NCBI RefSeq assembly: GCF_001447785.1
Contig: NW_015173130.1
Coordinates: 20,924 to 84,923, forward strand
Direction of reading: 5' to 3'
Source of the DNA: Gekko japonicus
Lineage: Eukaryota
DNA length: 64,000 bases
A program made the position numbers and the translations under genes. This document shows, piece after piece, positions 1-64,000 of the stretch (positions within the stretch are counted from its first letter, which is position 1; each line of letters starts with the position of its first letter). Under the pieces are notes generated by a model that was given only the letters and a program-made list of their open reading frames with translations, did not search any database and had not been told where the DNA came from.

Positions 1-232
1 CACTGTCGCTGGTGCCTCTGCAGCACACCCCACAAGGAGGAGGGTGCCCCCTGCCACCTAGGGGCATGTACCCATTTATCTACTTGCTCCATTTAATGCT
101 TTCGAACCGCTGGGTGGGCGGGAGCTGGGACTAGGGCCAGGAGCTCACCCCGGCCACGGTGGGTCTCGAACAGCCGTAATGGCTATTCATAGATGTTACT
201 GCAGGCATTCTTACTGCCTGTGCCACCGCTCC
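1..232 (-). mobile_element. Sauria-type SINE fragment
   Basis: Shares tacccatttatctacttgc...ctttcgaac.gct.ggt.ggc.ggagctggga...gagctcac core with the copies at 37992 and 55747. Confidence 0.7.
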
Positions 233-844
233 CTGTTTATATTTATAGGCTTACTATAGGTATGCTTTATCTTTCATGTTTATATTGCCATTTATTTTCA
301 TTTACACTGTAAGCCTCTTTGCCTGTTGTTACAGGGCCCATCCCATCCATCCCACATTTCCCTCATCCCCATCCCCCTTCAGCACCACGTTCCCTCTGTT
401 GGCTGTGGCAGGACAAACATGATCTCACTTTTCTCCTGCTGGGGCTGGTGGTGGTAGCAGGACCAAGATATTAAGTCAGGCAAAGAATGAACATAGTATT
501 TCCTTCAGGCATTCATATTATCTCAACCTTGTGCCCCTGGTGAAAATCTACCCTGATTTTGCTTTTTGTGGAAAACATTCGGGTTGTCTTTCAAAAACAT
601 CATTAAGTTCCACATACGCAAGGCACAGATCTCACCTCAGAACTCTAGAAGATGAAGCCCCAAGGGTAAGGCAGAAGCTTCTGGACTCCAGTGCATATGC
701 GTATTAATCAAAACACAAGGGCATACAAAGAGAGACAGTGTCATGGTTAGAGTGTAGGACTAGGACCTGAGAGACCCAGGTTTCAATCCCCTCACTGGGG
801 AAGTTGTTGGTAGTAGATGAGGAAGAATATGTCTGTGTCCCAAC

Positions 845-1046
845 CAGTGTTCCCTCTAAGCTTAGTGTGAGCTGGCTCACAGTTTTTTAGCCTCCGGCTC
901 ACACTTTTTTGTCTTAGCTCAGGAAGAATGGCTCCAGAGCAAACTAATTTATGCAGTAGCCAAATAACTTGCTCACAATTCTAATGCCAGTAGCTCACAA
1001 AGTGGAATTTTTGCTCACAGGACTCCATAGCTTAGAGGGAGCATTG
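845..1046 (+). mobile_element. hAT-type MITE
   Basis: TIRs cagtgttccctctaagct / agcttagagggagcattg; perfect 8-bp TSD gtcccaac. Confidence 0.9.
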
Positions 1047-1906
1047 GTCCCAACTGTTCTCTAACAATTACAGCAAGACACACTCAGTTCTTTTACAGAA
1101 AAGAGGAAACTTTAGGATGTACGATTTACTAATCCCACTTTTACTTTACTTCTGAACTGAGCACTGGATGGCTACAGTGATATACAGCAGGTAGGGGGAA
1201 AAGCCTTAAGCAATGTGTGATGAGTACTGGGGCTCAAGTCATTGTCCTTATTCGTTGAGATATTTATACCAAATTTTTGCCTAAAAAAGCCTCAGAGCTG
1301 CTCACTACATCATTCATCCCTCCTCCGTTTTGCCATCAACAACTCCAAGAATGGATGACTGATTCCAAGGTCACCCAGCAATCTTCCATGACAGAGCAGG
1401 GATTTGGACCTGGTTCTCCCAGATCCTAGTCCAGCTCTGTAACTACCTTGCCATGCTGGCTGTCGGTGCAAGAGCAGAATTTAGAATTAACGGGCGCGCT
1501 TTCATCTGAGGAAAAAAATGAAGGTTTGAACACAAGATGACCACTGACCTCCCCTCAGAATTGATTTGGTGGCACCATGTCTCTGAAGTAGGTTAAAGAG
1601 CTTACAATGGTTTTCGTTGACAACAGTTGCTTTAACTTTGAACCTTCTACTTTCATTGTATATATTATTATTGGTTGAAAGATCCAAGCACTGCTTATGT
1701 CATCTTTGTCGTAAGATACCCTAGGAGGCTACTGAGGTAGGCTCAAAATATATCAGTTAAAGAAAATGGAGATACTGTAGATAAATCATCACCACTCTCT
1801 TTGTTATTCTGATAAGGTACAGTTTTGTGGTAAAATTCTTATTACTTTTGTACAACTACCATGACAAATTATTACTTGGTAAATGATTGTGAGGGAAGGC
1901 AGCGTG

Positions 1907-2091
1907 GCGGAGCCAGATCTCATAAGACCTTGGAAGCTAGGCAGGGTCATTACTTGGATGGGAGACTACCAAGGAAGGCCCTGCAAAGGAAGGGAATGGT
2001 AAACCACCACTGCTTCTCACTTGCTTCTAAAGTCCCTTGCTGGGGTTGCCATAACTCAGCTGTGACTTACACACACACACACACACACACA
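1907..2091 (+). mobile_element. 5S rRNA-derived SINE (divergent copy) ending in (AC)n
   Basis: ggaagctaggcagggtc...tacttggatgggagac (5S box A/C), then an RTE-like aatggtaaaccac tail. Confidence 0.7.
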
Positions 2092-2399
2092 TAAAAATGA
2101 TTGTTTGAATCCATCCAGAGAGAGCTGGAAGGGCAGAGGAAAGGGGGGGAGCAGCTTTATAGTACATTTGTGAGGTACTTCTGGGTATTACTCTTTGATG
2201 CACTGTAAGATTTGTGCAGTTATTACAAAGTTACGACTGACATAGACATATGCCCCTTTCACAATGAAAAACACTAATCCCGCTGCTTGCCATCTGATGT
2301 ATGGCAGAGGTGTCTTTTCTGGAAAATAACAAAACCTAGAAGGGCTTCCTACAGCAGCTATAAAGAAGAAACAGCGGCAAAAGTGCATTTATGTATTGC

Positions 2400-2838
2400 C
2401 TTAAAACAAAACAGCCCCGCATTCTGAGCTGTTGGTCTTCATCTGGGGTACGACCTGTATACTGATTCCTGCCTGTTCAGTAAATATATTAGGATGGTGC
2501 CCATGGCATACCTTTAGGTACAGATATTCAAAAAGCTTGGTGGAGGCATAATTGCAAAGGAATGTGCTTTTAATTCTGTTTGGTATTAACTTTCCTAGAA
2601 ACTGGCAGTGGCACACAGCTGTGTGTGTATTTGCTTTCTTTGTTTTGGGTTAAACCCTTCTGGCAACATACAATAGGTGAATTCAAGGTGTCCTGAGTGC
2701 TACAGGAATGTAATTCTCTCCGACTCCTGGTCTGGAAATACAACATTTGACTTTGTCTTGAACTGCTGGAGTCACCTTTTTGCTTGCTGCCAGCGGCCTC
2801 GGTCCTGATCAGGAGGGCTTCTGATCCAAAATTCCAGG
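2400..2838. promoter_or_regulatory. TMEM213 promoter/5'UTR region, possibly bidirectional with ATP6V0A4
   Basis: Repeat-free unique sequence just upstream of the ATG; forkhead-type GTAAATA (~2480) and TATTTGC (~2628); minus-strand donor AAG|gtatgc at 2511. Confidence 0.35.
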
Positions 2839-2911
2839 ATGCATCTACTGAACTGCATCGCTGTTGCCTTCCTCTTGCTAAGCTCGGCTTGCCAGACGTC
2901 TTTCTCAGAAG
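2839..2911 (+). CDS. TMEM213: TMEM213 coding exon 1 (signal peptide MHLLNCIAVAFLLLSSACQTSFSE)
   Basis: ATG at 2839, hydrophobic signal-peptide-like frame, donor GAAG|gtgatt; 73 nt, phase 1, joins in frame to the 7498 exon. Confidence 0.8.
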
Positions 2912-3178
2912 GTGATTCTTTTATCATAACTATGCTTGTATTTAGGATATTAGCACGGGGTTGTGGGTAGAACTGGAAAACTGCAGTTGGGGAGGAGGAA
3001 GAGACAACTATGGTTGCATGTCTGGATTTTCTTACACTCTTAAATTGTTAAGCGCAGCAAGTATTCAGCTCTTTGGAAAAGGCTGGGCTTCAGAGGGTCT
3101 CACACCTTCCCCTTTGTCTCAATTCAGGCTACATAAAACAAAACTCCAGTGTGCCTTGACAGAAAATATATTCACCTA

Positions 3179-3335
3179 GCCCTGACCTGGATAGCCCAGG
3201 CTAACCCTGTCTCATCAACTTTCTGAAGCTAAGCAAGGTCAACCCTGCAGTCGATGGCAAACCACCTCTGAATGTCTCTTGCCTTGAAAACCTCATGAGG
3301 GGTCTCTGTAAGTCAGCTACAAGTTGATGGCCAAA
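3179..3335 (+). mobile_element. 5S-derived SINE, internally deleted
   Basis: gccctgacctggatagcccaggcta...gaagctaagcaaggtc...atggcaaaccacctctg. Confidence 0.75.
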
Positions 3336-4157
3336 AAGAAAAACCCCTCAGAGGAAAAAAAGTATATGAAAAGCATGTGGCTCATGATTCATGCATGGAT
3401 GCTGCCAGGTTTTAGCCAGGACCCAAGAGTGGGGGGGAAGAGATGAGAGAGAGAGTGGAATCTGAGGAGGGGGTATAAAGCCCAGGTTGCATAGCTATTA
3501 TAATGACATGGCCTGTTTATGGTATTTTGGAAATAAAATAGGGTGGGGTTTTTTAGTGACTCATGAAGTTATATGTACAAGATTGGATCTGGAAGAAGGG
3601 GGAGAATAAAGAGATAATAATTGACCCCAGGTTTCAGTATGCATTAGAAATCACAATTGGCTCACCAAGGACTTTGGCTGTCTTATTTCAGCCTTTGGGG
3701 GGGATTCCACATGCCCATTTGGTCAAGTAAATGAGCTCCAAGATACCTCAAGGTGGTTCAGTTAGTTATAAGGTTAATGATTACTGATAATCTCTCTCTC
3801 AAAAAAAATCAAATATAGCAGAAGTTGACTAGCGATGAGATCTTTACTTTGAGGACTAGCTTGCCTGGACTATCCTACAGTATTCAGTTCTGGAGATCGT
3901 AGAATTTATGAAAATCGCCATTAACACAGGACAAATAATTTTGGTGCAGCATTACTGAATGGGGGCTGGGAAATGTTGCTGATACTAATGGGACTGGGCA
4001 CTATTTCAAGTTGCAATAGCATGGGCAGAGGACGCAAAGACATTTTAGTGGGATAAGTAAAATTCCAAATCTTGATTTTGGATACATTAAAGCTTAAATG
4101 GCAAATAAGGCCATCTGTTCTAATTATATGGTAGAGTTAAATGATAATGCGTAAGCA

Positions 4158-4609
4158 CCCTAAAGTGGACAGCCCAGGCTAGCCCGATCTCATCAGATCT
4201 CAGAAGCTAAGCAAGGTCACCCCTGGTTAGTATTTGGATGGGAGACCACCAAGGAGGTCCAGGGTTGCTATGCAGAGGCAGGCAATGGTAAACCAACTCT
4301 GTTAAGAACATAAGAGATGCCAATGTTGGATCAGGCCAAAGGCCCATCCAGTCCAACACTCTGTATCACACAGTGGCCCGAAATACCAGTGCCATCAGGA
4401 GGTCCACCAGTGGGGCCAGGACATTAGAAGCCATCCCACTGTTGACCCCCCCAAGCACCAAGATGACAGAGCATCACTTGCCCCAGAGTCCCTATCTATA
4501 CCTTGTGGCTAATAGCCACTGATGGACCTCTGCTCCATATGCTTATCTTATCTGTTCATCTCTTACCTTGAAAACCGCATGAGGAGTCATCATAAGTCAG
4601 CTCCACCTC
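4158..4609 (+). mobile_element. 5S-derived SINE interrupted by a CR1 3' fragment (4304-4550, - strand)
   Basis: 5S head gcccgatctcatcagatctcagaagctaagc...tggttagtatttggatgggagacc; outer 13-bp TSD taatg(c/t)gtaagca; inner TSD tctgtt. Confidence 0.85.
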
Positions 4610-4856
4610 TAATGTGTAAGCAATACTGGAGCTGTTTATTACAATCAGGCCTATAGGTGAGTCTGGTGAATTATTCTATGTGGTCTGAAACAGGGAGAAG
4701 GCTAGAGCAACTCTCTTTAATGGTTACCTGTCTTTCAGAAGCTTGTTGGTTACGTTGGAGGCTGGTGTTCTGTGGTATTATTCGTGTTTGTAGTTTGTTA
4801 TGAAGCAATGATTTGGTGTTACTTGCACAAACCTGGGCATGCTAATGCTCCCATCA

Positions 4857-5078
4857 GCAGTGACCTGGATGCCCCAGGCTACCCCTATCTTGTCAGATCT
4901 TCGAAGCTAAGCAGGGTTGGCCCTGGTTAGTACTTGGATGGGAGACCACCAAAGAGATTGATGGTTGCTATGCAGAGACAGACAATGGCAAACCACCTCT
5001 GAACATCTCTTGACCTGAAAACCCCAAAGTGGGTTGCTATAAGTCAGGCTGCCACTTGACAGCATTTTCCACCACCAG
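4857..5078 (+). mobile_element. 5S-derived SINE, full length
   Basis: 5S box A/C motifs; (CCA)n tail; TSD tgctcccatca. Confidence 0.85.
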
Positions 5079-5334
5079 TGCTCCCATCAAAGCACACCAG
5101 TACCTGTCCAGAAAAGGCTAAACTCTAGTCATGTAGGATGCTTCATGGAATGGTATTGGAAATGAGGCCTTTGGATGTGCAAACACTGGAAATGAATGTG
5201 CAAACACTGGAAATGAACCATAAATTTACACAAAAAGATAAAGACCACTTCTGTATTAGTGGTCATAGCACTTTTAAAAAATAGTCTTACTACAACAAGA
5301 GATGGTAATAAAATTATTAATAGCGCTGACAATA

Positions 5335-5550
5335 TTGTTAGCTATTCAGTCGTGTCGGACTCTGGGCAATTCTATGGGCTAGCTCTCTCCATGTTTCCCT
5401 ATCTTGTACTGTTTCTTTGAGTTGTTCCATGCTCAGGCTGGTGTTGACTTTTATGGTGTCTAGCCACCGTGTTCTTTGGTGGCCCGTTTTCCTTTTGCCA
5501 CTAACCAATCCAAGCGTAATTGCTTTTTCTAGTGAGTTCACCCTTTGCAA
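5335..5550 (-). mobile_element. RTE/BovB-like LINE 3' fragment
   Basis: Translation SLEKAITLGLVSGKRKTGHQRTRWLDTIK...WRELAHRIAQSPTRL is an RTE-clade C-terminus. Confidence 0.85.
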
Positions 5551-6119
5551 TTTATATGCTAAAGTTTTCAGACTGTGTTAGTCTCTTGTAGCAAATTAAA
5601 ACAGAAGCCCAGTGGCACTTTAAAGACTAACAACATTTATTGCAAGAGAAGGCAAAGGTATGGCTACCAAAGGGACGATTATGACTTAATATTTAGGCTT
5701 TGTTTGCAGCCCAAGGTGGAGACATATGTAGGACAGCATGAGCTCTGTGGAATAATGCTAAGACAAAAATGTGCCCAAATAACTTCAAGTAAAGTGCAAT
5801 ACAAAAACTACTTGCAGACAGTAATACACTATTTACTCAAATGCAGATGCCTGGATTTAGTGGAGTTACTTTGTTTCACAGTAATTAAGATTCTTGCAGA
5901 ACTGCCCTAAGCACAATCACAGTTTTCTTTCTTCAATGGACTTAGAATGGTGTAACTCTGTTTAGGATTTTATTAGATTTCTATCCCACTCTCCCGGCTG
6001 AAGGATGGTACTGTTAACTTGGATTAAGAATTCTAGTTATTTGAGAGGGAACAAGCCCTGGTTAGTTCAGGCACCCATATCTGAGCATGTCAAATTGAAT
6101 TTCATGTTTGTCTATTGGC

Positions 6120-6545
6120 AGAGTTGGGGGAAAAATCCAGCTCTGGATCGGGAAATATCTGGAGATTCTGGGCATGGAACCTGGGGAGGGCAGGGTTTGG
6201 GGGTCTCAGCAGGGTATTAGTGCCATAGGGTCCACTCTCCAAGGCAGTCCTTTTCTCCAGGGGAACTGGAGATCTCCAGGTATTACCTGGAAGTTGGGAG
6301 CCCAAAGTTCCATGCATTGAGAGATGCTTTGGATTGCCTTTGGATTGCCAACTCATGCTCGGGAAATTCATGGAGATTTGAAGGCAGAGCCTGGACAGGG
6401 CAGAATTTGGATAGGTGAAGGAGCTCAGCAGGGGTGTGATGCCGTAGCGCCTGCCCTCCAAAGCTGCCATTTTATCCAGAGGAGCTGATCTTTGTATTCT
6501 GGAGGTCAGTTGTAACCAAGCCCCACCTTAAGGTTGGCAACACTA
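6120..6545. mobile_element. Degenerate tagggttgcca-TIR MITE cluster (family also at 12105-12340, 51645-51859, 52070-52280, 55336-55590, 56451-56620)
   Basis: Recurrent (ta)gggttgccaac...ggcaacccta termini and shared gagtccaccctccaaagcagccattttctccagggg-like core. Confidence 0.7.
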
Positions 6546-6703
6546 AGCCCTACAGCAGAGGCATTCAGGTTATAAGAACTAATTTACAGGCAGAGTGGAA
6601 GCACAACAAGGAGCAGGGACAAACATAAGGAGCATTTGTAAGGTTCTGAACAGTAGAGGTATACGATACAGCTTCCCCTAGAGTGCAAATGGACTAAACA
6701 CAT

Positions 6704-7035
6704 TTGTTGTTGTTCAGTCGCACAGTCGAGTCCGACTCTTTGCGACCCCATGGACCAGATCCCGCCAGGCCTTCCTGTCTTCCGCCGTCCTCTGAAGTTG
6801 GCTCAATTTCATGTTCGTTGCATCGGTGACACTGTCTAACCATCTCATCCTTTGCCGTCCCCGTCTTCTTTGACCTTCAGTCTTTCCCAGCACCAGGGTC
6901 TTTTCCAGTGAGTGCTCCCTTCTCATTTGGTGGCCAAAGTATTTGAGCTTCAGCTTCAATATCTGGCCTTCCAGGGAACAGTCAGGGTTGATTTATTTTA
7001 GGATTGACTGATTTGATCTTCTTGCAGTCCAAGGT
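6704..7035 (-). mobile_element. BovB LINE 3' fragment
   Basis: LKLKYFGHQMRREHSLEKTLVLGKTEGQRRRGRQRMRWLD...VHGVAKSRTRL; (CAA)n tail; TSD actaaacacat. Confidence 0.92.
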
Positions 7036-7497
7036 ACTAAACACATCCTGTTATGTTAATGAAAGTGCTCACATGCTGTTGCCATTCCAACACTGTCTTC
7101 AGTCTTATTGTGCTGCTTGAAGGCGGGGTGGGGTGGGGAGCATGTGAGCATTAACCACAGAACAGTGATCAGCTACCTGGCAGGACTGTTGTGAGTATTA
7201 ATGTAAAGCAACTGAATATATCAAAGGACGGAAAAATAATTACGATATGATGAGGACATCTCTGGATTTTGTCAAATCCTGCTGGCTACATCTTAATTAA
7301 ACAATTTATACAAAAAGATGCAAAATCTCCATGAGGCCAGCTCTCATTTTACCTGAAATTCCTTCTCAAAACCCATCACTTCTCATGAAGTCATTCCTTA
7401 ACTGATACATATAGGTGGAGGTGGAATGACCATATCCTACCAAGCTGAGCCTTGAGTTTCTCATTCTAACAAACACCTTTCTTCCCTTCCTTTCTAG

Positions 7498-7545
7498 AGA
7501 CTGGACACCACGCTGAAAATTCTTCGGAATCGATCCCATGCCTTA
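7498..7545 (+). CDS. TMEM213: TMEM213 coding exon 2 (ETGHHAENSSESIPCL)
   Basis: Strong acceptor cttcccttcctttctag and donor A|gtaagt; 48 nt, phase 1-1; ends ...PCL-N like human ...QCL-N-VDFC. Confidence 0.85.
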
Positions 7546-7986
7546 GTAAGTGTGTTTTTCTTAAAGTGCACCAGTGACCTTGACTCAGACACGTTTTGAA
7601 AAGGCCAGTTTGTGTGTAACAGAAATTGCCTTGCGTTTAGGTAAAGAAACACCATGAATGCTCCAGATTCACTAAGGATCTGCTGTTTCAGAGGGTTGCT
7701 CCACAAGCAATTAATTTATAACATCAATATTGCTTTTAGTTAGAGAACGATGTGCACACAACCACATGTGAGATAAATGACCACACAGCTATTTTGCTGA
7801 AGGTACACACATTGTGGGAACTTACTGCTGATTAGGGCTTTCTGCTGTGACTTTGGTAACATGCAATATACTTCTTTGGCAGAATTAGTCACTACTTTAA
7901 TAGTAGGTAGCCCTTTATTTTAAAATTCATTTTTTAAAATAGAACTTCACCATAGCAACATTATAATTTGTTGCAAAGTCAGTGAT

Positions 7987-8876
7987 GGCTGCGATCACAT
8001 GGAGCATTAGCCACACTAGAGAGATGGAAGATAGGCGGATTTTCTGGGCGCGATCACACCACCACATCTGGGAAGCGTAGAGCTCTCGTGGCTCACCCAA
8101 GGCTTTCCGCCGAAGATGCGGTTTAAAAAACTAGTATCTCCGAGGTACTAGTTTCCAGAAACCGCGGGGCAAGGGCAGGTGTCTGATCGCGTTTCCGGTG
8201 GTAGTGAGTGGCATCAGGCGCCCGCCCATGTCCCGTCAAGGGTTTCCCCCCCCAAGTCTCCAGGATGCGCAAAAGCACCCAATGGTGCATGCACACGAGG
8301 AAGCGGCGTTGGCCACAGAAGGAGGAGGAGGAGGAATGCAGTGGGGGGGAGCAGCCATCGTGGCGGAGGGGGTGGCGAGGCCGAGCGGAGAGAAGGCTCC
8401 CCTCGGGGGGGGGGGCTGGTCCTTGGGGGGGGGGCGGGTTTCTCCGCCATTGGGGGCAGCGGCGGCGGCGGGGTGTCGTTCCTGGCCATCATCGTCGCCT
8501 CCCGTTTTTAATGGCGGCGGCGGAGCACGTGTGTGGGTGGCTCTGCGAAGTGCTCTTCCAGACCTCCGGAGCGGAGCCGGGAGGATCTCCTGGACCACCC
8601 CGGGGGCGGGGGTGTCTGTCCCATCGGCCTCCTCAGCCTGGCCTCCACTGCCGGCAGCCCACAGGACCCGGTGCCCTTCCGCAGGGCCTGTCCGGGCCGT
8701 GATGTCCCGCCGGCCATTCAGTAGTCCTGCTGCTGCCTAGCCGTCTGATCAGCACCTCCCCCCTAACCACAGGACCTCCACGGGACGTCTGATCGTGCAA
8801 CCACGTGTTATTTTGCCCTGGGGCAAACAGGCATGCGTCCCCCCCCCCGCATTTTCCGGCCCGTGTGACTGGGGCC
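7987..8876. mobile_element. GC/CpG-rich non-autonomous DNA transposon (PIF/Harbinger-like) in TMEM213 intron 2
   Basis: Imperfect TIRs ggctgcgatcacatgg / ccgtgtgactggggcc; 3-bp flanking duplication gat; internal gatcacac/gtctgatc subrepeats. Confidence 0.7.
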
Positions 8877-9971
8877 GATATAATCCTAGTTATTTCGAGA
8901 CCTGAACCAAGATGGATGGCTGTTATATAATAATACTTTAAAGCCAATCATACTTTAAAGCCAACTGCACCCCTTTTTAAAGGCACCCAAGGCCTCTCTT
9001 GTTGCCACTAATTTCCTGCCAGTTCTTTGTTTCCAGAACCTTTCTGCCTCACTTAGCTGGTTCCACTGATTCTCTTTCAGATCTAGCCCTATTTAACTAT
9101 AAACTGTCTTGAAAATCCAAAGAACAGATAAGGACCAGATTACCCACAATATACAACCATACTTCAGCCACCAAAGAATTGCACCAAAAAAATAGAGAGA
9201 TAAGTTTATACAGGTGTTGAAAGCTCAGACTAGTTAAAGAACCATGGCTGCTGTCTCAGAAACAACTCTAGGATGATGGGCAGAAGTAAGTAAATATAGA
9301 CATGAGCCTTAACACTAAGCCCACATCTTTGCTGCTATCTTCTGAGAGCCTTCCACAGGTTAGGGAAGAACACAGCTCACCTTACCATTGATCACTAATT
9401 ACCATAAACGAAAACTAAATTGGTATCAAGCCTGCCTTATTTAATGAAAGGGATAAGAAAAAGAATACCACTGAAGAGTAAAGACCAAGCTGGATGAGGA
9501 GTGTGTTGATTCTCCAAGGCAAAACTCAGAATTATTCTTAAACAAGGGAAAATGTTTATTCAGGACAAATAGGTTGGCGTATACTCCTAAATTGACCCTG
9601 GTCTTGGACAGAACACCATCATACATACGAATCGTATGGTACCAGAGTAAAATGGGTTCTAGTCACATGAAAATAATTCACACACCACTGGATAAACTTA
9701 CAGGTCAGCCTATGGTAATTTCTCCAGAGTTCCTTATGGCCAAGTGGACCAGATTCCCTACCCCTGAACACCACCCCTCTAGCCACTCTATCTCAAAAGC
9801 CTTCCTAGTGCAGGAGAACCACCTAGATCCTAATGTGAGAAGTGAAGGCTAGGCCTTGGCATGTGGTACAGTCAAGTCAGGGGTCTATGGGCCCAGCATT
9901 CTATGTTTGGTTGATGCACAGATACATGTACTGTCAGTTAATTATGTAGGCCACCTTTTCTCTGCCATCAG

Positions 9972-10141
9972 ATGTGGATTTCTGTCAAGAAGCTGCCAAA
10001 TGCTGCCACCTCGGAGTAGATGAATATGGCTGGATTGCTGCTGCCGTTGGGTGGAGCCTGTGGTTTCTCACGCTCATCCTCTTCTGCATTGAAAAACTCA
10101 TGAAACTCCAGCCTGATGAGCCCAAACACTTGGGAGCCTGA
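9972..10141 (+). CDS. TMEM213: TMEM213 last coding exon (NVDFCQEAAKCCHLGVDEYGWIAAAVGWSLWFLTLILFCIEKLMKLQPDEPKHLGA*)
   Basis: Translation matches the recalled TMEM213 C-terminal motif VDFC..AA.CC..GVDEYGWIAAAVGWSLWFLTLIL; acceptor ttttctctgccatcag; TGA at 10139-10141. Confidence 0.95.
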
Positions 10142-10823
10142 AAGTCAACCAAAGCCGAGAAGCGCCTCTGCCTGTCATTGCTGTTCAAGACCAAGCGAGT
10201 GGCTTCAGACATTCATTTAGCTTCCTTTGCCGTTGGAGCATCAGAGGACATTTCTGAACAGTGCACTGCAAAGAGAGCCCGAGAACAAGACCCTTGCAGA
10301 GTTGTGCCATACTGTTATTATGCATCCCATGTGTCCTGCCAAATAAGAGAATCCCACCTCCTTATTGCAGCTTCTATTTATAGCCCTATCCAATGCAATG
10401 GCAGCACCTTTCTGGATTGCCCAGTCTCAGCTGCGAATGGATCATTCCAAGCAGAAAGTCAGCTTATCCCCTCTAAAACTGGCATAGGAAATCTTCGGCT
10501 CTTGAACTGGTGGTCGGTGCTTACTTCTGATGAAACAAGCTGTGCATTTTTCCCCGCAGAGTCAGTGATCTGAATCACAACTGGAAGTGTTACTTCCTGG
10601 GTATTTTTAAAATTAAACCTAACCCAAGCAGGAACAGTGCAAAGTAGTAAAAAAGTTGCTGGTCATGCTATGCTCAGCTGGGCCAGGGCTTTTTTTCCGG
10701 GGCAATGCACCGGAACGGAGTTCTGGAACTTCTTCAACACAATTCCATGTTTAAAAGTTCATGAGTTTTCAGTATGCAGATTGAAAACTTCATTTCTGTC
10801 TTGAAAGTTCCAGCACCTCTTTA

Positions 10824-11663
10824 NNNNNNNNNNNNNNNNNNNNNNNNNNNNNNNNNNNNNNNNNNNNNNNNNNNNNNNNNNNNNNNNNNNNNNNNNNNNN
10901 NNNNNNNNNNNNNNNNNNNNNNNNNNNNNNNNNNNNNNNNNNNNNNNNNNNNNNNNNNNNNNNNNNNNNNNNNNNNNNNNNNNNNNNNNNNNNNNNNNNN
11001 NNNNNNNNNNNNNNNNNNNNNNNNNNNNNNNNNNNNNNNNNNNNNNNNNNNNNNNNNNNNNNNNNNNNNNNNNNNNNNNNNNNNNNNNNNNNNNNNNNNN
11101 NNNNNNNNNNNNNNNNNNNNNNNNNNNNNNNNNNNNNNNNNNNNNNNNNNNNNNNNNNNNNNNNNNNNNNNNNNNNNNNNNNNNNNNNNNNNNNNNNNNN
11201 NNNNNNNNNNNNNNNNNNNNNNNNNNNNNNNNNNNNNNNNNNNNNNNNNNNNNNNNNNNNNNNNNNNNNNNNNNNNNNNNNNNNNNNNNNNNNNNNNNNN
11301 NNNNNNNNNNNNNNNNNNNNNNNNNNNNNNNNNNNNNNNNNNNNNNNNNNNNNNNNNNNNNNNNNNNNNNNNNNNNNNNNNNNNNNNNNNNNNNNNNNNN
11401 NNNNNNNNNNNNNNNNNNNNNNNNNNNNNNNNNNNNNNNNNNNNNNNNNNNNNNNNNNNNNNNNNNNNNNNNNNNNNNNNNNNNNNNNNNNNNNNNNNNN
11501 NNNNNNNNNNNNNNNNNNNNNNNNNNNNNNNNNNNNNNNNNNNNNNNNNNNNNNNNNNNNNNNNNNNNNNNNNNNNNNNNNNNNNNNNNNNNNNNNNNNN
11601 NNNNNNNNNNNNNNNNNNNNNNNNNNNNNNNNNNNNNNNNNNNNNNNNNNNNNNNNNNNNNNN
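10824..11663. other. Assembly gap (further gaps at 29081-29147, 41222-41273 and 48796-48896)
   Basis: Runs of N. Confidence 1.
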
Positions 11664-13708
11664 NCCCGCGAGTGCTGCTTTCCCCCCCCTCCTCCTGGCA
11701 ACCCCCGTATCTTCTCCCCTTCCCGTCTCCTTCTCTCTTTCTTGGCCATTTACCAATCTACTTTTTATCAACCTCTGAGTTTCAGCTATATTTATTAGTT
11801 ATTTACTCATTTTTACCCCGTCTTTCTCCATGGGACAAAAGCAAGCTTACATTATTCTCCTCTCCTTTTTATCCACACAAAAACTCGGTGATGTAGTTTA
11901 GGTTGAAAGTATGTGGCTGTTCCAAAATCACCCAGTGATCTGCCACAGCAAGATGAGGATTCGAACCTGGGTTTCCCAGACCCTACTCCGAAGCGCTAAT
12001 TGCTATACCCCACTGGCTTTCATAGGGTGGCTGCTGTTGAACAGTAGCAAGCAGCTAGGCCTAAGTAAGTCATGCAAGTCCTGTGATATCATGTCACCCA
12101 GAGGTTACTGCCAGGCCTATCTTCGCCAATCTCAAAGTGGTACCTGAAGATCTCTCAGGAATACAACTGAACTCCAGATGACAGAGATCTCCACTGTAAG
12201 CCCTGGAGAAAATGGCTGTTTTGGAGGGTGGACTATGGCAATATATCCAGCTGAAGAGTCTCCCCTCTGCAAACCCTGCCCTCCTTAGACTCTACCACAA
12301 AATCTCCAGGAATTTCCCAACCTGGAGCTGGCAACCTTAGCTAGGCCTGGCCCCAATAAATCATCCTTCAAAGGCTAAAATAGGCCTGGGAAGGGCCCTG
12401 CCCCCTCCCCTTGCCTTTTACTGACAGAACCAAGCCTGTAATCTGTGGTGCCTGGCAATGGTCTCTGAGGAAATCCACTGCTTAAAGCGATGGGTGCTCC
12501 GTTTATCATTTTGGGGGGTTTCACCCCCAATTTTTTTAATTTTTCTGCAATCGTGGGGCGACCCTGTGAGAATATGGGGGCTGCCAGGAGGAGCTAAAGA
12601 AGAAATGGTATAGGGAGGGGGAAACAGAGGTATGGTGTCACCAACAAGCCCTTGGAAGTTCTCCACCACACAACTGGGCCCGCCTCAGCTCAGACGCTGG
12701 CACCACACAACTGGGGATGCTGCAGTTCCATATCTGACACTGTGCAACTGGGCCCGCCTCAGCCCTGTGGCTGACACTGTGCAAAGCTTTCCCAGGTAGA
12801 AGCTGCCAAAGGAGGGAAGGAAGGAAAGCTGATAAAGGGGTGAGATAGTTAGGTTGGATGGAGGGTGAGGAGAGAAGGGAGTAGAAAAAAGGGAGAGGCT
12901 ATATGGGCTTTCACGGATGGGGAAAAGGAAAGAATGGGGGAAGGGAAATGAGATGCCCCACACAAATCCTTGTGGGCTCCCTACTTCTGCATGTGTGTGT
13001 GCGTGTGTGTATAGAGCCAGCACTGCTTCTTATGCAATCTCACTGAGGGAGCAGCTCTACCCAGGCCAGAAGCATCACAGAGGATGCTGCTTATGATGTG
13101 GCAGAGGTCCTTCCCATCAGGACATAAGCTTAGCTTCTGGAATTCACTGCTTTGAGGTGTGACAGTGGCGCCTGGCTTAAAAGGTGACCAGACAAATTCA
13201 TGGAGGATATGGTTTATCAACAGGTGCCACAATAGTTAAGTAAAGCTTCCATGCTCACAGGTAGTATACTGCTGAATACCAGTCACTGGAGGGCAAACGG
13301 TGAGGTATGACTACTGTCCTCATGCCCCACTTGTGGGTTTCCTACAAGAACCTTGCTGTTCACTGTAGGAAATAGGACTGTTCTGATTCAGCAGGCTGCT
13401 CCCGGTTTTTTTTTGGGGGGGTTGCATTTACTACTATGGAAGGGGCATCTGCCATATGAGAAACCACACTTGCAAGATTAGGAGGAAGGGTCAAAGGCGT
13501 GAGCAATTCATTGGCAGGGGCCACATGTGGGTCACGGATCATTCCCACTTGCAATATAATTTAGGATATGTATGTGATAACGTCTAACTAAAGCTAGCTC
13601 AGAAAGGAACAGCATTTGGTAACAAGATGCAAGAAACCATGACTTTAACTATTCTCATCAGGAAGCAAATCTTTTAAGGGAAAAAACCTCTTTGTTGGTC
13701 ATTGTATT

Positions 13709-13714
13709 TTTATT
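13709..13714 (-). terminator. Candidate distal poly(A) signal for KIAA1549
   Basis: tttatt on + (AATAAA on -), with UGUA-containing sequence upstream and a U-rich stretch downstream. Confidence 0.45.
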
Positions 13715-14474
13715 GTGTATTTTTTTCCTTCTGCTTTCATTGTACATGCGCTGAAATAATCACAAAACATCAACATTTTCCACATGCAAAATTAAACCAA
13801 AAAGAAAAAAAGTCACAACATCCACGACACAAATTTCGGTGTTGGACCCGCCAACTACTCGGTTCACAAAAAATAGATATATAAACCTGTGTATTTACAA
13901 ACATACAGAAATCAAAGCAATATTTTTCTTGTGACAACTGACTGGTGAATCAGCTTAGAGACAGTTAAGAAAATTGCATTTAACTGATGGAGCTTTCCTC
14001 TCTCCTGATTCATTATTATGTGAATAGTGGGAAACACACAGTAATTTAACACCACAATGATCTCTGAACTGTGAAAATTGCATTACTCACTCAGCCAGTT
14101 TTAAACAAATAGTTCCCTAAATTCAGAATATTCCAGTGGACCACTGAAGCACGTAGGATTTATGTGTACGGAAATTAAATGTGAAAAACTCTGTACCTTT
14201 GGATTCCTTCAAACAGACTTCATTCACAAGGATCTCAGGTAACAACCCTGGACTTGTTCCTAATGAACCAGCTATGCAGGACTTTATTTTCACAAACCAG
14301 CATCTACATGGCAAGCTAATATATAGCTCATCCTTTATGGTATGTTTGGACCTGCATGCAAGTGCCCACATGTAAGTGACTTTTCCTTCACATACACTTT
14401 TGGAAACAGGCCCTTTTTAGTCCTTACATTTTGGGTGCTCCTACCTGATGTATGCAATACTCTCAGTTGCTGAA

Positions 14475-14619
14475 GTCACCATTTTGTGTGAATAGGGCAA
14501 TGAGCATATTTTTCAACTTTGATATGCTTGACTGGAAAACCAGGTTTGCTGCAGGTATCCATTCATATATACCAAAGATTAAAAATACGTGTGATGCTCT
14601 ATTTACACAAAACGGCAAC
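14475..14619. repeat. Old palindromic MITE-like hairpin (~66-bp arms)
   Basis: gtcaccattttgtgtgaatagggca... pairs with ...tgctctatttacacaaaacggcaac. Confidence 0.7.
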
Positions 14620-14997
14620 CAAACATTTGATAAGACTGCACATAACACTTTCCCAGAATGCACTGCAGGAGAACACCCCAAAACATTAATGACTGAACAG
14701 CATTACAGTCAGGCGAGCAAAATGACCATTCTAACAATACTTCTTCAAACGGTCTTACACATTCTTTCCATTGAATAATTCAAGTATTCACATAATAGCC
14801 TCTTGAAGGTTGTTATCATGCATTACTTATGATGGATTACCTACTAATGAAATACCTGTGCAGTATCCCAGTTCTCATTGTGGTGATCATGTGTCTGGGC
14901 GGAGTCCAGGCTAAAAGTTGGCTGTCACATGATCAAATCATCCTTCACATTCTAAAAAATCCTTGCACATAGAAAACTGCCCTATCAGGGAAAAGAC

Positions 14998-15166
14998 CAG
15001 GGCTCCCTCCGCCCCTTTGTTTTTGGGAGAGAGGTGCAGGAACTCTCAAGAGGGAAATGAAGTTTTCAATCTGTATACTGAAAACTCATGAAAATATTTT
15101 TAAAATAATTTTATCAAAGAGGTTCAGGAACTCTGTTCCGGTGTATTCCCCCAGAAAAAAGTCCTG
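14998..15166. mobile_element. hAT-type MITE (related copy begins at 10684 and runs into the gap)
   Basis: cagggct...gtcctg termini; 8-bp TSD gaaaagac. Confidence 0.8.
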
Positions 15167-16482
15167 GAAAAGACTAGGTTAGGACTCATCTCCCTAATGT
15201 CTAAGTCTTCTGTGTGGAGGAAATGTTTCCTCTGGGAGAATATTCAATTTTGGATACTCTTATCTTCAATACAAACTGGTACAGCTCAGACACAGATTTA
15301 TCACCTCAGGGAGAAATACACCTCTGATACACTGTACTTATTTTCTACAAACCTGGAAGCGCTGTATCACAGCCGAAGCCCCACGTGACAAAGAGGCATC
15401 TCAGTGAACTGGCAATAAATATAATCGTTTCTACAACACCTTTCAGTGTACAGAATGTACATCTTCAAAATCTGCACCACTTTTTATCACATGCAGGAAG
15501 TACCAATGAATAGGGAAATTATCACCATGTGAATGGTCATGGGATATTTTTCCATTTTTTCCATTAGGAGTTTAAATTATTTTTTCAGCATAGAATAGTG
15601 GGCCATCAAAAGGCTGGGAGTAGTTGCCAGACATCCAGGTCTGAATGAAATCAAATGAGGCATGATCTGTTTACATCTCATTACTGAGATACTCATAGTC
15701 TTAAGCATCAGCAGCAGCTGATTGGCAGAAATGTGGCTAAGTTCATAATTCAGTTAAGACTATTAGATTTTTTTGGGACCAGGAGTAACAATAGCAGGCC
15801 TTTTACTCTCAAGACAAATTTGTTCTGATTTAAGAACTTTTGCAAATCAGGGACAAAGGCAAGATGTGACACACTACAGTTAAACTAGTCTACAAATTTT
15901 GAAGAGGGGCCAAAGACTGAAGTTGCATGGCATGTCTTGGTTTAACACAACTTTTAAAAACCTGGTGGCATTTTTATTGCTGCACAGTTGACTGAGTTGG
16001 AATATAAAAATTGTCTTGGTGGGTGAGAAAAAAAGTCTAGATAGTCCAGCGCTAATGGCATGTCATGGCTACTCACCCCTTGTGCATTGTTACCAGCATC
16101 TGGCAGATAGAAATATATGGGATTTTGCTTTCCATTTTTAGTTATCACAACAAATCATTAATTAAACTATCCATGATAAGTTTTTCTGATGGAATAAAGT
16201 TCATATCAGATTTTTTTTGGGGGGGTTTAGTGATTGAATTTAACCCACTGCCCAATAGCTAATTACTAGTCCTTCTATATTTCACATCATCTCTTGCAAG
16301 GAACTGTTCAATTACAGTTCTGAAATATGAAAGTTGCCAGTTATGGCACACAGTACAGGTGTGAATCAGGGATTCAATTGATAGTCCTTTTTATGGAAAA
16401 TAGTACCTAACCTTTTGGGGAATCAGTGCAAAAGGCAGGCTTGTGTACTACTTTATTTACTCATTTACTTTAATGTGTAAGA

Positions 16483-16696
16483 GAGATCAAGATGGGCAGT
16501 TGTGTTTGTTTGTAGCAGTAGAAAAGAGCAAGAGTCCAGTAGCACCTGGAAGACTAACAAAATTTGTGGTAGGCTATGAGCTTTTGTGAGTCACTGCTCA
16601 CTATCTGAAGAAGTGAGCAGTGACTCATGAAAGCTCATACCCTACCACAAATTTTGTTAGTCTTTAAGGTGCCACTGGACTCTTGCTCTTTTCTAC
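16483..16696. mobile_element. Penelope-derived inverted-repeat element with minimal hammerhead motif
   Basis: ~95-bp inverted arms; flanking direct repeat ttaatgtgtaaga; tat-CTGAAGA-agtgag..ctcat-GAAA-gc-TC-ata. Confidence 0.8.
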
Positions 16697-18180
16697 TTAA
16701 TGTGTAAGATCTGGCACCCTTCATTCATCCTCCTCCTTTATTAGTCTTAGTGCCACATACCATCACAGGAATAACCACAAAGTCAACAGCAGCAATAAGA
16801 GTTACTCAGCATCAATCTATTTAAGGCTGCATTCAACCAAAGTTTTTCAGCAAGAATCACTGGATCAAGCCTTTGAATGTAAATATATCTTTACTTACTT
16901 GACCATCCCACCCTTCCATAAATGCATCCCGATGAAGCAGTATCCTGTATTGATCAGATCTCCAAGTTATCAATTTACTTGCATATTTAAGCATTTCACC
17001 ATCAATACGGATTGTTCTAAAAGCAAAGACCCCAGTTTATGCACCCGTGGTGCTTTGTATTTCAAAGCACTCTGTAAAATATTTGTCACAGTAGATGAAG
17101 ACCCAAGAGACTTTGCAGCACCACGATTCAAACAGTCCCCGTGGCTGTTTAAAAAAATTGAAATAGGAGTTTATCACTCTGTTTTACACTCTGATGTATC
17201 AAAATATTCACAGAGTGTCTACAAGGTCTTTTTCACGTGGTGAGGTATCTGTACAAATCCCCATGGAGCAAACCTAAAAGTTACCATCTCAGATAAAACT
17301 ATGTCATTACCGTGACCACAAATAAGTACAAAACGTTTGCTCTACCTTTTCTAATCTCATCCCCATTCCTAACTATGGGCCCTGCAAAGATCTTGTGATG
17401 AAGTTCAAAGAACTGACATGGGATGGCCATTTCAAATATGTTCAAAGTAGACTGCACAGAGAACTTGGTAATCAGACAAAAAGACCATGCAAACCATCTC
17501 CTAAGGCATGACAGAATCCATGAGTTACCTGGAAGCAAAGGGGTAACTCATTCCAGTCCTTAGATCTTGAGAGTGGAAATTCTTTACTCAAATGATCCCT
17601 GATAATTGTCTCTTACCTTATTTTTAAAAGGGAGATTCCTTAACTTACCCAACAGCCTTGTTTCACTGGCCAGCTACATTAAAGATCACACACCCCATAG
17701 CATGTAGCCCAAACTTAATCTGTGGCTATATTTTTCCATTACTTCTTGCCCCACTTTCAAAGGTTGAACATACACCTTTCTTTCCCCAGAAATCCTTTCA
17801 CGGAACCTGCATTAATCTCCCCTCCTGTACCTTGACCATAAATACAGCTCCTAAACAATGGTGTTTTTCAAGGACTGGTGTGTTAATCTTCTCAAACGAA
17901 AACCAAGCTTAATTACTTCCGTCATTCTGCTTCACAATGTAATGTCCAAAGTCTTCACCATTGTCCTTCTTTCCCTCTTGAATCTTCCCTATTGCCAACA
18001 TCTTTCTTCAGATGTGTTGCTTCAAATCAGTAACAACCCAGATGAAGCAAGGGATGGAGGGGAAGCATATAGATGATGGTCAAGAAATTTGCTACTGTAA
18101 ACTACTCAGTACAGTTGATTATTTAAATGGAGAAGGAAATAAGGCTTTCTATTTAATGTTGACAAATACAAGAGAAATAT

Positions 18181-18440
18181 GAAGAAGAGGAGATTGGATT
18201 TATACCCCGCCCTTTACTCGGAGTCTCAGAGCGGCTTACAAACTCCTTTCCCTTCCCCTCCCCACAACAGACACCCTGTGAGGTAGGTGGGGCTGAGAGA
18301 GCTCTGACAGAAACTGCTCTTTTTCAAGAACAGCTCTGCCAGAACTATGGCTTACCCAAGGTCATCCAGCCAGGTGCAAGTGGAGGAGTGGGGAATCAAA
18401 CCTGGTTCTCCCAGATTAGAGTCCGCACACTACACCAAAC
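18181..18440 (-). mobile_element. tRNA-derived SINE (Squam3-like)
   Basis: Reverse complement of the 49568 and 53009 copies; (CTT)n tail. Confidence 0.85.
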
Positions 18441-19422
18441 TTTCATGAACACCACTACACCAAACTTTCATGAACATGAAAGCCAAGTTGTCCAATAACT
18501 GTGTCAGTTCACCCACACATAAAAGGCAAACGTTTGTTTCTTATTGTCCTTCAACTTCTGAAGTACTCAAAATGTATTTATCACACACCCCTATTTAGCA
18601 TTCTAGTTAACCAGCATGGAGTGAATTGCTCACTTCATTTTCTTACAGCTCTGATCAAAGAGAAAGCTCCTTGGAGCTTTACTGAATAGTCTCAACTAGC
18701 GATTTGCAATGATTACCCTTTTACAAGCTCACTAGAGACATAGAAACCAGCAGGCAAAAAGACTTCTGTTTGTGAATGTGAACTGTACACTGAAAAATCT
18801 AAGGTTCAATTCCTTGGAAAAAAGCCTAGAGCTAAGAATGGAATAAAAATTTCATTCAAAAACTATGGGTTGGGTCCCATATACCTCCAGTGATAGCGTG
18901 GTGTAATAAGTGGATTTCTCCCACCTTTCCCTTTTCCCAGAAGTTCCCTTTTCCCAGAAGTAGTTGGCAGGGGGGACCCATCAGGACAAAAAACAGACAG
19001 AAGATGGGCAACTGCAGTGAGGAGGAAGTGGGAAAAATCACTCCTCCTGCCTCTTCCAGAGTAATGCATCAACTGGTATAAGAGATTCTGTAGGCATAAA
19101 AGGCAGAATGGTACTTTCCCACTTCTTACTCCAGTTTCTGACGTTGCACAGGTTTTGGGGGCTTTTCCACATTCTCATTTTCCTCACATGTATTCCCATT
19201 ACTTCAGGGCCTTCCACCCCTGTTCTGCACATATTTTGCTCCCCTCTAGTGCTCGATTCAAGATGGCATTGTTTTATGTCCAGCATAAAAACCTGCAGTT
19301 TAAATCTACAGGGAGATATGCCATACATAGAGTGATGTACTGATTGAATCAACCACTACAAGGAGCATTGATTGATTGGAGAAAAGACAATTAGTTCATT
19401 TATTGCTGATTGGAAACCCTTT

Positions 19423-19675
19423 CTAGACTTTTTGCATGAAACAAATAATAATGACTTGATGATCTGTGGGTTTGGTGAATAAGGAATTTAGATAATAGGA
19501 AAAAAGAGCTTTTCGTTGCAAACATATGGAAAATTTTGTAATCAAACTTATATTTGTTGTAGAGAAAATTGTAAGCCTCCGTTTATTATATACATTCTCT
19601 TTTTCTTCTTTGTTTTTGTTATTTCTTGTTATTTGTTTGTTCTTTTGTTCAATAAAAAATTTAAAACTGAAAAAA
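19423..19675 (+). mobile_element. L1-like 3' end fragment
   Basis: T-rich 3'UTR ending caataaaaaatttaaaa. Confidence 0.45.
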
Positions 19676-20429
19676 TACCCACTAGAAAGAGCAAAACACA
19701 TGTGGAATAGGAATCCTCCCCCCCAAAGCAACCAGAACACACAAGGAAGAAAATGAGGATGCAGAAGACCCCTTTATCTATGTGGGCCATCCACTCTTTT
19801 ATGGCAATCACAGGGAGCTGCTTGAAGGAACAAGACCTGCTTCTGCCAACACCTTTAACTAATGGTGTGCAGACTCCAACCCTATGTAATCAGGGCATAA
19901 ATGAGACATTAACAAAAGATGTATATAAGTTTCATGACTCCTCCCTGGCCCTGAATAGTGGTCATGGAAGGCCATGAGTTTTTGCCGCAGGAATGACAAC
20001 AGGAGAGGCTACTTAATCCTTTCCCCTCTGGTCTTTATCTTCTATCACACAGATGAAACAGTAGCTTGGGAAGTGCATTTCTGAATGGAACATCAGCCAG
20101 AAGGAAAAGGGTTAATGAATGGTTTTGTTTGGTCTACCAAGTTCAACATATACCCCCCATGCCACTGTTCAAACTTTACCTTCTATTTTATTGTGGAAAA
20201 GGTACCTTACAACTATCTAAATTATGATACAGAGGCATTCAGGGCAATACTATCTTCCTAAATATCGCTACTCAGGAGGGAAGGACTTCAGAACCGGGGA
20301 GCCCCACATGCATTTGCAGAGGGCCGCCCAACCAGATTCATCTTTGGTCCCCCTTCTCCTGCCTCACTTTTTACTAGCACACCAATTACTGATAACAACA
20401 GTTTACTCCCTTACAACCAGTACATCCCT

Positions 20430-21499
20430 TGTAAGTTCGTCCTCCACCCCCCCCACAGGCCCATAAGCAGGATTTTTTTATTTGGGGCAGGGCTTTAAAT
20501 AAGTCAGGGGGCACCCCTGCTTCCCCAGCCTGAGAGTGCCCCATAGAAGCCCCCAGTCTCTCATGCAAGCCGCCAAGGGAGAGGCATAGCGAAAGGTTGA
20601 GGCCCCCACCACCACACGGCCTGAAACAGAGCTCCAAGTGCCACGAAGGAAGAGCCACGCATCCCCCCCGACTACCCTCCCTGAAGCCTGACTGCACAGC
20701 ATCCCTGTCCCCATGCAAGCCTCGCGCAGGGTTGGCCCACTGGGGTACCCAACCTCCCACCTGGCCTCACCTGGGTCCACATGTACAGCAGCAACAGCAG
20801 CGCACTAACCCAGCTCAGTGTGCCCAGACTCATTGTCTCACCCACCACCCAGGGAGGGAGGAAGGGTGGCCAGCACTGGATGGCCATCTGCCCACCCTGT
20901 TGAGCCTACCTCAGGCCTCGCCATGGCTGAGTGGCAGGAGGGAAGAGCTGGACCAGGTGGGTCCCCTCCGCCAGTGGTCGGTCACCTTTTGGCTGGCACT
21001 CCCGCTGTTGATAGCAGGGAGGCTGTGAGCTAGGTGGTGGCAGCGCTCACCACCTGGCTTGGCAAAAAGTCAGGAGGCCTGGGTGGAACGTTGGGGGGCC
21101 TGGCCCCAAGATGCCCCACTGTAGCTATGGGCCTGCCACCCCACAACCAATCTGTCTGATGGGGACGGACCCTGCTGTTCACACTCCCTTTACCGGACGC
21201 TGGGCTTCTGGCTCTGAAGGTAAAGCTGGCCCCACCTTCCTCTGTATGGCTCATGTTGACAGGGGATGAGTAGAGCAGAAGGCATCTCTCTTGGGTGGCT
21301 GGTCAACTCCTCTCTAGGACTTTCCAGTGCCAAACACTGTTTGCTTTCTCTCTCCTTGCCTTCTTTCAAGGCTCTCCCACTGCCACGCATCTCCTCCCTG
21401 CTCGGCTTTTTCCCCTGGGAGGCCCCCAGCTGTCTCATTTCACCGGCTCTCTTTTCCCTGTCTCTTGCCAGCCATCCTGACCCCGCCCACTCATTAACA
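20430..21499. mobile_element. GC-rich LTR-like insertion
   Basis: Sharp GC shift; TGTAAG...TTAACA termini; AATAAA on - near the left end; no clear TSD. Confidence 0.45.
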
Positions 21500-24068
21500 G
21501 AGCCGGGCTGTTCTGCTCTTCCCACTAAAGGACTCAAATGCACTAATTGCACAATACAAATGATATCTCATGCCTCTAGTTGCGGAAACAAAATCTGTAC
21601 TGATGGATGACTTTATGAGCAGGGGCTGCCTCATTCCTTCTACTTCAAGGCATATTCCTACTACCTGCATGGCGTAATCCTCGATACTGAAGTTGGGGGT
21701 AAATGAAACCTCCCCAAGAAATCCCATTACCTTGACCGCAAACCAAAGATTAGTGCATAAAATCCATTCAACCTTCTGGAATCTCACGATCCTGTTTGCA
21801 CTGCAGTGTTTTAAAACATTATTTCAACCTCAAATGTCTTCACAAGTGCAGGATTTGCTCACGGTTCTCCTGCATTACAGGCTTTGCAGACAATAAATCT
21901 GCCTACAGTTAGCATACTTTCCATGCATATACGATGTCCTTATCCTGCTTACTGACATAAGACAAAACAAGTTCCTATCCTCAATAAGCAAAGGCAGACC
22001 CTGAATATTGCTTTCAAATAGTGCACAGAACTATTCAAATCAAATTACTTGGTAGAGGAGTTAGTTCAAATGCAATAGGGAAAAAAAGTTAGTTTTCAAT
22101 AATTCTAGAAATATTGCTTTTCATACTTTAATAGGAGACAAACTATCCCTCACACTCTTCGCTTCTTTCAATAAGGAACAAATGTCTGGAATCGTGTAAA
22201 CTTACCCTGTACCACACCCAACGAGTTAACTTCTTAAACACAGCAAGAGTTCCAGATTTCATTTATACCACAATAATCTCTGCATAGAAACACCAAATTG
22301 TGCAGAACTGGAGAACAGAATATAAAGTCTTTTTATCGAAGAAAGGAAAGACGATTGATATCAAGTGTATAGTATCATGTACCAGTCAGCTGGAAAGTTT
22401 CCTGTGATATTTATTGATGGGTACTCAGATAAAAGGAAACTATTTTAGAACCATCTAAGTAGCCATTTTGTAACATCATGGGCCCAAGTCCTTTCATCCG
22501 CAGCAAGCAACAAACTTAAGGATATTTTACCCTGTTGATTTCTGTAGGAAAATCAGATAGTTCTATGCAGAGATTGGGACTGTATTTCATTCCAGACTTG
22601 AATCTGGACATACTTTTTTGGTGATTCATCAGAATATGGGACGTCAATATGATTTTTCAGAATATGGGACATTAATATTCTCCATCCTACTCATCTACTT
22701 TTGATCTGTCATGAACGATCCCTTCCTTGGTGACGGACTGGAACACAAATAATCTCAGCTGTTCCAATGAATAGAACTGTATGTACTGGAAATGTGCACA
22801 TGGGTACCCATGAACACGTAGAGAGACCCCTTTTGTTCAATGGGGCCAAATCCACATGCAAAGAAAATATGCATCTGGAATGGGTCCTTCATTTGGAATG
22901 AAAGACTATGTATTCGTAGCTCTCATGCCTTAGACAGACACACATCAGTGATCTGGATTCAAATACAAGCCAATTAATGCTTAACATGATGGTGAATTCA
23001 GCCTGTTGGTAGACGACCCAATCGTTCATTAATATACATACCTAAGAAAATAAATGCATCAACATCACACCTCCATGCAAAGAATTGCTTTCGATTTTCT
23101 TTGTGCCACTGCTTCAGGTTTAATTTAGTCTATGTTAAAAACGAAACAAAAAAAATACACTCCAACAAATAAAATAATTTAGTTAGAATTTTCACTCGTA
23201 GTACGCAGGTTACAATTAAGCAATGGCCATATGACAGTAAATTACACCTCACCACTAACAGTAAAATCAAAATGCTGTAAAAAAACCCAACTAGTGACAG
23301 ATGCCTGAGTGGCAAGTGTCATCACCATATCAGTAGGAACACATATAAATGCAGTAACTGCCCCTAATGGTGAAATCTAAGCTTTTATTCTAAAATTGTC
23401 TTTCCCCCACAAATTTTACTCTCTTTTTCTGGAGGATTTATCAAGAATCAATTTGCAAAGAGTAGTTTATGATAGACTAGTGCTGGTGACATGGTATTGC
23501 CCAGGCTGGCTTTCTCCATTCATCTGATTTCATCCCACCACCTTGCCTTTTTATTTGGGAGCACATCTGTATTTATGACTTTTTGGCAAATTAATAGAAA
23601 GCTGAACGCATCACCCCTAGCCTCCCAGGCTCCATATCACTAAAGGGAGTTTGCACAAGTGATGTTAAGAATGCCGCTAAGGTTCAATTCGTACATTACT
23701 ATTCTTTCTTAAATGTACACCTATTTTTAAGGGAACATCTAAAACCATAATGCATATTTAAAATACATTTCCCTGTCCTTAGAAAAAGATAAGAACCATG
23801 CACAGTGAGTTAAACTGGGTCATAGAGGCCCACTAGTCAGAAAACCAGGGGTGGCTGCAGCTCTCGGTTAAGCACAGCCTTCATGGCAATACAGCTAGGG
23901 AGTGCATGGAAAGGCATTTCAACTCTTTCCTAGCACTTGAGTGCAACTCAAGCTGCTGTTTCAGAAGCTAAATGCTCGTTTTAAAACTTGGGACATTCAT
24001 GTTTGACACTCAGTGCTTGGTAGCTATTTCACTCACCTGCGAACAAATGCGAACAGGCCCTCCTGATA

Positions 24069-24252
24069 GATCAAGATGGGTAGGCGTGTTAGCCTGTCTG
24101 TAGCAGCAGAAAAGAGCAAGAGTCCAGTAGCACCTGAAAGACTAACAAAATTTCTGGCAGGGTATGAGCCTTTGTGAGTCACTGCTCACTTCTTCAGATA
24201 GTGAGCAGTGACTCAGAAAAGCTCATACCCTGCCACAAATGTTAGTCTTTAA
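24069..24252. mobile_element. Penelope-derived inverted-repeat element (same family as 16483)
   Basis: gatcaagatggg...agaaaagagcaagagtccagtagcacc...; internal inverted arms. Confidence 0.8.
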
Positions 24253-25532
24253 GGCCCCCCTCAGATGTGTGGCCTCTCTGATCTAACAGACGGCGAGTTT
24301 TGCATGAACATTTGACTTCTTTAAATTGTATGATAATGCTTCGATAAAATATGCTCATTGTTGTATTTACTGTAGAGGTCATTTGGCCTTGGACCCTAGG
24401 TTTCAAGAGGCAAGAGGGGCTCAATCAAATTGGCAAAGGGCTGGATGTTCCCTTCCCTTTACTTATTGCCATATGCCTTAAATGTTAGAGGTGACTATTT
24501 GCAGGGAGAGGAAGGGGCAGCGAAATGGAAAGGCAAAGTTGGGGGCTCCACTGATGTCATTCTGGCCAGCGGCCCACAAAACCCTGAACTTATTTACCAT
24601 GTTTCCATCACACCTCTACACATTACTTCACACTACTCTGCAAAACAATGGAAACGTCTTGATATCATCGTGTATTAAATTTAACAGTGTATTCTGCGTC
24701 ACTTGTGAAACTGCCCTGCAAACTCCCATCCACTTTTCAGTCCTATCACTGCTAATCCACGAATAAGTTATTCATAACAAAAAATTATTTGCTTTCTTCT
24801 TATTTTCTTGTATATAAAAAGGACACCTGGTTGCTCCAGCCTAAATAAATCTAATGATCATACCCTTGGTTTAATGTTTTTAAAAGGCCATCATTTCCAC
24901 TTTGCAAACAACAGGATGAAGGGACACTTTGAAGCTTCAGCACCAGAAGAACAACAAGGAAGAGTGCTCCTTTTGGAAGCACAGAGCTATACTGAACAAC
25001 AATTGATTATTGTCCTGGCTTGTTAACGAGTCACTCCGAGTCCTGCATCAGTAGAGTCTTAGAAAGGGTTTCATTAAGTAAATTCTTGACCAGGACCAAT
25101 ACTGACACTTGTGTGTTTAGAAAACAAAACAGAACATGTCAGCAGCACACATAACCCACCTAGGAATGTCAGGGAATATTCCAGAGTACAAACACTGCTT
25201 TCCTTCCCCAAACCAGGAATTCTCACGTTGGAGTGGATTGTCATCTTAAGGGACGGATTGCTTTCTTTGCAGTGTTTGGATTTTGGACTGGAACTTTCAC
25301 TGAACTGAACAGTCCCAGCCAAAGCAGGCTTATAATGGCTAAGACGCTAAAAGCAAAAAAGTTAAGAGTTGCGTGTCAATTCTTGCTATGCCTTCCCAGG
25401 TCTCCCTCATGTTCCTCTCTTGCTGCTGCCAAGTTCTTTCTGGGCTCACTCTTCTGTTCTTGCTGATTTCCTTTTTGAGTCTTGCTTCCACAGGAAGCAG
25501 ATACCTGGCAGATTTGCGGGGGGCACAGAAAA

Positions 25533-25787
25533 TCAGCTGTGGAAATTCTGCACCACTGTCTGTTTCTGAGAGAGCCGTAGGAGCTCCTCTCGGATTGCTT
25601 TGATGAGAGAGGCCGAAGAGTGCCCCGGCTGCAGGTCCTCAGTGGAGCTGGTGCTGTAGCAGAGTCCCAGGCCTGGGGGGTTGCTGGGTGGAAGCTGAAC
25701 AGGTGGCGCTGAGGGTTGTCGGGCCGAAGTCCTCGGCATCTGGAATACTGGTGAGGAGGAATATTCTTGATGTCCAGGCGTATGCGT
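25533..25787 (-). CDS. KIAA1549: KIAA1549 terminal coding exon ([21 protein letters not shown]...[38 protein letters not shown])
   Basis: C-terminus matches the recalled KIAA1549 end [22 protein letters not shown]; acceptor tttccccag; TGA at 25533-25535. Confidence 0.96.
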
Positions 25788-26127
25788 CTGGGGAAAGGCA
25801 CAGAATGTTACTGCAGTTTGTGGTTAAGAAGTACTTGCAAAGAGATGAGAGAGAAACAATAAGCGAAGAAAAGAAAACAGAAAGGTTCTCTTGATCGAAA
25901 ATGTAAAATTGGAATGCTGAATGAACATAATTGTTTGGGAGAAAGCCAGGGAGCCTCACCGTCTACCGGTTTCCTGTCTGAGATAAAAAGGAGCAAACCT
26001 GCTGTGCCCCTTTTACAGGTTACAGGTAGAAAAGGTTTGTTCTAACCAAACATATTTTGCAATAATTTGCAACATTTAAAATGTTTTTGGTCTTCTGGGA
26101 CATTCCTTAATCCTTTTTGTAGACTTT

Positions 26128-26345
26128 GCCCTAACCTAGATAGCCCAGGCTAGCCTGATCTCATCAGATCTCAGAAGATAAGCAGGGTCAGCCCTGGTTA
26201 GTATTTGCATGGGACACCCCCAAGGAAATCCAGGGTCGTGACACGGAGGCAGGCAATGGCAAACCACCTCTGAACGTCTCTTGCCTTGAAGATCCCATGG
26301 GGTCACGCTAAGTCAGCTGTGACTTGATTGCACTTTCCACCACCA
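26128..26345 (+). mobile_element. 5S-derived SINE, full length
   Basis: Same family; (CCA)n tail; TSD tag(a/g)ctttgc. Confidence 0.85.
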
Positions 26346-26617
26346 TAGGCTTTGCAAAATTATATGAACAAAAGACTACAGTCTCTGGGGCTGCAGTCGT
26401 AAGGAAAAGATGGGCATAGGGAGAGAGGAGCGATGTAAACCCCTTCTCCATTTCCCCACTGAAAGTTTCCACCTCTTTGCTAGGGAAAACTTACCTGTAC
26501 ACTGACATGTTTACTGTAAGAGACTGTAAAGGAGCTGGAGAAGAGCAATTTTCAGTAGGGAAAAATGGGATGGGGGGGTGAGAGATAGCTCCTCCCCCAC
26601 ATATATTCTTCTAATGT

Positions 26618-26735
26618 CCTGGCCCCACTGGTGGACCTCCTGATGGCACTGGTATTTCTGGCCACTGTGTGATACAGAGTGTTGGACTGGATGGGCCTTT
26701 GGCCTGATCCAACATTGGCATCTCTTATGTTCTTA
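26618..26735 (+). mobile_element. CR1 3' fragment (also 45546-45655 on -; a second CR1 tail type at 28078-28300 and 53470-53755 on +)
   Basis: CR1 terminal hairpin with (TTCTTATG)/(TTCTATG) tail. Confidence 0.75.
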
Positions 26736-28723
26736 TTCCAATATTCCTCATCAAAATGCAGCCCCTGGAATGCTGATAAAAAGGTATCATGGGACTACAC
26801 ACCATGTGTAGTTCTGCCCTAAAAACAGTCACTGTCTAAGGAGGAGAGAGGGAGTCAGAGGCAAAAGGTATACTCTGAAGTGCATCAAGGTGAAGAAGAA
26901 AAAAAGAAAATCCAACAATCATCATAGTGCCATAATCAACATTCTGGAAAAACATTTGTCTGACTGTAATATGCGTCTAGTGATCATCAAAAATAATCAC
27001 GTTTGCACACCACCAACCCTGCTTCAGCATCAGTACCCACACAATCCATTGCCTGTTGGAAGGAAAAACTGTAGAGTGGTAAAAAGGAACTAAACTTGAG
27101 AAATACAGGTAAAAGAAGAACCAAAGAGCTACAAAGCAACACTGAGCCAACAATGTTAACAATGGCCATGCAAAAGAAGTTTACTGCTTGAAAGAGGGGG
27201 GGGGAAGATCAGGCACTAAGGAATTTACTTCAGTATGAACCAACAGGTGGTAGAGATTCAGTGCTGTATTTCAGAGCCCAATATAAGTACACAGACAATT
27301 CAAATCTGGCCATCTTGGTGTGAAAGGCTGTGAGGACTCCAGAGAGAGTCCCATTAATCAGGGAGTGGCTGTCTATGCTTCTGGCTAGAAGAGGGAGGTA
27401 CAATCAAAATCCTCCACGCCTGGGTGATACTACTGGCTGATATAAAACTCTGAGAACTGCTGCCTTTCTTCAGTCAGGGCAAACTGTCATTGAAGGAGGC
27501 CACTGGATACTCCCTTTGCAGTGCCAGACTATTTGCCTCTGGTCTGCCAGTGGTGTTTGCCCACTCTTAGTAGCCTGCAGCTCAAAAAGCCTGCTTTTTG
27601 AGGCTTGTTATGCCAAGGGACCCAGAACACACATCTTCCCATTGGTTACTTGAAGGTCATCTCAATTTCCTTACTTGCCACTTCCTTGCAAGATACTATG
27701 TCATGTGGAAACTGATAGATCTCCAGTGCCACACAGTGAATGGCACACAGCTCACCAGAAATCAGCCCTAAGGCCTAAGAAATGGGGGGGGGGGGATGGC
27801 CTCTCTCAGTTTTATGTCATATATCTTCCAGAAGTACAGTAGAAATTCTGACTCTTCCTTCTGAAAGTCAGGTCCATGCTATGGGACTTTTGTATTTCCA
27901 AATCTCTTTGTAACTCTAGTGAATCAATTTAAGGCCATTTGGATGTGGACTTAGGTGAGCCGGAGGACACAAAAATATACAACTACTTAAGAATGTGGAG
28001 TTCAGTCAGAAGGCCACATTCTGGAAGGTGCATTTTGCATGAATGAAACAGGCAGGTAAAAACTAAATCATCATTTAGTGGCCCTTTATGCCCAGGGTAA
28101 TGCTGATTGCCACTTTGGGGTCAGGAAGGAATTTTCCCCCTGGCCAGACTGGCCCAGGAATCCTGGAGGTTTTTTGCCTTCCTCTGGGCATATAAAAGGG
28201 GTCACCATGGGAGTGGGGGGGGAGGTAGTTGTGAATTTCCTGCACTGTGGAGGGGGTTGGATTAAATGACCCTTGAGGTCCCTTCCAGTTCTGTGTTTCT
28301 ATCATCAAGTGGTTTTTCAAAAGCCATGGTTCTTTGTGGTTACACTCGTGGCATCTTCAACTCCATAGTTGGTACCCAAATTTCAACATTAGCAACTGAC
28401 AATTCATTACCAACATCAGTCGGAAAACCTGGGCCACTGTTTTCAGTGCTTCCTACCTACACTTGCCTCAGAAACAGCGTGTTGAATGGGCAGAACCCAA
28501 CCAACTCAGCAACGAGGACAAGAGCCAAGAGTGAGAAAGAAAAGGACAGAGAAGCAGAGATTAAGATGCAGGAGTATGAAAGAGACAAAAGCAGCTGCTA
28601 ATGTCTGATCAGCAAGTAAAAACGCCTTGGGAAGAAATGCTAAAACAGCAATGGATGCAAAAAGAAGTTAACTGAACACATGACCGCTTCAGAAACTATT
28701 CAAATACAAAGCACAGTACTCAC

Positions 28724-28878
28724 TGCATCTCTCCTAGCATATTCATCCTCTCCACGATACGGGGGCCACCCTGGTTCCCCCGGCTGGCCATGCCCTGCTC
28801 TGCCTGAGGGGATCTCCACTTGTTGACCTCCGATCCTGCTAGCAATTCCCACCTGAGTAAGGTGCTGTATCTGAGAAC
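28724..28878 (-). CDS. KIAA1549: KIAA1549 penultimate exon ([26 protein letters not shown]...EDEYARRDA)
   Basis: Conserved [16 protein letters not shown]; acceptor gcttttaag, donor GCA|gtgagt; 155 nt, phase 1-0. Confidence 0.95.
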
Positions 28879-31456
28879 CTTAAAAGCAAATATTGTGGTG
28901 TTTTTTTTTTCATTTTTACATGCAGCAACATAAGCGTGAGGGGCAAATAAAACTGAGGGTAGGAGGAGTGGAAAGCACAAAGGTATGACAGTTGGGAAGT
29001 GCGGAAAAAGGGAATAGGCTTTATTTAATTAACCAAGGTCCATGTACCGGAACCAAAAAGATCCATTGGCATGCAGTGCTNNNNNNNNNNNNNNNNNNNN
29101 NNNNNNNNNNNNNNNNNNNNNNNNNNNNNNNNNNNNNNNNNNNNNNNATATATGGAGTGCAGGGGGTAGAGGTGGGGAAGGGAAACAGACTGACAATCTG
29201 TTGGGCCAGATACGGTCTGTAATCTACCAGTATTTGGGTCTCTATTAAAGTGCCATTTTAAAGATCTACCACTGAGGGTTGGCATGCAAGTGACTTGCCC
29301 TTGGTGGGAGAGGAAAAAATATTTGCTTACTGAGGGACACTCAGCAAGAGAGGCATAGGAGTAGCTTAGAGCTGGGACACCAGACTTCAAATCAGACCCT
29401 CAGAAGAACCCGGAGTGGGGCACCCCAACGTGGCACCCATGGGCACCATGGTGGCTATTGACACCTTTCCTAGCACCCATCAAGTTAAAAAAAAAAAACA
29501 ACGGGTGGGGCCAGGTGGGCCTTTTGCTCAGCAGGTCTTTAATTAGACACTGGAGGTATGACTCGCTGTGCATATATTTTTTTTAAATGTTGCTTTGGCA
29601 GCAAATGCCACCACACACTCATTTCAAAAGGCACCCTGCCAGCAGGACTTCTGCCTGAAATGTTGAACTACTATTAGAGTTTGGTGTAACCTCACTCCCT
29701 CACAAATTGTGGTTGGCTCTGTTTCTTATGGCAGCCATTTTGTGGTTGGCTCCACCTCCTGTGGCAGCCATTTTGAAGTTGTGCCCATCACCCTGTGTCA
29801 GAATTCCAAAGCTGCCCACAGGCACTGGCAATAATTTTGAATCTTGGCCAGTCAGAAGATCAGTACTTTGGAGCTATGCTCAGGGCTGCTCTTAACACTA
29901 GTTCTGAACTAAAAGTACAAAATACTTTTTACTCAAAAACTCATCAGTCGTGAAGCACATGTAAACCACTCTCCCCTTTGAAATTCATTAAAGCATTGAT
30001 TGGGAAATAGGTCCTTCGTGATGTGTGTTTTAAAACAAGGATTTACTTGCATCTACATCTTTACAACTGATGCAGTACACACAATTTATATAAGTCTCAG
30101 TGCCTGTGTGTAAAATATATCGGGGTCTTGTGGCACCCAAGACAAACAAGTCATTAGTCTACCACTAGCGTTTGCAGATTCCAACCCAGTCTGTCCATAT
30201 GCGTCTGACAATGCAGGCTCTAGCCCACAAAAGGTTATGCTGACTTTCAAGGTGCCATGAAAAGTCTGATTTATTTTTTTCTGCGACAGACTAACACAGC
30301 TGCCCATCTATGTATAGAAAAGTAGTGTGAGGTGATGTCCTCAGTTCAGAAGCTACCCACTATATTCTTGCAGTACTCTGACCTGAGTGGTGTTCAATGG
30401 CTGTCAGTGGCATTTCCAGCCTTGATGGAACAGAAACACCCCATTCAAGGCCAAACTTTTCATCACCACCTCATTTTCATCAAATGATAAATTAAAAGTG
30501 TTTCCTCTGCACTTAAGCCATAAGTAAAGTAACTTTAACAGATGCATTGTGGGAGTCTCAAAATGTCTTTCCTGTTTGGAAAAGCAATTTTCCATACTGT
30601 ATGGAAAAAAATACTAAAAAACCCCTAAATCTCCCAGACGTCCAAACTGACAGCTTAATCACACTTCCCCCCATATATATGATATACCAGACATTTGTCT
30701 TTGCCTCCAACCAACCTCCTAGAGCTGCTGATACAGCAATGCTAGGAAATCTTTTGGAGATACGGTTGCATACACAGCTACTGATGTTTCGGCCTGAAGA
30801 ATACAAGATATGAAGGCTTGTGTCCATTATTTCTGTCTTCTCTGAAGCATTTTAACAACCCATGTGAACATCACATACCTCACACACACGCACTAGCCGC
30901 GATGGAGCTGGACAAACAATATACAGATGTATATTGAGCTGCATGGTTCAGTGAAGAGCTTTTACTGCACCGATCCCCAGTTGGCCCTCAACAGTGAGCA
31001 AGTGCTATTGGGTACCCTGGACTAGGCTTGCCACCTGCCCTCCCCCAGCAGATGTTTGCTTGCTAATCCACTCACTTGCCCACCAATGCTGCTTGGCATG
31101 ATGGGAGACAGGGGAGGAACTGTGTCCAGATCCAGAAGTGATGGACAATGTGATGGAATACCCCCCCCCCCATATAATGGTCATTACTATAGAGATTTGG
31201 GGGATTCCTACAGTATTGCCTGGAAATGATATCACTTGCAGGTTTGCATGCACTTCCCCACTTTCTCCCACTGTGATGATCACAAGGCCTAGCATCCCAA
31301 GTATGGCTCCTGCTACCTGCTTGTATAGTAAGTTTACGGAACAACTTTGGCTGCTGCAGAGCCATGACTGATGACAAGGTGCTGAATTTTAAAATTCAGA
31401 TACTTAGTATGTTCTGGTAACATGGCCGAGTATGATACTTGTTAATCTTTAAGTAC

Positions 31457-31602
31457 CTGCAGTGCTTCCAACTGGTCGTGGCCGTGCTACTGATGGCATT
31501 TCCTCTGAGTAGATCCCTCTGCTGGAATACTGCACGTCAGGTGCCTGCTGATCTGGATGTATTAATTCAACAGGTGGAAGAAAACTCGAACCAACGTTTT
31601 GC
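31457..31602 (-). CDS. KIAA1549: KIAA1549 exon (QNVGSSFLPPVELIHPDQQAPDVQYSSRGIYSEEMPSVARPRPVGSTAG)
   Basis: Conserved RGIYSEEMPSVARPRPVG; acceptor tctgcttacag, donor G|gtactt; 146 nt, phase 2-1. Confidence 0.94.
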
Positions 31603-31799
31603 CTGTAAGCAGAGAAACAATGCAACGAAACATCTTAATGACCAACCTGTTTCCTAAGAAAACAGCATCTGTGTATCGTGCCACCTGTCTGCTCCATGAG
31701 ACCAACTCTTCTCCCACCCACTGCCCCACAGAATGGGTATCCTCCATAGTACCTTACCATGCTAAAACTGTCATATGGGTACTTTGTGTGCATTACAGT

Positions 31800-32880
31800 C
31801 TCTATTTCAATCAATCAGTCTTTATTGCATTAGCAAAGAAAAGCCACAGCATCAATACTGAATAAGGTGGAGATCCCACCAAAATAAAATTAAAAATGAG
31901 AAAACATAATAACTTAAAAATTAAACATTTTCCAATTAGTATTAAAATACAAACACAAAATCATCATTAAAATTGTACATCTAAAAGTAAGCGAGAAAGA
32001 CCTTACAATCCAGAGACAAATAAAAAATGACAAATAACAATTGACCCAGAGTGAAGCAGTCACGGGTCAGACATACTATGGTCAGCATGCCCCATCATCT
32101 TTTTATCCATAATGGTGGCAGCAAATCTTGCCATTTGGAGAGTAATGAATTTTTCTCTGTCAGTAATATAACTAATTTCTCCTGACCTGACCTTCCTGGG
32201 AAATGGGATTTTATGGTCTGCAAAAAGGTTCAACCTCATTTCTTGTATGTTGAAATGTGACATGGGATAGATCCTCAATAGACTTTTGATCACAGGAACA
32301 TTAAAACAGCCTTCCAAGACTGTGAGAGGTAAAATATCTAGGTGTGCCCTGGTAAAGGCCTTTCTGTACTTGCAATTTCTTAAACTGGTAAAGTACACTG
32401 AAAGAGTCAGGGGAGACGTTCTCAAGTTGCCTATGAGACCTACTTTGGTTTGAGCACTCTGATCTAGCAATCTTTGTTTTATGAGTAGCTTGGCTGCATG
32501 GAACCCAAGAGTCCGCCAAGTATTCTACCGGGACACCAATCTCAACACAGAACTGTGCCATGTGTTATCCTTCATCTCACCATATGCCAAGGTCAAAAGG
32601 CCAGGGGATGTACAGAAGATGATCTTCAGCCAGTAATTAATGGTTGTTTTATAAACTAGAGTTGTTACTGAAGGTAGAGATAATTCTATACTAACCACAG
32701 CTGAAGGTGTTGATGGCGAAACAGCGAAATTTAGAAATTTTGAGAGATTTCTAAAGACTGGAGATTTCCAAAGCCCCATATCAGTGCTCCATACAGAAGT
32801 TGGGGCAGTAACTTTATTTTGTAAATTTCTATAGTTGGAGGAATCAGGCAGCCTCCTCTCCTCCTATAAAATCTAAGAAG
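31800..32880 (-). mobile_element. Degraded RTE-X-like LINE ORF2 C-terminal fragment
   Basis: KIKLLPQLLYGALIWG, INYWLKII and YRKAFTRAHLDILP motifs. Confidence 0.65.
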
Positions 32881-34152
32881 ACCAAGGACGGCTTTTTAGA
32901 GAGTCTCTATTTTAGTCTTAACTATCGGGTTAGAAGAGGATGACTCTTTTAGGGCAACATACCCCTTAGCTTTTTAAGACTGTCAGAGGAAAGAGAAGTG
33001 TGCTGTACCATTACCACAGTAGCAACTGGAGTGGATTTCAGCACAGGTAAGGGCTGTCCCTCAATAATAGCTTGAATCCTTTTGAAAAGATTTTCACAGG
33101 TTCCTCCGCTCCTGCGGTAATCCTCCAGTTCCTCTAACAAGCTGCTCCTGAGGATCTCCTGTCCCTCAGGGGCAACATTTTGGCTGACATTTTAGGCCTT
33201 TACGACAGAGAAATTTTACATGGGATCCAACCCACTGTTTGCAAACTCTGAACAGTACACACTTGAACATTAAAAAAAACCCAACTGGTTAGTGGATAAC
33301 AAAACATGCAGCCAGTACAGGAGCAATATCAATCACCTTGAAGAAAATAAAGAAAACATAGAGGCAGAGCTTTTAGATCAAGCAGGATCTTAACCCTCAA
33401 CACAAATCTGCAAAATTAAACACAGAAGTGAATGTAAATTCTTCCAGTTCAATTGTTATGACATTCCCAGTGACCAGCATTGCTGCAGTATAGGTGACAG
33501 ATTCTAAACAACGTTTACAATTATTGCTTTTGGATTTATCAGTAAACCCCAGTCATTTTAAGAGTCCCTAGAGAGAGAGAAAGAAACCAGTCAAAAGCTT
33601 GGACTCAGCCTGGTTTGCCACCATCATTGGGGCATTTCTACCAGTAGAAGGGGAGAAGAGAGACTTGTACCAATTTCCTCCTGCTGCAGACTTCACAGTA
33701 CCCCTAGCAGTGGCTTGTAACCAATGAAACTGGAACTAACGGCATACAGTATTTTCATGCATTCCTCTCCCCCTGCAGAAAGGGGTGGGGGGAGAAAGAA
33801 CAATTTCTCCTCTGAAACCCCCTATAGCACATATTCAGGGAAATGTTTTACTTGCTTGTGTCTTAATATTGTCGTTGTTAATTGTAAGCTGCCTCGAGCA
33901 GTACTCTGAAAAGGTGGCATAAGAATGTTGAGTAAATAAATAATAAATATACCACCATCTGAGGATTCCTTTTCTTTTCCCATAAGGTATCCTCAGGTAT
34001 ACCTTAGAACAGTGGTTCCCACAAGTCCCAATTTTCTTGGCATTGTGACCCACTAAAAAGAAAAAAGAAACAGCCTGCACAAATTTTAAAAACTGCAAAA
34101 ACCTGGGACCCCCCCTCCTTCACCAGCTTCATGACCCACTTTAGGGTTGGCC

Positions 34153-35435
34153 AGCATATAGAAAAAAGCCAGGGACATGCTATATCTCATAGAATATGCA
34201 AAAGTTCACATGAAATAGATGAAAATACAAATATAACAAAAAGGTACAACAATATATAAATGCAAACAGTGAAATATGTAGCCAAATAACGAAGGCTCCG
34301 GATTCTTCTCTTCGTTTCGTGAATGTCACTTCATCAGAAGTAAGTATCCTTGACTACAAAGTAGAATACAGTATAATTTATATTCTATAACATATATCCT
34401 AAACAATGTATAAAGCTAATGTGAATTGGACCCTGAGAAACCAATGATAAAATATTATATCACAATCTTGTTGTCCTTATTTCTTTTCATGATGTAGAAA
34501 AATAAATTTTACAAATCTGTAACAATATTAAAACGTTAACGTATGGAAATAACCTCATAGAAATACAATACATCATGTTACAATAATTTATAATGATCGA
34601 TAATAATTTATACACTCACCAAGCGTCTTGTACAATTTCACATAGTCATCAAAAATCTCAAAATTGCACAGAAACCTCACCTGTGACACCTGCTAATTAC
34701 AAAAAGCAAGAGAAATCCATTTCATTATTTAGAACATAGGGACTAATGGTATGCAGCTTGTGTATCCAATATGCTTGGTTTCCCACTTCCTCGAGCACCA
34801 ACATGATTGCAACAGCTTTACTTTTGTTGTTTTGGAAGTCTTTAATAATGACCCTTTTATCATAATGGATACTAAAAAAATGCTACTTAGATGTGAAGCA
34901 TATTGGATACACAAAGCTGCATACCATTAGTCCCTATGGTCTAAATAATGAATTTGTACAAGATGCTTGGTGAGTGTATAAATTATTATAGATCATTACA
35001 AATTATTGTAACATGATGTATTGTATTTCTATGAGGTTATTTCCATACATTAATGTTTTAATATTGTTACAGATTTCTAAAATTGATTTTTCTACATCGT
35101 GAAAAGAAATAAGGACATCAAGATTGTGGTATAATATTTTATCATTGGTTTCTCAGGGTCCAATTCACATTAGCTATATACATTGTTTAGGATATATGTT
35201 ATAGAATATAAATTAGGCTGTATTCTACTTTGTAGTCAAGAATACTTACTTCTGATGAAGTGACATTCACAAAATGAAGAGAAGAATCCGGAGCCTTCGT
35301 TATTTGGCTACCTGTTGCACTGTTTGCATTTATATATTGTTGTACTTTCTTGTTATATTTGTATTTTCATCTATTTCACGTAAACTTTTGCATATTCTGT
35401 GACATATAGCATTTCCCTGATTTTTTTCTATATGC
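34153..35435. mobile_element. ~1.3-kb Penelope-like palindrome nested in a hAT MITE
   Basis: ~490-bp inverted arms; 15-bp direct repeat ccactttagggttgg at 34136 and 35476; CTGATGA...GAAAC core. Confidence 0.8.
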
Positions 35436-36009
35436 TATTTTACCTTACAAGCTAGGAGGTCTCTTATTTTGCTATCCACTTTAGGGTTGGGACATGTTGC
35501 CTTAGGAGATATTAAGATAGTGTGATAACTAATAATAATTCAGTGCTAGACATAGGAATTTATTAAATAAGTGTATTTATTAAGATTTACATGAGAAAAC
35601 AAACGACATTAATATATATATATATCTACACACACACATATACAATGTTGATATACAGTAACCTTTCTATTTCCATCACACCTGTATCCACAGCACACAC
35701 TCAGTTAACTAAGCTTTCCAGGTCTGATTTTCTTAACACCTTTTCCTTCCCTCTTTTCCCAACTTCCTCCCTTTGCTCAACTGCTTCTGACTGACCCTAG
35801 GAGATTCTAATGGACTAACTAGTTTTCTTCACCTGTAGAATGGCTAAACTTCCACCAAGCCAGCTTCAGCTTCCCATCTTGAACAATCATAGGCAAGCCT
35901 AGCAGTAACCAACCACCTTCTTCTGAACTCAGAATCTGAACTGCATCTTTCTCATTCCTTTTTAACTTTAAACAAACAGTAAAATTCTCATGTTGTTATA
36001 TCCCCTACC

Positions 36010-36540
36010 TATTTATTTATTTATTGGATTTATAGCCCTCCTTCCCCTGTACAACAGGGCTCAGAGTGGATAACAACAATGGTAACATAATAGCAACCAA
36101 TTAAAATAAGATGGTAACAACAATTTAGAATTAAAAACAGCTCTTAACTAACAGTTAGTACAATGGCCCATAAAAAGGAAGGACAACATAGTGCCCCTTA
36201 TCCGAATGAGAGTAATATTATACATATTAAATAAATAAGGAATTACAAGAGATGGGAAGGGACGGGGGAGAAAAGGGGTGAAGAGGGGGTCAGTTTTGAT
36301 GGTAGCTGTCATTGTCCTCACCCCTAAGCCTGGAGGAACATCTCAGTCTTACAGGCCCTGTGGAATTGTGTCAGGTCTTCCAGGGAATGGATCTCACTCA
36401 GCAGGGAGTTCCACAAGGTCGAGGCCAGGGCTGAAAAAGCCCTGGTTCTGGCTCAGGACAGCCGAATATTTTTCGGACCGGGGATCACTAGTACATTCTC
36501 ATTCATTGAGTGTAATGCTCTTTGGGAAATATACCTGTGT
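36010..36540 (-). mobile_element. L2 LINE 3' fragment
   Basis: tttatttattgg...gggctcagagtgg tail and gggagttccacaaggtcg.ggccagggctgaaaaagccctgg typical of squamate L2. Confidence 0.65.
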
Positions 36541-36925
36541 GGCTATTTATCCACTCAGGTCCTGCAATCCCAGGAATAATCTTTCTGGGGTTTGGAAGGT
36601 GCAGAGATAAATGAGAGAAAGTCAATGTCCCAGTAATGTTTCATCGGATACAAGTCACTGCTACTGGGGGAAACCTGATCCTCAGGGCAGTGCTGGGTAC
36701 AAGAGACTGCAGCAGGCTGTAGCTAGAGTTAGGAATGTTTGATCCTTTCATTGAGCTCCACTAATGTTACTCTGGATCCAAGCCAAAATCTGAAAACATC
36801 AAATTTTGGCATTGTGGGAAACAAACAAGGAAAAATATTGACCAAATTTTCACCTTACTGTCCCTGCTATGCATGCCCCGATGCAAGTTTTAGCAATTCA
36901 CGATAAACATTCTCCACCTCCCCAC

Positions 36926-37131
36926 CAATGCTCCCTCTAAGCTGTGAAGTCATGTGAGCAAAAATCCTACTTTGTGAGCTGCTGGCATTAAAGTTGTGAG
37001 CGAGTGGTTTGGCTATGGCATGAATTAGTTTGCTCTGGAGCCATCCTTCCTGAGCTAAGGCAAAAATGTGTGAGCCGGAGGCTAAAAAACTGTGAGCTAG
37101 GACACAATAACTCAGCTTAGAGGGAACACTG
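36926..37131 (-). mobile_element. hAT-type MITE, same family as 845-1046, inverted
   Basis: Same TIRs; 8-bp TSD ctccccac. Confidence 0.9.
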
Positions 37132-37239
37132 CTCCCCACCAACTATATTTTTGAACAGCCCTAGAAACATGCACATTTATAACTGACTGTCTGCAATATA
37201 TATATGTGCCATTTGGGAAAACATGAAATAACACAATAT

Positions 37240-37665
37240 ATATGAAGCTGCCTTATACTGACTGAGACCATTGGCCATCAAGGTAAGTAATTTGTACTCA
37301 AGATTGGCAGTGGCTCTTCAGGGTTTTAGACAGAGGTTTTTCACATCACCTACTGCCTGGTCCTATTTTAACTGGAGGTGTGAGGGACTGAACCTGGGAC
37401 TTCGTACAAGTAGATAATCTATCACTGAGCCACAGCCCCTTCCCAAATAGAGTACAATACACATGAAGCTGCCTTATATACTGAATTAGACCATCAGTCC
37501 CATCAAAGTCTACTGTCTATTCAGACTGGCAGCAGCTCTCCAGGATCTCAGTTAGAGGTCTTTCATGTCACCTACTACCTGATCCTTAACTAGAGATGCC
37601 AGGGATTGAACCTGGGACCTTCTGCATGCCAAACAGATGCTCTACCAGTGAGTCGCAGCCTTCGC
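37240..37665 (-). mobile_element. Two tandem tRNA-head SINEs with CR1-like tails (family also at 52550-52745 and 63500-63710)
   Basis: ggctcagtggtagagcatctg...ggtcccaggttcaatccc head on -; aaggcagcttcatgtgtat tail. Confidence 0.8.
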
Positions 37666-37991
37666 CTGCAGTATGAGCACATAGTTTGAACTCTGAAAAT
37701 GTAAAAAAAGTTTACCATTTCCTCAAATTGTGTTACTGCTTGCACGATTTGAAAGTTTAGACGTAGAATATTAGTTTCTAAAATATGGCCTTGCACTGTT
37801 CTCAGGACAGCACCCCCCTGTTACCATACTAGAAAGAAGGTATATGAGGTATAAGGTATGCAGGCCAGCCCACCGAAAACCTTGATTAAATTATTGAGAA
37901 GAAAAGGAACAATCTGTTTTTCCAGTCACCGTTCCAAGAACTGGCTATTTAAACCACTTTGCTGTGACACTAATAATAGTTCAGTGCCATA

Positions 37992-38334
37992 AAGGTAAAG
38001 GTTCCCTTGCTCGAAAGCCAGTCGAATCCGACTCTAGGGTTGCGGTGCTCATCTCCGTTTCCAAGCCGAAGAGCCAGCGCTGTCCGAAGACGTTTCCGTG
38101 GTCATGTGGCCGGCATGACTAAACACCAAGGTGCACGGAACGCTGTTACCTCCCCACTGAAGTGGTACCTATTTATCTACTTGCAATTTCTTGCTTTCGA
38201 GCTGCTAGGTTGGCAGGAGCTGGAACTAGAGACGGGAGCTCACTCCGTCATGCAGCACACTCGGGTCTCGAACTGCTGAACTACCGACCTTCCACAGCCT
38301 GCAGTTCAGCGTCTTAACCACTTGAGCCACCGCA
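37992..38334 (-). mobile_element. Sauria SINE, full length
   Basis: tRNA-like head, (ACCTTT)n tail, flanking gccata duplication. Confidence 0.88.
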
Positions 38335-39050
38335 GCCATAGCAAACAGGACCCACTGTAACTCTCCCCACCCCCCAATCATTTCAAACAGCCTTGCGTAC
38401 AAGCCTCATAGAAATGGGGGACAGTGAGAGCATCAAAGAGGCCTTTATTCTTTAATGACTTTATGAGATTCTTTACTGCATCTCTTTAGGGATGAGGAAT
38501 TCATTTGTAACTCAAGAAAACCCAGCGCTGCCTGAACTGAAGGTAATTGCCATCTACAAAGCAAGAGAGTCTCACTCAGCTATATGAAGGCCAAAAAGCG
38601 AATACATTGTGGATTTGATGCTGGCTGTTGTTGTTCTTTACTGTTTGGCTGTCCCTTCAACTGCCTTTTTTTTTTTTGGCAGAGAAGCAGCTTATAAATA
38701 CTTGAAGACCAGTCAAATAAATCACAGAGTTTCATAGCAATCCTGTTGGGGTCTATTTGTCCCCTCCCTCCTAGCTTCTGCTGCTCCATTTTTCTCTCAC
38801 TCTTCCTGGCAATGTCTAATTTTATCCAAGAGGTGAAAAAGTGAAGTCATTGTGTGGTGCCTTCCCCTTTCCTGGCTCAGATCACTGGCTGTAGATAGTG
38901 GGGGGGGGGGGCAGGAGAACATCTTGCAGCATGACATCATGTCACCCACTGTGCTGAAACCAGACATTACAGAGAAGAGAAGGAAACACAGAGGACTGTT
39001 GACCCACATTTCTTATAATACTAACAGAGAGAGAAAAGTCAGAGAACTAC

Positions 39051-39103
39051 CTTTGTAGCAGGCCTGGTGCTGTTGGAGGAGTCATCCCAAATTCCATGTA
39101 TCT
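39051..39103 (-). CDS. KIAA1549: KIAA1549 small exon (RYMEFGMTPPTAPGLLQR)
   Basis: Homologous to human RYEDYGMTPPT; acceptor cttcttctag, donor AG|gtagtt; 53 nt, phase 0-2. Confidence 0.9.
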
Positions 39104-40953
39104 CTAGAAGAAGATCATGGTATTAAAACACAACAAAAACAAGTGTCCTTTTTAAGCATCTTTAGATCTACAATAGTAAGAGATTAATCTGATTTATACA
39201 CAGGAATGTATGCTAAATTAAGTGAGAATTTAATTTAAGGTTTGGGGGAGAATTTTATAAATAAATATGAATTATGTTAGTCTTCTGGTTTTATATGATG
39301 AGGAGTCACTATGGTGGACCCATACATTTCACAAGAATGGGGGGATTTGCAGGACTCCTGGAATTATGCCTCTTAGTTCACAGCATCCAGATATGGGTAC
39401 TTTCCCACTTATAGAATAAACCAGTGGCTATCAACCTGTCTTCTAAACAGCAGCTTCCCCTCCTCACAATATTAATCAAAGAACAATTCAGCCATAGAAC
39501 ACATAATGCCAAAAAATCACTGACACTCATTCGTGTAAATTGTTCACAGCCAGTTTCGTGGGCATGCTCAGGCAAGGAACTGCTGGTGAGTCCTGTTAAC
39601 CATTTTAGGCAAGAGCAAGGGGGAAAGAATAAACTTAACACATAAAGCTGTCTCATGCTTTATTGTATTTATTTACTTCGTTTACACCCTGCCTTTCTCC
39701 TCAATGGGGAACTAAAGCAGCTTACATTCTTCTCCTCTCCTCCATTTTATCGTCGTGACAACCTTGGGAGGCAGGTTAGGTTGAGACTGTGTGACTGGCC
39801 CAACGTTACCCAGCAAGCTACATGGTAGACTGGGGATCTGAACCCGGGTGAACCTTGTAAGCTGCTTTGGCTCCTCATTGGGGAGAAATGTGAGGTATAA
39901 ATATATCTAAATACATAAATAAAATAGAACTCCTCAGTGGATCCGCTGTTGACATCAGAACATGGCAACTACCCCCCTGTGTGGTCTCAGGAGACTGGCT
40001 GGACACTTGGGAATGGCTAGGGACAATCCTTAAAGTGTGCAGGGGGAAAGGTGGAGGGGGGACACTGGACTAGATAGATCCAGAAAGGCTTGTTTTATGG
40101 TTTTAATCCTCTTACACAGGGGCTTGATGAAGCGCAGGGGTGAGCCACTGTAAGCAGAATTGGCTTGTTTTTGTATCACCACCACATACAGTCATGTTCT
40201 CTGCATTGTGGCCACTGCATAAAAGTAGACTGTCACAATCCAGGATGGTCAAAGTGCCAAGACCTGCAAAGGACCTTGAACTCCAGCAAAGCAGCAATGA
40301 AATGTTTATGCAAGCTCAGGAAGGGTTCTGGCTTTGTTTTCTACAGAGATGTATTATAAAGATGCAGCGCAGCACTGCATGAGAATGCTATCCACCAGCA
40401 AGCCAGTCAAAAGACGTACACAGCAATGCTAATGTTCTCTGCTCCGTAAGCTAATAAAACAGGGACCTGGCTCAAGGTGGAGGCCACCTTGTTTTGTAGA
40501 TTCTGGGGTGCCCAGTGAGCTTTGAATAATACTTTCCAGATATAAAACCTGTAATCAAAAGTGGCTGGGGTTGTTTTATTTTTGTCTTGCTGAGCACAGC
40601 TATACCCATTCTGCCCCCTCCACGTTGCCCAATTAACTCTGGCAGTGTCCTCAATCAGTGTTTTGACTGTAGGGTTTTTTCCTATTTATCTATTGCACTT
40701 TCATTAATGCCAGATGTAGATGAAAGACTAGGAGGCTTTAAGATGGGATGTCAAGCGGTCACTTTCCCTTCACATTACACAAATTGTACAATTATTTTTA
40801 CCCCACCCTGAATCTTTGGAATACCATGGGTTACAAACATAAGCAAGCAAATGAATAAATAAAACAACTGAAAGCACAGCAAACAGCAACAGATGCTAGG
40901 CATTTCTGCAACCTTTAAAACTGCACCACTGCGGTCTTGAAATGGCTGCTTAC

Positions 40954-41221
40954 TGTGTGTGTCGGGCCATATGGAGACCCCCACTGGCTGCCTGAGGTCT
41001 CTCTTGCTGCTCGGACAGGTGTGTTGTTTGTTGGCTGTCCCCCTGAGCCTCCAGGGTGCGTGATGGCAGCAGAACTGGTGGTTTGGCTACTGGGGGCCAC
41101 CAGGGCAAAGGCATCATCCAAGAGAGAATGCATTGTCTGCCGGGCCTCTTCAATGGAGGGCTGAGGAGGGGTGTACTGAGATGGGTGCGGGGGCAGGCCT
41201 GAGTACTTCCCCAGCTCAGTC
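40954..41221 (-). CDS. KIAA1549: KIAA1549 internal exon, 5' part lost in N-gap (...TELGKYSGLPPHPSQYTPPQPSIEEARQTMHSLLDDAFALVAPSSQ...GPTHT)
   Basis: Conserved PQPSIEEARQTMHSLLDDAFALVAPSS; donor ACA|gtaagc in phase 0 (exact 3' boundary less certain); acceptor falls in gap 41222-41273. Confidence 0.9.
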
Positions 41222-42246
41222 NNNNNNNNNNNNNNNNNNNNNNNNNNNNNNNNNNNNNNNNNNNNNNNNNNNNTCAGCTAAGTGAGACCACTACTTTAGC
41301 AGCAGTAAACATTCCACTACCTAAGGATAAAACCAAACAGGTTAAGCACTTGTGAAAGTGTTTTTCCTCTCACAAAGGGGAGACTTAAGTTGCTGACAAG
41401 GTGTGGAAGGGATTGGATTAAATACCCTGTCCTCCAGCAACTCTTCATCGGTCTTCAAACCAGCCATGTGGGCTTAGAAACACCCCCCCCCCAAATCTGT
41501 GAGACAAGATCCTAATCACTCTTCTCATGTGTTGTTTGAAACGAGGCAGATTAACTTGCTACAGTGGTGATATTTGTAGGTCATATTTTTCACAGTTCAT
41601 ATCTACAGAGATTAGCTCATCAACAATACTTCCTCATCTGGAGCAGGCAGGTGGTGGATTACTACATATCCCAGAACAAGTGCAATCACCTATTTTGCAC
41701 ATTATACTAATCTTGGGCCCGCACCTTTTCTACACGGAAGTGAAGTCTGAAGTACTGTATGTGCAAGGGGTTTCCCCCTCCCCCAAAGGGGAGGCATGCA
41801 AACAAATGAAAATCCCCTGAATAAAGTCTCTAGGTCAGAGAACTTCATTTACTTCAAGCTGAGGACCAATTCGCACATCTGCATGCCTGTGGGAACGTGA
41901 TCGATCCAGTCTCTGCCTTGGCCTCAGACTTCCAAGTTGGGTCTGCTAACACTGTTTTGGATGGGTTTGCCCTGTGAATTAACCCTCAAGCCTACAAAGC
42001 CACCTTCTCAAGCAGCTGATTACACTTGCCCTGTTTAGTATTAAATGAATTCAAGACAGGGCTGTAAACAAGGTAGCTCAAAATGCCTCTGGAAAACCAG
42101 AGATAGTTTTGCATAATCATTCTTTGCATTATGCAGATTCAAGACAGCAACACTACTTGCTTCTAGAGAAGCAGATGTCTTCGCTCCACCCTACAATTTA
42201 TCATAAAGTGCTGCTCTCCCCACCCACCCCTAAAAGCCAAACGTAC

Positions 42247-42391
42247 AATGTATGCAGAGTTGTTAACTCCTGGAGGCCTCTTGTAGGTCCCATCACTGTC
42301 AGTAGTGATCAACCTGTCCTTGTCTGCATCCATCGGGCTTCCATTTAGCTGATGTCTCCGGCGTTGCCTTGGGGACCGTTTAGCCCGTGAA
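42247..42391 (-). CDS. KIAA1549: KIAA1549 internal exon (SRAKRSPRQRRRHQLNGSPMDADKDRLITTDSDGTYKRPPGVNNSAYI)
   Basis: Conserved KDRLITTDSDGTY.RPPGV.NSAYI; acceptor tctttgtag, donor ATT|gtacgt; 145 nt, phase 2-0. Confidence 0.95.
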
Positions 42392-42662
42392 CTACAAAGA
42401 CATTGAAAAAAAGTTAAAACCTGTTTTCCAACTTACTAGGATAGGCCTTCAAAACTGGAACTGTGGGTCCCTGCTGCACCAAGCCTTTTCTTAATATGTT
42501 TGAGAGGCGTAGTGGTGTAGTGGTTAGAGTGTCGGACTGGGATCTGGGAGACCCAGGTTCGAGTCCCTGCTCAGCCATGGAAGTTCACCGGATGACCTTC
42601 GGCCAGTCATACACTCTCAGCCTAACCTACCTCACACGGCTGTAGTAGTGAGGATAAAGAAT

Positions 42663-43032
42663 GGTGTGAGTCACCCAGCGGAGAGAAATGCAAGTTTATA
42701 AATGAAGATAACAATAACATGAGCATACTACAGAGTCTGTAGAGTCTGAATCACACAAAAGCCTCTCTGAGTTGGTAATATAGTAATCTTAGAGGGGCAA
42801 ACTTGAACAAAATGAGAGAGAAAGAAAAATCCTACACCGTTGTTGCTGGTGTGAGTCACCCAGCGGAGAGAAATGCAGGTTTATAAATGAAGATAACAAC
42901 AACATGAGCATACTACAGAGTCTGTAGAGTCTGAATCACACAAAAGCCTGTCTGAGTTGGTAATATAGTAATCTTAGAGGGGTAAACTTGAACAAAATGA
43001 GAGAGAAAGAAAAATCCTGCACCGTTGTTGCT
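42663..43032. repeat. Tandem duplication, 2 x 185 bp
   Basis: 42663-42847 is repeated at 42848-43032 with about five substitutions. Confidence 0.92.
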
Positions 43033-43631
43033 GTTTTTTTCATTTGGTTCCATCCAATGGGCCCACAATGTAGCTTATGATATCATGGGGGGGGGGGTGG
43101 GTTTGATGGCATCTAAAACTGTCTGAGTTAAATCTAACAACAACTGGCTCAAAACTACTCAAATGTGTACACAACATGGCCAAAAGAGGAACAGCAAACA
43201 GATTAAAATTATACTAAAACAGTCTTGACATGTTTCCGGAAGACTGGTGGTGAGGTTAAGCACACAGAGGAGGCTGTTCCTGCAAAGCCCTTCTCCTAGG
43301 AGATGCCAACCATGACACAAGCAAGGAAGGCATGCAGCGAGATCTTCATGCCCCACTGAGATTTCTTTATGGGACAAAGTACTCTCTGAGATACTGTGAA
43401 AACACTGCCCAGGAGGGGCCCGTTAAAAACAACAAATACTAAATTCTTACTCCTCAGAGCCCAGGATCTCATGCACACTGCTATGCATAATTCTTTCCAC
43501 CTTTTGCAAATGAAGATGATTGCTGTAAACATAAACCTTAGCTGACCTTATAAATCTAAATGACAGCATAGTTTGCACACTTCCACATGCACAGAGAATG
43601 GTCTCCGTCTCCAGCTCTATATCATTGTTAC

Positions 43632-43855
43632 CTCTTCCTGGGCTCTATGAAGACAGTCGGCATATTGCCTCCAGGGTCCAAGATCTTGTCTATCTGCATC
43701 TGTGCCTTGCGGTACATTCTCTGCTGCTCTTTGGTGTCGATGATAATCATGTCATCTACAATCGGAAACTCGTAATGTCCTTTGCGCTTGGCTCGAAGTC
43801 GGATCTTGTTGCGGTGATGCTCTATTTCAGATTTATGCCTCAGGGCTGTTTGGAT
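43632..43855 (-). CDS. KIAA1549: KIAA1549 internal exon (IQTALRHKSEIEHHRNKIRLRAKRKGHYEFP...VFIEPRKS)
   Basis: Highly conserved KIAA1549/KIAA1549L peptide; acceptor attttaaag, donor AG|gtaaca; 224 nt, phase 0-2. Confidence 0.96.
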
Positions 43856-45719
43856 CTTTAAAATAAAAACAAAAGCATTATAAATATACTCTAGAACACA
43901 AAACGTTTCTCAGTTCTGTGGCAGAGGATTGTGTGGAAGGGGAGAAACGTAAGATGATAAATGTTAAAAGCACACGTCTCAATAACACCCTGATGTCTCG
44001 GTCTCCAGACTATAATTCACCAGCAGAATTTCCAGGTAGAAGAATGATTGCGCACAGCATGATGATTAACAGAGCAAGGGCAATTAGAGAGAGAGTGCAG
44101 AGTGTGAATAAAAATGCATGACAAATAGCAAATTATATCTCATGCAGGCTGCCATAAAATTGAACAGCAGCAAGAAAATGAGAAGGGAACCAGATTTTAG
44201 TATCTGCTTGTATGGCAGAACTGAAACTTGGGAGGCACACCTAAAGTTTACACAGGAATAAATTTAGTGTATAGTGTACTATCTGCCTCAACAGAGCTTA
44301 CTCCATGTATTTCTGTATAAGTTACTGCTCTGGACAAGCCTCCTTTGAATGCAGATAATTCTACTACATCTCTGTGTTGGGAGTGAATGAATGATACAAT
44401 CATGCATGGGTGTGGCAGAATCACTTACCCCAGAAGAGGCCGAGTGGAAGGTCAGATCAGTGAATCATACAGAGGCACAGTACGTGTTTCCTGTGTCCTG
44501 TTTGTGGTTCCTCCAGTCATCAATGTCTAGGTTTTTAAAAGGGGGCTATGAACTTTCCCCCTTTCCTTAAGATATTTCCTATTGTAATTTGGTTAATGGG
44601 TCTTTTCCAAGAACAGAGGAATGCATATTATCAGGCAAGCCATTATCTTTAGATATATTGGCACTGAGCTTATGCTCTGTTGGCTGCCCTCCAACTCTGA
44701 ACCCCAGTCACACATGCACAAATGTACATATATATTTGCCTCGGTCTGCAAGGCCTTACAAGTGTGGGGACTCAAATGCCATACGAGTTTCTTAGCCCAC
44801 AAGGTCTTGTGGAAATGAATGGGAAGCTAATGCAAAATTGTTAAATCAATGTAGCTGGAGAAACAAACAAATGGAGAGACTATTCATATAGCTGCACTGA
44901 TCTCTTATCTTTCCTATGCATGCGCCCCTGTCATTTTGTACTCTCTCTCTTTCCTCTCATCCAGAGCAATTTTGCCAAAACTGCTGCTGCTGGGAGCAAG
45001 GGAGAAGCATGCTACTCTGTGACCCACAGCTCTGACATCTACTAGCAAGTGTTCTCATATTTTCTACCCCAGGTTGATGAGGAATGCACAGTGGTGGCAC
45101 AGTGGGTATATCCCACTGTCTTAACATCTGAACTGTGTTAGTTCGAGCCCCGCGCTGGTGTGAGCAGCCAGCCTGTTGTCCCCAGCTCATCGTCCATACA
45201 GCGATTCAAAAGCTTCGGCGAGTAGATAAAATGGGAACCACTCCTTAGAGAGGGTGGGCACACCAATCTCCCTTGTGGGAGGGTGTTAGCTGACGGCCAG
45301 ACGTCCTGGTCGAGGTTCGGAAAAGGCAAAAAAACCTTCTTGGCTACAAAGAATCCCTGCAGTGGATGTTCTGGCCAGGCGGTGGCAGTGTGGCGATTGA
45401 CATACGGGTCCTGAAGCCTGGTCAACAAGCATTCGTGCGGAAAACGACGGAGCCAAGCCAGTAGACGTCTACACCGGGCAGTGACGGCGTGTGCAATTAA
45501 ATGAATATATGTTGTCTTCCCTATCCCCTACAAACATTGTTAGTCATAAGAACATAAGAACATAAGAGACGCCAATGTTGGATCAGGCCAAAGGCCCATC
45601 CAGTCTGTGTCACACAGTGGCCAGAAATACCAGTGCCATCAGGAGGTCCACCAGTGTCTATATTGAATAACTGTACATCGCTTTGAGCCCACTGGGGAAA
45701 GCGATTAATAAATGGAAAG

Positions 45720-45741
45720 TATTATTATTATTATTATTATT

Positions 45742-45787
<46 letters not shown>
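45720..45787. repeat. Compound (ATT)n(ATC)n microsatellite
   Basis: Directly visible. Confidence 0.95.
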
Positions 45788-45789
<2 letters not shown>

Positions 45790-45878
45790 GGTTTTCTAGA
45801 AGCTAGAACACAGAGAAGTAGTTTAGTTGGAAATGGGAGTGTCTATGACCTTTGAGGCGCCTTAACAAAACTCTAGAT

Positions 45879-46263
45879 CAAGGGTGTCAAACATAAGGCC
45901 CAGGGGCCAGAACCAGCCTTCCCAGGCCTCTTACCCAGACTGCAAACAACTGGTATGTATGGAAATGTAAGGTACTCCCCCTTTTATGGTATCTCCTGGA
46001 AAAAAAACTAGTCTTGATTAAATACATTTATTGGGGCTTTTGTGGGCTCCCCAGTAAATCAATTGCTTTCACTGCTAGAAATCAATTGCTTTTGTTTGTA
46101 TTTTGAGTAAAAATTAATATTGTTTATTTGGTTTGTCTGTGTCCTTTATGAAGTCTATATCTCTGGTACCCGATGTTACATTTTATGGCATACATGGCCC
46201 AGCACAACAAAATGACATTTATTTCTGATCCGACCCTTGTAACAAATGAGTTTGACACCTCTG
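45879..46263. mobile_element. hAT-type MITE
   Basis: TIRs caagggtgtcaaac / gtttgacacctctg; 8-bp TSD ctctagat. Confidence 0.88.
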
Positions 46264-46511
46264 CTCTAGATTCTTCAACTTCTACAGGCCAAGGCCTATG
46301 TCAGTTTTATACCAATTTAACCATCATGCCATTTTCTCAAAGAATCCTGGGAACTTGGTAAGAACCTCTGTTAATAACTCCCTCTCCCCAGGGAATCCTA
46401 GGAACTGCAGTTCTTTGAGGGGAGCTAGGAATGTCTATTCAACCAGGTTATACATATATTCTGTGGGAAGCTTATAGTCTCTCCAACTCAACTCTTCATA
46501 AAATGCATTAC

Positions 46512-46717
46512 CTCCTTGTTAATTTTGTTGGTCTCTGCTACTCGGTCAGACAGTGGTTGGTTCTGAACTGGAGGTGCTGCAATGGGCTGCATGGCAATCA
46601 ACTGGATCTTGTTGGGGACTCTCCTGCTGACTTCTGAGGATCGTGACATTCTGTCCACGTGCTCAAAGATGGAGGCTGAGGAGTGTTGCTCTGTTCCATT
46701 ACTCAACTGTGGAGGGC
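46512..46717 (-). CDS. KIAA1549: KIAA1549 internal exon (GPPQLSNGTEQHSSASIFEHVDR...AETNKINKE)
   Basis: Conserved EQHSSASIFEHVDR and KIQLIAMQP motifs; acceptor tttaaatcag, donor GAG|gtaatg; 206 nt, phase 1-0. Confidence 0.95.
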
Positions 46718-46846
46718 CTGATTTAAAAAAACAAATGTAAGGTAGAGATCACTGTCACTCTAATAATATTAAAGACCCAGGGTATAAGTGGAGGAAGAAA
46801 ACCTTGCTGAAGCTAAGTCTAGGTTGTTTTGATGGAAGCTTTATAT

Positions 46847-47940
46847 TTCATTTCTAACTTTATTGGCATAAAAGATGCTGATAAATTACTATCAAGAATA
46901 AATACAAAGGTCTGATAGATGATAAGAACAGAGACGTAAAACAGTTAATTAAGATAGTGACCAATAATACAGATCAAGTATGTATTTAAATTAATAAAAC
47001 ATAAGAAATAAATAGGAAAAATAGGTGTCCAACAATTAAGATACATTTTCATTTTATAAACTTCAGCTAAAATTTGGCAACATATGTAGTGATTTGAGAG
47101 GTGACATCTTCTAAAAGATAAATTAAACTGTTTCCCTTAATGAAGACACTATGCTGGAAGTATTTAGACAGAAATTGTTTACATTATAAAGCAAGGAGGG
47201 GACACTCTAAAATGATATGGAATAAAGAATCAAGAGTACCTAATTCACATGGACAAAACCTATTTTGAGAAGGTATTTGCCTAAATCTACTAAAAAGGAC
47301 TACCGATGGAAAAGCATTTAAACGGGCCAAAGTAAAGGCTCAGCGCTGGAATGGGGAATCCCATTCCACGCCTTTGATATATACCTAAATTAGCTGCAGA
47401 ACAGACAGGGGGTGCGAAGGGAACACTTTTTGGAATTCATGATCCATAAGCATTAGTTGAATTATTCTTAAAATATATGATTTGTCGCATAAAAGAAAGG
47501 AATCTACCACAATCCCTTGAAGTTTGTTAATGAATATAGAAAACCAAACAGTGCTGTGTTGATCTTTCATTAAGTGGGATAATAAGCTTCCGGGTTCAGA
47601 TCTAAAATGAATTTTTAACCAGTATTTGAAAGCCATAATCCAAACCCTAGTTTCCAAAAGGTAAAGACCCAACTCCGCACATATAGATGAATGGGGAACA
47701 CATTTGGGAACTCCCTCATAATCTGCAGAAAGAAGCATGATTGTACCTCCTCCATGCAAAAATTAAAGGCTTTAATTCACAAGGAGGGAGATTTTTTGCA
47801 TTATAGATTTTCAAGGCTGCTGAGATGAACTGATGACCTCCTAAAAACTAAAACTTTTTAATTTGCGCCAGAAAGCATTTCACTAAGTTTATAGTTCTGT
47901 TATGGTGCTCTGGCCATCCAAGGATGTAATGCCAGGTACT
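46847..47940 (-). mobile_element. RTE-X-like LINE 3' fragment flanked by a ~140-bp direct duplication
   Basis: GVPKCVPHSSICAELGL...FKYWLKIH and FTLARLNAFPS...RFCPC...HIILECP; aataaa plus tgaaat tail. Confidence 0.75.
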
Positions 47941-48412
47941 CTGTGGAGGGCCTGAATTAGAAGGACAAAAGCAAGGTAGAAATCACTGCCACTCTAATAA
48001 TCTTAAAGGCCCAGGGTATGAGTGGAGGATGAGAACAGCTTACTGAAGCTAAGTCTAGGTCTGGGCCATTTTGATGGAAGCTTTATATACACCTGGAATT
48101 CCATGATGGAAGAAAGGAAGGAATATTACTGTAATCTTTCTATATAATAATTGTGTTTTGGGGTGACACTTTGCAGCTCTCCCATTGGTTGTACAATGCG
48201 CTCCCTCAGCTATTGGCCCATCAGCTCCCACTCAAAAGTACTCGCGTGCCATTGGCCGGGTGCTGGGTCTGGCTCCTCTTCCCAGCGCACTCCCCCTTCA
48301 GCCACTGTGCCCTGTCAGAATTACTGGCAAACGGCTTTCTCTCTTGATGGAGGCGCTTCTCCTGCTTGCCTCCTACGTGGGACAAACTTTTCACTCAGTG
48401 GCTGTTGGTAGG

Positions 48413-49140
48413 TGTAACGAAATGGCAGTTACCTGTGTTTGTATGATGGCTGCCATGTGGCTGTTTGTTTAAAACGTTCCCTCATAAGGTTTAATTGAGC
48501 TGTAGTTCCAGAGAGGGGCCTGCAGGATTATCACTCACTGGGTTGAATGGGGCTTCTTCATCTGCTGGGCTACAGTTCCCAGATGCCCCAAGGCCAAAAA
48601 GTGTGGGAAAAGAGAGACCATCACAAGGGGCAGGGCAGCATCAATATAGACTCCATCCCATCCCAGGAGAAGGCAGTCTTCATCCTATGGGAGGTTAGGA
48701 AAGGCTCCTGCTGCCTGTACTGACAAGGCTGTCCAGGCCAGAAGCCACAGATGTGGGGGCGGCAGCAGAAATTCAGCCACTCCACAGTCGGCTGGNNNNN
48801 NNNNNNNNNNNNNNNNNNNNNNNNNNNNNNNNNNNNNNNNNNNNNNNNNNNNNNNNNNNNNNNNNNNNNNNNNNNNNNNNNNNNNNNNNNNNNNNNTTCC
48901 CTGCACACACCCTCCAGAGGTAGAGAGTATTGTGTGTAGGCAAAGAGGATTGCGTTTAACTCCTGTTGATTTATGCCCTGATGGTTCATAGTGTGTGCTT
49001 ACTCCTAAAGTTCTGCCTTATTCATTTAGTGTGTGTGTGTACTCCATAATTGTGTAAATAGTTAAATAAATTCTTTCATTTGGGCTACTAATCTGTGTTG
49101 TGCTCTGACCACATAGTCTTTCCCGCTCTGCACAATAACA
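48413..49140 (+). mobile_element. Solo LTR (Gypsy-like), contains N-gap
   Basis: TGTAACG...ATAACA termini; AATAAA near the 3' end; flanks tagg/aagg. Confidence 0.6.
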
Positions 49141-49180
49141 AAGGGAGGGGGTAGCCCAAGGAAGCAAGTAAAGGCCAGAC

Positions 49181-49924
49181 TAGGGGTGTGCAAAAAAAAA
49201 AAAATTGTCCCATTCAGATTCGGCCAAATCGGGCAGAATCAATTTTGGCTGGCAATAAGACTCCTGCATGTCAGTCCCATCAGTACCAGCCGATTCGGGA
49301 GTCTTTTGGCCAGCCGAAAATCAATTTCAGCCCCATTATATCCTATGGGCCATTGAAGTCAATGGTAAAAACATAGGGTATATTCTGGGGGCTGGAGGGA
49401 AGGGGGCTTGAGGGAGAGACTCCAAACTCTCAGGGTAGCTGCTGGAGCCTCTCCCCAAGATACCAACCAAGTTTCAAGAGCATTGGAACAGGGGGTCCAA
49501 TTCTACAGGCCCTCAAACAGGTTACCCCTATCCCCTCCATTGTTCTCTATGGTGGGAAAAAGTTACAAGCCAGTTGGGTGTAGTGGTTAAGTGTTCGGAC
49601 TCTAATCTGGGAGAACCAGGTTTGATTCCCCACTCCTCCACTTGCACCTGCTGATGTGACCTTGGGTCAGTCACAAGCTCTGGCAAAGCTGTCCTTGAAA
49701 AAGAGCAGTTTATGTCAGAGTTCTCTCAGCCCCACCCACCTCACAGGGTGTCTGTTGTGGGGAGGGGAAGGGAAAGGAGTTTGTAAGCCACTCTGAGACT
49801 CCAAGTCAAGGGCGGGGTAAAAATCCAATCTCTTCTCTTCTTCTATGTTTTCGCCATTGACTTCAATGGCCCATATAGGATATAAGGGGGGCGAATTGCC
49901 GCTGAAATTCGGCAGCAATTCGGA
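49181..49924. mobile_element. DNA-transposon-derived MITE (taggggtgtgc terminus) interrupted by a SINE and an L1
   Basis: attcgg/ccgaa subrepeats; inverted ccattgaagtcaatgg / ccattgacttcaatgg. Confidence 0.6.
49568..49844 (+). mobile_element. tRNA-derived SINE (Squam3-like)
   Basis: Box A tgtagtggtt and box B ggtttgattcc; (TCT)n tail. Confidence 0.85.
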
Positions 49925-51500
49925 CTTCCGGTTCACGAAGCAGCGATGGCGGACGTTCTCCCTGAGCAGCAGGAGGGCGAATCACACACCAGCAGCCTGG
50001 AGGGGTGCCACTTCAAGTGACACCCCCGCGGAGCGTTTGCGATAGGCTCCAGGCCAGAGGGCTTTGAGGGGTAGCCGATGGCATAATGCCGGAGAATTGA
50101 AGCTCCCCTCTGCCCTGATGGTCCAGTCACTGTGTGGCCTTCAGGCACAAGCTGGTTTGACTGGAACAAGCGCTGGAGATCGAGCGGAAGATCATTAAAA
50201 TGCAGCGTGGTCAGAGAATCTGACCGACAATGAACGTGAGTTCTGAATAAAACAGACTTTTTAAAAGCGGATTCCCCCCCCCCCCAGTGCGGGAAGAAGC
50301 AGATGCAAAGAGGGGCGCCTTTTATGCAAATAACCGATAAACGACGCGAAGGGGGAAAAGAGGGGAGGAAAGTAGCGTGTGTGTTGTGAGAGACTTACTT
50401 GATTTTTGACATTGTGAGCAAGTTTCTCGAGTCGGGAGAAAGTGGTGGGAAGTGTAAACAAATCGGAAAAATGGCGGCCCAGCATGCAAAGTTAAAAACG
50501 AAACCGCCAGGCAGTTAGAGTCCCAAACCGGAAGAGGGTGCAGACGTCATCAAATTACTAGCAGATATGCTCAAGCCGGTGATGGAACAACTCGATGGTA
50601 TTAACCAGCAACTGACTGTGATGAACAAGAACTTTGCATCTCAACAGCTCCAGCTGAATGAAACGGAAAAGAAAGTGGAGTAGGCTAATGAGAAAATTTA
50701 AGGGATGGACACCACAAATAAGAAGTTGAAGAAAAGACTGGGACAGGTGGAAACAAAGCAAAATCTTCAAGAAAACCGTGTGCTGCAACTACAGATGGAA
50801 AAAGCCACTATGATTCTCAGGTTCCAGGGAGTTCCTGAAGCAGCGAAAGAGGACCTGAGGAGGTTGCTTAGCGAGATCATCGCTCCAGTGATAGGCTCTA
50901 CAGCGGATGAATTAGTAAAAGATATGGAGGTGGCCTATAGGGCATACTCCAATTATATTTTAAAAAATAGCCTACCTGGAGAAATTGTGGTCAGATTCTC
51001 AAGAAGAAAGACTAGAGATGCTATTTTAAAAGCAACATCAGCAACTCCACTGAAAATGGGAAATGTAATTATCAAGACGTTAAAAGACATTCCATTTGAA
51101 ATCCGGCAAAAGAGGAAAAATTACAAAGATTTGATTGCTTTTCTTCAAACTAATGGAATAATATACAGGTGGGCGATCCCGGAAGGTGTCATTTTTAAGA
51201 TCAATGATAAAAGAAAAGAAGATAGACTCCATTTTCAAGGCTAAAGAGTTTTTGCAGCATCAGCTTGGAACAGAGGAAGAGTCTGAGGAGGAAGAAACGA
51301 AATCCAGTGACTCTGCTACTTCTGGAACGGAAGAAGACTCTGCTACAGAAACGGGTGCTGGACCTGCCAAAGTTGTCTACGATTTTAGGGACAGAAAGCC
51401 GAAGTAAAGGCAGAAGGACTTGGAAATTGGCCTTTTGAAACGAAGAACACGAAGATGATCAGAAAGTTCTCTCATAACAACTAACATAGTAACATATAAA
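49923..51500 (+). mobile_element. L1-clade element: CpG-rich 5'UTR plus disrupted ORF1 (~50471-51407), no ORF2
   Basis: gacttccgg...gatggcgg start; coiled coil, then LRFQGVPE...E.L, YRA, PGEIVVRF..RKTRDAILK, KDIP, YRW..PEG; in-frame stops and a frameshift. Confidence 0.8.
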
Positions 51501-53008
51501 CATGGAAGATGGGCAGGAACTCTACAAGTATATTGTGATACTAACACTTGTGTTTCACCACAGAAGGCAACCAAGCTTGGTTCAGACAAAGGAAGGAAAC
51601 CCTTCACAGGCCTTTGTGAGGAACTCACTGTGGCCAGTCCTGACTAGGGTTGCGAGCTCCAAGTAGGGAGATTCCTGGAGATTTTCTCGTAGAGTCTATG
51701 GAAGCCCGGGTTTGGGGAGGGGAAAGGCCTCAGCTGAACAGAATGCCATAAAGCCCACCTTCCAAAGCAGTTATTTTCTCCAGGGGGGAGAGATCTGTTG
51801 CATGGAGTTCAGTTGTGATACCTGATCTTCAGGCTCCACCTGGAGGTTGGCTACCCTAGGTGTAGCAGTCAGGGCTTCAGAGCAGGGTCTGCTAGATCCA
51901 GGTTCTTGCTGTAGAAGCTGAGTGGGTGATTTTGGACCAGTCACAGACTTTCAGCCTAACCTACCTCACAGGGTTGTTGTGCAAGTCAAAAGGGGGAGAA
52001 GAGAATGATGTAAGCTGCTCTGGTCCCCATTGCAGAGAAAGACTACTTTTCCTCCTGGGGAACCATTGTTGCCAATCTCCAGGTGAGGGGTGGAGATCAT
52101 TCAGCATTACAACTGATCTCCAGGAGGGAGGGCAGAAGTCAGCTGCCGTCAGAGGGGCAGATAAGAGTAGGTTGATGGTTAGCTGGGAAGGGGATGGGAT
52201 TGCCAACTCCAGGTTGGGAAATTCCTGGGGATTTCAGAGGTGGAGCCTGGAGAGGGTGGGGTTTGAGGAGGTTGCCACAGCAAATTGATGCTGAGTGCCC
52301 AAGGCCTTGACACTCTCCCAGAGCCTCTTTCTAGAGCTTGTTCTATTTATTTCCGTAACGAGCCTTATGCCTAGTAAATATATAAGATCCAAAGAATACA
52401 TGATTTTGCAATCCTGTTCTGGATCATATATTAATCCACTATTTGAACACGAAACAATCAAAATACTGTTAAGGATTTTTAAAAAAATTCTAAGGCCACA
52501 GAAAAGGCTTAACTGTGTAGACACTTAAAATAGGTATATATTATGAACACTGAATACACTGAATTAGACCCCTGGTCCATCAAAGTCAGTATTGTCTGCT
52601 CAGATTACATGCAACTCTCCAGGATCTCAGGCTGAGGTCTTTCACATCACCTACTGCCTGGTCCTTTTATCTGGAGATGTTGGGGACTGAACCTGGGCCC
52701 TTCTGCATACAAGCAGATGCTCTACCACTAAGCCACAGCCCCTTCATTGCAGAAAGAGATTTGATATACATTGTATATTTTATAACATTCTTGAACAGCA
52801 GCATTTCAAGACTTGATTTTTACTGTATCTAGTAATTCCCTTGGCCACTCCTCCAAATTCACAAACATTTTGGCCCAACAAATGTGACTCTCAGCATAAA
52901 TGACCTCGAGTACATTGCTGGATGCTGGCAGAGCTGAGAAAAGTTGATTTGATTTACTCAAGATAGATTTCTCCCCCTTTCTTTCAATGGCCCTGCTGTC
53001 TCAGAACT

Positions 53009-53275
53009 GCCAGTTTGGTATAGTGGTGAAGTGCGCAGACTCTAATCTGGGAGAACGAGGTTTGATTCCCCACTCCTCCACATGTACCTGCTGGATGACC
53101 TTGGGCAAGCCATAGTCTGGCACAGCTGTTCTTGAAAAGAGCAGTTTGTGTCAGAGCTCTCTCAGCCCCACCCACCTCACAGGGTGTCTGTTGTGGGAGG
53201 GGGAAGGGAAAGGAGTGTGTAAGCCGCTCTGAGACTCATTTGGGTAGTGGGGTATAAATCCAATCTCTTCTTCTT
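53009..53275 (+). mobile_element. tRNA-derived SINE (Squam3-like)
   Basis: Closely similar to the 49568 copy. Confidence 0.85.
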
Positions 53276-54885
53276 TTTCTCTTTTGCTGACTTCTCTTTT
53301 GGCATTAGAGATTCTTCTGGCTTGTGGATGCTCACTCAAACCAAACCAAGCAGTGCTAAATTTTAATTCATGCATTTAATGGTGTTTTTAATTGTGTGAT
53401 GTTTATATTTTCAAAGCTGCCTTGGGCATTGTGGAAAGGAGGAATAGAAATATTGTAAATAAATAACTCATTATGAATTTAGGCAGATCGTGAGAGGGAG
53501 GGCATGAACAGATGAGCTCAGCTCTTGTAGCCATTTCTTATATGCCCAGGGTAATGACAATTGCCACTTTGGAGTCAGGAAAGAATTTTCCTCCAGGTCA
53601 GATTGTCCCAGGGATCATGGAGGTTTTTTTTTTTTGCCTTCCTCTGGGCATAGAGCAGAGGTCACTGGAGGAGAGATAGCTGTAAATCTCCTGCATCATG
53701 CAGGGGGTTGGACTAGATGACCATTGGGATCCCTTCCAGCTCCATGTTTCTATGTTAAATAAACAAGCAAACCTACTGCTTTTGCAGTGTGGAGGCAGAT
53801 GGTAATGAGTCTAGGTTAAGTCCTAGAGCAATGCAACCTGCAGATAAGCCTGAGAAGCTAGCAGAATTGGGCCTTTGGGGACACATGACAAACATTCCAA
53901 AGTGAAAGAGAGCCAGTGTGGCATAGTGGTTAGAATGTGGGACTTGCACTAAGAGACCCAGGTTCAGTCTCCTTTCAACTATGAGACTTGCTGGATGACC
54001 CCTGGCAAGTCACCTTCTTAGCCTAATGGACCTTAAAGGATTGGGGCAGGGGACCATGGAAAGGGTGAGATAAAGAAACAAACCCTGAAGTAAAACAAAC
54101 CCTGTGAAAACATCCTATGTTCCAAAGCAGAACATGCCCTTTTTAAGCACATCTAGTGCCCTTTGCTACAAGCTTTGCAGCTTGATGGGTAAAATACCAG
54201 CAACAGAATTCAATTGACACCCAAATAACATCGTCACTCTCGAAAATAAGGGCAGACACCTTCTTTCTCAAAAGCTTAACAGAAAGTACAGGGTCACAGC
54301 TTCCCCCCTCACTATCGATCATTCACACCTCTACACAAATGCTATATTCTGCAGGTAATAACTGCAATATTCCCAACGCCTCCATTTGCTCATACATATG
54401 AATCTACTTAAATACTTAAATCTACTTAAATAGGCTTCCATAGACAACCAAGCTACAGAAGCTAAGGGGGAGGAGGAAGAAGGTCAAGCAAGAAGTCTAC
54501 CCAGAGAGTTCACATGCTGCAGACAGTACAAGCCAATTAATTCCTAGAGGGTTTCTCTACCACAGCCGGAATGGTTCCTTTTGCCAAAAATAGCTTAATT
54601 AAGCTTTCTCAGGGTTACAACTTTTTCCCCGTTAAAAAAGGTCTCATGATTTTTCTAGATGAGCACACATTTTATCTTGGACAGGGCAGAGGAGACAATG
54701 AGATCCAAGAAGATTAACAAGGACGAAGAAAGGTATTTGCCTGGGTCAGATACGAGGGGTATATGCACAACTTCAAGTGGCTGCCTGAAATCAAAGATTG
54801 GGCAAGAGGACACTGCTGTCCTCCAAGAGGGTTTTAGCCACCCACCACATATAGTACAGATGCACAGGACTAAAAAAAAAAAAGT

Positions 54886-55053
54886 CACCCCTAAGCTAAG
54901 CAGGGTCAGCCTTGGATGGGTGACCAAGGAAGTCCAGGGTCGCTACATAGAGGCACACAATGACAACCCGATACTGAACATCTCTCGCCTTGAAAACCAC
55001 ACTAATGGTCGCCATTAGTTGGCTCCAAATTTAGGGCATTTTCCACCACCACC
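54886..55053 (+). mobile_element. 5S-derived SINE, partial
   Basis: aagctaagcagggtcagccttggatggg...ccaccaccac tail. Confidence 0.7.
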
Positions 55054-55746
55054 ATCCACTTTATAAAGATTCAGACCAGCAACCTATCTAGGTCGTTATT
55101 ACTCAGAACTCGCCAGCATCTCAAACAGAGCCCACTGTAAGTCCTGCTGCCTGAGATTTTCTAACAGGAGACAGCAAGAAGAGCCTTATACATGCAAATC
55201 ACGTGCTCTACCACTGCCTATATCTCCTCCAGCTAACCCACTTGTAGATCAACTGAGACTTCCACTTGGGGGAATCAGATCTGCACAGGGACAGAAAGCA
55301 CTGAATAGCAGGCAGCTAACAAACTAGTTACACATCACACACTAAAGCTCGTGCTAGGGTTGCCATACCCCAGTTGGGGGCAGGGGATCCCCTGGTTTTG
55401 TGGGCTCCTGCCCAACACCAGCCAACTGGCCGGAGGAAGGAAATCCCCCCCAAAAAAGTGACATTGCCCCTGAAGTCACCAATGTGCCTACGCCACTTCT
55501 GGGTGATATAGGCACATCATGCGACAACGCTTCCAGCTCCCGGAACATCCCCCACTGGATTTCCGATAGACCTGGCAAACCGTAGCTAGTGCCCACAATA
55601 TTTTCTTTAAAAGCCACAAAGCATTCTTTTTAAAAAAGGCAAACTTTTGAAGACGAGCAGGGCAAGGAGGAGGAGGAGGAGCCACTTTAAGGGCCAGTGT
55701 GGAGCACAGAAAGAGTGAACACTTGCGCTAACGCTCTCCACCCATA

Positions 55747-56090
55747 AAGGTAAAGGTTCCCTTGCTTGAAAGCCAGTCGAATCCGACTCTAGGGTTGTGG
55801 TGCTCATCTCCATTTCAAAGCGGAAGAGCCAGCGCTTTCCGAAGACATTTTCGTGGTCATGTGGCCAGCATGACTAAACACCAAGGCGCACGGAACGCAG
55901 TTACCTTCCCACTAAAGTGGTACCTATTTATCTACTTGCAATTTCTTGCTTTTGAACTGGTAAGTTGGCTGGAGCTGGAACTAGAGACGGGAGCTCACTC
56001 CGTCATGCGGCACACTCGGGTCTCGAACTGCTGAACTACCGACCTTCCACAGCCTGCAGTTCAGCGTCTTAACCACTTGAGCCACCGCAG
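55747..56090 (-). mobile_element. Sauria SINE, full length, near-identical to the 37992 copy
   Basis: TSD ctccacccata; (ACCTTT)n tail. Confidence 0.9.
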
Positions 56091-56736
56091 CTCCACCCAT
56101 AGCCATGTACACTTTAAAGGACATAGCACTGTTTAGCGGCATTGTAGCTTGTTTAGTGGCAGATAAACACACGTCCGTGCATGGGTTTATATAATATGGG
56201 GAGTGATAAAGACATACAGAGGATGACACTGTTAACCGGTACCTGGAGGAAGAAGGACTGTTGTCATTAAGATGGCTGCTGAGCTGTTGCTGTGAGGGCC
56301 TCTAGGCCCAAGGTGTATAAAATGTAAATAAACCTGTTGAATTCTTTCACAAGTGGCTGAGATCTGTTCTGCTGGGGAATCTGGAGGTTCTTCCTAAATT
56401 CCCATTATAACATGGAGAAGCATACACGCATAAAATTTAGACACTAAAATCAGGGCTGCCAACAGGCCTGGAGTTAAATGTCCCAGCCCTTTAATAGAGG
56501 AGTAATGGGACGTTATTCACCACAATGCCATGAAAAGCTTCAACTGCTCATTTCCACACACTGAGCCTCTATTAAAGGGACAAGACATTTTTTTTGTCTC
56601 CAGGTCTGCTGGCAATCCTCACTGAAAATCAAGTGTACTTTAAATATTAATATTTAAATATTCATGAAGACACTCTCATCTTATGTCTTACAAGACCAAT
56701 TAATGTGTTTGGGTTGTGTTTTTTTTAGAAACTTAC

Positions 56737-56751
56737 CGACTCTGTTTATTC
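56737..56751 (-). CDS. KIAA1549: Candidate 15-nt KIAA1549 microexon (adds INRVG, giving KTG-INRVG-PPQ)
   Basis: cttttcccctgatgctgctag|GAATAAACAGAGTCG|gtaagt; phase 1-1, no stop, frame preserved. Confidence 0.55.
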
Positions 56752-57676
56752 CTAGCAGCATCAGGGGAAAAGATAACAGCACAGTTATCATTTAGCATGC
56801 TATAGGTGAAGAGTCAGATGCTACTGAAGCGAACTCTGTTATATCAGGGTTTTCTACTGTTCAGTAGTAGAAACCAAATGTTCTTGAAAAAGGGCCTATT
56901 ACAGGCCCCCGGAGAACTTATCACTTAAGAGTGAATTCAGGGATTCACATGCTTCTGTGCTTGAACGTTTCAAACCCAGCTTACACTTTTTCGGTATACA
57001 AGGAATTTTTAACTTGAGGGCACATTTAAATTTGAATCTGCATTGTGAAGTGGTACAGCCTGGGGAGGAACTGTACCATATCCCCCCCCCCAATCAACTA
57101 TGAGTACTGTTGTGTGTTTATACAGAACTCATGAGAGTAGCATCACGATTGCCTCATTGACTCAGACATTAACTAAGGCTCAGGCTTAACACCTGCATTT
57201 TAACATTTGCCAAATTAAAGAGCAAGTCTCATTATAAAGTCTTTGAACCCCCAAACGAACAGCACAATGAACATAGTAGCGCTTTAAATAAACGTACCAC
57301 CCCTCATTTAATTCTTTACACAAGTTGGTGTGCATTTTAAAACAAGAGCATATAAATGTGTCTCACAAGAACTAGTTGGCAGCTTTCCTGTTAGCACACG
57401 AAACGTTCACAGAGGGATGAGAGACTGGATAACTCCTGACATACTTATTTTCATTTCAAAACATTCACATATGACTTTCTGACTGCAGCTGCAATGCTGG
57501 AGGAGGGAATGTTTAACCTCTTATCCTCCTGGGTGCCTTTTCAGATCAAAATCCCCCTCCCATTACCTTCAGGTGACCGAAAATAAATACACTGACAGAC
57601 CCAAACACTATTCTCCCATATAGTGTGTCGTTCAGCCCTATAATGCAAACAGGGCAGCGAGGGGGGGGAGGCATAC

Positions 57677-57801
57677 CAGTCTTGCCACCTCTGTGGGGTT
57701 TGGCCTCACTGACTGCATTCTGCGGCCTGGTAGATTCTTCTCCTGTTTCGCGTCCACTAGACTGGTCACTTGCAGTGGAGTCAGCATCAGAGGGGGTAAC
57801 T
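57677..57801 (-). CDS. KIAA1549: KIAA1549 internal exon (RVTPSDADSTASDQSSGRE...RGGKTG)
   Basis: Homologous to human VSPSDADSTVSEESS; acceptor cgtacag, donor G|gtatgc; 125 nt, phase 2-1. Confidence 0.92.
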
Positions 57802-58876
57802 CTGTACGTACGAAAAGCCAAAGCATTTTTTTTTAAAGGTGGTATAATGCTGTATACAAGGAAGCGTAAAATACCAAGAGAACAAGCATGCACATCTTTC
57901 CCATTTCGCTTTGAACAGATTATTGGAGTTGCTTCACTCTGCCTTCTGCTGCAGTCAGCAACATGCAGATTTCATCAAATAAAGCTGATTGTCAGTGAAC
58001 AGGACAGATAAAAGAAAGCATTCCCTGAAACAATATATAATTGCGGAACTTGCTGCAACAGGATCCCAGAATTAGGCACATTCACTGGGGTTAGGTCTGC
58101 TAACAGCAATTAGCCATGACAGCTATGTGGAATCTACATTTCAGATGTATTCTATTGTCAGATTACCAAATAGTGGGAACACATAGCAGCTGGCCACTAC
58201 TACTTCCTTCAAAAAAATACTGCAAGAAACATTTCTGGCATTAGCACATTAGCATTAAGCAAAGTACGGCAGTTCAAGTATGAAATAATACATTTATATG
58301 GACTAGAATATAAAAATGGCCCAGGAGAAAATTGAAAGGCCCCAGTGATGCTAACAGCCCTGCAGGGACAACTCAGCTTGCCGCTGTGCCACAGCAACCG
58401 CAATGATGGGTGCCAGTGAGGGCACAGGTGGAAGCCTATTGCTGCTGGTCGGGTACTAAGCTGAGTGACCTGCACTGCTGCCAACACCACTGGGTGTCAG
58501 CCCAACTTGGTCCAGGATAGGAGTGATACTCAAGAGCAGTGGCTTTCCTAGGAAGCTAACAGGCCAACCTGCCTCTGCAGGAAACACCGGAAAATTTAGT
58601 CACACAAATAAATCACATTAGGATCCACACTATGCAGGCAGATCCCAACTCATCCCTAGCTTCTTAACTTTAAAAAAATCTGCACAATTAAAAAGCAGCC
58701 TGGAAAAAAACCCAAGAATGAACAAGCCACAAATCCTTTCAGACGAATGCAAAAAGCAAGTTCCTGAGCGGAAGCTGTTCCGATGGAGGGGGAGGGAAGC
58801 TTAGCTGAGCAAAATAATCCTCCACAGCCAATTAACTTTAATCTGTGCCTAGCAATTTCTTGTCCACTGAACTGAC

Positions 58877-59079
58877 CTCCCTCTGTGTCGGACATTCTTG
58901 GATGGCTTTGAAGAGATCTTGGTCTTGGGGCTTGGCAGGTCACCGTTTTCAGAAGGGGTGGTGTCCTTAATTGGTCCCGGAAGAGGAGTCGGCTCGTGTA
59001 TGATCAGGATGTCGTCTTTGTTGTGCTGGCCTAAATGCTGCTTTGCAAAATCAAAGCCCTTCACACTGGGGGCTTGCAA
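58877..59079 (-). CDS. KIAA1549: KIAA1549 internal exon (LQAPSVKGFDFAKQHLGQHNKDDILIIHEP...KNVRHRGR)
   Basis: Recognisable KIAA1549 peptide; acceptor ttcccccattgcag, donor AG|gtcagt; 203 nt, phase 0-2. Upstream exons lie beyond the window. Confidence 0.95.
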
Positions 59080-60283
59080 CTGCAATGGGGGAAAAAGGAA
59101 AAGAAACAAAGCAGTGCTACCATGTGCTGACATCAAAACTGTCATCAAAAGTATAAGCGGCAAGGCTTGGACTGGTGAATCCAAAGGTGTAAAGTATGAC
59201 ACAGCAGTGTGGAAATAGAACAAATGTGCATGAACTGCTGGAAAATCATTTCCATGATATTGTGGACGCGATCAGAAGTCTTCTGACATACCTATGGTTA
59301 CATTCAGTCTGTACTTCTGCTGCACAAACTTAATCACACATTATGAATTCTGTCCTTTAAGGAGGTCCTGCATTGCCCAGAACAAATTGTAGAAATGGAA
59401 GTACAGAAAAGGGATGCAGAAATGCATAATGTGCCTGGTATTCCCCTGAGCACATCCCACAGAAGACAATGTACCTTACAGTACAAACGGTGGAGAGAAG
59501 GCAACTAAAACGAGGCACCACAGAAAGGCCTATGGGAAGGAGCTACTCATCCCGTGACTTTGCATGCTAGTTGTGGACTGCAATCCTAAATAAAACAAAA
59601 ACCCACTTTCATGGGAGTAAGCCCTAATGAATAAAACTCAACTTCTGAGTAGATCCACTTAGGACTGCTCTCTTAGAGGCCAACTTGTTCTTATAACCAA
59701 GATGCTCAGCAAGACAAATCAAGAACACGAATACATAGAATCTGCACAAATCTAATCATTATAAAGAACAATAACATAAACATCTATACGGCACCATCAA
59801 CATGAACAGCATTTCACAGAGTAACAATGAACAGACCAGGCCGCAGTGAGGCCTGTACAAACTAACACTCAACAGAAGAAAGAGTTGTGCCAGAGGCTTG
59901 ACTGAAAACATGGGTTTCGAGAAGGAATTCAATGAGACAATGTGTGAATTACATAAGCGCTCCTGAAGTAAGAAAGCGTGGAATTGTCTAAGGGAACAGA
60001 ACTTTGGTGAGCTGAAGCAGAAAATGTCACAGTAATTTAAATGTACTATGATATTATTTATGGAAAATGGCAGCTATTCCCTAATCTCCATTCAAACAAG
60101 GTTAAGAACATTTAGTTTTATGAGCAGAACTGTTGTTAGTGGTAAATATGATATCATCACCCAAGGATGGTACCATTGCACCTGGCTGCAGAAGGCTGCA
60201 ATCTCTCTCTGGACCAGCAGAGGGAGATAAGAGTCCTATTCTTTAATTCAGAGGAAAAGGTCTACCTCTCTTTGATAGACAGA

Positions 60284-60900
60284 GAGGAATTTCAGACAGA
60301 CGATATAACCCAAACGGTTCCCAAACAGTTTCTGGTTTGTCCTTTCAGACAGAACTGTTTTAGAACTGGTTCCCTACCGGAATATATTTGTAATTTCACA
60401 CACAAACGCTTCTGTCCCGTTTAGGAAATAGGGCTGAAGCGTTTTACCTGTCAACCGCTTCCAAGTAGTCTTCAGTTTCCTCTCCCAGTTCTGATGCGCT
60501 TTTTCCTGCCATTTTTCGCCCGCATGGGCGATTTCTGGCTTTTTTTTTGGGGGGGGGAACATTCGCTTTAGAGCGCTATAGTGCTATAACGAAACAGCAT
60601 ACATCAACCCCATTGGAATGCCCGAAACAGCATTATATCAACCCCATTGGAATGTCTAGAGTGTTGTGTTATAGCACTATGGCACTATAGCGCTCTAAAG
60701 CGAACATTAAAAAAAAAGCTGGAGATTGCCCGCGTGGGCGAAAAACAGCGGGGGGAAAGTGGGAAAAAGTGGTGCAGTCTGAAATGGCAAACTGCTTCAG
60801 ATCCAGCCCTTTACCGGAAGGGCCACCCAATACCGGTTTACTCCACGACGGATCAAAAACGGCTTCAAAACAGGTTAAAATGGGTAATGTGAAATTCCTC
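60284..60900. mobile_element. Palindromic non-autonomous DNA transposon
   Basis: TIR gaggaatttca / tgaaattcctc; internal inverted repeat 60513-60745 with a duplicated catcaaccccattggaatg. Confidence 0.7.
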
Positions 60901-61039
60901 AGTGTCAACCGCTCAAGCAAACAGTTGCGACCAACAATTCCTTTCCACTAACCATAAGGCAGAACGAGTCCTTCTGTGAACTGAAAGTTTTCTTCCATAG
61001 GAGGAAGACTTCCCACTTAGTGGAAGGAAGCCAGTGGAC

Positions 61040-61600
61040 CCAACCCATCATCACCCACTTTTCTTCCCCTAACCTGGCCATGTCACCTTCAAAACGTTTG
61101 GGTTTATAAAGCCCCATCTCGCTCATGTTGGCTGAATAAAGTTTGGGATCAATTGATAATGGAAAAAATAACAGACCGTCTCCGTCATTCAGAACTCTAT
61201 CCTAAGCAGTCTACTTTTGCGGAAAAATGGCTACCTTTCATGGAATATTTATTCGCCTCAGATCTGCAGCCACACAATCACATATATCTGAACATACTAA
61301 GCCAATAACTGGTTTCATTTCAGTGCACACACAATGCCTAGATATATTAAAGTGCAAATTCCAAATTGGTTCTGCATGAATATGAGAAACTCTTGCCCAC
61401 TATAATCTAGCTACCGAATCTAGTTAAATATTCCACGCGACTGTTGTTCTGCTCGCTGAACTTGCTATCTTGTTAATATGTAATAACACTAGTTTTTTAT
61501 TATTAAGACAACTCTATTGGTAATCATATATGACACTTTGATTGTAATGTTACTGAAATCTGTTTATTGTAAAAAAACCAATAAAAAGAATTTTAAAAAA
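61040..61600 (+). mobile_element. L1 3' end fragment
   Basis: F.EKWLPFMEY ORF2 terminus; aataaaaagaattttaaaaaa tail. Confidence 0.65.
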
Positions 61601-61827
61601 TGTTTGGGTTTCCACATTCTCTCTCATACAATTTCCTGCTTTGATTCCAGCAGCGTCCTTTTCTCTGAGCAGTCTTGACAAAGAAACCCATTTTCTTTCT
61701 CAGACTAAATACATTCATCTACATGAAGCCACTGGAAGAGGTCACCAGAGGGTTTGGGCAGCAGTGCCACCAATATGCAGGATTCCCAGCAGCTTGACCT
61801 TTCTTTTCCACCTAATTCCAGCGACGC

Positions 61828-62156
61828 TGTTGATGTTCTAAACCGATACTTGGAGTCTGTTAGATACGAGACTCGAGGCAGCAGGTAAACAGTGATAACA
61901 GCTTTATTGAACACGAAGTCAGAAGAACCAGAACGAGACAAACAATGGAGCAACAGGCTTCCTTTTTAAACAGTCCGGGCTTGGCAAGCCACGCCCACAT
62001 GTCAGATAAGATCCAATCAGAAACTGTACATAAAGACCAATCACTTTGCTTCCCTCCAGAACTTCCCTTGTTCTGATAGGTCGGTTTACAATACCTTGCT
62101 AGACTCAAGCTCATACATTCATACATTCTGTTCCATACATAACAGAGTCAATAACA
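61828..62156 (-). mobile_element. Solo LTR (Gypsy-like)
   Basis: TGTTGATG...CAATAACA termini; AATAAA on -; CCAAT boxes; no clean TSD. Confidence 0.6.
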
Positions 62157-62162
62157 GGCAGG

Positions 62163-62830
62163 ATGAAGGTGAACAAGGAGAAACTAAATCCTACAAGACA
62201 GGTAATCTTGGTTAATAGAAAGACAGACCAGGGACCAGAGATCTCCCCTGTCCTGGCTGGGGTTATACTCCCCTTGAAAAGCCAGGTTTGCAGCTTCAGA
62301 GTGCTGCTCAACATAGTAGCCACCTTAGAAAATCAGCTGGCTGCTGTGGTTCAGGGTACCTTCTCCCAGCTTTGGCTATTGTGCCAACTGCGCCCATTCC
62401 CAGGTCTGTCTGATCCGGCCACAGTGATCCGTGTCTTAGTTAAATCTAGACTAGACTCCTGCAATGTGGTCTACATGGGGCTACACTTGGAGGGTGTTCA
62501 GAGGCTGCAGCTACTGCAAAATGCTGAGGACAGACTGCTGGTTGGGGCTAGCTATCGCGAGCATGTCACCCCAATCTTACAGCAATTACACTGCCTTCTG
62601 ATCTGCTCCCGCGCTCAATTCAGGGTGTTGGTCTTCTTGACATTTAAAGCCCTACAAGGCTTGGGACCAGTGTATCTGAAGGACCATCTTTTCCCCTTCA
62701 TTCCTGCCTTGAAACTAAGATCACAGGGAAGAGACCCTCTTAACTGTCCCATCAACCAAATAAGCTTGTCTGGTGGGTAAACGAGAGGGCCGTTTCCATG
62801 GCAGCACCATGATTATGGAACAACCTCCCC
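62163..62830 (+). mobile_element. L2 LINE ORF2 C-terminal fragment
   Basis: SRLDSCNVVYMGL...LQLLQNA..RL...EHVTPILQQLH.L....R.QFR.L..TFKAL. Confidence 0.88.
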
Positions 62831-64000
62831 AGGGCACTCATTTTGGGCCAACAGCCATGGATCACTGAGCTGTTCCTATACCTTCCTCTCCACAGCCCCT
62901 TCTATGACTTCAGTTGTATGGTGACTAATGTTGCAGAGGGCTACACATATCAGTCTCAAGGTACAGTGATGCTGTAAGAGGAAGACCCTTCACAGGTACA
63001 TTACTATAATATGCAACACTACTTTTAGAAATATGTTAGACTCTTTCAACGTGATATCACGAAATTGTTGAAGGATTAGTAATGCTGTTAGTCATGTGAC
63101 ATTCAGGATTTCCTACCATATTGTGGCCTGATTCCCTAAGGATTTCCAGTCTGACTAGAGCTATCACATTAGGTAGGCAAAGGGATGTGAGTACATTTTA
63201 AGAAGCCCAGCTTCTAATCAGTGGGTCTCAAAAACAACATCATTATTTTTAAACTTGTAACATCTCCACCTCTGCACATGAGCATAGTATGAATGACACC
63301 CAGCTTGAGAGTAGTCCACTTAACTGGATCCATCTCTGCTTTGTTTACATGAACAAGAGGCTAATCAGTGATGAAAAGGAAGTATAACAAATCCTGGATA
63401 GTCAAGGACCCAACTTCACTCTTTTTCATTTTTCATTCAAATAAACAATAGCTCATTTACCATTGCGGGCGAGCAGAAGCCGATAAAGAGAGAAGACCCA
63501 ATGCAGTGACATAGCATAAGCTTTGCATCCATATGGTCCAAGAGTCAATTCTTGCCATCTCCAATTAAAAATGAATCTCAGGCATCAGAGGTCAGGTAAG
63601 AGCTAAGATACATTTCAGCCAAGGACTAGAGACAGGACGCTCCATGCTCGGGTTGACGAACCAAGGGTCTGACTTGGTATAAATCAACTTCCTGTATTCC
63701 TAATTTCATGCAAACCTGCAGTAACCCAAGATGTGAACCCAAGGATATGTGGCTTATATACCTAGGAATCACAGCCCGCATATATGAAAGGATAGCTGAT
63801 TCAAGTCAGCACCTAAACCATCACCATGCACAGGCATCCTCCCATCAACCCTTAACCATCTGCAGGCAACTATTACAAGATAAATGTTCTTCCATCTATG
63901 GGTATATTTATTTTGTTGTGTGTGTGTGTGTGTTTTATCTATGTATGCACTAACACACACATACCCATTTGCAAGTGCCAGTTTATTCTATTCGAAGGCC

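Follow-up and report, generated by a model that had tools for sequence, protein, structure and literature searches.

A 15-nt alternative microexon of KIAA1549 in Gekko japonicus, its probable retinal use and a candidate RVxP-like motif

The 3' part of KIAA1549 lies on the minus strand of the window, a 64 kb stretch of Gekko japonicus DNA, and one intron of the gene contains a 15-nt cassette with the hallmarks of a microexon; the question is whether this cassette is a genuine exon, in which tissue it is included, and what five additional residues would bring to the protein. The features to which the text refers are as follows.

25536..59082, minus strand: 3' portion of KIAA1549 (PF12877), with the microexon and ten coding exons located by tblastn
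58877..59079, minus strand: preceding KIAA1549 exon, the anchor for the contig arithmetic
57801-57677, minus strand: upstream exon, 125 nt, presumed equivalent of human exon 12
56796..56800, minus strand: GCATG RBFOX-type motif at -49, in the upstream intron
56779..56781, minus strand: third TGC, at -30
56763..56776, minus strand: pyrimidine tract, -25 to -12
56755..56760, minus strand: tandem TGCTGC at -9 and -6, predicted SRRM3/4 site (motif meaning from the available passages of PMC9303857)
56752..56754, minus strand: acceptor TAG (context ctag / GAATAAACAGAGTCG / gtaagt)
56751-56737, minus strand: 15-nt cassette microexon, phase 1-1, adding INRVG (from sequence and frame, orthologous inserts and the surplus in contig X11)
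56731..56736, minus strand: donor GTAAGT
46717-46512, minus strand: downstream exon, 206 nt, presumed equivalent of human exon 13

Pfam PF12877 (KIAA1549) is matched by five of the eight translated stretches scanned, and the downstream exon is 99% identical to the proteins of Gekko kuhli and Heteronotia; the bounds of the upstream exon have been corrected to 57801-57677 (125 nt). In each of Anolis, Pogona and gharial, isoforms differ by a single S at the 58877/57801 junction, and an S stands at the equivalent place in Xenopus, which suggests tandem splice sites; the constitutive R[VI][ST]P motif is built across this junction as well. Where the upstream exon ends, about nine residues are missing from several models of bat, pig, cattle and pangolin. 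Those of lungfish and medaka are similarly shortened, and an alternative donor just before the microexon's intron is apparent. A recurring 32-residue alternative segment starting VNNTP, found in bird and tortoise isoforms, corresponds to about 40950-41050 (minus strand) and is probably an alternative donor. The acceptor region of the downstream exon (46707-46846, minus strand), with its AG and the first 11 bases of the exon, is duplicated at 47941-48088 over 96 nt at 86% and 41 nt at 80%; the copy, 1234 nt upstream of the true site, offers a possible decoy 3' splice site at 47951 which, read from the sequence, would lead to a stop within about 35 codons if used, and read depth there is low. 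In the microexon's intron a repeat of about 230 nt occurs twice (49569-49801 and 53009-53237), and a LINE ORF1-like fragment with a weak PF02994 match (E 0.062) lies at 50702-51241 on the plus strand; repeats draw most of the reads. Further along the window, a GC-rich island at about 8100-8750 contains a minus-strand, signal-peptide-like frame (8507-8217) that has no Pfam match and is perhaps the first exon of a neighboring gene.

Read directly from the window, the minus strand at the cassette is ...ttatcttttcccctgatgctgctag / GAATAAACAGAGTCG / gtaagt, and the consensus donor and good acceptor proposed in the first-pass annotation are both present, placing the exon at 56751-56737. Its length falls within the 3-27 nt range of microexons with canonical AG/GT borders, and translation bears out the predicted reading: both flanking junctions are phase 1, and inclusion changes KTG-PPQ to KTG-INRVG-PPQ with neither frameshift nor stop. 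The three TGC motifs reported in the last ~30 nt are likewise found, at -30, -9 and -6. As a gauge of chance, across both strands of the 64 kb window 220 YAG..GTRAG cassettes of 3-30 nt were counted (117 and 103 per strand), of which 29 pass a filter for a pyrimidine tract and an AG-free interval, and the 15-nt cassette is the only one of these 29 with two TGC in the last 20 nt. Within the host intron three cassettes pass the filter, and this one alone has a length that is a multiple of three. The UGC motif by itself is not rare, as at least two TGC lie within about 20 nt at 17 of 358 YAG sites of the host intron, and at least three within 34 nt at six of the 358; the decisive evidence is therefore conservation together with transcript data.

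Two contigs, both presumed to derive from RNA, span the relevant junction. In the contig of the own species (X1, the run that best matches the 3' end of the window) the anchored exons are separated by 126 letters, exactly the number predicted by skipping. In that of a close relative (X11), which differs by five and two letters in two exons of about 205 nt, the interval is 139 letters where skipping predicts 124; the surplus, by count of letters, is exactly 15, and it lies on the contig's main path. The raw reads (X20 and X21) cover the exons thinly, with repeats filling the joint and loose-end tables; in these repeat-filled tables and in the X1 contig, which skips the exon, no inclusion junction from the own species was seen.

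Conservation is seen at the protein level. A five-residue insert at the KTG/PPQ junction is carried by 19 of the best 120 of 708 protein matches, and by 81 of the 477 proteins bearing the downstream anchor when all searches are pooled; this pool contains redundant isoforms, is partly enriched by a search favoring insert-bearing forms, and includes 26 sequences, some 20 being fragments of a single exon, in which the upstream anchor pattern is missing. The lineages represented are squamates, turtles, a crocodilian, birds, lungfish and teleosts, often with a skipping isoform beside the inserted one. The squamate peptides are INRVG, VNRVG, VNRIG, VNRVA, LNKVG and LNKMG, the Pogona insert being identical to that of the gecko; birds and turtles have ANRVG or TNRVG, the gharial ANRVG, the lungfish KNKVG and two teleosts KNRIG. 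Isoform pairs with and without the insert are modeled in Heteronotia (XP_060101631.1 with, XP_060101632.1 without), lungfish (XP_043944140.1/XP_043944141.1), Puntigrus (XP_043072595.1/XP_043072597.1), Pogona (model XP_078232353.1), a tortoise, Anolis, and several lizards and birds. Of 19 lineage representatives, 18 retain the N, 18 have R or K after it and 18 have V or I at the next position, while in the same set the columns shortly before the insert (-9, -7, -3 and -1) show five to eight different residues; the search pattern for the insert itself selects for such residues, and a pattern-free length check run as a control found no other recurring insert at the junction. The 15-nt cassette is also the only five-residue cassette found between isoforms in 17 sauropsid species groups. 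The insert is absent from eight of eight amphibian and six of six shark sequences, both small samples. The distribution among these protein sequences indicates that the exon is at least as old as the bony vertebrates.

Other inserts at this junction were considered. Those of gar (KFG) and a pangolin, those of P0140 and P0146, and one of 18 residues present in two macaque models and in a mandrill are probably artefacts of modeling and were not retained. The model of Paroedura picta (XP_077196912.1, P0299) has eight extra residues, DLRKKLNK, before GINRVG, which suggests a second exon of 24 nt; the best match to such an exon in the window (57326, minus strand) has no AG acceptor, and the candidate was rejected.

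With position, length and frame conserved among the proteins, and with both included and skipped forms present in relatives' isoform pairs and in the X11 (+15) and X1 (skip) contigs, the cassette is confirmed as a real, alternatively spliced, in-frame exon. It could still be real in relatives and silent or decayed in Gekko japonicus itself, as the skipping own-species contig and the lack of an own-species inclusion joint would have it; this is very improbable given the intact consensus splice sites, the open frame, a peptide equal to that of Pogona and the inclusion-length contig from a close relative. The exon was also described as hidden and easily missed, a description that does not hold: it is part of RefSeq and UniRef models for many relatives, and a KIAA1549 exon of 15 nt in chicken appears in a published table derived from VastDB (PMC9303857, available passages). 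The exon is already known from public gene models, and very probably from a published list of retina microexons.

This chicken exon, GgaEX1031894, is one of 75 chicken retina microexons (PMC9303857, supplement file 2), and in the passages available its inclusion is 24.55% in retina, 2.07% in neural samples and 0.13% in other tissues. On the basis of gene name, length and uniqueness among sauropsid cassettes, it is very likely the orthologue of the gecko exon. With this probable orthologue, the brain/retina specificity first suggested narrows, for chicken, to the retina, inclusion in its other neural samples being low. Among human retina microexons 71% respond to SRRM3/4 and 9% to MSI1, and Srrm3, not Srrm4, is the paralogue highly expressed in mature photoreceptors; in addition, the sequence upstream of retina microexons is enriched for Rbfox, Nova and Elavl motifs, with repression expected from that position, Rbfox motifs being enriched downstream in the case of neural microexons, and UAG is enriched downstream of retina microexons (all PMC9303857, as given in the passages available). 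The gecko exon has the UGC motifs of a retina microexon upstream of its acceptor and a GCATG at -49, with none in the 250 nt downstream; by analogy with the available passages of PMC9303857, this GCATG is predicted to be repressive in non-photoreceptor neurons. YCAY occurs once upstream and three times downstream, and TTTNTTT is not found. The downstream enrichment of UAG, which is not obligatory, is not seen, a single TAG occurring in 250 nt, and with this one downstream TAG control by MSI1 was judged unlikely. The chicken inclusion, far higher in retina than in neural samples, together with the upstream UGC and RBFOX motifs, favors a retinal, SRRM3-type exon, and the gecko exon is probably of this kind rather than pan-neural; the earlier assignment to SRRM3 or SRRM4 is kept as far as the UGC motifs are concerned and tentatively narrowed to Srrm3 by its high level in mature photoreceptors (PMC9303857, available passages).

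It has also been considered that the exon is a pan-neural SRRM4/SRRM3 microexon in squamates, included equally in brain and retina, with restriction to retina being a bird trait. The UGC motifs are common to retina and neural microexons, the inclusion length lies on the main path of the X11 contig, and the insert is frequent in squamate models, which could mean broader inclusion: among the matches listed, 12 of 15 Anolis sequences carry it, as does the only model of each of Eublepharis, Tiliqua and Pseudonaja. The difference in chicken (neural 2.07, retina 24.55; PMC9303857, passages available) and the position of the RBFOX motif upstream of the exon, not downstream, argue against it, as does more weakly, since the zebrafish gene name may differ, the lack of a KIAA1549 row in the 12 supplements of PMC12626424 on conserved neural zebrafish microexons; this alternative is considered rather improbable. 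KIAA1549 has a single row, that of chicken, in 18 supplements of PMC9303857, and none under the names searched in the human, mouse and zebrafish lists, although the exon is present in teleost models; in 18 of the 19 supplement files of PMC7935315 it occurs in expression rows only (five of six matches seen), two gene-level rows were found across 11 of the 12 files of PMC9509328, and the perturbation tables searched have no row for this exon. In the passages of the papers matched, no text linked KIAA1549 to a microexon, and the papers matched for gecko microexons were unrelated.

Mammals present a different picture. In one search, a single one of 102 mammalian anchor-bearing matches has a five-residue insert vs the 19 of 120 given above (Fisher p 7e-5, with rows that are not independent and a mammalian query without the insert); with all searches pooled the figure is one of 188 mammal-assigned sequences, a few of which were assigned by similarity, after the V-ATPase records of one cluster and anchorless fragments had been dropped. 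The claim that the human reference protein lacks the peptide agrees with one human record (CAQ43116.1, P0137). The exception is a UniRef model of Macaca fascicularis (A0A7N9DEA4), SG-IYQVG-PP, a clean insertion against rhesus, which may be a worn orthologue or a model artefact; a search centered on this model gave no other mammalian representative of similar score among the matches listed, and YQVG was not found among the rows seen of the six supplement files of PMC11450717. In human retina, the available passages of PMC10111803 report a novel in-frame exon in KIAA1549 intron 12, validated by RT-PCR and adding 16 residues. The forward primer given there translates to PSDADS of the upstream exon, and the reverse primer reads LEESDP or WRKVIP in two open frames, with no match among the proteins gathered; counting back from a human 15_9 fusion record, the microexon junction corresponds to intron 12, and the human 16-residue exon apparently lies in the same intron as the microexon. 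A skipped-exon event of KIAA1549 is also reported in THUMPD2-knockout HEK293T cells (PMC11014329), in passages that do not name the exon.

KIAA1549 has been located at the connecting cilium and outer plexiform layer of the mouse retina, and its homozygous mutations cause the retinitis pigmentosa RP86 (PMC8280732, available passages). In the Heteronotia protein the main hydrophobic segment spans 1308-1326, the insert is at 1462 and RVGP at 1464, such that the insert lies about 135 residues past the segment; the microexon junction lies in the stretch from Pfam profile position 412 to 424, left unaligned by both flanking exons. From this we infer that the insert sits in a poorly conserved, variable cytoplasmic linker, the disorder of which may be guessed from the poor alignment. 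Inclusion completes R-V-G-P across the junction, the P being the second residue of the downstream exon (46717-46512). [RK]-V-x-P is present at the junction in 74 of 81 insert-bearing proteins vs 7 of 396 others; these seven carry RVPP or RVTP inside the upstream exon, as do marsupial rows, and teleosts carry RIGP with I replacing V. A ciliary targeting role has been ascribed to RVxP/VxPx in polycystin-2, CNGB1b and rhodopsin (PMC5409180, available passages) and in ARL13B, where the motif is internal and needs a membrane anchor (bioRxiv 10.1101/2021.05.25.445488, available passages). The R/K-V-x-P of the insert lies on what is presumed to be the cytoplasmic side, and RVGP is a candidate RVxP ciliary sorting signal, though an unlikely one; in the mostly open-access literature searched, no proposal was found of an RVxP made by a microexon or of a ciliary targeting motif in KIAA1549.

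At this protein-level step alone, it is fairly probable that the exon is real and retinal and that its residues serve as a linker spacer or as a motif other than RVxP, such as a proline-type SH3 ligand or a kinase site. VxPx, found in 58% of mouse proteins, lacks predictive value (PMC5409180, available passages); 18 of 19 representatives have a constitutive R[VI]SP 45 residues upstream; the G that ends the insert is for the most part dictated by the phase-1 junction, and a constitutive exon supplies the P; N is as conserved as V and yet lies outside RVxP; and mouse KIAA1549 is at the cilium though none of the mouse models seen has the insert. N-[RK]-[VI], however, is retained across teleosts, lungfish and birds, as it would not be in a pure spacer, and a random insert of the tail's composition would yield [RK]V at the two positions in about 0.5% of cases, a figure computed after the motif was noticed.

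Taken together, the explanation considered likely is that of an old alternative KIAA1549 exon which in the gecko is mainly retinal, activated by SRRM3 and repressed by RBFOX, and which adds a short binding motif. The exon would be included mainly in the retina; SRRM3 probably switches it on by binding the UGC motifs beside the acceptor, RBFOX bound upstream probably holds it down in other neurons, and the conserved N-[RK]-[VI]-G joins the PP of the next exon, most likely to form a short binding motif. The leading guess for this motif, doubtful as it is, would be an RVxP signal steering the photoreceptor isoform preferentially to the connecting cilium. The exon as such is unremarkable, another catalogued retina microexon in a ciliary disease gene. 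The leads not found in print are its conservation from teleosts and lungfish to birds with near absence from mammalian models, the RVxP-like motif as a concrete handle on a photoreceptor microexon in a protein whose function is unknown, and, in human intron 12, what seems to be coding sequence spliced in the retina beyond the reference exons of a retinitis pigmentosa gene. A broader scheme, which we regard as quite improbable, is that of a photoreceptor switch writing RVxP across the junction, lost in most mammals, worn in primates (the IYQVG of the macaque model, still V-x-P) and with the unannotated 16-residue exon spliced by human retina in the same intron; if true, intron 12 would be an overlooked site for variants in unsolved retinitis pigmentosa.

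Among the closest known systems, the modeled exons of Heteronotia, Pogona, lungfish and Puntigrus share the junction and the length with the gecko exon, both isoforms being modeled; these are predicted models, and their first residue varies (V, I, L, A, T or K) where the gecko has INRVG. GgaEX1031894 shares the gene name and the 15 nt, and very likely corresponds to the only five-residue isoform cassette seen in sauropsids; most birds have ANRVG rather than INRVG. The SRRM3-dependent retina microexons of genes such as DYNC2H1, ARL6, PROM1 and CC2D2A (PMC9303857, available passages) resemble the gecko exon in being 3-27 nt long and in frame with upstream UGC and RBFOX motifs, and their host genes, like KIAA1549, are ciliary and linked to retinal disease; unlike them, the gecko exon shows no downstream UAG enrichment and is largely missing from mammalian models. 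The human transcript MSTRG.38096.12 (PMC10111803, available passages) has, like the gecko, an in-frame, retina-spliced exon in the intron of this junction, and adds 16 residues vs five. At the level of the motif, KIAA1549 is like polycystin-2, CNGB1b, ARL13B and rhodopsin in having R-V-x-P, on a side presumed cytoplasmic, in a membrane protein reported at the cilium; its motif differs from known RVxP signals in that splicing joins it from two exons, some 500 residues before the C-terminus, and in having a constitutive look-alike upstream; ARL13B shows that an internal, membrane-anchored RVxP is workable (bioRxiv 10.1101/2021.05.25.445488, available passages).
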